DNA of 48,344 nt, taken from positions 1 through 48,344 of the forward strand of contig CAJPPF010000001.1 in the NCBI GenBank assembly GCA_905372445.1, written 5' to 3'. Shown in pieces: positions 1 to 48,344 of the stretch (its first letter is position 1; every line of letters begins with the position of its first letter). The translations under genes and the position numbers were made by a program. This DNA comes from an uncultured Prevotella sp. (lineage in GTDB: Bacteria; Bacteroidota; Bacteroidia; Bacteroidales; Bacteroidaceae). Below the pieces are notes generated by a model. The model was given only the letters and a program-made list of their open reading frames with translations. It ran no database searches and was not told the DNA's origin.

Positions 1-9
1 ATTATTGGT

Positions 10-56
10 TTGCCGCCAACGGCAAACACAACAGGCATACGTTCTGACTACGTGTT
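10..56. repeat. 47-bp direct repeat, copy 1, overlapping the palindrome GTTTGCCG-CCAA-CGGCAAAC (8..27)
   Basis: TTGCCGCCAACGGCAAACACAACAGGCATACGTTCTGACTACGTGTT is identical at 10..56 and 1330..1376. Confidence 0.95.
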
Positions 57-155
57 GATATTCTTCCCACAGAAATAAAATAAAACAAATAATATAAGGA
101 AACTATAGAAAATTTTAATAACTTTGCCAAAACATCAATAGAAAACTATGGGGAA

Positions 156-1157
156 ATGGTAGAATCACTGAATCTGAACAATCAAATTGTCATCTATCAG
201 AGTGAAGATGGCAGAATCCAACTTGATGTAAAGCTGGAAGGAGAAACCGTGTGGCTTAATCGTCAACAGATGGCAGAACTCTTCGGCAGAGACGTGAAAA
301 CTATTGGCAAACACATTAACAATGCATTGAAAGAAGAATTGAACGATGGAATTTCAACTGTCGCAAATTTTGCGACAGTTCAAAAAGAAGGATCAAGACT
401 CGTAAGCCGCGATATAGAATACTATAATCTCGATATAATTATATCCGTTGGCTACCGCGTAAAGAGCAGGCGAGGTGTAGAGTTTAGACGATGGGCAAAC
501 AGCATTTTGAAACAGTATCTTATCAAAGGCTATGCCGTGAACGAGCGTATCCGCCAGCTACAGATAGCCGAACTGCGTCAGTTGGTTCAGGTGGTGGGCA
601 GGACCATAGTACAGCAAACTGTTCCCACAACCGACGAGAACCATGCTCTATTTGATGTGGTTTTGGATTACACATACGCTCTTGACACTCTTGACGACTA
701 CGACTACCAACGATTGAACATCAATAAGACCACCAAAGAGGAACTCTTCCATGCCACTTACAAGAACGCCATGTACGAGATAGATATGCTCCGTGAAAAG
801 TTTGGTGGCTCTACACTCTTTGGCAACGAGAAGGACGACTCCTTCAAGAGCAGCATCGGACAAATATATCAGACCTTCGATGGTGTGGAACTCTATCCCA
901 GCGTGGAGGAGAAAGCCGCCATGCTTCTTTATCTTGTCACCAAAAACCATTCGTTCAGTGATGGAAACAAACGTATCGCTGCCACACTCTTCCTTTGGTT
1001 TATGAACAATAATGGCATCCTCTATCGTAAGGACGGCTCAAAGCGTATCGCCGACAATACCCTCGTGGCGCTTACCTTGATGATTGCCGAAAGCCGGACA
1101 GAGGAAAAAGATATAATGGTGAAAGTTGTTGTGAACTTAATCAATAAAAGTAACTAA
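156..1157 (+). CDS. RhuM-like virulence protein / Fic-DOC family fusion
   Basis: N-terminal RhuM-like segment (ETVWLNRQQMAELF...YYNLDIIISVGYRVKS) and C-terminal Doc-type Fic motif HSFSDGNKR. Confidence 0.9.
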   Translation: MVESLNLNNQIVIYQSEDGRIQLDVKLEGETVWLNRQQMAELFGRDVKTIGKHINNALKEELNDGISTVANFATVQKEGSRLVSRDIEYYNLDIIISVGYRVKSRRGVEFRRWANSILKQYLIKGYAVNERIRQLQIAELRQLVQVVGRTIVQQTVPTTDENHALFDVVLDYTYALDTLDDYDYQRLNINKTTKEELFHATYKNAMYEIDMLREKFGGSTLFGNEKDDSFKSSIGQIYQTFDGVELYPSVEEKAAMLLYLVTKNHSFSDGNKRIAATLFLWFMNNNGILYRKDGSKRIADNTLVALTLMIAESRTEEKDIMVKVVVNLINKSN

Positions 1158-1310
1158 CCTTCATTCCGCAACACTTTCATTTAAACATTTTAATAAACAC
1201 CTGAGCAACAAAAAGTTGTTTAGGATCTTGTTATGTCGGAAAATTCACTTAACTTAGTGTTACAAAATAAAACAACTTTAACAACTGACATGGCAAATAT
1301 ACAAATAAAA
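1158..1310 (+). mobile_element. Left-end remnant of an IS1380-family-like element with the first codons of a transposase (MANIQIK)
   Basis: Begins CCTTCATTCCGCAAC directly after the upstream stop, continues CTGAGCAACAAAAAGTTG...AACTTAGTG...GACATGGCAAATATACAAATAAAA. Resembles remembered Bacteroidales IS1380 left ends (transposase MAKIQIKSEK...); similarity breaks after ~1310. Confidence 0.65.
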
Positions 1311-1329
1311 GAACAAGGTAAACAAGATG

Positions 1330-1376
1330 TTGCCGCCAACGGCAAACACAACAGGCATACGTTCTGACTACGTGTT
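1330..1376. repeat. 47-bp direct repeat, copy 2
   Basis: Identical to 10..56. Confidence 0.95.
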
Positions 1377-1462
1377 TACGTAAAAGAAATAAAAAAGCTA
1401 TATTTCCTTGGTAGAGTGAAAATATATTCTTATTTTTGCATCTGATACATCAACTACCGAAG

Positions 1463-2461
1463 ATGAGAAAACAGCTGAACAACGCGTTCAAGATTGCATT
1501 ATCCGTTTTCCTTGGCGGAGCAATACTCTATTGGATGTACCGCGATTTCGATTTCGGTGCGGTGCAGGATGTGATATTATATAAAATGAACTGGTGGTGG
1601 ATGTTGCTGTCGTTTCCTTTCGGCATTATGGCGCAGACATTCCGTGGCTGGCGCTGGAAACAAAGCCTCGAACCTCTTGGAGAGAAGCCTCGCACAACAA
1701 CAAGTATCAATGCCATTTTCCTCTCTTATGCCGTCAGTCTTGTCATTCCTCGCATTGGAGAATTTGCGCGCTGCGGAGTGCTGACGCAAAAAGACGGCGT
1801 ATCATTTCCGAAAGCATTAGGCACGGTAGTGACGGAACGCGCTATCGACTCGCTACTGGTAATGCTGATAACTGCCACGGTGATGATTATACAGATGCCA
1901 CTCTTCGATAGATTCTTCCTTCACACAGGAACAGATTTCGGTGCAACATTCCGCAGATTCTCATGGCAAGGGTATTTCGTGACAGCCATCTGCGCCGTTG
2001 CCGTCGTGATATTACTTTACCTCCTGTTGCGCCGGCTGTCGATATACGACAAGGTAAAGACCACGCTGAAGGGAATAGCCGAAGGAGTGATGTCACTGAA
2101 AAACGTGAAGAACGTACCGTTGTTTCTTTTCTTCACCGTCGGTATATGGGTGAATTACTTCCTGCACTATTACCTCACCTTCTTCTGCTTTGAGGCAACT
2201 GCCAACCTTGGATTAATGTGCGCGCTGGTGACATTCATCGTCGGCAGTATCGCCGTGATAGTACCAACACCCAACGGTGCCGGACCCTGGCACTTCGCAG
2301 TAAAGACAATGCTTATTCTATATGGCGTGGCTGACGATGCCGCACTGTATTTCGTACTGATTGTACACACCGTGCAGACGCTGCTCGTCGTCGCACTCGG
2401 CATATACGCATGGATGAGACTATCACTGTTAAAAAAGAACTATAACAACATCAACTTATAA
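1463..2461 (+). CDS. Lysylphosphatidylglycerol synthase TM domain / flippase-like membrane protein (UPF0104)
   Basis: Multi-TM protein with RGWRW, IPRIGEFARC, GTVVTER, VPTPNGAGPWH motifs; ATG 1463 preferred over TTG 1436. Confidence 0.8.
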   Translation: MRKQLNNAFKIALSVFLGGAILYWMYRDFDFGAVQDVILYKMNWWWMLLSFPFGIMAQTFRGWRWKQSLEPLGEKPRTTTSINAIFLSYAVSLVIPRIGEFARCGVLTQKDGVSFPKALGTVVTERAIDSLLVMLITATVMIIQMPLFDRFFLHTGTDFGATFRRFSWQGYFVTAICAVAVVILLYLLLRRLSIYDKVKTTLKGIAEGVMSLKNVKNVPLFLFFTVGIWVNYFLHYYLTFFCFEATANLGLMCALVTFIVGSIAVIVPTPNGAGPWHFAVKTMLILYGVADDAALYFVLIVHTVQTLLVVALGIYAWMRLSLLKKNYNNINL

Positions 2462-2471
2462 TTTTAAAGCT

Positions 2472-3929
2472 ATGAGTGAAATTAAAAATTTAAAACCTGA
2501 GTGCATCTGGAGGAACTTCTACGCACTCACACAAGTACCTCGTCCTTCAGGACATCTTGAGAAAATTCAGAAATTCCTGCTCGATTGGGCAAAGAACACC
2601 GGTATAGAGGCTTTTCTCGATAATGCCGGCAATGTGATAATGCGCAAGCCTGCAACTCCGGGAATGGAGAATCGTAAAGGCGTGATAATGCAGGCTCACA
2701 TGGATATGGTGCCTCAGAAAGCTCTCACATCAAACCATAATTTCGAGACAGACCCTATAGAGACACATATAGAAGGCGACTGGGTGTATGCCAACAACAC
2801 CACTCTTGGCTCTGACGACGGTATGGGCGTAGCAGCGATAATGGCTGTCATGGAGTCAACAGACATAAAGCACGGACCATTGGAGGCACTCATCACCGCC
2901 GACGAAGAGACGTCAATGATAGGCGCAAACGCCCTTGAGCCCGGTATGCTCAATGGCGATATACTCCTGAATATAGACACCGAGAAAGAAGGTGAGATGA
3001 TAATCGGTTCAGCAGGAGGTATAGACGTAACCGCATCAATGGAATACAAAGAGACAGAAACCGACCCCGAGGATGTTGCTATCAAGCTGACTGTAAAGGG
3101 ACTAAAGGGCGGACATTCCGGTATAGAGATTGGTCTTGGTCATGCAAATGCCAACAAGCTGTTGGTCCGCGTGGTACAGGATATGATTTGTTCTGACGAG
3201 GCCCGCCTCTGCTCTTGGCACTGCGGAAATATGCGCAACGCCATCCCATTCGAGGGAAGCGTAGTGCTGACACTACCTGCAGAGAACGTAGAGTCAGTAA
3301 AGGCTGCAGCAAAAGACTGGGAGGAGACCTTCAATCATGAGTTTGCAGGCATCGAGAACCATATCAGCGTTATCGTTGAAGACGTGGAAGCACCCAAGAA
3401 GCAGGTTCCGGAAGAGATTCAGGACAACCTCGTTGATGCCATCTACAGCTGCCACAACGGTGTGATGCGTTACATCCCGACTATCCCATCGATTGTAGAG
3501 ACATCAAGCAACCTCGCTATTATTGACATCGAAGACGGTAAGGCAAAGGTAAAGATTCTCGCACGCTCATCTTCTGAAAGTCAGAAAGAATTTATCGCAA
3601 CAACGCTCGAGAGCGCATTCTCCATGGCAGGCATGAACGTTGAAATGGGTGGCAGCTACATGGGCTGGGATCCAAATCCAAACTCTGAGATGATAAAAAT
3701 CATGGAGAACGTCTACCTGCGCGAGTTCGGCAACAAGCCAGTAGTAAGCGTTGTCCACGCAGGACTGGAGTGTTCTATCATTCTCAGCAAATATCCTGGA
3801 CTTGACGTTGTCAGCTTCGGTCCAACACTCGAGAGCCCACACACAGCAAAGGAGCGCTGCCAGATAAGCACAATGCCAAAATTCTGGACTCTGCTGGTAA
3901 AGACACTCGAGGAAATTCCTGCAAAATAA
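2472..3929 (+). CDS. pepD: Aminoacyl-histidine dipeptidase (M20C)
   Basis: QAHMDMV, TTLGSDDG, GLKGGHSG, HAGLEC motifs; 485 aa. Confidence 0.93.
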   Translation: MSEIKNLKPECIWRNFYALTQVPRPSGHLEKIQKFLLDWAKNTGIEAFLDNAGNVIMRKPATPGMENRKGVIMQAHMDMVPQKALTSNHNFETDPIETHIEGDWVYANNTTLGSDDGMGVAAIMAVMESTDIKHGPLEALITADEETSMIGANALEPGMLNGDILLNIDTEKEGEMIIGSAGGIDVTASMEYKETETDPEDVAIKLTVKGLKGGHSGIEIGLGHANANKLLVRVVQDMICSDEARLCSWHCGNMRNAIPFEGSVVLTLPAENVESVKAAAKDWEETFNHEFAGIENHISVIVEDVEAPKKQVPEEIQDNLVDAIYSCHNGVMRYIPTIPSIVETSSNLAIIDIEDGKAKVKILARSSSESQKEFIATTLESAFSMAGMNVEMGGSYMGWDPNPNSEMIKIMENVYLREFGNKPVVSVVHAGLECSIILSKYPGLDVVSFGPTLESPHTAKERCQISTMPKFWTLLVKTLEEIPAK

Positions 3930-4104
3930 TCGCAGTCATTTCTTAATGTCAGGCTGACAATGACAATCCTGGCAATGAAAAAATACACCTATTATATATA
4001 TGGGACAGTCAGCAGTGGCTGTCTCATATTCGTTCTTTTTATCAGAAAAAACGGAAAAAGGAGAAAAAGACAATACATTTGTCTTGCATATAGATTTTTT
4101 TTCG

Positions 4105-4112
4105 TAATTTTG
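4105..4112 (+). promoter_or_regulatory. Bacteroidetes sigma-A -7 box (TAnnTTTG), putative corA-family gene promoter
   Basis: TAATTTTG with TTTG at ~4078; ~315 bp upstream of the ATG. Confidence 0.5.
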
Positions 4113-4426
4113 CAGACGCATATTATTTCTAATATGGGCTATTATTGACCGCTACGGTTATGTTGCTGTTTGCAGGCATATAGACTGATGTTTCATCAAA
4201 GGCGCAGCAAGCTATATTGACAGTAAACATCAGAAAAGACATCAGCAAACGTGCAACAACCGAAAGGAAGAAAAGATAAAAACAAAAAGAGACGCCCTTA
4301 CATCCGAACAATCGGCATAGGCATAATATAAATTACAAATGGACGATTACCACGCGAATAGTTTTAATTCATAGGCGTGAGGCTGCTATGCCTCTCGTCT
4401 GATTATTTACAGAGGTTTAGCAGACA

Positions 4427-5353
4427 ATGAAGACATTTTGGAGCACTACCGGTTGCCTGAAGCAGATCCCTGAGTGGCAACCAAACTGCTGGATACAGGT
4501 CACCTGTCCGACAGACGAAGATATCGAAGAACTCGAGAGAACATACGAAATACCAGATTATTTCATATCGGATATCTCCGATACCGATGAGCGTGCCCGT
4601 TACGAATACGACGACGGATGGATGCTGATAATCCTGCGAATACCTTATGTCAAGGAAGTTCGTTCGCGCACACCGTATACCACCGTGCCACTCGGTATCA
4701 TTCATAAGCGCGACGTCACCATAACAGTATGTTTCTACGAGACAAACATGATGATTGACTTTGTCAGTTTTCAGCAGAAACGTGCCACAGGCTTCACCGA
4801 CTACGTTGATATGATATTCCGACTGTTCCTGTCATCTTCCGTATGGTATCTGAAGCGACTGAAGCAAATCAGCGCACTCGTGGAGAAAGCAAAACTCAAC
4901 CTCGACCATAACGTGAACAACGAAAGTCTTATCGGTCTTTCACGCCTGCAGGACTCGCTTACATATTTCCAGACATCAATCCGTGGCAACGAGAACCTCC
5001 TCGCAAAACTGAAGTTCAAGCTACAGGTCGATGAGCTGGACGCCGACCTCATTGAGGACGTAAACATCGAGATGAGTCAGGCAAGAGAGACGACAAACAT
5101 CTATTCTCACATTCTCGAGAGCACGATGGACACATACCAGAGTATCATAAATAACAACATGAATACCGTAATGCGTACACTCACATCCGTAACAATCATG
5201 TTGATGGTGCCGACACTTATCACCTCTGCCTTCGGTATGAACCTTATCAACGGCATGGAAAATTCCACTATAGGATTCATTACCGCAATAGCAGTTTCTA
5301 TCGTGGTGACACTCGTGTCGTGGTTTATACTCAGAAAGAAGCACTTACTGTAA
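4427..5353 (+). CDS. CorA-family Mg2+/Co2+ transporter
   Basis: C-terminal GMN motif (FGMN) between two TM helices; SIINNNMNTVMRTLT. Confidence 0.9.
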   Translation: MKTFWSTTGCLKQIPEWQPNCWIQVTCPTDEDIEELERTYEIPDYFISDISDTDERARYEYDDGWMLIILRIPYVKEVRSRTPYTTVPLGIIHKRDVTITVCFYETNMMIDFVSFQQKRATGFTDYVDMIFRLFLSSSVWYLKRLKQISALVEKAKLNLDHNVNNESLIGLSRLQDSLTYFQTSIRGNENLLAKLKFKLQVDELDADLIEDVNIEMSQARETTNIYSHILESTMDTYQSIINNNMNTVMRTLTSVTIMLMVPTLITSAFGMNLINGMENSTIGFITAIAVSIVVTLVSWFILRKKHLL

Positions 5354-5379
5354 TCACACACTTTTATGATAAGCCCAGA

Positions 5380-5407
5380 AGCACCTTGACGACATATCAG
5401 GGTGCTC
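5380..5407 (+). terminator. Hairpin after CorA-family gene
   Basis: AGCACCTTGA-CGACATA-TCAGGGTGCT stem-loop; weak U-tract. Confidence 0.45.
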
Positions 5408-5545
5408 TAATCGTCGTGTATACAAGTGTTTTTCAGGTACACAAATAAAAAATCAGCACAAACATTAGGTAGTTTGATTTTTTTTCTTTAAGTTTGCAGA
5501 ACTAATTGTTATAATTCATCGATTCATTAACTAAAAAATTTGTAA

Positions 5546-7348
5546 ATGATGGACTCTCAAGAGAATGTCCTTTCTCAGGACAATTTGGAAGAAGCACAGT
5601 CAAACGAACAGACTGTAGTAGAAAACAGTGAAACTCCTGCCAAACGCATCTATACCACAAAGGAAGAAATAGTGGAAAGAGCCAAGGAAATAGAAGCAAG
5701 CGACGATGTTGTCAGCCGCGACGAACTCGATTTGCTGAAAAACGTTTTCTATAAACTGCTGTTCGCCGAGCGTGAAGAGAAACAAAAAGAATACACTGAA
5801 GCTGGAGGAGACCCAGCCTCTTTCGTGCTCGAAGCTGATCCCATGGAAGAAACGTTTAAGGCTACAATGGCTTTAATACGCGAAAAAAGATCAGCAGCCT
5901 TCCAAAAACAGGAAAACGAAAAACAGGATAACCTGAAAAGGAAACTTGAGATAATAGAGAAAGTAAAAGAAATGGCTACCTCTCCTGATGAAGCCAACAA
6001 GTCGTATAAGGAGTTTAAAGCACTTCAGGAAGAATGGAAGACTATAGGTGCCGTGCCCGCGGAGAAGTCCACAGAGACATGGCGTAGTTATCAGCACATC
6101 GTAGAACAGTATTACGACCTGCTGAAACTGAATATCGAAGCACGTGAATATGACTTCAAGAAAAACCTCGATCTGAAGACAAAACTATGCGAGGCTGCAG
6201 AGCGTCTGGCAGGTGAGAAGGATGTCGTCAGCGCATTCCACCAATTGCAGGAACTCCATAACGAATACCGCGAGATAGGACCGGTGGCAAAGGAACTCCG
6301 CGAGGAGATATGGGCACGCTTCAAAGCAGCGTCAACCATTATCAACAAAGCTCATCAGAAACACTTCGAGGAATTACGCGCCGGCGAAGAGGAGAACCTG
6401 AAAAAAAAGACAGAATTCTGCGAACAGGCAGAGGCTATATGCGAAGCACCTAATGAGAAGAACTCTGATTGGGAAGAGCACTCAAAGCAAATCATCGCCC
6501 TTCAGGCTGAGTGGAAGACGATTGGTTTCGCTCCACAGAAGATGAACGTGAAGATATTCGAACGATTCCGCGCCGCATGCGATAAGTTCTTCACTGCAAA
6601 GGCTGAGCACTACAAGCAGATGAAAGAAGCTTTCAACGAAAACATTGCAAAAAAGCAGACTATCATCGAGAAGGCTAAAGAACTGGCACAGAGCACAGAA
6701 TGGCGTTCTACCGGTGATAAATTGATAGCGCTCCAGAAGGAATGGAAGACTATCGGTGCCACGCCAAAGAAAATCGGTGACCAGCTTTGGGCAGAGTTCC
6801 GTGCAGAATGCGATAAGTTCTTCGACGCCCGCAACGCAGCAAACTCCGGCACACGCAATGCCGAGAAGGAGAATCTTGAGACAAAACGCGGTCTTATAGA
6901 GAAAATAAAAGCCCTCGCAGAGGAAGCAACAGAAGGTCTTCAGGAAAAGATTCAGGCACTTCAGGAGGAGTACAACAATGTAGGACATGTGCCATTCAGG
7001 GACAAAGATAAGCTTTATCAGGAATATCGTTCAGCACTCGACCTTGTCTATGGCAAAGTACGAGCAGCAGGACGCAGCCGTCGCCTCGAAGGATTCAAGG
7101 CAGCAATCAGCCGTCGCGGAGATGAGTCTGCTGACAACGAGCGTTCTCGCCTGCTCCGTACTTACGACATCCTGAAGCAGGAGATAATCACATACGAGAA
7201 CAATCTCGGTTTCCTCTCAGCAGCAAGCAAGCAGGGCAATGCCCTCGTTGACGAGATATCACGTAAGATAGAAAAGCTTAAGGACGAGCTTCAGTTCACA
7301 CGAGATAAGATAAAAGCTATTGACGAAAATAACAAAGAGCATGAATAG
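5546..7348 (+). CDS. DUF349 domain-containing coiled-coil protein
   Basis: Repeated LQ.EWK.IG..P...W..F...C..FF units typical of DUF349; 600 aa. Confidence 0.85.
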   Translation: MMDSQENVLSQDNLEEAQSNEQTVVENSETPAKRIYTTKEEIVERAKEIEASDDVVSRDELDLLKNVFYKLLFAEREEKQKEYTEAGGDPASFVLEADPMEETFKATMALIREKRSAAFQKQENEKQDNLKRKLEIIEKVKEMATSPDEANKSYKEFKALQEEWKTIGAVPAEKSTETWRSYQHIVEQYYDLLKLNIEAREYDFKKNLDLKTKLCEAAERLAGEKDVVSAFHQLQELHNEYREIGPVAKELREEIWARFKAASTIINKAHQKHFEELRAGEEENLKKKTEFCEQAEAICEAPNEKNSDWEEHSKQIIALQAEWKTIGFAPQKMNVKIFERFRAACDKFFTAKAEHYKQMKEAFNENIAKKQTIIEKAKELAQSTEWRSTGDKLIALQKEWKTIGATPKKIGDQLWAEFRAECDKFFDARNAANSGTRNAEKENLETKRGLIEKIKALAEEATEGLQEKIQALQEEYNNVGHVPFRDKDKLYQEYRSALDLVYGKVRAAGRSRRLEGFKAAISRRGDESADNERSRLLRTYDILKQEIITYENNLGFLSAASKQGNALVDEISRKIEKLKDELQFTRDKIKAIDENNKEHE

Positions 7349-7383
7349 CGCTTTACTATCATAATAAGATAGCAAAACATATA

Positions 7384-7416
7384 AGGAGTCCGCACTACTT
7401 CGAACTCCTTTTTTTT
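7384..7416 (+). terminator. Intrinsic terminator
   Basis: AAGGAGT...ACTCCTT stem followed by a T-run. Confidence 0.7.
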
Positions 7417-7488
7417 GTATGTTTTTCCCGAGAAAAAAATTGCGTATCTTCGAAAGATTATATACTTTTACAGACAAAATAAAACAGT

Positions 7489-8685
7489 ATGGAAATTATG
7501 AAAAAACGTTTTAGAATAATTTCAACTCTCATCCTGATGTCAATCGCATGTCAGTCATACGCACAGTATTTTTACATGATGATCATACCTTATACACCTC
7601 CGCGCAATATGCTCTATGACTCAAAACCCCTTGGCTTAAACTATATTCCATGGAGCAAGTACGGCCTCAACACCAGCCTGCTGCACGGAATAAGGCAAAA
7701 CTCCGATACGCAAGACCTTTACATTAGTTATTATTCCCGTCCGGAACTCACAGAGAAGAAGATAGGAAATACCAAATACCGTTATTATACAAACGCATCT
7801 TATATCTATGCGCTTGACAGTTGGATAAACAAAGAATCGAATACTCCCAACATAAAGGAAATCTGTCAGATAAATTTCGACCTTCGGGAGATGTGCTCAC
7901 GCAAGGCTCTTATCGACTACAACACAAACGGCAATATGAACATTGAGGACAACTATGCTACCTACGATAACGAATTCACAAGACTTTCAAATGAATTTGA
8001 GGAGGCAATAAGCATTGACAATGACACCGACAAACTGAATGCGGTCAGCGATAGCATAAAGAAGAAGATCGACTCTCTGACGTTTGACCCGGAGGCTGCT
8101 GTTGCGAATCTCGAAGATAACAGCGGATGGACTTGGGGATTCGGCATAGAATCGCACATGCCATTCTCAGAATATGTAAGCATGGGCTACGGATTTGGAT
8201 TCAACGGAGGATACATACAAAAGAGAAATCTGTTAGGCTTTGATATAAATATTGAGTTCTTTGAAAAATGCCAAGAAAACATAGTTACATCCAAAGGAAC
8301 AATCTACGAGGGTGAGAACATGATGTCGGGAGCTATGTGCCTATTCTATGGCTACAGAGCGACAAACAACAAATCGGTAAATCTCACACCATTCGTCAAT
8401 ACCGGCGCTCGTTTCTACATCGGAGGTAGACCGAATTATTCGCAATACTGGAACGACACAAACGAGAAATCCGGCTTTACGCTTGGTGCAGGTGTGATGA
8501 TTGATGTTCCTCTCAGCAGAAAAATTGATATAAGGATTTATGATAAAGACGAAATAAGTCGTTCAACAGGATCCTTCCGTATCAAACCTTATTTCTCAAT
8601 GACCAACTTCAGTGGTGATATGGGATGGACGCCCTCATTTAATATCGCTATCGAATATTCTTTCACTTCATTAAAGTTGAAATAG
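7489..8685 (+). CDS. Hypothetical secreted protein, likely C-terminal outer-membrane beta-barrel
   Basis: Signal peptide (..ACQSYA-Q); C-terminal half has alternating aromatic/Gly strands. Confidence 0.55.
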   Translation: MEIMKKRFRIISTLILMSIACQSYAQYFYMMIIPYTPPRNMLYDSKPLGLNYIPWSKYGLNTSLLHGIRQNSDTQDLYISYYSRPELTEKKIGNTKYRYYTNASYIYALDSWINKESNTPNIKEICQINFDLREMCSRKALIDYNTNGNMNIEDNYATYDNEFTRLSNEFEEAISIDNDTDKLNAVSDSIKKKIDSLTFDPEAAVANLEDNSGWTWGFGIESHMPFSEYVSMGYGFGFNGGYIQKRNLLGFDINIEFFEKCQENIVTSKGTIYEGENMMSGAMCLFYGYRATNNKSVNLTPFVNTGARFYIGGRPNYSQYWNDTNEKSGFTLGAGVMIDVPLSRKIDIRIYDKDEISRSTGSFRIKPYFSMTNFSGDMGWTPSFNIAIEYSFTSLKLK

Positions 8686-8744
8686 CACAAAGTCTGCATT
8701 ACCTCAAGTATTTACTTTATATTCACAGAATCTGAAGCATTAAA

Positions 8745-8937
8745 CCCAAATCGGTCAATAGACCGCAGTGCCTTTTTATTTTAAACGAACAAAAGCTTTC
8801 CTACTGCTTTCGTCAGCTTGTGTGGCATCTTAGCAGTCTTATTTCCTTGCCGTAGCCCACTACGCCTACGGTAACAAGACTGCTAATCTGCTCAACAATC
8901 AAACGAAATCACTTAGTAATCTATTGACCGATTCGGG
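8745..8937 (+). mobile_element. MITE family A, complete 193-bp copy
   Basis: TIRs CCCAAATCGGTCAATAGA / TCTATTGACCGATTCGGG; TTAAA direct repeat on both sides. Confidence 0.9.
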
Positions 8938-8966
8938 TTAAACAACAAAGACATACATACACACAA

Positions 8967-8990
8967 AAAGCAAGGCTATGACCTTGCTTT
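8967..8990 (-). terminator. Terminator downstream of tRNA-Gln
   Basis: AAAGCAAGG-CTATGA-CCTTGCTTT hairpin with A-run on +. Confidence 0.65.
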
Positions 8991-8996
8991 GTTATG

Positions 8997-9067
8997 TTGG
9001 GATACCCGGACTCGAACCAGGAAAGGCAGGACCAGAATCTGCAGTGTTACCATTACACCATATCCCA
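8997..9067 (-). tRNA. tRNA-Gln (CTG)
   Basis: TGGGATATGGTGTAATGGTAACACTGCAGATTCTGGTCCTGCCTTTCCTGGTTCGAGTCCGGGTATCCCAA cloverleaf; anticodon CTG; TACCTTTG box upstream (~9120..9127, -). Confidence 0.97.
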
Positions 9068-9282
9068 ATATTTTATCAGGAGCACCACCCCCGAAAGCAC
9101 CTCTTGCGATTTGCAACTGCAAAGGTACAGTGTTTTTTTTTATCTTGCAACAAAACACGGAACTTTTTTCTGAAAAAAAGTCAAAAAACTTCCTTTTAAG
9201 GCATTTATTACCTGTATCAGTGGTTTGTTTGAAGTTTTTATGCTAACTTTGCATGGTAACAATTCAAACAAACAGTTATCGA

Positions 9283-9642
9283 ATGAACGAAACACAAGCA
9301 TTAGTAGATACCATTATCCTTGGTATACAAGAAAAGAAAGGTCATGGCATTACGGTTGTGGATTTATCCGAAATCGATGGTGCCATCACCAAATTCTTTA
9401 TAATCTGCGAAGGAAATAGTCCTTCGCAAGTCGAGGCTATCGCCGGCGAGGTGTCCGACAAGTGTCGCGAGAAACTCCGCGAAAAGCCGACAGCCTGCGT
9501 TGGTCTTGAGCAATCTATATGGGTAGCAATGGACTATGTTGATGTCATGGTACACATCTTTGTGCCCGAGACACGCGAGTTCTACGACCTTGAACACCTC
9601 TGGGAGGATGCAAAAATCACATATATCGAGGATATCGACTAA
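9283..9642 (+). CDS. rsfS: Ribosome silencing factor
   Basis: QEKKG, FIICEGNS, WVAMDYVDVMVHIF, REFYDLEHLW motifs; ATG 9283 chosen because the TAACTTTG -7 box lies at 9244..9251. Confidence 0.93.
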   Translation: MNETQALVDTIILGIQEKKGHGITVVDLSEIDGAITKFFIICEGNSPSQVEAIAGEVSDKCREKLREKPTACVGLEQSIWVAMDYVDVMVHIFVPETREFYDLEHLWEDAKITYIEDID

Positions 9643-9713
9643 GCTTTAAGCTAAAGTGAGCGATATTCACATAATATAATACATTAACGATAAGTCTTAA
9701 GAAACAAATATTT

Positions 9714-11822
9714 ATGAACAATAAAGACGAAAGACCAAAGATGCCTAAGTTCAATATGAACTGGATCTACACTCTGGTAATCATTGCCTTAGCGATACTT
9801 TTCTTCACCGGTGGAGGCGACGCTCTGGCATCAGGTAGCACAGCAGACAAGACATCATACACGAAGTTCAAGGCATATGTCGAACAAGGTTATGCCAGCA
9901 ACGTCGTTGTCAACAAGACAACCAATACTCTGAAGATGTACGTAAAGGCAAAGCATACACGCGATGTCTTCAAGAAGGACATCCGGCAAATGGGCAGAGA
10001 CTCGTTCGTTACCGTCGAATTCGGTAGCGTCGACGAATTAGAGCATTTCCTCAGCGAGCAGCAGCAAGCAAAGAAAATCAATGAGTTCAGCTACGAGAAC
10101 AAAAGCGGTAGCGGACTGATGAATATCCTCATTAACTTCGGTCCTATCATACTGCTTGTAATCTTCTGGTTCTGGATTTTCGGCAGAATGGGGTCCGGTG
10201 GCGGAGCCGGCGGTGGTGTATTCTCTGTAGGCAAGAGCAAAGCAAGGATGTACGAGAAGGGCGGCGACCTTGGAATCACCTTTAAAGATGTTGCAGGACA
10301 AGAGGGCGCCAAGCAAGAAGTGCAGGAGATAGTGGAATTTCTCAAGAATCCGGGTAAATATACCGAGCTAGGCGGAAAGATTCCACGCGGCGCATTGCTC
10401 GTAGGTCCTCCGGGAACAGGTAAGACTCTCCTTGCAAAGGCTGTTGCCGGCGAGGCAGGAGTGCCGTTCTTCTCAATGTCGGGAAGCGATTTCGTCGAAA
10501 TGTTCGTCGGTGTAGGAGCAAGCCGCGTACGCGACCTTTTCAATCAGGCAAAGGAGAAGAGCCCTTGTATCATCTTCATCGATGAGATTGATGCCGTAGG
10601 TAGAGCACGCTCGGGCAAGAACTCTATAGGCGGAAACGACGAGCGTGAGAACACCCTCAATGCCCTACTTACAGAGATGGACGGTTTCGGAACCAACAGC
10701 GGCGTGATAATACTCGCTGCCACGAACCGTGCCGACATGCTCGACAAAGCCCTGCTGCGTGCAGGGCGTTTCGACCGCCAGATCCACGTCGACCTCCCTG
10801 ACCTGCAGGAGAGAAAGGAGATATTCCTTGTTCACCTCAAACCATTGAAGACCGACAAGAGTCTCGATATCGACTTCCTCGCTCGTCAGACCCCCGGCTT
10901 CTCAGGAGCCGACATTGCAAACGTGTGCAATGAGGCTGCTCTCATCGCAGCCCGCCACGACAGCAACACGGTGTCAAAACAGGACTTCCTTGATGCCGTT
11001 GACCGCATCATCGGTGGTCTGGAGAAAAAGACTAAGGTAATAACAGTAGCCGAGAAGCGTGCCATCGCTATCCACGAGGCAGGTCACGCCACCATATCAT
11101 GGTTCTGCGAGCATGCCAACCCTCTCGTTAAAGTGACGATTGTTCCTCGCGGTCAGGCTCTTGGCGCTGCATGGTATCTGCCTGAAGAGCGCCAGATAAC
11201 AACCAAGGAACAGATGCTCGACGAAATTTGTGCCCTCCTCGGAGGTCGTGCTGCAGAGGACGCATTCATAGGACATATCTCTACCGGAGCCATGAACGAC
11301 CTTGAGCGCGCCACAAAGAGCGCCTTCGGCATGGTAGCATACGCAGGAATGAGCGACCGCCTGCCAAACATCTGCTATTACAACAACGACGAATATTCAT
11401 TCCAACGCCCATACTCTGACACCACGGCAAAGATTATCGACGACGAGGTGTTGAAACTCGTAAACGACCAATATGCACGTGCAAAGCAGATTCTCGAAGA
11501 GCACAAGGAAGGTCATAACGAACTGGCTGAACTGCTCATCACCCGTGAGGTCATCTATGCAGAAGATGTGGAGCGCATCTTCGGCAAGCGTCAATGGGTA
11601 AGCCGCACAGAGGAAATAATCGAGGCAAACGAAGCACTGAAAGCAGAAAAAGAAAGAGAACAGGCAGAAAAGCTGGCTCTGGAGAACATGCCCGAGGAGG
11701 TGCGCCGTGCTCATGAGGAGTTTATGAAGCACGCCAATGACAACCGCACAACCGCTGACGCGTCACAGGATGGCAATTACAATAAGAGCGAAAAAATCAA
11801 CAGACAACGAAAAAGACAATGA
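9714..11822 (+). CDS. ftsH: ATP-dependent zinc metalloprotease FtsH
   Basis: Two TM segments, Walker [25 protein letters not shown] zinc motif. Confidence 0.97.
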
Positions 11823-12673
11823 GTCAAAAGCTTAAAAATCTTATAGTCCGTTCCATAAGCGGTGCAGCCTTTGTGGCAATCATGATAACCGGCATGCTGA
11901 ATTTCACAGCGATGTTGTTTCTGTTCACACTCATTATCGGTGCGGCAATATGGGAATTCACCGGTCTTGTCAACGAGCGCGACGGCATCACCGTCAACCG
12001 CTTCATCTGCTCCGCTGCAGGAATGTTCCTGAATCTGGCAATGGCAGGATTCTGCTCAGGTCTCACCCCGGCGATAGTATTCGTGCCATATCTCATCACA
12101 ATCATCTATCTCTTCGTGTCGGAGCTATACCTCAAGCAGGAAGATCCTATCCACGACTGGGCGTATGCCATGATGAGTCAGCTCTACATTGCCCTGCCGT
12201 TCGCATGTATCAACATTCTTGCGTTCACCACGGGTGAGTTCTACTGGCTTATGCCACTCAGTGTTTTCATATTCCTATGGTGCAATGACAGTGGCGCCTA
12301 CCTCGTCGGTTCACTTATCGGCAGGCATAAGCTCTTCCCACGCGTAAGTCCCGGCAAGAGCTGGGAAGGCAGCATAGGCGGCGGAATCGTGGTTTTGGCA
12401 GTAGCAGCCCTGCTCGGCAGTATCGAGCCGACGACAGCAGAAGGAATAGGACGTTCAGGAATGAGCATCATCGAATGGATGGGACTGGGATTGGTTGTTG
12501 TGGTGTTCGGTACATGGGGGGACCTTGTGGAGAGTCTTTTCAAACGCACTCTCGGCATAAAAGACTCCGGCAATATCCTACCGGGACACGGAGGTATGCT
12601 CGACCGCTTCGACTCCTCACTGATGGCAATACCGGCATCAGTGGTCTATATCTACACGCTCGGTTTTATCTAA
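11819..12673 (+). CDS. cdsA: Phosphatidate cytidylyltransferase
   Basis: SPGKSWEG and KDSGNILPGHGGMLDRFDS signature. Confidence 0.95.
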   Translation: MSQKLKNLIVRSISGAAFVAIMITGMLNFTAMLFLFTLIIGAAIWEFTGLVNERDGITVNRFICSAAGMFLNLAMAGFCSGLTPAIVFVPYLITIIYLFVSELYLKQEDPIHDWAYAMMSQLYIALPFACINILAFTTGEFYWLMPLSVFIFLWCNDSGAYLVGSLIGRHKLFPRVSPGKSWEGSIGGGIVVLAVAALLGSIEPTTAEGIGRSGMSIIEWMGLGLVVVVFGTWGDLVESLFKRTLGIKDSGNILPGHGGMLDRFDSSLMAIPASVVYIYTLGFI

Positions 12674-12999
12674 GCCAAATCAGTTAATAGATTCCTAACT
12701 GTTTTTGTCTGATTGTGTAGCAGCCCGACAGTCTTGTTACCGTGGGCGAAGGGGCGTGATTTATCACGTTCCGCTTCAGCGCAGAGTCCATTACGCGAGT
12801 TATTTGTTTCTCTGAGATTGCGGAACGTGATAAATCATGCCCCTTCGCCTGCCGGATTGCTTGTTTCCAAGAGGATTTCTTAAGCGTGATAAATCACGAC
12901 CATACAGGTTTCATCCTACTCGATTCATCGCTATAATTTGTTTACCGGACACCAATATTTGATAATAAAAACGCACTGCGGTCTATTGATCGATTTAGT
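12674..12999 (-). mobile_element. Degenerate MITE A copy whose middle is replaced by REP elements
   Basis: Left GCCAAATCAGTTAATAGATTCC...GTCTTGTTACCGTGGGCG and right TTTGATAATAAAAACGCACTGCGGTCTATTGATCGATTT match the MITE A ends. Confidence 0.8.
12745..12849. repeat. REP doublet (family B, REPIN-like); third degenerate arm at ~12884..12905
   Basis: GGCGAAGGGGCGTGATTTATCACGTTCCGC inverted to GCGGAACGTGATAAATCATGCCCCTTCGCC (1 mismatch). Confidence 0.85.
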
Positions 13000-13009
13000 G
13001 TTAACATCG

Positions 13010-14173
13010 TCATACCCTGCCATCTCTTAGCATACGACACATTATACGGGCGGCATTGTCGGAAGCGACAGTGTCGCCTAATTGTTTCTGCACAGCTCTG
13101 TACCCCTCGAGCATTGTCTGCCGAGCAGCCTCTCCAGGCAGAATACGGTTCAGTTCCTCACGAATAAGTGAGGCAGTAAAGCGGTCAGCCATCATCTCAC
13201 TGACCACCTCACGGTCGGCAATAAGATTTACTAAAGAGATGTATTTCACCTTAAAGAAACTATCCCACAGCCATCGGGTAAGGCGTGGCAGAGGGGTCTT
13301 ATACAACACCACCTGTGGAACAGAGAAGCAGCACGTCTCAAGCGTTGCCGTACCACTGGTGACAAGAGCCACCTTGGCATGAGCCAAAAGCGGGAATGTA
13401 GCATCTCTCACGACATGTATATCTGTGCCGTCAATATACTGACGATACACCTCATCGCTTATCGAGGGTGCACCTGCCACTACGAGCGTGTAGCTATCCA
13501 AAAGGTGCCGTGTAGTTTCAATCATCATCGGAAGGTTAGCGTTTATCTCCTGCATTCGCGAACCTGGCAGCAGGGCGATAAGCGGTTTGTCGTCAAGTTG
13601 ATTTTTCTGACAGAAATCACTCTTTGTCTCCTTATATCCGGATAGAAATTCCGCCACCTCATTAGCCGTCGGATTACCCACATAATGCACCGGGTAATCA
13701 TGTCTCTGCTCAAAGAACGGCACCTCGAAAGGCAATATCGAGAACATCTCGTCGACATCACGCTTTAAGTTTTTTATGCGTCCTTCCTTCCACGCCCATA
13801 TCTTCGGACTGATGTAATAGAATATACGTGTGGAGAAGTGTCCCGCTTTCTGCTCATCACGGAGAAACCGCGCTATGTTGAGATTGAAACCGGCATAATC
13901 TACAAGAATCACCACATCCGGCTGCCACATTAGTATGTCGTCCTTACACTGGCGCTGTGCCTTTAGAATCGTCGGCAGATGTATAAGCACAGGAATGATG
14001 CCCATGTAGGCTATTTCCTTGAAATGTCGCACACGACACCCACCTTCGGCAGTCATCAGGTCGCCTCCGAAGAAGCGAAACTCTGCCTCAGCATCTTCTT
14101 TCTTCAATGAGCGCATCAGACGCGAAGCATGCAGGTCGCCCGACGCCTCGCCGACTATGAGATAGTATTTCAT
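13010..14173 (-). CDS. lpxB: Lipid-A-disaccharide synthase
   Basis: GEASGD, YYISPKIWAW, LLPGSR, SGTATLE motifs. Confidence 0.95.
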   Translation of the reverse strand: MKYYLIVGEASGDLHASRLMRSLKKEDAEAEFRFFGGDLMTAEGGCRVRHFKEIAYMGIIPVLIHLPTILKAQRQCKDDILMWQPDVVILVDYAGFNLNIARFLRDEQKAGHFSTRIFYYISPKIWAWKEGRIKNLKRDVDEMFSILPFEVPFFEQRHDYPVHYVGNPTANEVAEFLSGYKETKSDFCQKNQLDDKPLIALLPGSRMQEINANLPMMIETTRHLLDSYTLVVAGAPSISDEVYRQYIDGTDIHVVRDATFPLLAHAKVALVTSGTATLETCCFSVPQVVLYKTPLPRLTRWLWDSFFKVKYISLVNLIADREVVSEMMADRFTASLIREELNRILPGEAARQTMLEGYRAVQKQLGDTVASDNAARIMCRMLRDGRV

Positions 14174-14195
14174 CGCCTACAGAAATTAAAGAGAA

Positions 14196-14957
14196 TCAAA
14201 ACAAACTCAGTTCGCGTAACGCCTTATGATCGGTGAGGTCGACCGTCAGCGGTGTGACGGCACAATAGCCGTTGGCAAGTGCCCAGGCGTCAGTGTCGTC
14301 AGCCTCAGGCTCATCATTCTGATAGAAACCCGTCATCCAGAAATAATCATATTCTCCACGCGGATGAGTGAAGCGTTCTACCTCCTTGCGCCAGTGTCCG
14401 TAAGCCATGCGACACCACCGCAGACCTTTATAATCGTCCGTTACAGGGAAGTTGACGTTAAGGCAAGTATAATGCGGAAGCCCCTTTTCAATCACACTCT
14501 CGACCAACTGACCGACAACTCCAGCCATCGGAACAAAATCGGCATCCTCGCTGTAGTCGCACAGGCTGAACGCTATAGACGGAATGCCCTTCATCGCTCC
14601 CTCGATTACCACGCCCACCGTGCCCGAATACTGTGCGTTCGTAGAGGCGTTGTCACCGTGGTTTATACCACTTAGCACCAAGTCAGGTTTGCGCTTGCAT
14701 ATCTGATTATAAGCCATCTTGAGGCAGTCAACGGGAGTGCCCGAGCAGGAGTAGACCTCAATGCCCGGCTCCGACGATATTTTCTTTAAGTAAAGCACCG
14801 ACGTAGAGAATGCGCGCGACTTGCCGGAGCGCCCTCCGTCAGGAGCACATACGATGATATCGCCGAATGGACGAACCATTTCTATGAGCGACTTGAGACC
14901 TTTTGCGTTGTAGCCGTCATCGTTGGAGATGAGAATCAGTGGTTGTTGGTGTTTCAT
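14196..14957 (-). CDS. surE: 5'/3'-nucleotidase SurE
   Basis: ILISNDDG, GTPVDC, SGINHG, YSGT motifs. Confidence 0.95.
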   Translation of the reverse strand: MKHQQPLILISNDDGYNAKGLKSLIEMVRPFGDIIVCAPDGGRSGKSRAFSTSVLYLKKISSEPGIEVYSCSGTPVDCLKMAYNQICKRKPDLVLSGINHGDNASTNAQYSGTVGVVIEGAMKGIPSIAFSLCDYSEDADFVPMAGVVGQLVESVIEKGLPHYTCLNVNFPVTDDYKGLRWCRMAYGHWRKEVERFTHPRGEYDYFWMTGFYQNDEPEADDTDAWALANGYCAVTPLTVDLTDHKALRELSLF

Positions 14958-15173
14958 TTTTCAAAAAATTGGAAATACAAAAATACATTTTTTTCAGCGT
15001 ATCACCAAGCGTAAAGGCCATTTTTTTGCCTTCATTGCAAAAAACATACAAAGGAGAATAAACATGTTTTGTAAATAAATATTGTCATAAAAACACAACA
15101 TGAAAAACATTGTTCTACGTTTGCAAAATGTACAAACGGTGGTTGTTAAGAAGACAAAAGCATAGCTATGAAC

Positions 15174-15283
15174 ATGAAAGAGCCGGAATGAGATGATAAT
15201 ACCGCCGTTTTCAGGATCAAGAACCATAGGAATAAGACGATAGAAACAGCGGTTTTTGAACTTGGAAACGGCGGTTTTAGAGT
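15174..15283. repeat. Degenerate 22-bp-period array (family D), homologous to the interior of element C
   Basis: Units begin at 15174/15196/15218/15240/15262 (e.g. ATAGAAACAGCGGTTTTTGAAC, TTGGAAACGGCGGTTTTAGAGT); aligns with 34643..34713. Confidence 0.65.
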
Positions 15284-15503
15284 ATGAAAAGTACATATTG
15301 ACAACAGAAGAAAAACTAAAAAACTGAATATCAACAATTTACACGTATTACCATAATTTGCGTATTTGAGTGCAAGGCAGGCGTCGATTGATTCTACGCA
15401 CGTCTCAGAGCGTTGTTTGTCGGTATTTTTCAACACAATACACGGTACACAGATAATGACAAGTTGTTTGAAAACTATAGGTTTGTGTCGGTGTTACTAT
15501 TAT

Positions 15504-15539
15504 CCCAAACCGGTCAATAGACCGCAGTGCCGTTTTGGG
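15504..15539 (+). mobile_element. 36-bp collapsed MITE A (both ends joined)
   Basis: CCCAAACCGGTCAATAGACCGCAGTG + CCGTTTTGGG. Confidence 0.8.
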
Positions 15540-15680
15540 TTAAAAACAAGTGATTCACACAATTTAAATGTCTACATCTCGGTAATCTCATTTTTTTTGC
15601 TTACCTTTGCATAGATAATACCATTCCTTTTGAAAAGGAAGTGCAATACAATTGACATAGATTTAAAGACATATCATTAC

Positions 15681-16445
15681 ATGGGAAAAATCATAGCATT
15701 AGCAAACCAGAAAGGTGGCGTCGGCAAAACCACCACTTCCATGAATCTTGCAGCATCGTTGGCAACACTTGAGAAATCAGTGCTCCTCATTGACGCCGAC
15801 CCTCAGGCAAACGCATCAAGCGGCTTGGGTGTCAACCTGAAAGAAGTGGAGTGCTCGCTCTACGAGTGCATAATCAACAATGCTGACATACACGAAGCTA
15901 TCTATACCACCGACATCGAGGGGTTGGACATCGTCCCAAGCCACATCGACCTCGTAGGAGCAGAGATAGAAATGCTCAATCTGAAAAACCGCGAAAGGAT
16001 AATAAAGAATATACTTGCTCAGGTAAAAGACGAATACGACTACATACTCATCGACTGCAGCCCCTCGCTCGGTCTCATCACAGTGAACGCCCTTACTGCC
16101 GCCGACTCAGTAATCATTCCTGTGCAATGCGAGTATTTCGCACTTGAAGGTATCACGAAACTGCTCAGTACAATTAAAATCATCAAGAGCAACCTCAACC
16201 CACAGCTCGAAATAGAGGGATTCCTGCTGACAATGTACGACTCTCGTCTGCGTCTGGCAAACCAGATCTACGACGAGGTGAAGCGCCATTTCCAGGAGCT
16301 TGTCTTTAAAACCGTCATCCAGCGAAACGTGAAACTCTCGGAAAGTCCGTCGCACGGACTGCCCGTAATCCTCTATGATGCCAACTCGGCAGGTTCAAAG
16401 AACCACCTCTCGCTGGCAAAGGAGATAATTGCAAAGAACAGCTAA
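15681..16445 (+). CDS. parA: Chromosome partitioning ATPase ParA/Soj
   Basis: MGKIIALANQKGGVGKTT, DADPQANAS, IDCSPSL; TACCTTTG box at 15602..15609. Confidence 0.95.
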   Translation: MGKIIALANQKGGVGKTTTSMNLAASLATLEKSVLLIDADPQANASSGLGVNLKEVECSLYECIINNADIHEAIYTTDIEGLDIVPSHIDLVGAEIEMLNLKNRERIIKNILAQVKDEYDYILIDCSPSLGLITVNALTAADSVIIPVQCEYFALEGITKLLSTIKIIKSNLNPQLEIEGFLLTMYDSRLRLANQIYDEVKRHFQELVFKTVIQRNVKLSESPSHGLPVILYDANSAGSKNHLSLAKEIIAKNS

Positions 16446-16499
16446 ACGGCAGTAAGCCACTGCAGGAGAAGAAAGAACGTAAAAGCATACAACATACTT

Positions 16500-17408
16500 A
16501 TGGCAGTTAAAAAGAAATATGTGTCAGGCTCCAAGGGAGCGGCTCTGGGTCGGGGACTTGATGCCCTCATCTCTACCGAAGCCGTAAAGACCGAGGGGTC
16601 GTCGACAATAAATGAGATTCCACTCAACCAGATAGAACGCAACCCCAACCAGCCTCGTCGCGAGTTTGACGAGGACTCACTGCGCGAACTGGCTGAAAGC
16701 ATACGCGAGATAGGCATCATACAGCCTATCACACTGCATCAGACATCGGAAGACCGCTACATGATCATCGCCGGCGAGCGCCGTTGGCGTGCAAGTCATC
16801 TGGCAGGACTGACCACCATACCGGCTTATATCCGCACACTGAACGACGCAAGCATCATGACAATGGCACTTGTGGAGAACATCCAACGTGAGGATCTGAA
16901 CGACATTGAAGTAGCACTCGCCTATCAGCAGATGATGGAAATGGAGCAGATGACCCAGGAAAAAGTGGCAAAGAGCGTCGGCAAGAGCCGCACGGCAGTC
17001 ACCAACACACTGCGTCTGCTACATCTGCCTGCAAAGGTGCAGATGGCTCTCCGCAAGAAGGAGATAACAATGGGGCACGCACGTGCCCTGCTCGCTATCG
17101 AAAGTCCGTCACTACAGGTAAAGGTATTCAATGAAATAGTAAAGAACGGATACAATGTCCGCCAAGTGGAAGAGCTCGCCCAGCGCCTGAAATCAGGCGA
17201 GGACATACAGTCGGGCAAGAAGACAATCAAGTCGGCAAACAAACTACCGGCAGAGTATGAGGACCTGCGCAACCACCTCTCACACTTCTTCGACACAAAG
17301 GTGCAGATGAGCATAACGACGAAAGGAAAGGGAAAAATAAGTATTCCTTTCAGTAGTGCAGAGCAGTTAGAGAGAATCATGACTATGTTCGATAAGATAA
17401 AAGGATAA
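16500..17408 (+). CDS. parB: Chromosome partitioning protein ParB/Spo0J
   Basis: LGRGLDAL, NPNQPRREF, IIAGERRWRA, ALVENIQREDL. Confidence 0.95.
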   Translation: MAVKKKYVSGSKGAALGRGLDALISTEAVKTEGSSTINEIPLNQIERNPNQPRREFDEDSLRELAESIREIGIIQPITLHQTSEDRYMIIAGERRWRASHLAGLTTIPAYIRTLNDASIMTMALVENIQREDLNDIEVALAYQQMMEMEQMTQEKVAKSVGKSRTAVTNTLRLLHLPAKVQMALRKKEITMGHARALLAIESPSLQVKVFNEIVKNGYNVRQVEELAQRLKSGEDIQSGKKTIKSANKLPAEYEDLRNHLSHFFDTKVQMSITTKGKGKISIPFSSAEQLERIMTMFDKIKG

Positions 17409-17422
17409 GTACAGGAACGGTA

Positions 17423-18181
17423 TTGAATACTCTGAAAACAATGTTCAAGACAGGTTTTACAACTTGTGCGCTTATCCTCCTGCCACTCATGACGAGCGCC
17501 CAGGACATGAGCACGACAGTCATGAGCACTGACTCTCTGAAGGTTGACATGCCCGCAACGGCAGAAAAGGAGCCTGCCGAAACGGTGGCGATGGTAGAGG
17601 AAGAGCAGAAAATCACGGCAGACTCGCTGGCTGCAATAATAGGAAAGCCAGCCAGAATGAAACGTGACTGGAACAAGTGGAAGCCAAATCCCAAGCGCGC
17701 CATGTGGCTCGCACTCGTCTGCCCAGGAGCAGGACAGATATACAACCGCAAATACTGGAAACTGCCGATATTTGCGGGGGGCTTCGTAGGGTGTTTCTAT
17801 GCCTATTCGTGGAACAACCAGATGTACTCCGACTACAAGCAGGCATACCTTGACATCACAGACAACGACCCAAACACAAAAAGCTACGAGAAGTTTCTGC
17901 ACCTCGGTTCAAAAATCGACGAAAGCAACATACAACGCTATCAGAACCTGTTCAGTAAGCGCAAAGACCGTTTCCGCCGCTATCGCGACCTGAGCTTCTT
18001 CTGCATTCTCGGTGTCTATGCGCTTAGTGTTATCGATGCCTACGTCGATGCTTCACTGTCGGAGTTCGACATCTCCGACGACCTGAGCCTTCGTATAGAA
18101 CCTGCATTCATCACCAACGGCACATCGCGCAGTCCTCTCCTGAACGGAGCATGGGGCGTTCAATGCAGCCTGAATTTCTAA
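17423..18181 (+). CDS. DUF5683 domain protein (start may be ATG 17441)
   Basis: P.RAMWLALVCPGAGQIYNRKYWKLP and DAYVDA motifs; usual position after parB in Bacteroidetes. Confidence 0.8.
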   Translation: MNTLKTMFKTGFTTCALILLPLMTSAQDMSTTVMSTDSLKVDMPATAEKEPAETVAMVEEEQKITADSLAAIIGKPARMKRDWNKWKPNPKRAMWLALVCPGAGQIYNRKYWKLPIFAGGFVGCFYAYSWNNQMYSDYKQAYLDITDNDPNTKSYEKFLHLGSKIDESNIQRYQNLFSKRKDRFRRYRDLSFFCILGVYALSVIDAYVDASLSEFDISDDLSLRIEPAFITNGTSRSPLLNGAWGVQCSLNF

Positions 18182-18190
18182 AATAAACAA

Positions 18191-19546
18191 ATGACATATA
18201 TGAAGAAACTGAAGTTTTTAATAGCCGCAATGATTATTGCACTCCCTCTCACCTCTTACGCACAGACCGAAGCAGGCGATGAAGAGGACGACGAAGTGGT
18301 CGTTGTCGACGAAACCGACGAATATGACGAGACCGACGAAGAGTCGAAAGAGATAGATATGCCGGAAGGACTTACCGAGGAGCTGGACTCACTGCTAAGT
18401 GCTTACTACAACGAACACTATCTGCAGACCGACGCCGACTGCAATTTCTCTGACGTAAACCCGACCTACAGCACAGAAGTATATCAGCAGCGTCTGGCAA
18501 AACTCCCTACAATAATCGAGATGGCGTATAACGATGTCACACAGCAATTCATCGATCGCTACTCAGGAAAACTGCGTAAGATGGTGAGCGTCATGCTCGG
18601 CGCACAGAATTTCTATATGCCTATTTTCGAACAGGCGCTTGAGACCTACGGACTGCCCTTGGAGCTTAAATACCTTCCGGTCATCGAGTCTGCACTCAAC
18701 CCGAACGCAGTGTCACGTGTAGGAGCAACGGGACTATGGCAGTTCATGCTCGCCACGGGAAAGCAATACGGGCTGGAGGTCAACAGCCTTGTCGACGAAC
18801 GATGTGACCCGGTGAAGTCTTCTTATGCCGCAGCACACTATCTATCAGACCTGTATAGCATCTTCGGCGACTGGTCGTTGGTCATCGCAGCCTACAACTG
18901 CGGACCTGACAATATTAACAAAGCCGTGCATCGTGCAGGTGGCGTGAAGGACTATTGGAAGATATACCCATATCTGCCAAAGGAGACAAGAGGCTATGTA
19001 CCTGCATTCATCGCCGCAAACTATATCATGAACTATTACTGTGAGCACAATATCTGCCCTACCCTGTCAACTATTCCTGCAAAAACTGACACCATAATGG
19101 TCGACCGCAATGTCCACTTCGAGCAGATTGCAGCAGTGACCGGCGTAGACACGAAGAAGATTGCAGCATTGAATCCACAGTATCGACGCAGCATCATCAA
19201 CGGCGAGACAAAACCTTCAATACTTCGTCTTGAGCCACAAGAGATAACAGCCTTTATTGATAATGAGGATTCTATCTACGCTTATCGTGCTGACGAACTG
19301 CTCACCAAGCGTTCTGTTGTGGCTGTAGAGCAGTCAGTACAATACACCCCCACGAGCAAGCGCAGCAGCCGTCGCAGCAGATCGTCGACTCGTAACAGTC
19401 GCAGACACTCGACATCAATACGTCAGGGCGACACTCTGTCATCAATAGCAAAGCGAAACGGCACAACAGTTGCAAAACTGAAGAAACTCAATCCTAACAT
19501 CAAAGGCAGTTCAATCCGTGCAGGAAAGAAGATTCGTATAAAGTAA
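18191..19546 (+). CDS. Lytic murein transglycosylase (MltD-like; SLT + LysM)
   Basis: IESALNP, GATGLWQFM, AAYNCG, ETRGYVP; C-terminal LysM (GDTLSSIAKR). Confidence 0.9.
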   Translation: MTYMKKLKFLIAAMIIALPLTSYAQTEAGDEEDDEVVVVDETDEYDETDEESKEIDMPEGLTEELDSLLSAYYNEHYLQTDADCNFSDVNPTYSTEVYQQRLAKLPTIIEMAYNDVTQQFIDRYSGKLRKMVSVMLGAQNFYMPIFEQALETYGLPLELKYLPVIESALNPNAVSRVGATGLWQFMLATGKQYGLEVNSLVDERCDPVKSSYAAAHYLSDLYSIFGDWSLVIAAYNCGPDNINKAVHRAGGVKDYWKIYPYLPKETRGYVPAFIAANYIMNYYCEHNICPTLSTIPAKTDTIMVDRNVHFEQIAAVTGVDTKKIAALNPQYRRSIINGETKPSILRLEPQEITAFIDNEDSIYAYRADELLTKRSVVAVEQSVQYTPTSKRSSRRSRSSTRNSRRHSTSIRQGDTLSSIAKRNGTTVAKLKKLNPNIKGSSIRAGKKIRIK

Positions 19547-19596
19547 ATACGATATCGCCTCACCGGAATTCATTTTGTTGAAAGGCAAAGAAGAAT

Positions 19597-21843
19597 ATGT
19601 CAGAGGAAGCAATAAACAAAACAACAGATGAGAATGCTGTGGACCAGGCGTTTCAACGACTCATCGATACATACCTCGCTTCGCAGCATCGAAAGAAGGT
19701 AGACATCATCACAAAAGCGTTCAACTTCGCCCGTCAGGCACATAAAGGTGTCAAACGACTATCGGGAGAACCCTACATCATGCACCCCATCGCTGTTGCA
19801 CAGATAGCCAGCGAAGAGATGGGACTGGGCTCGACGAGTATCTGTGCGGCACTGTTGCACGATGTTGTAGAAGACACCGACTACACAATAGAAGACATAG
19901 AAAACCTTTTCGGACCGAAGATAGCACAGATTGTCGACGGGCTGACAAAGATAGCGGGCGGTATTTTCGGTGAACACGCATCAGAACAGGCAGAGAATTT
20001 CAAAAAACTCCTGCTGACAATGAGCGACGACATACGCGTTATCCTTATTAAGATATGCGACCGTCTGCACAATATGCGTACGCTTGACGCACAGCCACCG
20101 AGCAAGCAATATAAGATTGCCGGCGAGACGCTTTACCTCTATGCACCTCTTGCCAACCGACTTGGACTGAACAAGATTAAGACCGAACTGGAGAATCTCA
20201 GTTTCTGCTTCGAGCATCCCGACACCTATGATGCTATCATAAAAAAACTCTCCGTCTCTCAGGTCGACCGCGACAAACTCTTCGAGAACTTCACTGCCCC
20301 AATACGCGAGGCTCTCGACAAAATGGGAATCAACTATACCATCAAGGCGCGAGTGAAGAGTCCTTACTCTATCTGGAACAAGATGCAGAACAAGCACGTC
20401 ACCTTCGATGAGATATACGATATCCTTGCCGTACGCATCATATTCACTCCTAATAAACGTGAGGATGAAATCGATGAATGTTTCAAGATATATGTCGCCG
20501 TCAGCAAAATATATAAATCACATCCCGACCGCCTGCGCGACTGGCTGAACCATCCTAAAGCCAACGGCTATCAGGCGCTACACGTCACTCTGATGAGTAA
20601 GCTCGGTCAATGGATTGAGGTTCAGATTCGCTCTGATCGCATGGACGAACTGGCGGAACAGGGTTTTGCCGCTCATTGGAAATACAAGGAAGGCAACGGC
20701 GAAGCCAACGAAGAAGGAGAACTTAACAATTGGATAGGAACTATAAAGGAGATTCTCGACGACCCACAACCGGACGCGATGGACTTCCTCGATGCCATAA
20801 AGCTCAACCTCTATGCACGCGAGATATTCGTCTTCACGCCGAAAGGAGAGATTATCACCATGCCGGCAGGATGCACCGCACTGGACTTCGCTTTCCAGAT
20901 ACACACCTTCGTGGGCACTCACTGCATAGGTGCAAAGGTCAACCATAAGCTCGTGCCTATGAGCCACAAGCTGCAAGGCGGCGACCAGGTAGAGATTCTC
21001 ACATCGAAGTCGCAGAAGGTGCAACCCGAATGGGAGGACTTCATAACCACGGCAAAGGCACGCAGCAAGATACAGGCAGCATTGCGACGCGAGAACCGCG
21101 AGATGCAGAAGAAAGGTGAGGCGATGCTGGCTGAGTTCATGAACGAGAAGGATATGGAGATGACCATATCAATTCTCGACCGTCTGTGCGAGGCAAACAA
21201 TTTCAGCAAGCATGAGACGCTGTTCGTAGAAATTGCGAAAAAGAATATTCCGCTTGACGACAAGCTGATCAACGCAGCGCTCGGCAAGAACTCAAAAAAG
21301 AAGGGCAACTGGCGCAAATACGTACCTTTCCTCAAATCAGAGAAGAAAGCTCAGGACAGCGGTGAGGGCAAACTCATCATAAGCAAGGATTTCGACCGGA
21401 AGAAGACACTATACATCAACGAAGAGAACATATCACAGTTCAACTTCCCTACCTGCTGTCATCCCATACCAGGCGATAACATTCTCGGATTCATCGAGTC
21501 TAACAAACAGGTATCAATCCACAAACGTTCCTGCAGCGTGGCAAACGTACTGAAATCAAGCTATGGCAACCGTATACTTGATGTGCGCTGGAATATGATG
21601 TACGACACGCTCTTCGACGCAACAATAGCAATACGAGGCATCGACCGTAAGGGAATACTCAACGACGTCACAGAGATAATATCAAAGAGCATGGATGTCA
21701 ACATACGCAGTCTTACAATATCATCGCATGATGAAATCTTTGACGGCACATTAGAGCTGAGGGTTCATAATAACGAAGAGCTCAACGCCATTGTCAACAA
21801 CCTCAAGAAAGTTGATAAGATGCAGGAGGTGGCAGCATTATAA
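19597..21843 (+). CDS. RelA/SpoT (p)ppGpp synthetase/hydrolase
   Basis: HD motif LLHDVVED, synthetase PKANGYQALH/EVQIRS, TGS (VFTPKG), C-terminal ACT. Confidence 0.95.
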   Translation: MSEEAINKTTDENAVDQAFQRLIDTYLASQHRKKVDIITKAFNFARQAHKGVKRLSGEPYIMHPIAVAQIASEEMGLGSTSICAALLHDVVEDTDYTIEDIENLFGPKIAQIVDGLTKIAGGIFGEHASEQAENFKKLLLTMSDDIRVILIKICDRLHNMRTLDAQPPSKQYKIAGETLYLYAPLANRLGLNKIKTELENLSFCFEHPDTYDAIIKKLSVSQVDRDKLFENFTAPIREALDKMGINYTIKARVKSPYSIWNKMQNKHVTFDEIYDILAVRIIFTPNKREDEIDECFKIYVAVSKIYKSHPDRLRDWLNHPKANGYQALHVTLMSKLGQWIEVQIRSDRMDELAEQGFAAHWKYKEGNGEANEEGELNNWIGTIKEILDDPQPDAMDFLDAIKLNLYAREIFVFTPKGEIITMPAGCTALDFAFQIHTFVGTHCIGAKVNHKLVPMSHKLQGGDQVEILTSKSQKVQPEWEDFITTAKARSKIQAALRRENREMQKKGEAMLAEFMNEKDMEMTISILDRLCEANNFSKHETLFVEIAKKNIPLDDKLINAALGKNSKKKGNWRKYVPFLKSEKKAQDSGEGKLIISKDFDRKKTLYINEENISQFNFPTCCHPIPGDNILGFIESNKQVSIHKRSCSVANVLKSSYGNRILDVRWNMMYDTLFDATIAIRGIDRKGILNDVTEIISKSMDVNIRSLTISSHDEIFDGTLELRVHNNEELNAIVNNLKKVDKMQEVAAL

Positions 21844-21897
21844 ACAACTGACAAAAAGAATATACGGAAAAGACATTTGTCTATATATATAATAATC

Positions 21898-21927
21898 AAG
21901 GTGGAAGCCAAGTGAGGCTTCCACCTT
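21898..21927. terminator. Probable bidirectional terminator between convergent rel and alaS
   Basis: AAGGTGGAAGCC-AAGTGA-GGCTTCCACCTT perfect 12-bp stem. Confidence 0.75.
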
Positions 21928-21958
21928 ATTATATATAGGGGATAATATTGTTTTACGG

Positions 21959-24589
21959 TTATCCTTTTATGAGGTCAACCACAGCGTTGACAGCTTGAAG
22001 AAGCCCCGACGCGTCCTTACCGCCAGCCTGAGCGAAGTGAGGCTGGCCGCCACCGCCACCCTTGATGTGCTTAGCAGCTTCACGGACAAGCTTACCTGCA
22101 TTCATTCCGGCAGCAACCATATCATCGCTGAGCATGATATTCAATGACGGACGTCCCTGTTCCTCTGCACCTATGACACAGACGAGTCTCTCAGGCACAG
22201 CCTCGCGAATCTTAAACACAAGGTCCTTTGCTGATGCAGCGTCAAGAGGGATTACAGCCTTAACGACTGTATATCCTGCAATATTCTCCGCCTTCTCTAC
22301 GAGATTGTTCTTTAAGCGTTCAACGCGTTGCATGCGGAAACTCTCGATCTGCTTCTTAAGCTCGGCATTGTCGTTGATGAACTTTTCAATAGTAGCGTGC
22401 AGGTCTTTTGTGTTGTTGAACATACCACGTATGTCGCGAATAATGTTCTCCATCTCATAGATCATCTCCTCCATGTTCTTCCCAGTGACTGCCTCTATAC
22501 GGCGTATACCTGCGGCAACACTTGCCTCGGAAATAATCTTGAACATACCGATACGACCTGTTGAATGCGCATGAATACCACCACAGAACTCTACTGACGG
22601 ACCGAACTGGATGACACGGACCGTATCTCCGTACTTCTCGCCAAAGAGAGCGATAGCACCAAGCTCCTTTGCTTTCTCTATAGGTGTGTCGCGATGCTCC
22701 TGAATCTGAATGTCCTCACGTATCATAGCGTTCACCATGCGCTCTACCTCACGCAACTGCTCGTCGCTGACTTTCTCGAAATGAGAGAAGTCGAAGCGCA
22801 GAGTGTCAGGCGAGACGTATGAGCCCTTCTGCTCCACATGCTCGCCAAGAACCTGTTTCAACGCATAGTCAAGAAGGTGTGTGGCAGTGTGGTTGGCAGC
22901 TGACGCATCGCGCTTTTCGATATCAACACAAGCCATATATTCGGCAGTGAGGTTCTTTGGAAGCTCTGCAACGATGTGTACAGTCTGTCCGTTCTCCCTC
23001 TTCGTGTCAATGATATTCACTGTCTCATCCTCAGAGACGAGCACACCTTGTTCACCTACCTGCCCACCCATCTCTCCATAGAACGGAGTATTATTGAGAA
23101 CAATCTCATAGAAGGTCTTTTTCTGCTGCTTCACCATGCGATAGCGAATGATGCGGCAGTTGTATTCCGAATAGTCATAGCCCACAAACTGCTGCTCGTG
23201 GCTGATGTCGAAGCCTTCAACAGCTACCCAGTCGCCGTTCTCTACCTGGGCAGCATTGCGTGCACGGTTCTTCTGTGCCTCCATCTCTTCGTCAAACTTC
23301 ACAGCGTCAACAGTGATACCGTTCTCACGGCATATAAGTTCTGTGAGGTCGAGAGGGAAACCGTAGGTATCGAAAAGACGGAATGCCTTGCTGCCGTCGA
23401 GCACGCTCTTTCCTTCTTTCTTTATCTCGTCAATTGCCTCCGTCAGCATAGAGATACCTTTGTCGAGGGTACGGAGGAACGAGTCTTCCTCTTCCTTAAT
23501 GACACGCCCGATGAGTTCGCGCTGTGCAGGCAGTTCAGGATAAGCGTCGCCCATCTCCTCAACGAGGACAGGAAGCAGCTTGTATATGAACGACTCTTTC
23601 TGGTCGAGGAATGTATATGCGTAGCGGACAGCACGGCGAAGGATGCGGCGAATAACATATCCTGCCTTGGCATTTCCCGGGAGCTGACCGTCAGCAATAG
23701 AGAAAGCAACAGCACGCAGGTGGTCGGAGATGACACGCATTGCCACGTCTACGTCCTCTGTCTTACCGTATTCCTTGCCTGAGAGGCGTGAAATCTCCTT
23801 GATGAACGGCTGGAAAATATCAGTATCGTAGTTTGAATTCTTGCCTTGTATGGCACGGACGAGGCGCTCAAACCCCATACCTGTGTCGATGACATTCATA
23901 GAAAGATTCTCAAGTGAGCCGTCAGACTTACGGTTGAACTGCATGAACACGATGTTCCAAATTTCGATTACCTGCGGGTCGTCTTTATTTACGAGCTCAC
24001 GTCCGGGCACCTTTGCCTTCTCCTCGGCGCTGCGCGAGTCGAGATGAATCTCCGAACAAGGACCGCAAGGACCCGTATCACCCATCTCCCAGAAGTTGTC
24101 GTGCTTGTTGCCGTCGATGATATGATCGGCAGGAACATGCTTCAGCCAGAACCGTGCAGCCTCTTCGTCGCGACCGAGATTCTCCTCCTTTGAACCCTCG
24201 AACACCGTCACATACAAGTCTGCAGGATTGAGTTTTAGGACATCAACGAGATATTCCCATGCCATGTCGATAGCACCTTCCTTAAAATAGTCGCCGAACG
24301 ACCAGTTGCCGAGCATCTCGAACATTGTATGGTGGTATGTGTCATGACCTACTTCCTCAAGGTCGTTGTGCTTACCTGATACTCGCAGACACTTCTGCGA
24401 GTCTGCCCTGCGGCGTGGCTCCGGGTCACGTGTGCCGAGGATGATATCCTTCCACTGGTTCATACCCGCATTGGTGAACATCAGCGTAGGGTCATCCTTC
24501 ACAACCATCGGAGCAGAAGGAACAATAACATGCCCCTTATCCTTGAAAAAATTCTTATACGATTCACGTATCTCTTTTGCAGTCATCAT
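21959..24589 (-). CDS. alaS: Alanine--tRNA ligase
   Basis: [29 protein letters not shown], editing HTATH/EFCGG, C-terminal GGGGG. Confidence 0.98.
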
Positions 24590-24760
24590 TTTCTTTGCTG
24601 TTTGACTATTGTATTGTTTCCATTAAATATTTGCGGGCACAAAGGTACGGTAAAATTTTCAATTTTAGTCATCTTTGCCCTTACAACATTTAACTTTGAG
24701 CCAAAATTCCTTTGCCATTCGTTCTTTTTTTTGTAAATTTGCTCAAAAATCAAGATACAC

Positions 24761-25108
24761 ATGGCATTAAACACCGAAAAAGATCTAAAGCTCTACTACT
24801 CCATAAAAGAGGTGGCAGAGATGTTCAAAGTCAACCAAAGCACACTACGCTACTGGGAGACAGTATTCAAGCAAATCCAGCCGAGGACCAATGCAAAAGG
24901 TGTGCGCCAGTATACCAAGCAGAACATCGAGGAGATTCGTATTGTATACAACCTGGTCAAGGTGCGTGGTTTCAAGCTTGAGTCGGCAAAGAAAGCCATC
25001 AATGCCAACCGTCATGGTGCAGACAAATCGACAGAGATAATCGACACGCTGATCTCGTGCCGCAATCAACTGCAGGAGGTGAAGAAACAACTTGACACTA
25101 TCGTGTGA
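24761..25108 (+). CDS. MerR-family HTH transcriptional regulator
   Basis: YYSIKEVAEMFKVNQSTLRYWE; divergent from alaS. Confidence 0.88.
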   Translation: MALNTEKDLKLYYSIKEVAEMFKVNQSTLRYWETVFKQIQPRTNAKGVRQYTKQNIEEIRIVYNLVKVRGFKLESAKKAINANRHGADKSTEIIDTLISCRNQLQEVKKQLDTIV

Positions 25109-25354
25109 TGTCTTTTACACGAAAATGACAGAAAATAAAATAGGAAAACAAGAAGATTACAAAAATAAGGCATCTTCTTGTTTTTTTGCGTCGCCTAGTG
25201 TTGGTCCTTTATTAAGCCACGTGTATATCAGAATTATACCTCTGTTCGGAATAAGCATTGCATAAAACAACCGGCACGCGCCTTCTCACGCCATGCCAAT
25301 TATAAACACGGAAAGTATACATCAGTATATGTAAATAAAACGCCATGCGCCAGC

Positions 25355-25453
25355 GTAGGGGTGTGATTTATCACGTTCCTCCCCTCCCCCAAAAAATCCA
25401 ACAGACGTTGCGACGTGCTTGCAAAGACGGAACGTGAGGAATCACGCCCCTTC
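25355..25453. repeat. REP doublet (family B)
   Basis: GTAGGGGTGTGATTTATCACGTTCC ... GGAACGTGAGGAATCACGCCCCTTC. Confidence 0.85.
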
Positions 25454-25851
25454 AGTTTATGCGAATAAACTTAACAAAAAGAGCATTCTAAGCATACATA
25501 CAGCCGATATTTGCCGGCACGTTGTCGTTCATTGCCGAAAAACGCTTGTTTTTGGTATTACGCACAAGGTGGTGATAATCAGCATTATAACCTTGTTTAA
25601 TGCCGACAAAATTAAAAAACAGTTTCAAGAACCGTAGTTTCTTGAGTCTAATTACTACGTTTCTTGCCGATGAAACCACTGTTTTTATCATCAAGAACCG
25701 CAGCTTTTTGAGCGAAAAAGCACGGAATTAAGCTGTTTTCAGCTTTGGTCGCTTCTCGAAGAAGTGGTTTTATGCCATGCTAACTTGGCAAATCATTGTT
25801 TTTAATTTTCTATTTCACTAAAAATCACGAAGGTATTTTTTCTTGACTAAA

Positions 25852-26043
25852 CCTAAATCGGTCAATAGATCGCAGTGCAGTTTTATTGTCAAAGGAAAAA
25901 GTTTGCCTACTGCTTTTGCATGCTTGTATGGTATATTACCAGCCTTATTATCTTGATGTAGCCCGCTACACCCAAGGTAACACAGCAGCTGGTCTGCTCA
26001 ACAATCATACGAAATCAGTTCGAAATCTATTGATCGATTTTGG
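25852..26043 (+). mobile_element. MITE A, diverged ~192-bp copy nested in element C
   Basis: CCTAAATCGGTCAATAGATCGCAGTG ... TCTATTGATCGATTTTGG; flanks CTAAA/CTCAA (decayed TSD). Confidence 0.85.
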
Positions 26044-26100
26044 CTCAACATCAAGTTTCGAATAATATTTCTGTAACTTTTACAAGATATTTCTTATCCC

Positions 26101-26268
26101 GAACTACGAGCCCCAGCACTCTGCTTCACCTGCCATACGTAGAGAAGTGAGCGAATTTTTAGCGGAGCCTTCAGTTTACCAAAGCCCACGGTGTGCCACA
26201 ACACGCGGTTGGGCAAAGGCGAGATAGCTTGCTACAGTCATCAAAACAAGTAAAAAAGAATATTTCAT
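26101..26268 (-). pseudogene. Glycerophosphodiester phosphodiesterase (GDPD) 5' fragment
   Basis: Hand translation MKYSFLLVLMTVASYLAFAQPRVVAHRGLW*TEGSAKNSLTSLRMAGEAECWGS*F: signal peptide + AHRG...NS...GS(E)F motif, two in-frame stops, truncated at element C. Confidence 0.8.
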
Positions 26269-26270
26269 CT

Positions 26271-27734
26271 TCAGCCGCTTATTTGAGTATCGCGCCAATT
26301 GACTAAATAGAGATGTTCTGTCGCACGTGTGAAAGCTGTGTATAGCCAGTGAATGTAGTCAGGCGTGAGCATGTCGTCGGTCATATAACCCTGGTCGAGA
26401 TATACGTGCTCCCACTGTCCGCCCTGTGCTTTATGGCAGGTGATGGCATAGGCATACTTTATCTGAAGGGCATTGAAATGGTCGTCTTCGCGCACTGCTT
26501 TCATCTTTTCTGCCTTGGTATTGATGTCGAAATAGTCGTCGTAGACTCCGGCAAAGAGTTGCTGTTGCTGCTCGTTGGTCAGCGCCGGCGACTCCGAGGC
26601 GAGGCTGTCGGTGATGACGGTGAGCGTCGTCTCGTAGTTGTCGTAGTCGGGGAAACGCAGCATGACATCGGCGAAATGCAGTCCATACAGTTCGCGGTTA
26701 TTCCTCACACGATGCACTACAGCGATATCACCATTCGCCAAGAATGTCGGGATAGTGTCTACAGGCTGATTGTTCTTTATACACTCGGCTATCTCCTGTT
26801 CTGTCCAATGGTAGCTGTTCTTCACAATCATGAGCCGATCGCCCGTCTCCAACTCCTCCTCACGACCGAGAATCATATTCCTTATGCCCTGATTATATAT
26901 GTTTGCACGCTTGTTGGACCGTGTGATGACCATGGTCCCGTCTACGCCTACCTTCGAGTAGCTGCTATCCAGCTGCTCAATCAAGTCATTACCCTCGACG
27001 ATATGGATATCAGGAAAGCCGGCAAAGCGTATCTTCGGCAGTTGGGTGATATTGTCATGGGTTATCATCTGTCGTATGACAGTGGCATTATACAATATGC
27101 CCGAGTCACGGCTCTGGCGCAGCACCTCGTTAATGTCGCACTCAAAGACCCTCATGCCATAGCCCGCGATACAACGCGCATCAAGTGCCGGCGACTCCTC
27201 TGCACCCACCGGTGGCAGCTGGGCCTTGTCGCCGATAAGCATCAGATGGCAGTTATGACCTGAATAGACATACCGCATAAGGTCGTCGAGCAGGCAGCCG
27301 CTGCCGAACAATCCATCGCCTGAAGCGAAGCCGCCATTGGCAATCATCGATGCCTCATCGACAATGAAAAGTGTGTTCTGGTGCATATTCTGATTGAGGT
27401 TAAACCCGGTGTCGACACCCGAGAATGCTTTCTGGCGGTATATCTTTCTGTGAATGGTAAGCGCCGGGCGGTCACTGTTCAACGAGAACATTTTTGCCGC
27501 GCGTCCCGTCGGTGCAAGCAGAACAACACGCTGCCCTAACCTGATCAACGTATTCACGATGGAAGAGGCAAGCGTGGTCTTACCCGTGCCTGCCGAGCCA
27601 CGCATCAACATCACAGTATTGCCTTCGCTACAAAACATGAAATCGGAAAAGGCACGAGTAGCGGCAAGCTGCTCGTCAGTGAGCGGAAAACCAAAAGATT
27701 TACATATTTCGGATGTTAATTGCTCGTTGTTCAT
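26271..27734 (-). CDS. RecD-like SF1B ATP-dependent DNA helicase
   Basis: [54 protein letters not shown] 27734 preferred. Confidence 0.9.
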   Translation of the reverse strand: MNNEQLTSEICKSFGFPLTDEQLAATRAFSDFMFCSEGNTVMLMRGSAGTGKTTLASSIVNTLIRLGQRVVLLAPTGRAAKMFSLNSDRPALTIHRKIYRQKAFSGVDTGFNLNQNMHQNTLFIVDEASMIANGGFASGDGLFGSGCLLDDLMRYVYSGHNCHLMLIGDKAQLPPVGAEESPALDARCIAGYGMRVFECDINEVLRQSRDSGILYNATVIRQMITHDNITQLPKIRFAGFPDIHIVEGNDLIEQLDSSYSKVGVDGTMVITRSNKRANIYNQGIRNMILGREEELETGDRLMIVKNSYHWTEQEIAECIKNNQPVDTIPTFLANGDIAVVHRVRNNRELYGLHFADVMLRFPDYDNYETTLTVITDSLASESPALTNEQQQQLFAGVYDDYFDINTKAEKMKAVREDDHFNALQIKYAYAITCHKAQGGQWEHVYLDQGYMTDDMLTPDYIHWLYTAFTRATEHLYLVNWRDTQISG

Positions 27735-27814
27735 TGTTATATGAAAACTATTTTGTACTTTTGCAGTATGCAATAGATTTAGTTACAAAGATAATAATTA
27801 TTTTGGAAACGTTC

Positions 27815-27961
27815 ATGAGAAAATGGAATAATTACCTGCTGATAGTCTGCATAGCGGCACTTTTGGCTATCTGCGTGATGAGTATCTATCGCCCTGCACA
27901 AACCCAAGATACAACAGATGAACCGATCAGCGACACAACATCTTATAGTCAGAATAAGTAA
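27815..27961 (+). CDS. Small single-TM protein (48 aa)
   Basis: MRKWNNYLLIVCIAALLAICVMSIYRP...; downstream of a TACTTTTG box (~27757); overlaps the DUF3822 start. Confidence 0.5.
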   Translation: MRKWNNYLLIVCIAALLAICVMSIYRPAQTQDTTDEPISDTTSYSQNK

Positions 27962-28706
27962 AGACAGTCTCTCGTTTGCCATGGACTGCGGCGACGAGGA
28001 AGGAATATGCTTTGAGCCTTACGCGATGAAGAGCGGAATCTCCATTGCCGCCAACCTGCGCGAGGCTTTCAAAACGAGCGATCTGCTCAGCAGGGCAGGC
28101 TCTAAGGCAACGGTACTTGTGGACTCGCCGACCCTCATAATGCCTCTCGAAGATTTCCAGGAGGACGAGGTCGAGGAGCAATATGACATGACCTACCCTT
28201 CGCTGAAAGGCATGTCTGTGGAGACATGCGTGCTTCCGGCATTCAGAAACATGGTGGCGTTTGCCGTCGAAAAGGACGTTAAGACGGTGCTATGCGACAA
28301 TTTTGAGAAAGTGAAGCTGCGCTCGCTGATGATTTCAGTGTGGGAATTTCTACAAAGAAGAAACGGAGCAGCAAACAACAAGAAGCTATATGCCTACTTC
28401 CACGACGGGAAAATTGATATATGTTCCTTCCACCGCAACCGCTTCACGTTTGCCAACACATTCGACGCTGACAACATTCAAAACGAGATGTATTACATTC
28501 TCGGTGCATGGAAACTCATTGGCGCTAAAGCGGCAAACGACGATTTATTCATGTGCGGAAAGATTGACAACAGAGAACAACTGACCGCCGAGCTGAAGAA
28601 TTTCCTCTCCCGGGTGTTCTATATCAATCCGTCTGCCGACTTCAACAGAGCACCGGCAACACAGATTATGAATTTCCCGCTCGACACTATGCTGCAGTTT
28701 GTGTAA
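27918..28706 (+). CDS. DUF3822 family protein
   Basis: SIAANLREAFK, FANTF, YINPSADFNR; usual position upstream of rsmD. Confidence 0.75.
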   Translation: MNRSATQHLIVRISKDSLSFAMDCGDEEGICFEPYAMKSGISIAANLREAFKTSDLLSRAGSKATVLVDSPTLIMPLEDFQEDEVEEQYDMTYPSLKGMSVETCVLPAFRNMVAFAVEKDVKTVLCDNFEKVKLRSLMISVWEFLQRRNGAANNKKLYAYFHDGKIDICSFHRNRFTFANTFDADNIQNEMYYILGAWKLIGAKAANDDLFMCGKIDNREQLTAELKNFLSRVFYINPSADFNRAPATQIMNFPLDTMLQFV

Positions 28707-28730
28707 AAAACATGAAAAGAAAACGCAAGA

Positions 28731-29261
28731 ATGAGAGTAATAACAGGAAAATACAAAAACCGTCATTTTGATATACCACGTTCGTTCAAGGCGCGACCAA
28801 CGACCGACTTTGCCAAGGAGAACATATTTAATGTGATGAACGCATACGTGGATTTTGAGGACTGCACAGCCCTCGACCTCTTTTCAGGCACAGGCTGTAT
28901 ATCACTTGAACTGCTCTCGCGCGGTGCAAAGACCGTGGTGAGCGTGGAAGCCGACAGAGACCATGCTAACTTCATACGGCGGTGTCTGACAAAACTCGGC
29001 GACGAGAATTGTATGCTCATACGTGGCGATGTGTTCCGCTTCGTGAAGTCATGCAAACAGAAGTTCGACTTTATCTTTGCCGATCCTCCCTACGCTCTGC
29101 CAAACCTCGAAACCATTCCCGACCTTATTTTCGAAAAAAAACTGCTCTCCGAAGACGGTGTCTTTGTCTTTGAACATGGCAAACACAATGATTTCTCCGC
29201 ACATCCTAACTTTGTGGAGCACCGCGCATACGGCAGTGTGAACTTCTCTATATTCAAATAA
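28731..29261 (+). CDS. rsmD: 16S rRNA m2G966 methyltransferase
   Basis: MRVITGKYK, RPTTD.AKE, LDLFSGTG, ADPPY. Confidence 0.92.
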   Translation: MRVITGKYKNRHFDIPRSFKARPTTDFAKENIFNVMNAYVDFEDCTALDLFSGTGCISLELLSRGAKTVVSVEADRDHANFIRRCLTKLGDENCMLIRGDVFRFVKSCKQKFDFIFADPPYALPNLETIPDLIFEKKLLSEDGVFVFEHGKHNDFSAHPNFVEHRAYGSVNFSIFK

Positions 29262-29448
29262 ACCTAAACATATATAAAACCACTTTTACGCCAGTATAGG
29301 ATTTTCCGTGTTTGCAAATGGTGTAGCGAGAACCGTAAATGACGTTGCGTGAACCGAAGGGAGGGTATACACCCTTAACAATTAGCCGGTTGTGGAGAAA
29401 AAAGAAAACAGAAGAAATCGCATAATGCGATACAATGCTCGATTGGTG

Positions 29449-30474
29449 TTATTTCAAAATCTCCATTTTCCAACTGAAGCCGATGTTGAGAATCTGCTCA
29501 CTATCATTGAATACTCCGTTCGGATTGGTGTTTTTTCCCCAACAGTGGCTGTAGTGAGCATGAAGCCTGACCTTTTCATTCTTCAACGGGAAGAACTCGC
29601 ATCCTGCTCCAAGACGTAGTATCTCTGTTCCGTCGTGCACTGTCCAGTCGTTTCCATTCCCGGTTTTGTTGACATCGTAGCTGACTTTTGCAAAGCAATG
29701 AAACATATCCGACGCTTTGTATACGAGCTGGCTCATGATGCTGTAATCCTTGAACAGGTCGCTGCCTTTTGAAGCGCGGCTTAGTAAATCCACATCCCAT
29801 GTCAGCCGGCTACTGATGTCGAACCTGTTGCCCGAGGCAAAGTAGTTGATGTATTTGCCTGGCATATATTCAATAAAGTTGAGCGAATAGAAGGTGTGGA
29901 AGAAATCAATGTTTCCATTCCACAACAGGTTGTATGCCCACATCTCACTCGGTTTGCCGTTCATCGCCTTATATGGTCTGGTGAATGGACTCTGGCATAC
30001 CTGGGCGTAGAGAGTGTGCTGCTTGTCGCTGCTATTCAGGACAAGGTTAAGTCCCCATTGATAGCAGTCGTAGTTCATGCAAAACTCGCTGAGTTGATAT
30101 ATGTCTATCGGTGCCGGTTCCGTCTCCCAACAGCCTACAGCGACTATCCATTTTCCTGCCTGCAGGGATATGTTCTCGCTGGTTTTATAGTTGATGTAGA
30201 GCCAGTCGGTGGCATCGAAGAACGATGCGTCCTTGTTCGGTTTGTTCAGACGCTGACGGTATTTATATGAGAAGCGGTCGTTGATATCACCTTCGAGTTT
30301 GAAGTCGACAATGTTTCCCTTTAGTCCGTTCAATTCCTTTTTATGGTTGTCACGATTATAATCAGCGCGGGCTTCGACCTTAAGCTTTATGTTTGAGGTC
30401 GATTCCTGAGCTGTCAGCGTGGTGCAATATATCAACGATAATATGGTCTGCACGAGGAATAATAATCTTTTCAT
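29449..30474 (-). CDS. Putative porin (outer-membrane beta-barrel)
   Basis: Signal peptide; FSYKYRQRLNK, DATDW motifs; amphipathic aromatic strands. Confidence 0.65.
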   Translation of the reverse strand: MKRLLFLVQTILSLIYCTTLTAQESTSNIKLKVEARADYNRDNHKKELNGLKGNIVDFKLEGDINDRFSYKYRQRLNKPNKDASFFDATDWLYINYKTSENISLQAGKWIVAVGCWETEPAPIDIYQLSEFCMNYDCYQWGLNLVLNSSDKQHTLYAQVCQSPFTRPYKAMNGKPSEMWAYNLLWNGNIDFFHTFYSLNFIEYMPGKYINYFASGNRFDISSRLTWDVDLLSRASKGSDLFKDYSIMSQLVYKASDMFHCFAKVSYDVNKTGNGNDWTVHDGTEILRLGAGCEFFPLKNEKVRLHAHYSHCWGKNTNPNGVFNDSEQILNIGFSWKMEILK

Positions 30475-30516
30475 ATCTTTAAAGGGATTGTGAGCTTAAG
30501 GTATTGGGTGTAGTGT

Positions 30517-31443
30517 TTACTGTTGCGACAGGTCGAGCAGTCGTTTCTTGTTCCACAGACCATAGACCGCGCTTACCGTATCTGACGACATGAACGACTT
30601 TATCTTCTCATTGTGCATATAGTCGATAAGGCTTGAGAAGTCGTCTTCGTTAAGTATGGTCTCCACCCGCACACGTTTCTTTTTTTCGTATCCGCCTATC
30701 ACCTCGTGGAGTGTCACGCCACGCTTGATATTGTTGAGTATGAAGTCAACAATCTTTTCATGCTCGTCAGTGATGATGTGCACTCGTATCTTCTGGTTGA
30801 TGCTTGCCATGAAATAGTTGACTATAAGTCCGTTGAGCCATGTGCCTATCAGACCTATGATGACAAGCTTGGCAGGATTGATGAGTATGGCAGAGCAACA
30901 AATCAGTCCTCCGCCAATAGTTACTGATGTGCCGAGGCTTATGTGCAGATACTTATTGATGATTTTCGCCATGATGTCCAGTCCTCCGGTTGAGGCGTTG
31001 ATGCTGAACAGAATACTCTGCGATGCGCTCAAAACAAGCACAAAAGCCAAAAGGTCGAACCAAGGATTTAGTATAACCTGCCCCGTGCCTTCTATTGTTT
31101 CTGCAAAAAACGACTGATCCACAGGGCATATCTTGCCGATTAAGTCGACCATAGGACCGAGAATCAATGCCGTGTAGACTGTTTTCACCCCGAACTCGTT
31201 GCCGATAAGCAGAAAAGCAAGGACAAGGAGAATGGCATTGATGATAAAGATGTAGGTTCCTACTGACACTACTGGGATGAGCTTTGCGAAGACTAACGAG
31301 AGTCCGGTTATTGAACCGATGATGAGCTTACTTGGTATTAGAAAGTAATATACTGCTATGGCGGCAACAAACATACCTGCCGTGAGTATAAATAACTCTA
31401 TCCAGAATTTCTTAGTTGCTAACAATGAAAGTATTTGTTTCAT
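30517..31443 (-). CDS. YitT family membrane protein (DUF161 + DUF2179)
   Basis: ASTGGLDI motif, multi-TM region, RGVT..GGY C-terminal domain. Confidence 0.85.
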   Translation of the reverse strand: MKQILSLLATKKFWIELFILTAGMFVAAIAVYYFLIPSKLIIGSITGLSLVFAKLIPVVSVGTYIFIINAILLVLAFLLIGNEFGVKTVYTALILGPMVDLIGKICPVDQSFFAETIEGTGQVILNPWFDLLAFVLVLSASQSILFSINASTGGLDIMAKIINKYLHISLGTSVTIGGGLICCSAILINPAKLVIIGLIGTWLNGLIVNYFMASINQKIRVHIITDEHEKIVDFILNNIKRGVTLHEVIGGYEKKKRVRVETILNEDDFSSLIDYMHNEKIKSFMSSDTVSAVYGLWNKKRLLDLSQQ

Positions 31444-31493
31444 GTTTTTATTCTTGTATAGGTGATTGTATAGGTGTTATTCTTTAGGCAATA

Positions 31494-31527
31494 AAGGGAG
31501 ACCCTCGACTGTACGAGAATCTCCCTT
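31494..31527 (-). terminator. Hairpin between gdhA and the YitT gene
   Basis: AAGGGAGACCCTCG-ACTGTA-CGAGAATCTCCCTT imperfect stem. Confidence 0.55.
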
Positions 31528-31600
31528 ATAATAGAAATCTTTAAGCCATCGGATAAGACGTCATGCTCTCCGCGCACTTGTAAAGTGTGAATTATCAAGC

Positions 31601-31717
31601 TATTATACTATACCTTGTGCCATCATCGCGGAAAAGTCCTTGGCTGCGCTGTCGCTACGCCGAGCTTGTTCGCTTGTGATGGCAGGTATATTATACTACA
31701 CCTTGTGCCATCATCGC
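31601..31717. repeat. 29-bp duplication of the gdhA 3' end around a 59-bp insert
   Basis: TATTATACTA(T/C)ACCTTGTGCCATCATCGC at 31601..31629 and 31689..31717. Confidence 0.9.
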
Positions 31718-33028
31718 TTTTGCAACCTTCATGAAGCCGGCGATGTTTGCACCTTTCACATAGTTTACATAGCCGTCAGTCTGGCGACCGTACTGCTCGC
31801 AAGCCTCGTGAATGCCATGCATTATCTTATGCAGACGCTCGTCAACTTCCTCGTTTGACCAGCTGAGACGCTCTGAGTTCTGTGTCATCTCAAGACCGGA
31901 TGTTGCAACACCACCGGCGTTTACAGCCTTGCCTGGTGCGAAAATCATCTTTGCTTCGATGAACTTGTCGACAGCCTCTGCCGTGCAACCCATGTTACTT
32001 ACTTCTGCTACAAGGAGAGTACCGTTCTTGATAAGCTTATCTGCGTCTTCGCCTGATACCTCGTTCTGTGTAGCGCAAGGCAGTGCGATGTCAACTTTCT
32101 GTTCCCAAGGACGACGACCGGCAAAGAATGTTGCCTCCGGATACTTCTCTGCATAAGGAGCACAGATATCGTTGCCTGAAGCACGAAGCTCGAGCATATA
32201 TTCAATCTTCTCACCTGCTATACCTGTCGGGTCATAGATGTAGCCGTCAGGACCAGAGATAGTGACAACCTTGCCACCCAGTTCTGTTGCTTTCTTTGCT
32301 GCACCCCAAGCCACATTACCAAAGCCTGACAGAGCAATTGTCTTGCCCTTGAGGTCGATGTTGTGGGTCTGGCACATCTGGTTCACGAAGTAAAGAGCGC
32401 CATAACCGGTTGCTTCCGGACGGATGCGGCTGCCGCCCCATTCGAGACCCTTACCCGTGAGAACACCCTGGAACTGATGTGTGAGCTTCTTATACATGCC
32501 GAAGAGGTAACCGATTTCGCGTGCACCAACACCGATATCACCAGCAGGAACGTCCTCGTCAGGACCGATATGACGATAGAGCTCGGTCATGAAAGAATGG
32601 CAGAAACGCATAACTTCTGCATCGCTCTTACCACGTGGTGAGAAATCAGAACCACCCTTACCACCACCCATAGGAAGTGTTGTAAGAGCATTCTTGAATG
32701 TCTGCTCGAAACCGAGGAACTTCAATATTGAAAGGTTTACTGATGCGTGGAAGCGAAGACCGCCCTTGTAAGGACCAATGGCAGAGTTGAACTGTACGCG
32801 GTAGCCAATGTTCACCTGTACGTCGCCCTTGTCGTCAACCCATGGCACACGGAAAGTGATGATACGCTCTGGCTCTACCAAGCGCTCAATAATACTTGCC
32901 TTTTCAAATTCAGGGTGCTGGTTATACACTTCTTCTACAGATAGTAGCACCTCACGAACTGCCTGAAGATACTCTAACTCACCTGGATGCTTCTGTTCCA
33001 GCTGCTGCATGATGTTATTTACATTCAT
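31691..33028 (-). CDS. gdhA: NAD(P)-specific glutamate dehydrogenase
   Basis: GPYKGGLRFH, MGGGKGGSDF, DVPAGDIGVG, RPEATGYG, GFGNV. Confidence 0.96.
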   Translation of the reverse strand: MNVNNIMQQLEQKHPGELEYLQAVREVLLSVEEVYNQHPEFEKASIIERLVEPERIITFRVPWVDDKGDVQVNIGYRVQFNSAIGPYKGGLRFHASVNLSILKFLGFEQTFKNALTTLPMGGGKGGSDFSPRGKSDAEVMRFCHSFMTELYRHIGPDEDVPAGDIGVGAREIGYLFGMYKKLTHQFQGVLTGKGLEWGGSRIRPEATGYGALYFVNQMCQTHNIDLKGKTIALSGFGNVAWGAAKKATELGGKVVTISGPDGYIYDPTGIAGEKIEYMLELRASGNDICAPYAEKYPEATFFAGRRPWEQKVDIALPCATQNEVSGEDADKLIKNGTLLVAEVSNMGCTAEAVDKFIEAKMIFAPGKAVNAGGVATSGLEMTQNSERLSWSNEEVDERLHKIMHGIHEACEQYGRQTDGYVNYVKGANIAGFMKVAKAMMAQGVV

Positions 33029-33414
33029 AGCTTGACTTGTGATTTATAGGTTTGTAGTTTACAAAATGTTATTGATTCTGATGCAAATATAGTTCATCTA
33101 TATGAAACCACCAAAGAAAATCACAATAATTTTTATTGCGATAATACAAAATGTCAGGCGCTTGCCTTTATTTCTCAAAACGTTTATTTACAATATGATA
33201 GTTTATTGTTGATGTTTTTACATTATCAATACTAATTTACCGACGTAAATAGTAAAATTATAATTAAAAGCTGCGTTTTGATTATTAGTGCGTAGCTCGC
33301 AGAATTTTGCGTTAAACCCAAAGCGTCATTATGCTGCGTTATGTCTTTTCTTTGGATTTTTGTCTTCTCTACTATCATTTTTCATTATCTTTGCAAGCAA
33401 AAAATCTTGTGTTT

Positions 33415-34374
33415 ATGACAATCAGCGTTATCGGTAGTGGGAAAATAGTAATGGAAGTTCTTGAGATGTTACGTGCGGATATTCCGACAATAATACCTAT
33501 GTCTATATATGCTCATAGCAACATAGACAATGCCAACAGGATAGCAGTGGAGTTCGGTATTAAAGAGGTATTTAACGACTATGACGAACTGCTGAGCCTT
33601 GATAAATCCGATTTCCTGTATATAGCGAACGTCAATACTGCCCATTATGACTATGCACGTCGTGCGCTGGAGGCTGGACGTAACGTCATAATAGAGAAAC
33701 CGATATGTATGACACTCGCCGAGACGGAGCATCTTGTAAGTCTTGCACGCTCTAAACAACTAATGCTGATTGAAGCTGTCTCGCTGTTGCACATGCCGAA
33801 TATTGAACTGCTTCGTGCAAAACTGTCGGACATCGGACGCGTTCATCTCGTAGAATGTGACTACTCGCAATACTCCAGTCGTTACGATCGTTACATGAAC
33901 GGTGATGTCGCTCCGGCTTTTAATCCCGGGCAAGGAGGAGGGGCGTTGCGCGACCTGAACGTGTACAACATCAATTTCGTAATCGCTCTTTTTGGCGCAC
34001 CACGTAATGTGAAGTATGTTGCCAACCGCGGATTCAATGGTGTTGACACCTCTGGCATACTCCTTCTTCAATATACCGACTTCCTATGTGTATGCTCGGC
34101 AGGCAAGGACTGCCACGGTCTGCCTTACGGACAGATACATGGCGAGCGTGGAGTGCTTCGTGTTGATGGACCTGTTAGCGTGCTAAATTCATTCTATACA
34201 GTATGCCATTCGGGTACAAAAAAGCATAATGTCAATACGTTCAAGCATCGTCTTGCCCACGAATTCGCGTCAATAGAGCGTATGTTCATGGCTCGCGATT
34301 ATGCCGCATTCAACCGCTATCAGGACATCTCCCTTGCTGTCATGAAGGTTATAGAAGAGGCAAGCGCTGTATAA
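33415..34374 (+). CDS. Gfo/Idh/MocA family oxidoreductase
   Basis: IGSGKI Rossmann motif, IIEKP, GGGALRDLNVY; TATCTTTG box at 33386..33393 supports ATG 33415. Confidence 0.88.
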   Translation: MTISVIGSGKIVMEVLEMLRADIPTIIPMSIYAHSNIDNANRIAVEFGIKEVFNDYDELLSLDKSDFLYIANVNTAHYDYARRALEAGRNVIIEKPICMTLAETEHLVSLARSKQLMLIEAVSLLHMPNIELLRAKLSDIGRVHLVECDYSQYSSRYDRYMNGDVAPAFNPGQGGGALRDLNVYNINFVIALFGAPRNVKYVANRGFNGVDTSGILLLQYTDFLCVCSAGKDCHGLPYGQIHGERGVLRVDGPVSVLNSFYTVCHSGTKKHNVNTFKHRLAHEFASIERMFMARDYAAFNRYQDISLAVMKVIEEASAV

Positions 34375-34879
34375 ACCTTAAGCGAATGACCGTATTTGGA
34401 ATAAACTGACACGTTCATTCTATGCGAGTTCGGTATAAGAAAGTTCTTGTAACAGTTGCAGATATCTTGTCAAGAACAGGCGTATGTAAATAAAAATCAT
34501 CATCACGATTTTAAGCGAAATAGAAAATCAAAAGCAACGATTTGCCAAGTCAGCACGGCATAAAACCGTGTTTTCAAGAACCAACAAGAGCTAAAAACTG
34601 TCTAATTCCATGCTTTTTCGCTCAAAAAGCGGCGGTTCTTTATGATAAAAACAGCGGTTTCATCGGCAAGAAACGTAGGAATCAGTTTCAAGAAACGGCG
34701 GTTCTTGAAACTTATTCGTCTTGTTGTATACATCAAAATGTTCTATTTTGCTGATTACCAATGCCTTGTGCGTAACACCAAAAATAAGAGTTTTTCGTCA
34801 ACGAACGACAACGCGCCTGCAAATATTGGCTGTATGCATGCTTAGAACAGCCTTTTTGTTAAGTTTATTCGCATAAACT

Positions 34880-34979
34880 GTAGGGGCGTGATTTATCACG
34901 TTCCATCTTGGTAATCACGTCGCAACGTCTGTTGGATTATTTTTTTTGGATTTCGGAACGTGATAAATCACGCCCCTAC
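34880..34979. repeat. REP doublet (family B), perfect 25-bp arms
   Basis: GTAGGGGCGTGATTTATCACGTTCC (34880..34904) / GGAACGTGATAAATCACGCCCCTAC (34955..34979). Confidence 0.92.
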
Positions 34980-35051
34980 GCTGGTGCGTGCCGTTTTATT
35001 TACATATACTGATGTATACTTTCCGTGTTTATAATTGATGTTGCGTCAGCC

Positions 35052-35268
35052 GTAGGGGCGTGATTTATCACGTTCCGCCATTGCAATAAAAACTTTATAT
35101 TTGCACATGTTATGTAAGGTTGCTGTCATTTACCGTGATGCTTGCTGAGCTTTAATCTTTACCATCCGTTTTGTTTTGACATTTGTTACAGTGTGGCAAG
35201 GCTGTAGTCATTTGCTGGTACATTTGCGGAGGTTGTGCAATGCGGAACGTGATAAATCACGCCCCTAC
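35052..35268. repeat. REP doublet (family B), perfect arms with long spacer
   Basis: Same 25-mer at 35052..35076 and inverted at 35244..35268. Confidence 0.92.
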
Positions 35269-35381
35269 GCTGGCGCATGCCGGTTGTTTTATGAATTCTT
35301 ATCCCGAACTGAGATATTATTCTGCTTTGTGTTCAGCTTTTCTTTTACTGTCGGCAACGATTCCGACTATACAGGTGGGCG

Positions 35382-36032
35382 TTACTTTGTTGTCACTACG
35401 AGTGTCTTACCTGCACGGAAGTCTGCATCGTTGACAAGATATCCCTTTATCTTCTTTCCACCAGAAGTGATATCGGTGATTTTTCTGCCCTTGCCATGGC
35501 GTTCAATGATGAAGTTGCGTGCAGGAGAAGCCACGGTGATGCGGTCGAAAGTGTAGCGATGATAACCGCAGCGGAGTGTTGATGTGAGTTCTACGTCAAT
35601 ATCGTAGTCGTCGAGATGAACGCGATAGTAGCCCGGATGAGCTTCTTCGTTGTCGTGTGAAAACGTCGAAGCAAAGTTGTCGACTTTAATGCGTCTGCTT
35701 GCTACAGGCATGAATGGCACGTGCAGGAGGTTCCAATGTCCCTTGTTTGTGTGTGCAAAGCCACATATCGTCTTGTCCTCATACTGATAGCCGGAGCCGC
35801 TGTGATACTGTGTGACCGGCGAAAGTTGCACCATTGCATTAGGGAGGCTCACGCCGGGAAATGTCTCTCCTCCCCATGTACGCGTCTTTCGATGGCGTTC
35901 ATAGTGCAGGTCGGCTTTGTCCCAGAGTGTTGTTGTGCCGAGGAAAGGGTTAACATAGTCTGTCAGATTCTGCGCGTGTAAGTCTGTAGATGATGCATAG
36001 ATAAGTGCTAGGATAATGAAAAAAGTCTTCAT
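35382..36032 (-). pseudogene. GH92 alpha-1,2-mannosidase with large in-frame internal deletion
   Basis: N-terminal GH92 motifs (YVNPFLGT, TFPG...P.AMVQLSP, GYQY.D..I.GF.HT, EEAHPGYY.V.L, HRYTF) joined directly to a C-terminal-like tail (FDRITV...); 216 aa versus the usual ~700+; catalytic barrel absent. Confidence 0.75.
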
Positions 36033-36088
36033 AAATTTTGTGTATTCAGTTATTTTGCGTACTTTTGCAGTCGATTGCGATAAGGAAT

Positions 36089-36170
36089 GCGCCTGTGGCG
36101 AAACTGGTAGACGCGCCAGACTTAGGATCTGGTGTCTTGCGATGTGCAGGTTCGAGTCCTGTCAGGCGCA
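36089..36170 (+). tRNA. tRNA-Leu (TAG)
   Basis: GCGCCTG acceptor stem, CCAGA-CTTAGGA-TCTGG anticodon arm, long variable arm, GGTTCGAGTCC; TACTTTTG box at 36060..36067. Confidence 0.97.
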
Positions 36171-36174
36171 CGAT

Positions 36175-36202
36175 AAGAGAGTTCTTCGGAACTCTTTTTT
36201 TT
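36175..36202 (+). terminator. Intrinsic terminator after tRNA-Leu
   Basis: AGAGTTC-TTCG-GAACTCT followed by a T-run. Confidence 0.85.
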
Positions 36203-36265
36203 GTGTTTACAGTCTGCGAGTTGCCGTTGCCGGCAGCGTGGATAACAGATGATTACTCCACATTA

Positions 36266-37273
36266 TTATATTGACATCTGCCGTGCTTTCTCTATGATTG
36301 TGTCTAAGCCATGCAACATGTCTAAGTCTTTCATAGAGCAGTACACATCAGGCTCAATGCCATTCTCCGTTGATATGCCGTCGGCGTCATACATCGGACA
36401 TGCCGAGAACCTCACTCCCCAGCCGTTTGGCAGCTCACTTGAGAACGGCAGTCCTGCTCCGCCTCCGGTTCTATCACCTATGACGACGGCGTTAGGGCAT
36501 CGTTTCATATACTTCACGAACTCGTTTGCCGCAGAGAATACTCCACGATTGGTGAGCACGAAGACAGGCTTCTGCCAACGTATATATGAGCTTGGCTCAA
36601 TATACTGCTCCTGTAGTTTAGAGAAATCGTTATGTCCGCGCCCAGTCTTATGCTGCATATAACCGACAAGGGTCTTCTTGTTGACGAATCGTGACGCAAG
36701 GATCTCCGCCGAAGTCATCATACCTCCACCATTTTCGCGCACATCGATGATAAGGCTGCGGCATGACATGAAGTGAAAGAGAATATCGTCGATATTTCCA
36801 TTGCCCGGCTGGCTGCCAAACGACGGGATACGCATGTAGCCGATGTTGTCGTCGAGTATCTTATAGTATATACCTGCAGCGATGCGATAGTCTGTACCTA
36901 TATATCTTTTATATAAGGTCTCGTCGAAGTTTACAGGGTAGTCTTCTTTCCACGACCAGTTGCGTCCGATATCGAAAGCGGAATACAGATTCACATGTCC
37001 GTCGCGCAGTTCGCCGAGCATTTTTGTAAGTACTTCAAACAGCTGTTCGCTATTTGCACCTGCTACCTGTGGTGCATAACGGGCGTGTACCTCCTGCCAG
37101 TCTACTCCGAGAGACTGCTTCTTCAGGTCGAAGAAGCAATAATGTTCGTCCATTATTTTCCATAATGCTTCGAAGTTGCCGCTGTTATCGTCGTTGAACT
37201 GCTCTTCGTCTATACAGCTGACGGTACACACCGACAGAGCCAACAGACAGAGAACGGCAAATATTTCTTTCAT
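36266..37273 (-). CDS. S41 family peptidase, lipoprotein
   Basis: Lipobox (TVSC), LRDGH, IIDVRENGGG, FSAANEF, GIEPD; ATG 37273 preferred. Confidence 0.88.
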   Translation of the reverse strand: MKEIFAVLCLLALSVCTVSCIDEEQFNDDNSGNFEALWKIMDEHYCFFDLKKQSLGVDWQEVHARYAPQVAGANSEQLFEVLTKMLGELRDGHVNLYSAFDIGRNWSWKEDYPVNFDETLYKRYIGTDYRIAAGIYYKILDDNIGYMRIPSFGSQPGNGNIDDILFHFMSCRSLIIDVRENGGGMMTSAEILASRFVNKKTLVGYMQHKTGRGHNDFSKLQEQYIEPSSYIRWQKPVFVLTNRGVFSAANEFVKYMKRCPNAVVIGDRTGGGAGLPFSSELPNGWGVRFSACPMYDADGISTENGIEPDVYCSMKDLDMLHGLDTIIEKARQMSI

Positions 37274-37274
37274 T

Positions 37275-38045
37275 TTAATATACATATCCAATTACTATGC
37301 CTCGTGTGATATTGTTGTGCTTCAAGTTATTAAGTTCCGACTGACGAATATCGCCGAAGTATCCTACGCGTATTGCGCTGTCATTATTACCCAGAGGAAT
37401 GTCGATTGTCAACTGATGTGTGAACGACGGCGCATTGAATGGGTGCGTCAGACAGATGTTGTTGTCGTAGTTGCCACGTGAGAAAATCTCATAGTATGAC
37501 TGTCCGTATGCTGGCGAGAACTGTGTACCGATGAGCGGAACAGAACATTTGTACGTCAGCCAGAAGCTGCGTCCCCACAATTCTATGAGGTAATCAATCT
37601 TTGCTGTCGGCGCTATGTTAAGCCCGGTGTGGAGCTGTGCAGGGTTGTTTCCGTTACGTGTATTGTAAATTCCGCCTAAGAATGCCTCCGCCGCACCACC
37701 AAGACTGATTAATAAGTTATAGTCGGTGAACCATGTTCTGTACAGTGCGAACTTCAGCATGTACTCTCCTGCGAGCATCTTTGCGTTCTCAGAACGTGGC
37801 TCCGTCTTTGAGAATGAGCCTTGTTGTGTCCACTCATGATGAAAGCCCATTCCCTTGTGGGTAATGATATTATTGTGTATGATACGCATTTCTGTGCCTG
37901 TGTATCGTTCGGGAGAGAGATATGTGTCGAGCTGTGAGGAACGTCCCATACCAATCATTATTGCCTGTTCCTGTGCATTCATAGGAAGTACGAACAGCAG
38001 TGATAGCAGGAATGTATTGATTACACGTTTTATTTCGTTTGGCAT
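37275..38045 (-). CDS. DUF3316 family outer-membrane protein
   Basis: LDTYLSP, GGIYNTRNGNNPAQ, FSPAYGQSYYEIF motifs. Confidence 0.75.
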   Translation of the reverse strand: MPNEIKRVINTFLLSLLFVLPMNAQEQAIMIGMGRSSQLDTYLSPERYTGTEMRIIHNNIITHKGMGFHHEWTQQGSFSKTEPRSENAKMLAGEYMLKFALYRTWFTDYNLLISLGGAAEAFLGGIYNTRNGNNPAQLHTGLNIAPTAKIDYLIELWGRSFWLTYKCSVPLIGTQFSPAYGQSYYEIFSRGNYDNNICLTHPFNAPSFTHQLTIDIPLGNNDSAIRVGYFGDIRQSELNNLKHNNITRGIVIGYVY

Positions 38046-38074
38046 TTCTGTTGTTTTATTATTTGTAATTATGG

Positions 38075-40795
38075 TCAGAACATAGAGAACTGTCCGTCGT
38101 CGTCGACTTTAAAATTCAGCACATTGTCGGCAGCAGTGTCCTGCTCTGTCTGTTCTTCCGTTTCGTCTTTTGTTTCCTCTTCTTCCGTAGTGTCATCGTC
38201 TTCCTCTGCGGCAGGCTCCGGGAAGCGTGTAGGTTTGAGTTCCTCTATCTTGGAAATGTCCCATGTGGAAATTCGTTTGCCCTTAGCTTTGAATCCCTTC
38301 ACCTGAATAAACTGCTCCACATCTATCTCCATCGCCTCACGGAAAGCGTCGTTTCCTCCGAATGTGACCTTAATTAACGGGTATACCTCGTCGGATAGCA
38401 ATGCAAGTGTGCTCTCCGGGTTCTCGCCAACGAAGCTCTGGTGCTTCTTTGCCACTTCCATCTGAAAGCGTTTTATGTAAGCATATCCTTGATTGTCGGC
38501 ATCATACACTACGGCGCTCCACACCTTGCCATTATCGAATTTCTCGATTCTCATGATGTTATCCTCGTAGTGGTTATTGACATCATAGTTGGTGAAGTAG
38601 TATTCTCCGTTCGTCAGTATGACCAGAATCAGGTCGTCCTCCTTAAACTCGCCGAGCAAACGACCGTTGCCGTCGTAGTTTATGCGGTTCACGTCAGGGT
38701 CGTACCATACGTTGCGACCGCCGAGAGTTGACCGTCCCTGGCTCTTCATGCTGATGCGATGGACATTATATTTCGTCATCAGATTACCCTTCGACGAACG
38801 TCTTTTTATCAGAATGTCGGATAAATCGTAGTCGATGAATATCCTACGGAGTTTAGGGTTTGTCTCAAGCGTTACCTTTATCACCTCTGCCTCGCCGTTC
38901 GGATTGGCGGTGAAATACAGAACCTTTGACCCCGGAGCACCTTGTGTGAGGTCGTATTCCTTGTCGCGCGTTATTGATGTGACGTAAAAGCGTTTAACAT
39001 AGCAGTAGCCTTGTTTTCCGTTACGATATACTGCATTGTAGATTGTGCGCTGGTCGTTCTTCTTGAACACCTGCACATACATCACGTTCTTACCTACGAA
39101 TATTTTTTCTGCAACCTTGATTACTTTGTATTTGCCGTCTTTATAGAAGACTATGATATCGTCGATATCCGAACAGTTGCAAATATACTCGTCTTTCTTC
39201 AGTCCCGTGCCGATGAATCCTTCCTGACGGTTTATGTAGAGTTTCTCGTTTGCTTCTACGACCTTGGCAGCCTCTATTGTATCGAAGTTGCGTATCTCTG
39301 TAAGGCGCGGATGCTCGTCTCCGTACTTGTTCTTTATGAACTCGAACCAACTTACTGTGACGTCTTTCATATGCTTCAGGTCGTGGTCGATACTCTTCAC
39401 TTCCGCCTTTATCTTTGCTATGAGTTCGTCGTTCTTGTCTTTGTTGAACTTCAAGATGCGCTGCATTTTTATCTCCATGAGGCGCAGGATGTCGTCGCGT
39501 GTCACCTCACGAATGAGCGATGGCTTGAACGGCTCGAGTTTCTGGTCGACAAAGGTGATTGCAGCATCCATGTCGGGTGCTTGCTCGAACTGTCGCTCCT
39601 TATAGATTCTCTCTTCGATGAATATACGTTCAAGAGAAGCAAAGAAGAGTTGTTCGAGGAGTTCGGCACGGCGTATCTCGAGTTCTTTCTTCAGAAGGGC
39701 GAGAGTCCGGTCGGCTGAATGTCGAAGCACATCATTGACAGTAAGGAAGCAGGGCTTATCGTTCTCTATGACACAGCAGTTGGGACTTAGGTTTATCTCG
39801 CAGTCGGAGAAAGCGTACAGGGCATCTATGGTCTTGTCGGACGATATGCCCGGCGTGAGATGAATGAGTATCTCCACCTGAGCCGCCGTCAGGTCTTCCA
39901 CCTTCTTGGCTTTAATCTTACCCTTGTCGATAGCCTTCAGTATAGAGTCGATGAGTGTCTCGGCAGTCTTCGAGAATGGTATCTCGCGGATGACGAGAGT
40001 CTTGTTGTCGAGTTTTTCTATCTTCGCACGTACTTTCAGCGAGCCGCCTCGCTGACCTCCGTTGTATTTCGATACGTCAATAGAGCCGCCGGTAGGAAAG
40101 TCGGGATATAGATTGAAGTCCTCTCCGCGCAGGTAACCGATGGCTGCGTCGCAGAGTTCATTGAAGTTGTGAGGCAGGATTTTCGACGACAGCCCCACGG
40201 CGATGCCCTCTGCTCCTTGCGCGAGCAGCAGCGGAAACTTAGCCGGAAGGGTTATAGGTTCTTTGTTTCGTCCGTCGTAGGATAACTGCCAGTCGGTTGT
40301 CTTCGGGTTAAACACCACGTCGAGAGCAAACTTTGTCAGTCGCGCCTCGATATAACGTGGTGCTGCGGCACGTGCTCCGGTGAGTATGTTTCCCCAGTTT
40401 CCCTGCGTGTCGATGAGCAAATCTTTCTGTCCCATCTGCACGAGGGCATCGCCGATAGATGCGTCACCGTGAGGATGAAACTGCATTGTATGTCCCACAA
40501 TGTTTGCCACTTTGTTGAATCTGCCGTCGTCCATGCGTTTCATAGAATGGAGTATACGTCGCTGAACGGGCTTCAGTCCGTCCTCGATATTAGGCACGGC
40601 ACGTTCAAGAATCACGTAAGAGGCATAATCCAAAAACCAACTTTGGTACATCCCGCTGAGGTTGTGTACCACAGAAGAGTCAAAACGGTTGGCAGGCTGA
40701 TAATCGGAATGAGCATTCGTCCTGTCGTCAGATTCGACTTCTTCATTGCTTATGTTTTCTTCTATTTCTTCAATGTCCTTCGTTTCGTCACTCAT
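38075..40795 (-). CDS. parC: DNA topoisomerase IV subunit A
   Basis: DGLKPVQRR, FHPHGDASI, AAPRYIEARL (catalytic Tyr); Bacteroidetes ParC-type sequence; ATG 40795 follows a TACCTTTG box. Confidence 0.93.
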   Translation of the reverse strand: MSDETKDIEEIEENISNEEVESDDRTNAHSDYQPANRFDSSVVHNLSGMYQSWFLDYASYVILERAVPNIEDGLKPVQRRILHSMKRMDDGRFNKVANIVGHTMQFHPHGDASIGDALVQMGQKDLLIDTQGNWGNILTGARAAAPRYIEARLTKFALDVVFNPKTTDWQLSYDGRNKEPITLPAKFPLLLAQGAEGIAVGLSSKILPHNFNELCDAAIGYLRGEDFNLYPDFPTGGSIDVSKYNGGQRGGSLKVRAKIEKLDNKTLVIREIPFSKTAETLIDSILKAIDKGKIKAKKVEDLTAAQVEILIHLTPGISSDKTIDALYAFSDCEINLSPNCCVIENDKPCFLTVNDVLRHSADRTLALLKKELEIRRAELLEQLFFASLERIFIEERIYKERQFEQAPDMDAAITFVDQKLEPFKPSLIREVTRDDILRLMEIKMQRILKFNKDKNDELIAKIKAEVKSIDHDLKHMKDVTVSWFEFIKNKYGDEHPRLTEIRNFDTIEAAKVVEANEKLYINRQEGFIGTGLKKDEYICNCSDIDDIIVFYKDGKYKVIKVAEKIFVGKNVMYVQVFKKNDQRTIYNAVYRNGKQGYCYVKRFYVTSITRDKEYDLTQGAPGSKVLYFTANPNGEAEVIKVTLETNPKLRRIFIDYDLSDILIKRRSSKGNLMTKYNVHRISMKSQGRSTLGGRNVWYDPDVNRINYDGNGRLLGEFKEDDLILVILTNGEYYFTNYDVNNHYEDNIMRIEKFDNGKVWSAVVYDADNQGYAYIKRFQMEVAKKHQSFVGENPESTLALLSDEVYPLIKVTFGGNDAFREAMEIDVEQFIQVKGFKAKGKRISTWDISKIEELKPTRFPEPAAEEDDDTTEEEETKDETEEQTEQDTAADNVLNFKVDDDGQFSMF

Positions 40796-40940
40796 TGTAG
40801 TAATATTTATTGTTACAAAGGTAATCAAAATTGACGGAAAAACAAAAAATGCCCTGTCTTTATTATTCTTTATGCCGTTTTTTCCGTATATTTGCACTTG
40901 ACAATTTCAGTTGAACACTAATAGTTTCAGGATAATTAAA

Positions 40941-41133
40941 CCCAAAACGGTCAATAGATTCCTAAGTGATTTCGTCTGATTGTTGAGTAGATCAGCAGTC
41001 TTGTTACCGCAGGCGTAGCGGGCTACGACAAGGTAATAAGACTGCTAAGATGCCACACAAGCGGGCGAAAGCAGTAGGAAAGCTCTTGATCTTTGATAAT
41101 AGAACTACACCGTGGTCTATTGACCGTTTTGGG
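40941..41133 (-). mobile_element. MITE A, complete 193-bp copy
   Basis: Perfect 18-bp TIR CCCAAAACGGTCAATAGA; TTAAA TSD. Confidence 0.92.
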
Positions 41134-41190
41134 TTAAAGCAGGCATATACGGTTGTGCCGGCTTGTTGTCCGAGCATACAGAATATAGCG

Positions 41191-42471
41191 ATGGCGAGAA
41201 GACTCTCAAAGAAAAAGATATCAGTATGGTTGCTGCTCCTTGCAGTATTTTTGTTTTTCAGATGTGGTGGACCGAAGGCGGTGACGACATCTGTTAAGAA
41301 AGTGTTTACAAGGAGCGAGAAGAATACAAACGCAAAACTCGCCGCGAACGACCTTAATATCGACCCGACACTTGCTCATAGGCTTGATTCTTTCGTCAAC
41401 GCGACCAATCGCCTTGGCACACTCGGTGTCTACATCTATGACGAGACAGCCAGCAAAGAGGTCTACGGCTATCGTGCCGACACACTCATGCGACCGGCAT
41501 CGAACATGAAGATGCTCACATCCATTGCCGCCATACGTAAGTTAGGTCCCAATTACAGGTTCACGAGCGGTGCTTACATGAATGGCAGAAAATATGGCGA
41601 CGTGCTGACTGGTGACATAGGATTTAAGTTTACATTCGATCCCTGGTTTGATTCTGTGAAACTGCATGACCTTACGTCGTCGTTTGCAAAGGAGGGAATA
41701 CGTCGCATTGACGGTCGTGTGATTGTCGATATGGTGATGCGCGAGCCAATGCAGCACGAGGAACACTGGACTGTGGGCGACCTGAAGACACGTCGTCTCG
41801 GTATGCTTTACCGCGGAGAAAAGCGCGTACTCAACGAGGTGAGGTATGCACTGCGTGCGCATGGTGTGAATTTTTCCGACTCTCAGGTGGTGATTTCTAA
41901 AATTCCAAAAGGCTCGCGTTTACTCGCAAAAGTCTCATCGCCGATGTATAAATCTTTGGAGCTTGCTATCAATAACTCTTCCAACGAACAGGCAGAATGC
42001 CTTAGTTTTGCCCTTTCCGGACTGCATCTCAGCGGTCAGAATTTCCGTGAGGCAGGTACTGAGTATCTTCGCACATTCATATCGAAGGAGCTTGGTGTCA
42101 ATCCCGACGAGGTCAGTGTCATCCACGATGGCTGCGGGCTGTGTGTCCACGATAGGCTGACACCGCGGTTCCTTGTACGTCTGCTGCACTATGCCCGCAG
42201 ACATGAGTATATCCATAATATGCTGGCAATGTATATGCCTGTGTCGGGAAAGACCGGCACACTGCATAACCGCATGCACCGCGAGGCAGTACGTGGAAAG
42301 GTGAAGGCAAAGACCGGCACGCTGACACGTGAGGACGGCATCACCTCGTTGGCAGGATATGTTGTAGGAAAGAATGGTCACACGCTCTCATTCGCCATTA
42401 TTCAGAATGAAGTTCCCGTGGCTGATGCCCGTCTGTGGCAGGATCGTTTTTGCGAGCAGTTGCTGCAATAA
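41191..42471 (+). CDS. dacB: D-Ala-D-Ala carboxypeptidase/endopeptidase (PBP4, S13)
   Basis: PASNMK (SxxK), SSN (SxN), DGCGL, AKTGTL; the ORF-track start 41050 lies inside MITE A. Confidence 0.88.
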   Translation: MARRLSKKKISVWLLLLAVFLFFRCGGPKAVTTSVKKVFTRSEKNTNAKLAANDLNIDPTLAHRLDSFVNATNRLGTLGVYIYDETASKEVYGYRADTLMRPASNMKMLTSIAAIRKLGPNYRFTSGAYMNGRKYGDVLTGDIGFKFTFDPWFDSVKLHDLTSSFAKEGIRRIDGRVIVDMVMREPMQHEEHWTVGDLKTRRLGMLYRGEKRVLNEVRYALRAHGVNFSDSQVVISKIPKGSRLLAKVSSPMYKSLELAINNSSNEQAECLSFALSGLHLSGQNFREAGTEYLRTFISKELGVNPDEVSVIHDGCGLCVHDRLTPRFLVRLLHYARRHEYIHNMLAMYMPVSGKTGTLHNRMHREAVRGKVKAKTGTLTREDGITSLAGYVVGKNGHTLSFAIIQNEVPVADARLWQDRFCEQLLQ

Positions 42472-42497
42472 AAACAAAGAACTATGGAATGCGAAAG

Positions 42498-42589
42498 CAA
42501 AACACCCTATATTGGTCGTGCAATACAGGGTGTTTTGGTACTGCAATATAGGGTATTTTGGTCGACCAAAATAGGGTGTTTTCCAAATG
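42498..42589. repeat. Four-unit 23-bp-period array, first unit inverted
   Basis: 17-bp core CAATATAGGGTGTTTTG variants at 42498 (inverted), 42521, 42544, 42567 with 6-bp linkers GTCGTG/GTACTG/GTCGAC. Confidence 0.85.
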
Positions 42590-42696
42590 ACTGACAATGA
42601 GACTGTTACAAAGGTGCTGCGGATATGGATTTCCGGTTTTTCAAAAACAGTTTTTTGTGTCTATGAAATTGTATTCGTCTTTATATGTTTCATAAA

Positions 42697-42889
42697 CCCA
42701 AAACGGTCAATAGATTTCTAAGTGATTTCGTCTGATTGTTGAGCAGATTAGCAGTCTTGTTGCCGTGGGCGTAGCGGGTTACGGCAAAGTAATAAGGCTG
42801 ATAAGATGCCACACAAGCGGACGAAAGCAGTAGGAAAGCTCTTGTTCTTTGATAATAAAACGACACCGCGGTCTATTGACCTTTTTGGG
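42697..42889 (-). mobile_element. MITE A, complete 193-bp copy
   Basis: TIRs present; ATAAA TSD. Confidence 0.92.
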
Positions 42890-43093
42890 ATAAAAGAAAG
42901 CAGGCATTCTGAGCAATACGTAATGATAATTATTCCTAATAAATTTGGTGGTTCCACTGAATTTCAGTAATTTTGCAAGATGATTTTATAAATCAAATGT
43001 CTTTTTCCAGGTCGCTCTCATGGGATGGTTAGACAATCATTCCTTTTATTTATGTCGGCGATTAGGTAACGATAACAATAAAAAAACAATAAT

Positions 43094-44638
43094 ATGGCAC
43101 AGCAAGAAGATGTTTTCAAGAAGATTGTGAGCCACTGTAAGGAGTATGGCTTCGTGTTTCCAAGTAGTGATATTTACGACGGTTTAGGTGCGGTCTACGA
43201 CTACGGTCAGATGGGTGTTGAACTGAAGAACAATATCAAGCAGTATTGGTGGCAGTACATGGTACTCGTACATGAGAACATTGTAGGCATCGACTCTGCT
43301 ATTTTCATGCACCCGACTATCTGGAAGGCTTCCGGACATGTTGACGCTTTTAACGATCCTCTCATCGACAACCGCGACTCAAAGAAGCGCTATCGTGCCG
43401 ACGTTCTCATCGAAGACCAGATTGCAAAGTACGACGAAAAGATCGACAAGGAGGTGGAGAAGGCACGCAAACGTTTCAAGGAAAACTTCGACGAGGCGCA
43501 GTATCGTGCAACATCGCCACGTGTACTTGAGCTGCAGGAGAAGCGCGACGCCCTTCATCAGCGTTTTGCCGATGCCATGAACGCCACCGACCTTGAAGGA
43601 CTGCGGCAGATTATCCTCGACGAAGAGATTGCCTGTCCTATCTCCGGCACACGCAACTGGACCGACGTGCGCCAGTTCAACCTTATGTTCTCTACAGAAA
43701 TGGGATCTACGGCAGAAGGTGCAAGCAAAATCTACCTGCGTCCGGAGACCGCACAAGGTATTTTCGTGAACTATCTCAACGTTCAGAAGACCGGTCGAAT
43801 GAAGATTCCTTTCGGCATAGCACAGATTGGCAAGGCGTTCCGTAACGAGATTGTCGCTCGTCAGTTCATATTCCGTATGCGTGAGTTTGAGCAGATGGAG
43901 ATGCAGTTCTTCGTAAAGCCCGGCACAGAACTCGACTGGTTCGAGACATGGAAGAAACGTCGTATGGCTTGGCATCAGGCACTCGGTTTCGGAGCAGAGA
44001 ACTATCGTTTCCACGACCACGAGAAGCTCGCTCATTATGCAAATGCTGCTTCTGACGTAGAGTTCCACATGCCGTTTGGTTTCAAAGAGGTCGAGGGCAT
44101 CCACTCACGTACCGATTTCGACCTGTCACAGCATGCAAAGTTCTCAGGCAAGAAGATAGAATACTTCGATCCGGAGCTTGGCGAGAGCTACACACCATAC
44201 GTCATAGAGACATCAATCGGCGTTGACCGTATGTTCCTTTCGGTGATGTGTCACTCCTACGAGGAGCAGAAGCTCGAGAGCGGAGAGACACGTACAGTGT
44301 TGCATCTGCCTGCAGCACTTGCTCCGGTGAAGCTCGCTGTGTTCCCACTCACTAAGAAAGACGGTCTGCCGGAGAAGGCGCGTGAGATTATCAACGACCT
44401 GAAGTTCCATTTCAACTGTCAGTATGAAGAGAAGGATCAGATAGGAAAGCGCTATCGCAGACAGGACGCTATAGGTACACCTTACTGCGTTACCATTGAC
44501 CACCAGAGCCTCGAGGACAACACAGTAACACTGCGTCATCGTGATACAATGGAGCAGGAACGCGTGAACATTAACGACCTGCGTGCACTCATCGAGGACA
44601 AGGTGAGTATTACAAGTCTTCTTAGAAACCTTGAATAG
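43094..44638 (+). CDS. glyQS: Glycine--tRNA ligase (alpha2 type)
   Basis: SGHVDAFNDP, YLRPETAQGIF, FRNEI..FRMREFEQME, anticodon-binding domain IGKRYRRQD. Confidence 0.96.
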   Translation: MAQQEDVFKKIVSHCKEYGFVFPSSDIYDGLGAVYDYGQMGVELKNNIKQYWWQYMVLVHENIVGIDSAIFMHPTIWKASGHVDAFNDPLIDNRDSKKRYRADVLIEDQIAKYDEKIDKEVEKARKRFKENFDEAQYRATSPRVLELQEKRDALHQRFADAMNATDLEGLRQIILDEEIACPISGTRNWTDVRQFNLMFSTEMGSTAEGASKIYLRPETAQGIFVNYLNVQKTGRMKIPFGIAQIGKAFRNEIVARQFIFRMREFEQMEMQFFVKPGTELDWFETWKKRRMAWHQALGFGAENYRFHDHEKLAHYANAASDVEFHMPFGFKEVEGIHSRTDFDLSQHAKFSGKKIEYFDPELGESYTPYVIETSIGVDRMFLSVMCHSYEEQKLESGETRTVLHLPAALAPVKLAVFPLTKKDGLPEKAREIINDLKFHFNCQYEEKDQIGKRYRRQDAIGTPYCVTIDHQSLEDNTVTLRHRDTMEQERVNINDLRALIEDKVSITSLLRNLE

Positions 44639-44646
44639 AATAGATT

Positions 44647-45276
44647 ATGAAACACGAAAAAATATTTTATCTCATCGCTCTGCTGTTCATGACGCTTACC
44701 ATGGCGTCGTGTTCGGAAAACGATAACACCGTAGAGGAATATCCAAACTGGAAGGCAAAGAACGAGGTTTACTTCAATACACTCTATGCTACAACACAGC
44801 AGAAGATTGCATCAGGTGATACTTCGTGGAAGATAATACCTAATTTCTCGCTTCAGTTACCTGAAAAAAATATAACTCTCAAGCCGGAGAACAATATCAT
44901 CGTTGAGGTCCTGAAGGAGGGAAAAGGTTCGGGGTGTCCTATCTACACTGATAATGTGCGCTGCCACTATATGGGGCGTCTGCTTCCTTCGACAAGTTAT
45001 GCTGACGGTTTAGTCTTCGACAAGTCATATTATGGCACATTCAATGAAGCAACGGCTAATCCGGCAACATTCACCATCAACGGCGGTCTTGTCGACGGCT
45101 TTGCCACTGCCATGCAGAATATGCACATAGGCGACAAGTGGAGGGTTTATATTCCTTATCAGTTAGGTTATGGCAAGAAGGGGGCGAAGACGATTCCTGC
45201 GTATTCTACTCTGATTTTCGAGATAATCCTTGTGAGTTATTATCGGGCAGATGCTGATGTGCCGAAGGTAAATTAG
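44647..45276 (+). CDS. FKBP-type peptidyl-prolyl isomerase, lipoprotein
   Basis: Lipobox MASC; HYMGRL, VFD.S, GDKWRVYIPYQLGYG, IPAYSTLIFEI. Confidence 0.9.
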   Translation: MKHEKIFYLIALLFMTLTMASCSENDNTVEEYPNWKAKNEVYFNTLYATTQQKIASGDTSWKIIPNFSLQLPEKNITLKPENNIIVEVLKEGKGSGCPIYTDNVRCHYMGRLLPSTSYADGLVFDKSYYGTFNEATANPATFTINGGLVDGFATAMQNMHIGDKWRVYIPYQLGYGKKGAKTIPAYSTLIFEIILVSYYRADADVPKVN

Positions 45277-45429
45277 AAAGGTTCTGTATATTCTTTTGGG
45301 GCATATTGTGATTTTATGCAAATCTTTTTTGTGGTCGGACATGTTGATTGCAGAGGTTTGCACTGCCTGAAATTTTGGAAAAAAGACAGGGAAGAAAGTC
45401 GGAATATGACTGAGACGATTAGACATAAT

Positions 45430-45622
45430 CCCTAAACGTTCAATAGATTCCTCAGTGATTTCGTCTGATTGTTGAGCAGATTGGCAGTCTTGTTACCGTG
45501 GGCGTAGCGGGCTACGTCAAGGTAATAAGGCTGGTAAGATGCCACACAAACGGGCGAAAGCAGTAGGAAAGCTCTTATTCTTTGATAATAAAAATGCACC
45601 GCGGTCTATTGACCGTTTTGGG
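45430..45622 (-). mobile_element. MITE A, complete 193-bp copy
   Basis: TIRs present; ATAAT TSD. Confidence 0.92.
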
Positions 45623-45742
45623 ATAATCAAACCGAATATACAGCAACGGTGTAGGCAAAACCTGCCGTTAGTTATACATATTTATATATATAGCAGTGAC
45701 GTCGAGAACACCTCACGTTGCCACTGCTCACTCACATAAGAT

Positions 45743-47128
45743 TTGAAAGATAGCGAAAAACTCCTTGCGAAGATACGCGATGGGCTGGACTTGACGAGCG
45801 GCGAGAAACTATGGCTCATTATCAGCCTTAGTATTCCGTCTATATTAGCGCAGATGACATCTACGTTAATGTTCTTTATTGATGCCGCCATGGTAGGCGC
45901 CTTGGGAGCAGAAGCATCAGCATCTATCGGTATCGTGGAGACCACTACATGGCTCTTCGGCTCTCTCAATGCCGCTGCCTCTATGGGATTCGGCGTGCAG
46001 GTGGCGCAGGCGATAGGTGCCAAAGACTTCGTCAAAGCCCGTCAAGTGGTACGCACAGGTCTTGTGGCAATACTCTGTTTTACTCTTTTCCTTACTACGC
46101 TGGCTGTATCGGTACACTCTAAGCTGCCGCTGTGGATGGGTGGAGGAGAAGATATCGCCCACGACGCATCGCTCTACTTCCTTATCGTTTCCCTCTCGCT
46201 GCCCCTTTATCAACTGGCGAATTTCTCTACGAATATGCTGAAGAGCTCCGGAAACATGAAGATTCCTTCGGCTCTCAACATCCTTGCCTGTGTGCTTGAT
46301 GTCATATTCAACTATTTCTTTATCTACATCTGTGGCTGGGGAGTGCCTGGAGCCGCCTTAGGTTCATCGCTTGCAATCCTTATCCCTGCCGTCATTCTGG
46401 CTTATTTCGCTTATTGGCGCTCGCCGATGCTTGCTTTATGGAGAGAGAAAGCCAGTTGGCGCCCGAGGAAAGAATATCTGAAACGTGCCTTCTTCATCGC
46501 CTCGCCTATGGGATTACAATACTCGCTGATGAACATCGCACAGATGATTTCGACCGTCATTGTTGCCCCACTTGGCAATTTCGCCATTGCGGCAAACAAT
46601 TTCGCTATCACTGCCGAGGCTCTCTGTTATATGCCCGGTTACGGTATTGCCGATGCAGCGACGACACTTGTCGGGCAGAGTATCGGTGCAAAGCGAGTAG
46701 ACCTATGCAAGAGCCTTGCGTGGCGTTGTGTGGGATTGGGCATGCTTGTGATGAGTGTCATGGGCTTTATCATGTATGTCTTTGCACCGGAATTGATGGG
46801 AATGATGACACCTGTCGATGAAATTGTGCATCTCGGAGTTGCCGCTCTACGCATAGAGGCGTTCGCCGAACCGATGTTCGCCGCTGCCATTATCAGCAGC
46901 AGTTGTATGATTGGTGCCGGCGACACGCTCATACCTGCATGCATGAACTTAGGCACGATGTGGGGCATACGTCTCACACTGGCTTATTACCTTGCCCCTA
47001 TCTGGGGACTTACCGGTGTCTGGACGGCAATGGCGATAGAGCTTTCTATGCGTGGTCTCATCTTCCTCGTGCGACTGTTCAGAGGCAACTGGCTGAAAAT
47101 AAAGGTGGCAGGAGTTCCCGCCACCTAA
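45743..47128 (+). CDS. MATE family efflux transporter
   Basis: ~12 TM; D..MVG.LG, VAQAIGA, GAALGS, VGQSIGA repeats; TTG start. Confidence 0.9.
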   Translation: MKDSEKLLAKIRDGLDLTSGEKLWLIISLSIPSILAQMTSTLMFFIDAAMVGALGAEASASIGIVETTTWLFGSLNAAASMGFGVQVAQAIGAKDFVKARQVVRTGLVAILCFTLFLTTLAVSVHSKLPLWMGGGEDIAHDASLYFLIVSLSLPLYQLANFSTNMLKSSGNMKIPSALNILACVLDVIFNYFFIYICGWGVPGAALGSSLAILIPAVILAYFAYWRSPMLALWREKASWRPRKEYLKRAFFIASPMGLQYSLMNIAQMISTVIVAPLGNFAIAANNFAITAEALCYMPGYGIADAATTLVGQSIGAKRVDLCKSLAWRCVGLGMLVMSVMGFIMYVFAPELMGMMTPVDEIVHLGVAALRIEAFAEPMFAAAIISSSCMIGAGDTLIPACMNLGTMWGIRLTLAYYLAPIWGLTGVWTAMAIELSMRGLIFLVRLFRGNWLKIKVAGVPAT

Positions 47129-47256
47129 GTATTTTTATTCTATCAAAAACCAATACTCGGATATATCTCAGGCTTAGTCGACGAGGATATGACGGCATGC
47201 TGCATCCCATGACCATGGGTAGAGTGTGGCAGCTGTGGCGTAATAGTTATAGTGTC

Positions 47257-48156
47257 TTATACTAAATGGCGTATCAATTCCTCTCTATCGCCATGAAGCA
47301 TGTCGACGACGGGAATCTCAATCATTGTGTATGCGCCAGGCTGCTGCTTCATTGAAGCGCGTGCAACATTAACGAGTACCTGAGCTGTAAGGGCGGGGTT
47401 GTTGACCTTCATGTTGAACTCGAACAACTGGTTGTTGGTCTTGCCCGAAACACCCTTACGTGTGAGGTTTACGCCGTGACCTACATCGTTGAGGTCGTCA
47501 ACACATTTCACCTGCTGCACGTGGGTCTCATCGTTCACGAAGTAAGGATCAGCCTTGATAGCCGCCTCAACCTTCTTGAAGTCTGCGCCTTCCTCGAGTT
47601 CCACATAAACCATACGACGGTGAATGCCCGTACCTAAGGGAATCGTTATTGACAGTGCGTCGCGCACACCTTCGATGGCACGTACTGCCACAGAGTGCCC
47701 CATTGAACGTCCGGGACCGAAGTTTGTGTAGCTGATACCCTTTGGTGCGAGACTTTCCATGAGTGAACGCACGATAGAGTCAGAACCCGGATCCCATCCG
47801 GCAGCGATGATACTGACGACGCCATGCTCCTTTGCCACTGCGCCAAGCGAACGGCGGAGGTCTGTAATTTGTGTGTGAATATCGAAAGAGTCTACCGTGT
47901 TGATGCCTAACGCGAGGCACTTCTTTGCCGTTTCCTCAACCTTACGCGTTGGTGTTGCGAGAATCGCCACATCAACATCATTCAGGCAGGTTATATCCTT
48001 TACTATGGTATACTTTGAAAGCGTCTCCGGTTTGTTGTCTGCACCACTGCGACTTACAATTCCTGCAATCTCGAAATCAGGTGCTGCCTCGAGTGATTCA
48101 ATTGCGTAGCGACCGATGTTTCCTGTGCCGACTACAACTGCACGAATCTTTTTCAT
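47257..48156 (-). CDS. ddh: meso-Diaminopimelate D-dehydrogenase
   Basis: GTGNIG, NTVDSFDIH, GWDPGSDS, GPGRSMGHS, HG, NPALTA. Confidence 0.93.
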   Translation of the reverse strand: MKKIRAVVVGTGNIGRYAIESLEAAPDFEIAGIVSRSGADNKPETLSKYTIVKDITCLNDVDVAILATPTRKVEETAKKCLALGINTVDSFDIHTQITDLRRSLGAVAKEHGVVSIIAAGWDPGSDSIVRSLMESLAPKGISYTNFGPGRSMGHSVAVRAIEGVRDALSITIPLGTGIHRRMVYVELEEGADFKKVEAAIKADPYFVNDETHVQQVKCVDDLNDVGHGVNLTRKGVSGKTNNQLFEFNMKVNNPALTAQVLVNVARASMKQQPGAYTMIEIPVVDMLHGDREELIRHLV

Positions 48157-48275
48157 AATTAAATCTTTTTTTATGTCTGTAGATTTGTCATTTGTATTAT
48201 TACCCCGCAAAAGTACAAAAAAAAAACTTTTTGAGCAAATGTTTTTTTATTGTTTGACATGACACCGTTTTGCAT

Positions 48276-48344
48276 CCCAAATCGATCATTAGATTCCTTG
48301 CCTGATTTCGTTTGATTGTTGAGCATATTAGCAGTCTTGTTACC
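48276..48344 (-). mobile_element. MITE A copy truncated by the window end
   Basis: CCCAAATCGATCATTAGATTCC...GATTGTTGAGCATATTAGCAGTCTTGTTACC. Confidence 0.85.

What the first reader, a model, noticed from the sequence alone, without database searches (positions are those of the whole stretch)
25238..35315. Nested non-coding element C: two inverted copies with IS982-like ends and different passenger elements
Seen: 25238..26105 and 34422..35315 are reverse-complement homologs over most of their length. Each is bounded by inverted ends with core AGTTCGGGATAAGAA, has no credible ORF, and contains a 22-bp array and a REPIN. Copy 1 also has a MITE A (25852..26043); copy 2 instead has a second REPIN. 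Recalled: ACCT(C/G)AGTTCG-type termini resemble Bacteroidetes IS982-family ends. Inference: a large non-autonomous carrier that spreads REPINs and arrays and acts as a landing site for other elements, i.e. a multi-tier mobile-element system. This is the best candidate here for an undescribed system. The inverted pair could also invert the ~8.3 kb between them.
Basis: partly seen in the sequence, partly recalled or inferred. Interest (0 to 1): 0.72.

Follow-up and report, generated by a model that had tools for sequence, protein, structure and literature searches.

The report
Nested IS982-type MITE pair, conserved core
The two inverted segments are copies of a non-coding mobile-element family that borrows the ends of a resident IS982 insertion sequence, and its 389-base centre looks like bent or protein-binding DNA that is still being kept intact.

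Summary
Window 25238-26110 (+) and 34422-35315 (-) are inverted homologs. They have no credible ORF, IS982-type inverted ends, REP-like palindrome doublets and a 4 x 22-bp array. A 195-bp MITE sits only in copy 1, and an extra REP doublet only in copy 2.

They belong to a family with 78 BLAST hits in this 2.33-Mb, 236-contig MAG. The ends match an intact 1045-bp IS982-family IS elsewhere in the genome, which has an 8-bp target duplication. So these two copies are large composite MITEs, a known kind. The closest described relative is P. gingivalis MITE700.

The constant part of the family is not the ends but a 389-nt core. Both ends are recognisable in only 10 of 44 testable copies. The core:
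- does not code, and no RNA structure was detected;
- has A/T tracts and conserved positions phased at about 10.8 bp;
- changes about 4-fold less at its conserved columns than at its other columns between conspecific strains.

I read the core as a DNA-level module (bent or protein-binding), function unknown. No evidence of inversion was found. BLAST found no full core in other genomes searched; a sequence profile gave weak hits in some congeners.

The parts
25238..26110 (+). Element C copy 1 (873 bp), a composite non-autonomous IS982-type element. No target duplication (0/8).
25238..25257 (+). Left terminal inverted repeat of copy 1 (ACCTCTGTTCGGAATAAGCA)
25354..25452 (.). REP-like doublet of copy 1: arms at 25354-25379 and 25428-25452, 87% complementary
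   Evidence: (I11)
25459..25847 (+). 389-nt conserved non-coding core of copy 1
25626..25713 (+). Four tandem 22-bp units (nnnRAACCGCCGTTTCTTGnnn type) inside the core
   Evidence: (D7)
25852..26046 (+). Nested MITE A, a separate family with TIR CCCAAAACGGTCAATAGACC. Absent from copy 2.
26048..26110 (+). Tail of copy 1: a degenerate internal left-type end plus the right terminal inverted repeat. It has the form of a 62-bp mini-MITE.
34422..35315 (-). Element C copy 2 (894 bp), inverted relative to copy 1
34422..34485 (-). Tail of copy 2 with the right terminal inverted repeat (34422-34441)
34486..34874 (-). 389-nt core of copy 2, 81.5% identical to the core of copy 1
34620..34707 (-). 22-bp array of copy 2
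34880..35269 (.). Two REP-like doublets of copy 2. Arms at 34880-34904 / 34955-34979 and at 35051-35078 / 35242-35269, each pair 100% complementary.
   Evidence: I6-I8
35296..35315 (-). Left terminal inverted repeat of copy 2
34414..34421 (.). Target-site duplication of copy 2, first half (TTCATTCT). Its partner is 35316-35323 (ATTATTCT); 6 of 8 match.
35316..35323 (.). Target-site duplication of copy 2, second half

Best explanation
The two segments are inverted members of a high-copy family of composite, non-autonomous IS982-family elements (large MITEs of about 0.5-0.9 kb). Each has 20-bp IS982-type terminal inverted repeats and carries no transposase.

Inferred: it is moved in trans by the DDE transposase of the resident IS982-family IS, which makes 8-bp target duplications.

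Between the ends lie, in order: REP-like palindrome doublets; a 389-nt core unrelated to the IS; and a 62-bp tail that is itself a minimal end-to-end MITE. Later insertions (MITE A, further REP doublets) account for the differences between the two copies.

The core is the constant part of the family. I infer, at odds of about 0.5, that it works as DNA rather than as RNA or protein. It is a phased A/T-tract, 22-bp-repeat module that is intrinsically bent and/or bound on one face by a host protein, and it is kept by purifying selection at many loci. What it does for the cell or for the element is not known.

Shown: the anatomy, the family, the shared ends with an intact IS982, the target duplications, the phasing and the reduced substitution rate. 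Inferred: trans-mobilisation, protein binding or bending, and selection as the cause of the reduced rate.
For: Ends and parent IS:
- An intact IS at G000:C156:1416-2460 has ACGCGAGTTCGGTATAAGAT ... TTCTTATCCCGAACTCGCGT, an 8/8 duplication ATGTAAAT and a 308-aa ORF. The ORF hits PF13612 and NF033520 IS982 at 214 bits, above the cut-off of 130.
- The same ends bound MITEs of 60-62, 125 (8/8 duplication) and 190 bp (7/8).
- Of the 10 core-bearing copies with both ends, 6 have a duplication of at least 6/8 allowing an offset of +-1. The random expectation is 0.035 per pair.

Family:
- 78 hits on 67 contigs, 65 of them 300 nt or longer.
- All 65 are intergenic.
- 40 of 472 contig ends lie within 700 nt of a core.

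The core is neither coding nor a detectably structured RNA:
- No conserved open frame and no period-3 signal.
- RNAalifold finds essentially no consensus structure, -1.8 and -0.06.
- No Rfam family.
- The folding z-score is the same on both strands, -2.61 and -2.65.

DNA-level signal:
- Column conservation is periodic at about 10.8 nt, with normalised power 11.2. None of 2000 permutations reached this.
- AA/TT periodicity at 10.3-11.3 bp has a median of 10.5 in 50 copies. The genome background has a median of 2.7 and a 95th percentile of 6.7. All 50 of 50 copies exceed that 95th percentile.

Constraint:
- 148 of 390 core columns are at least 95% conserved, while mean pairwise identity is 0.76.
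- In 23 orthologous pairs under 3% diverged (own genome against conspecific metagenome contigs), conserved columns changed at 16/3369 and other columns at 106/5420, p=1e-9.
- Tail columns average 0.59 conservation against 0.84 for the core.
Against: - Recognisable IS982 ends are a minority. A right end was found in 25 of 59 testable copies, a left end in 20 of 50, and both in 10 of 44.
- Left arms fall into several unrelated classes, and 21 of 62 copies have no tail motif.
- Copy 1 has no target duplication (0/8).
- No clean empty-site allele was found. The one presence/absence case (L104 against C131) is a 540-bp indel flanked by a 33-bp direct repeat.
- The element shares only about 31 bp with the IS, and only one intact IS copy is assembled.
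- The low substitution rate at conserved columns could partly reflect patchy exchange between paralogs or assembly chimeras in low-coverage contigs, rather than selection.
- MITE A, taken as a control, also has uneven column conservation (sd 0.12).
- No protein partner, bending measurement or RNA data exist.
Confidence: 0.7

Rival explanations
1. The 389-nt core is an independent unit, either a host-exapted intergenic element or one spread by another mechanism. On this reading the IS982-type ends, REP doublets and MITEs merely accumulate next to it. The two window copies then only look like one bounded element.
For: - The core is present in all 78 hits, while both ends are recognisable in 10 of 44.
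- In 8 of 64 copies a right-type IS982 end abuts the core from the outside. Another 8 have an 80-nt arm with no TIR, and 23 have other left flanks.
- 21 of 62 have no tail motif.
- The core has sharp, constant boundaries and a length of 388-391 nt in 49 of 50 copies.
- The core is better conserved than the ends.
Against: - 6 of the 10 copies with both ends have target duplications spanning the whole unit, so at least these moved as one element.
- The tail follows the core in the family consensus.
- No other transposase or recombinase is linked to the core.
- Decay of the ends after insertion explains their absence equally well.
Confidence: 0.25
2. It is an ordinary, functionless decaying MITE family. 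On this reading the uneven conservation, and the low substitution rate at conserved columns, come from subfamily structure, exchange between paralogs and assembly artefacts.
For: - Differences between orthologous alleles are patchy.
- 5 of 11 patches have a paralog donor at 96-100%.
- Several metagenome contigs have 2-4x coverage.
- MITE A also shows uneven conservation.
Against: - Conserved columns change at 0.47%, below the mostly coding far flanks (1.0%) and the arms (2.5%).
- Pairwise identity is unimodal, with 1148 of 1225 pairs between 0.70 and 0.80. That argues against strong subfamilies.
- The conserved positions are phased with the DNA helix. Neutral decay does not predict this.
Confidence: 0.2
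3. The core is a multi-copy non-coding RNA gene.
For: - It is conserved and intergenic.
- Both strands fold about 2.6 sd better than shuffles.
- TAnnTTTG-like motifs are visible by eye on both strands. This motif is a recalled Bacteroidetes -7 consensus and was not tested.
Against: - No consensus structure or compensatory changes.
- No Rfam match.
- The folding signal is equal on both strands.
- The periodicity is about 10.8 nt, which is a property of double-stranded DNA.
- There is no orientation bias toward neighbouring genes.
Confidence: 0.07
4. The inverted pair acts as a switch that inverts the 8.3 kb between the copies.
For: The copies are inverted and share a 46-nt exact stretch. That could support rare homologous recombination.
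Against: - Overall identity is 82%.
- The segment holds ordinary housekeeping genes.
- L106 and L107 (one 37-kb contig) and L054 keep the window's junctions.
- A 9045-nt contig of run X1 spans 25628-34671 collinearly.
- Copy 2 keeps a 6/8 target duplication, which an inversion between the copies would have split.
Confidence: 0.03

Closest known systems
MITE700 and MITE239 of Porphyromonas gingivalis, which share TIRs with ISPg3 (Naito et al. 2008, PMC2575886, passages read; TIR table in PMC4596501, passages read)
   Same: Both are non-autonomous elements that carry the TIRs of a resident IS. The printed ends (ISPg3 ACGTCAGTTCGA, MITE239 ACGTGAGTTCGATATAAAGGAA) resemble ACG(C/T)(G/C)AGTTCGGGATAAGAA here. 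MITE700 is about 720 bp, its interior is unrelated to the IS, and it has a highly variable region just inside the left TIR with several subtypes. Element C has all of these features.
   Different: Whether the interiors are homologous was not tested, because no P. gingivalis sequence was on hand. The printed copy numbers are 7-14; here there are 78 hits. No phasing or constraint analysis is reported for MITE700 in the passages I read. PMC4596501 lists ISPg3 as IS5 family. PMC13305171 (abstract and passages) calls IS195 of P. gingivalis IS982 family. That ISPg3 equals IS195 is recalled, not checked.
MITECca01 of a Cardinium endosymbiont, derived from the IS982-family ISCca4 (PMC9769881, passages read)
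   Same: An IS982-family-derived MITE, high in copy number (169 copies), mostly intergenic or inside other mobile elements, and thought to be maintained by intact parental IS copies.
   Different: MITECca01 is about 240 bp and its sequence derives from the parent IS. Element C is 0.5-0.9 kb and shares only about 31 terminal bp with its IS. Its interior is foreign to the IS and conserved.
BrickBuilt and MITEPgRS of P. gingivalis, MITEs with internal tandem repeats (PMC4596501, abstract and passages; PMC2575886, passages)
   Same: A Bacteroidales MITE with an internal array of 22-23-nt tandem direct repeats. It is always intergenic, and TIRs are intact in only a minority of copies (4 of 19 for BrickBuilt).
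   Different: BrickBuilt has IS5-type ends and a variable number of repeats. Here the array is fixed at 4 units (core length 388-391 nt in 49 of 50 copies) and is embedded in a longer conserved core.
Exapted intergenic repeats such as E. coli BIME/REP and Neisseria Correia elements
   Same: Dispersed intergenic mosaics of palindromic units. They are reported to bind architectural proteins or to carry terminators and promoters. They are modular, with alternative arms.
   Different: No binding protein, terminator or promoter activity has been shown here. The core is much longer (389 nt) and has a helical-phase signature across about 250 nt.

Membership tests
MITE (non-autonomous IS derivative) | Terminal inverted repeats equal or near-equal to those of an autonomous IS in the same genome | tested here: met
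   The ends of both copies match the ends of the IS at C156:1416-2460.
MITE (non-autonomous IS derivative) | Target-site duplication of the parent's length (8 bp) | tested here: inconclusive
   Copy 2 has 6/8 and copy 1 has 0/8. Family-wide, 6 of the 10 copies with both ends reach 6/8 or more, against a random rate of 0.035.
MITE (non-autonomous IS derivative) | No transposase gene, small size, many copies | tested here: met
   No conserved ORF. Sizes are 873 and 894 bp. There are 78 hits.
MITE (non-autonomous IS derivative) | Mobility shown by filled and empty alleles | tested here: inconclusive
   The only presence/absence case (L104 against C131) is flanked by a 33-bp repeat, not an 8-bp duplication. 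Contigs laid on the window showed no empty allele.
IS982 family (parent IS) | DDE transposase matching the curated IS982 model above its cut-off | tested here: met
   NF033520 scores 214.3 bits against a cut-off of 130. PF13612 gives 9.4e-62.
IS982 family (parent IS) | An IS of about 1 kb with one ORF, TIRs and a short target duplication | tested here: met
   1045 bp, a 308-aa ORF, 20-bp TIRs and an 8/8 duplication. The family's size and duplication ranges are recalled from ISfinder, which was not consulted.
REPIN / RAYT system | Inverted doublets of a REP palindrome, many per genome | tested here: met
   252 REP units with 4 mismatches or fewer, 77 of them perfect. There are 72 convergent doublets, mostly spaced 73-76 or 83-89 nt.
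REPIN / RAYT system | A cognate RAYT (Y1 transposase) gene in the genome | tested here: not met
   PF01797 gives 0 matches in the own assembly, while the control genomes ring. The assembly is 89.6% complete, so absence is not proven. I call these units REP-like doublets, not REPINs.
Structured non-coding RNA | A conserved secondary structure with compensatory changes, or a match to a known family | tested here: not met
   RNAalifold gives -1.8 and -0.06. No Rfam family matches. Stems seen by eye do not covary.
Iteron-type origin or plasmid centromere | Tandem direct repeats of about 22 bp | tested here: met
   4 units phased at 22 bp. There are 88 phased motif pairs in the genome against 0 for the reversed control.
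Iteron-type origin or plasmid centromere | An adjacent rep or par gene, or plasmid ancestry | tested here: not met
   No ORF lies in or next to the element. There is no match in 72,556 plasmid or 50,697 phage records.

The most novel reading that the evidence does not exclude
The 389-nt core is a domesticated DNA module. It would be a helically phased A/T-tract and 22-bp-repeat scaffold that wraps or is bound by a host architectural protein. In this reading it was spread to 70 or more intergenic sites by IS982-type ends that have since decayed, it is kept by purifying selection at each site, and it has profile-detectable relatives at unrelated loci in other species of the genus. That would make it a MITE-delivered chromosome-structuring or transcription-insulating element of Bacteroidales.
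Probability: 0.2. Interest if true: 0.7.

Novelty: new variant of a known kind. Interest (0 to 1): 0.45.

Why it matters
As a MITE the finding is ordinary. It explains much of the fragmentation of this MAG: 40 of 472 contig ends lie beside a core.

The less ordinary part is that a foreign 389-nt interior outlasts the transposon ends, keeps its conserved bases on one face of the helix, and changes about 4-fold more slowly at those bases between strains. If that reflects function, it would be a clear bacterial case of a MITE-borne DNA module co-opted at dozens of loci, in a gut or rumen-type Bacteroidales lineage where intergenic repeats are little studied. It would also give a concrete sequence to test for protein binding and DNA bending.

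Tried and rejected
- Rfam scan of 24500-36500. It found only a tRNA and two sub-threshold hits on REP doublets.
- Coding potential: none.
- RNAalifold: no structure.
- A script for folding z-scores timed out. It was replaced by strand folding on copy 1 only.
- BLAST of the core:
  - 0 of 40 relatives.
  - 2 marginal hits in 400 congeners.
  - No match in plasmid or phage records.
- Exact-pattern scan of genome contigs: 3 chance hits in other phyla.
- Sequencing runs: no RNA holder was listed.
- Contigs of 4 runs laid on 24300-36300. They break inside the repeats, so they cannot exclude inversion or show empty sites. The joints listed there involve repeat family members and were not used.
- Donor search for the divergent central patch of L107: no copy above 85%. 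The substitution spectrum is mixed (34 transitions, 26 transversions), so a DGR-like adenine-specific process was rejected.
- Regulon idea for the AACCGCCGTTT arrays. Flanking genes in other species are unrelated, so the occurrence upstream of parA-parB in the window was not taken as meaningful.
- Source-locus idea for the weak profile hits: their flanking genes differ.
- Pfam on the 54-aa broken ORF beside copy 1: no family.
- The search of earlier findings was not open.
Full report
**1. Observation**

The two segments are real inverted homologs. The repeat finder reports arms 25391-25847 / 34486-34942 (457 nt, 82%), 25285-25379 / 34955-35049 (95 nt, 91%) and 25261-25282 / 35272-35293 (22 nt, 95%).

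A pairwise alignment shows homology from end to end, broken by two large indels:
- A 195-bp insert at 25852-26046, present only in copy 1.
- About 220 nt holding an extra palindrome doublet, present only in copy 2.

Both copies end in inverted repeats built on AGTTCGGGATAAGAA. No ORF of 80 aa or more lies inside copy 1. Two non-conserved ORFs overlap the left arm of copy 2. Each copy holds four tandem 22-bp units and REP-like 25-mers. The longest stretch the two copies share exactly is 46 nt.

**2. The ends are IS982 ends**

Elsewhere in the same assembly, G000:C156:1416-2460 is a 1045-bp insertion sequence. Its ends are ACGCGAGTTCGGTATAAGAT ... TTCTTATCCCGAACTCGCGT, it has a perfect 8-bp duplication (ATGTAAAT), and it has one 308-aa ORF. 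The ORF matches PF13612 and the curated IS982 model NF033520 at 214 bits, against a cut-off of 130. Two further partial IS982-type transposases lie at contig ends.

The same ends bound MITEs of several sizes:
- 60-62 bp.
- 125 bp, with an 8/8 duplication.
- 190 bp, with a 7/8 duplication.

Element C shares only about 31 terminal bases with the IS.

Copy 2 keeps a 6/8 duplication and copy 1 has none. Among the 10 core-bearing copies with both ends recognisable, 6 have a duplication of at least 6/8 when the boundary may shift by one base. The same test on random pairs gives 0.035. So at least a subset moved as a unit from left end to right end, in the manner of the IS.

**3. The family**

Copy 1 gives 107 matches in its own genome. 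Its 389-nt centre (25459-25847) gives 78 hits at E<=1e-10 on 67 contigs, 65 of them 300 nt or longer. All 65 are intergenic in a crude ORF map. Their orientation toward neighbouring genes is not strongly biased: the upstream gene runs co-directionally in 26 of 45 cases, and the downstream gene runs opposite in 30 of 48. 40 of 472 contig ends lie within 700 nt of a core. The true copy number is therefore probably higher, and the family helps explain why the MAG has 236 contigs.

The family is a mosaic, and the core is the only constant part.

Left flanks of the core, 64 copies:

| Class | Copies |
|---|---|
| REP arm abuts the core | 21 |
| Right-type IS982 end abuts the core from outside | 8 |
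| Shared 80-nt arm with no TIR | 8 |
| Left TIR within 100 nt | 4 |
| Other | 23 |

Right flanks of the core, 62 copies:

| Class | Copies |
|---|---|
| Full 62-bp tail (internal left-type end plus right TIR) | 17 |
| Right TIR only | 7 |
| Internal end only | 10 |
| Directly followed by another MITE | 7 |
| None of these | 21 |

With a threshold of 3 mismatches in 13, a right TIR is found in 25 of 59 testable copies, a left TIR in 20 of 50, and both in 10 of 44. These are lower bounds, because the consensus still shows a degenerate tail.

**4. Passengers**

- MITE A is a separate family. It has 110 hits, 44 of them full length, with TIR CCCAAAACGGTCAATAGACC and TAA-like flanks. Four more copies lie in the window.
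- The REP 25-mer occurs 252 times with 4 mismatches or fewer, 77 times perfectly, and forms 72 convergent doublets. 95 of the 252 units lie within 600 nt of a core.
- No Y1/RAYT transposase was found in the 89.6%-complete assembly. I therefore call these units REP-like doublets rather than REPINs.
- In a conspecific strain (L107), the MITE A inside copy 1 carries a further ~385-bp MITE with TIR TATTGGTGTCCGGTAAA. Nesting is real and is still going on.

**5. What the core is not**

- Not coding. There is no conserved frame and no period-3 signal in conservation.
- No sign of a structured RNA. RNAalifold on 50 copies gives -1.8 and -0.06 kcal/mol, no Rfam family matches, and stems visible by eye do not covary.
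- Copy 1 folds about 2.6 sd better than shuffles on both strands alike. That is what short DNA palindromes give.

**6. What the core looks like**

50 full copies have a mean pairwise identity of 0.76. 1148 of the 1225 pairs fall between 0.70 and 0.80. Yet 148 of 390 columns are at least 95% conserved.

The conservation profile has its strongest periodicity at 10.8 nt, with normalised power 11.2. None of 2000 permutations reached this. The signal persists at 5.9-7.0 when the 22-bp array is masked.

AA/TT dinucleotides show the same period. Median power is 10.5 in the 50 copies. Random genome windows give a median of 2.7 and a 95th percentile of 6.7. All 50 of 50 copies lie above that 95th percentile, and 28 of 50 above the 99th. 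14 of the 16 A/T tracts in the consensus fall in one half of the 10.8-nt turn. The MITE A control peaks at only 4.2.

Core length is 388-391 nt in 49 of 50 copies. MITE A is also length-stable by a cruder measure, so I give this little weight.

**7. Constraint in place**

A pattern scan of metagenome contigs returned 71 loci, 59 of them with a core. 61 of the 71 map to this genome, mostly at 95-99.8% identity, so they are conspecific strains.

Divergence over 40 orthologous pairs:

| Region | Differences | Rate |
|---|---|---|
| Core | 769/15444 | 5.0% |
| Arms | 323/12690 | 2.5% |
| Far flanks (mostly coding) | 402/40407 | 1.0% |

The excess in the core is patchy. For 5 of 11 patches a paralog donor at 96-100% exists. 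This fits exchange between copies, or assembly chimeras in contigs of 2-4x coverage.

For others no donor was found. The clearest is L107, the ortholog of copy 1, whose arms are nearly identical while a 310-nt central patch is at most 85% identical to any copy on hand. This remains unexplained.

Restricting to 23 pairs under 3% diverged, family-conserved columns changed at 16/3369 (0.47%) and the other columns at 106/5420 (1.96%), p=1e-9. With all 36 pairs the contrast is stronger. Some pairs share a locus, so they are not fully independent.

The conserved columns thus change more slowly than the mostly coding flanks. I read this as purifying selection acting in place. The caveat is that exchange between paralogs can mimic part of it.

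**8. Distribution**

- BLAST with the core found nothing in 40 relatives and only two marginal hits in 400 congeneric genomes.
- An exact-pattern scan of one genome per species found only 3 chance hits in other phyla.
- Plasmid and phage records gave no match.
- A sequence-only profile of core positions 1-165 gave weak hits in 15 of 90 congeneric and 2 of 60 other genomes. The best is 30.7 bits, E 8.7e-7 per genome. The hits lie at unrelated loci, and some are followed by arrays of a similar palindromic unit.
- 22-bp-phased AACCGCCGTTT pairs occur 88 times in this genome, against 0 for the reversed control. They occur 1-8 times in 15 of 400 congeners.
- In G105 and G049 the palindromic unit is itself a ~45-copy REP-like family. 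Some arrays end in an inverted unit that forms a terminator-like hairpin.

The building blocks are therefore old in the genus. The amplified 389-nt core was found only in this species among the genomes searched.

**9. Inversion**

No support was found.
- L106 and L107 lie on one 37-kb contig, and L054 comes from another assembly. All three keep the window's inner and outer junctions.
- A 9045-nt contig of run X1 runs collinearly from 25628 to 34671.
- The other laid contigs break inside the repeats, so rare inversions cannot be excluded.
- The 8.3 kb between the copies holds a RecD-like helicase, a DUF3822 protein, an RsmD-type methyltransferase, a porin, a YitT-family protein, glutamate dehydrogenase and an oxidoreductase.

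**10. Comparison and verdict**

IS982-derived MITEs are described: MITECca01, 240 bp, 169 copies (PMC9769881, passages read). In P. gingivalis, MITE239 and the ~720-bp MITE700 carry the TIRs of ISPg3, whose printed ends resemble ours. MITE700 has an interior unrelated to the IS and a variable region next to the left TIR (PMC2575886 and PMC4596501, passages read). MITEs with 23-nt internal arrays are also known: BrickBuilt (PMC4596501, abstract and passages).

The two copies are therefore members of a known kind. What departs from the described cases is the conserved, helically phased core that outlasts the ends. A literature search for MITE together with helical periodicity, curved DNA, A-tract or intergenic repeat returned five papers, none on such an element (listing only).

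Limits of this work:
- The genome is a fragmented MAG.
- The metagenome contigs have low coverage.
- No RNA data were available.
- The taxon was not named by any tool.

Noticed in passing
G000:C156:1416-2460 (outside the window): An intact 1045-bp IS982-family IS with a 308-aa transposase and an 8/8 target duplication ATGTAAAT. It is the likely source of transposase for all MITEs with these ends. Partial IS982-type transposases also lie at C171:3-650 and C129:31-420.
   Followed up: yes
window 8745-8933, 40942-41133, 42698-42889, 45434-45622: Four more copies of MITE A (about 190 bp, TIR CCCAAAACGGTCAATAGACC, TAA-like flanks). The family has 110 hits in the genome, 44 of them full length.
   Followed up: partly
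window 35382-36032 (-): A 216-aa ORF that matches only the N-terminal domain of glycoside hydrolase family 92. It ends about 70 bp from the left end of copy 2 and looks like a truncated gene. Conspecific locus L106 additionally lacks about 380 bp here (window 35506-35885).
   Followed up: partly
window 26106-26268 (-): A short broken ORF directly after the helicase gene. It has a signal-peptide-like start and one in-frame stop, and it runs into the right end of copy 1. By recall it resembles the start of a glycerophosphodiester phosphodiesterase, but Pfam gave no hit. A deletion next to the element would explain why copy 1 has no target duplication.
   Followed up: partly
window 15135-15290: Three direct units and one inverted unit of the AACCGCCGTTT motif, two of them 22 bp apart, in the intergenic region between surE and parA-parB. 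A similar stand-alone array ending in a 13-bp perfect hairpin lies at G000:C5 about 31610-31690 (L130).
   Followed up: partly
L107:565-954 (conspecific metagenome contig, ortholog of copy 1): A further ~385-bp MITE (TIR TATTGGTGTCCGGTAAA, with REP units inside) inserted in the MITE A of copy 1 in another strain. It has a ~7-8-bp duplication and is absent from the window. The same MITE type abuts cores at C38, C39, C40 and C51.
   Followed up: partly
L107:1057-1366 against window 25476-25785: At the orthologous site of copy 1, another strain has a central 310-nt core patch about 19% different, while the arms are nearly identical. No donor above 85% exists among the copies on hand. Similar sharp patches occur at other loci. 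Exchange between paralogs or assembly chimeras is likely, but this is not resolved.
   Followed up: partly
L114:1440-1570 (G366:C13): In another species of the genus, six tandem 22-bp units TGAAAACC(A/G)CCGTTTTTTGAAT follow a terminator-like hairpin. They precede four GTTGACT motifs and, read by eye and not checked with a tRNA tool, a tRNA gene.
   Followed up: no
window 36089-36170 (+): A tRNA gene (59.7 bits) lies just beyond the GH92 fragment.
   Followed up: no
window 31601-31629 and 31689-31717: Two 29-nt direct repeats, 97% identical and 88 nt apart, at the 3' (stop-codon) end of the glutamate dehydrogenase gene (31691-33028, -); the second overlaps its last codons.
   Followed up: no
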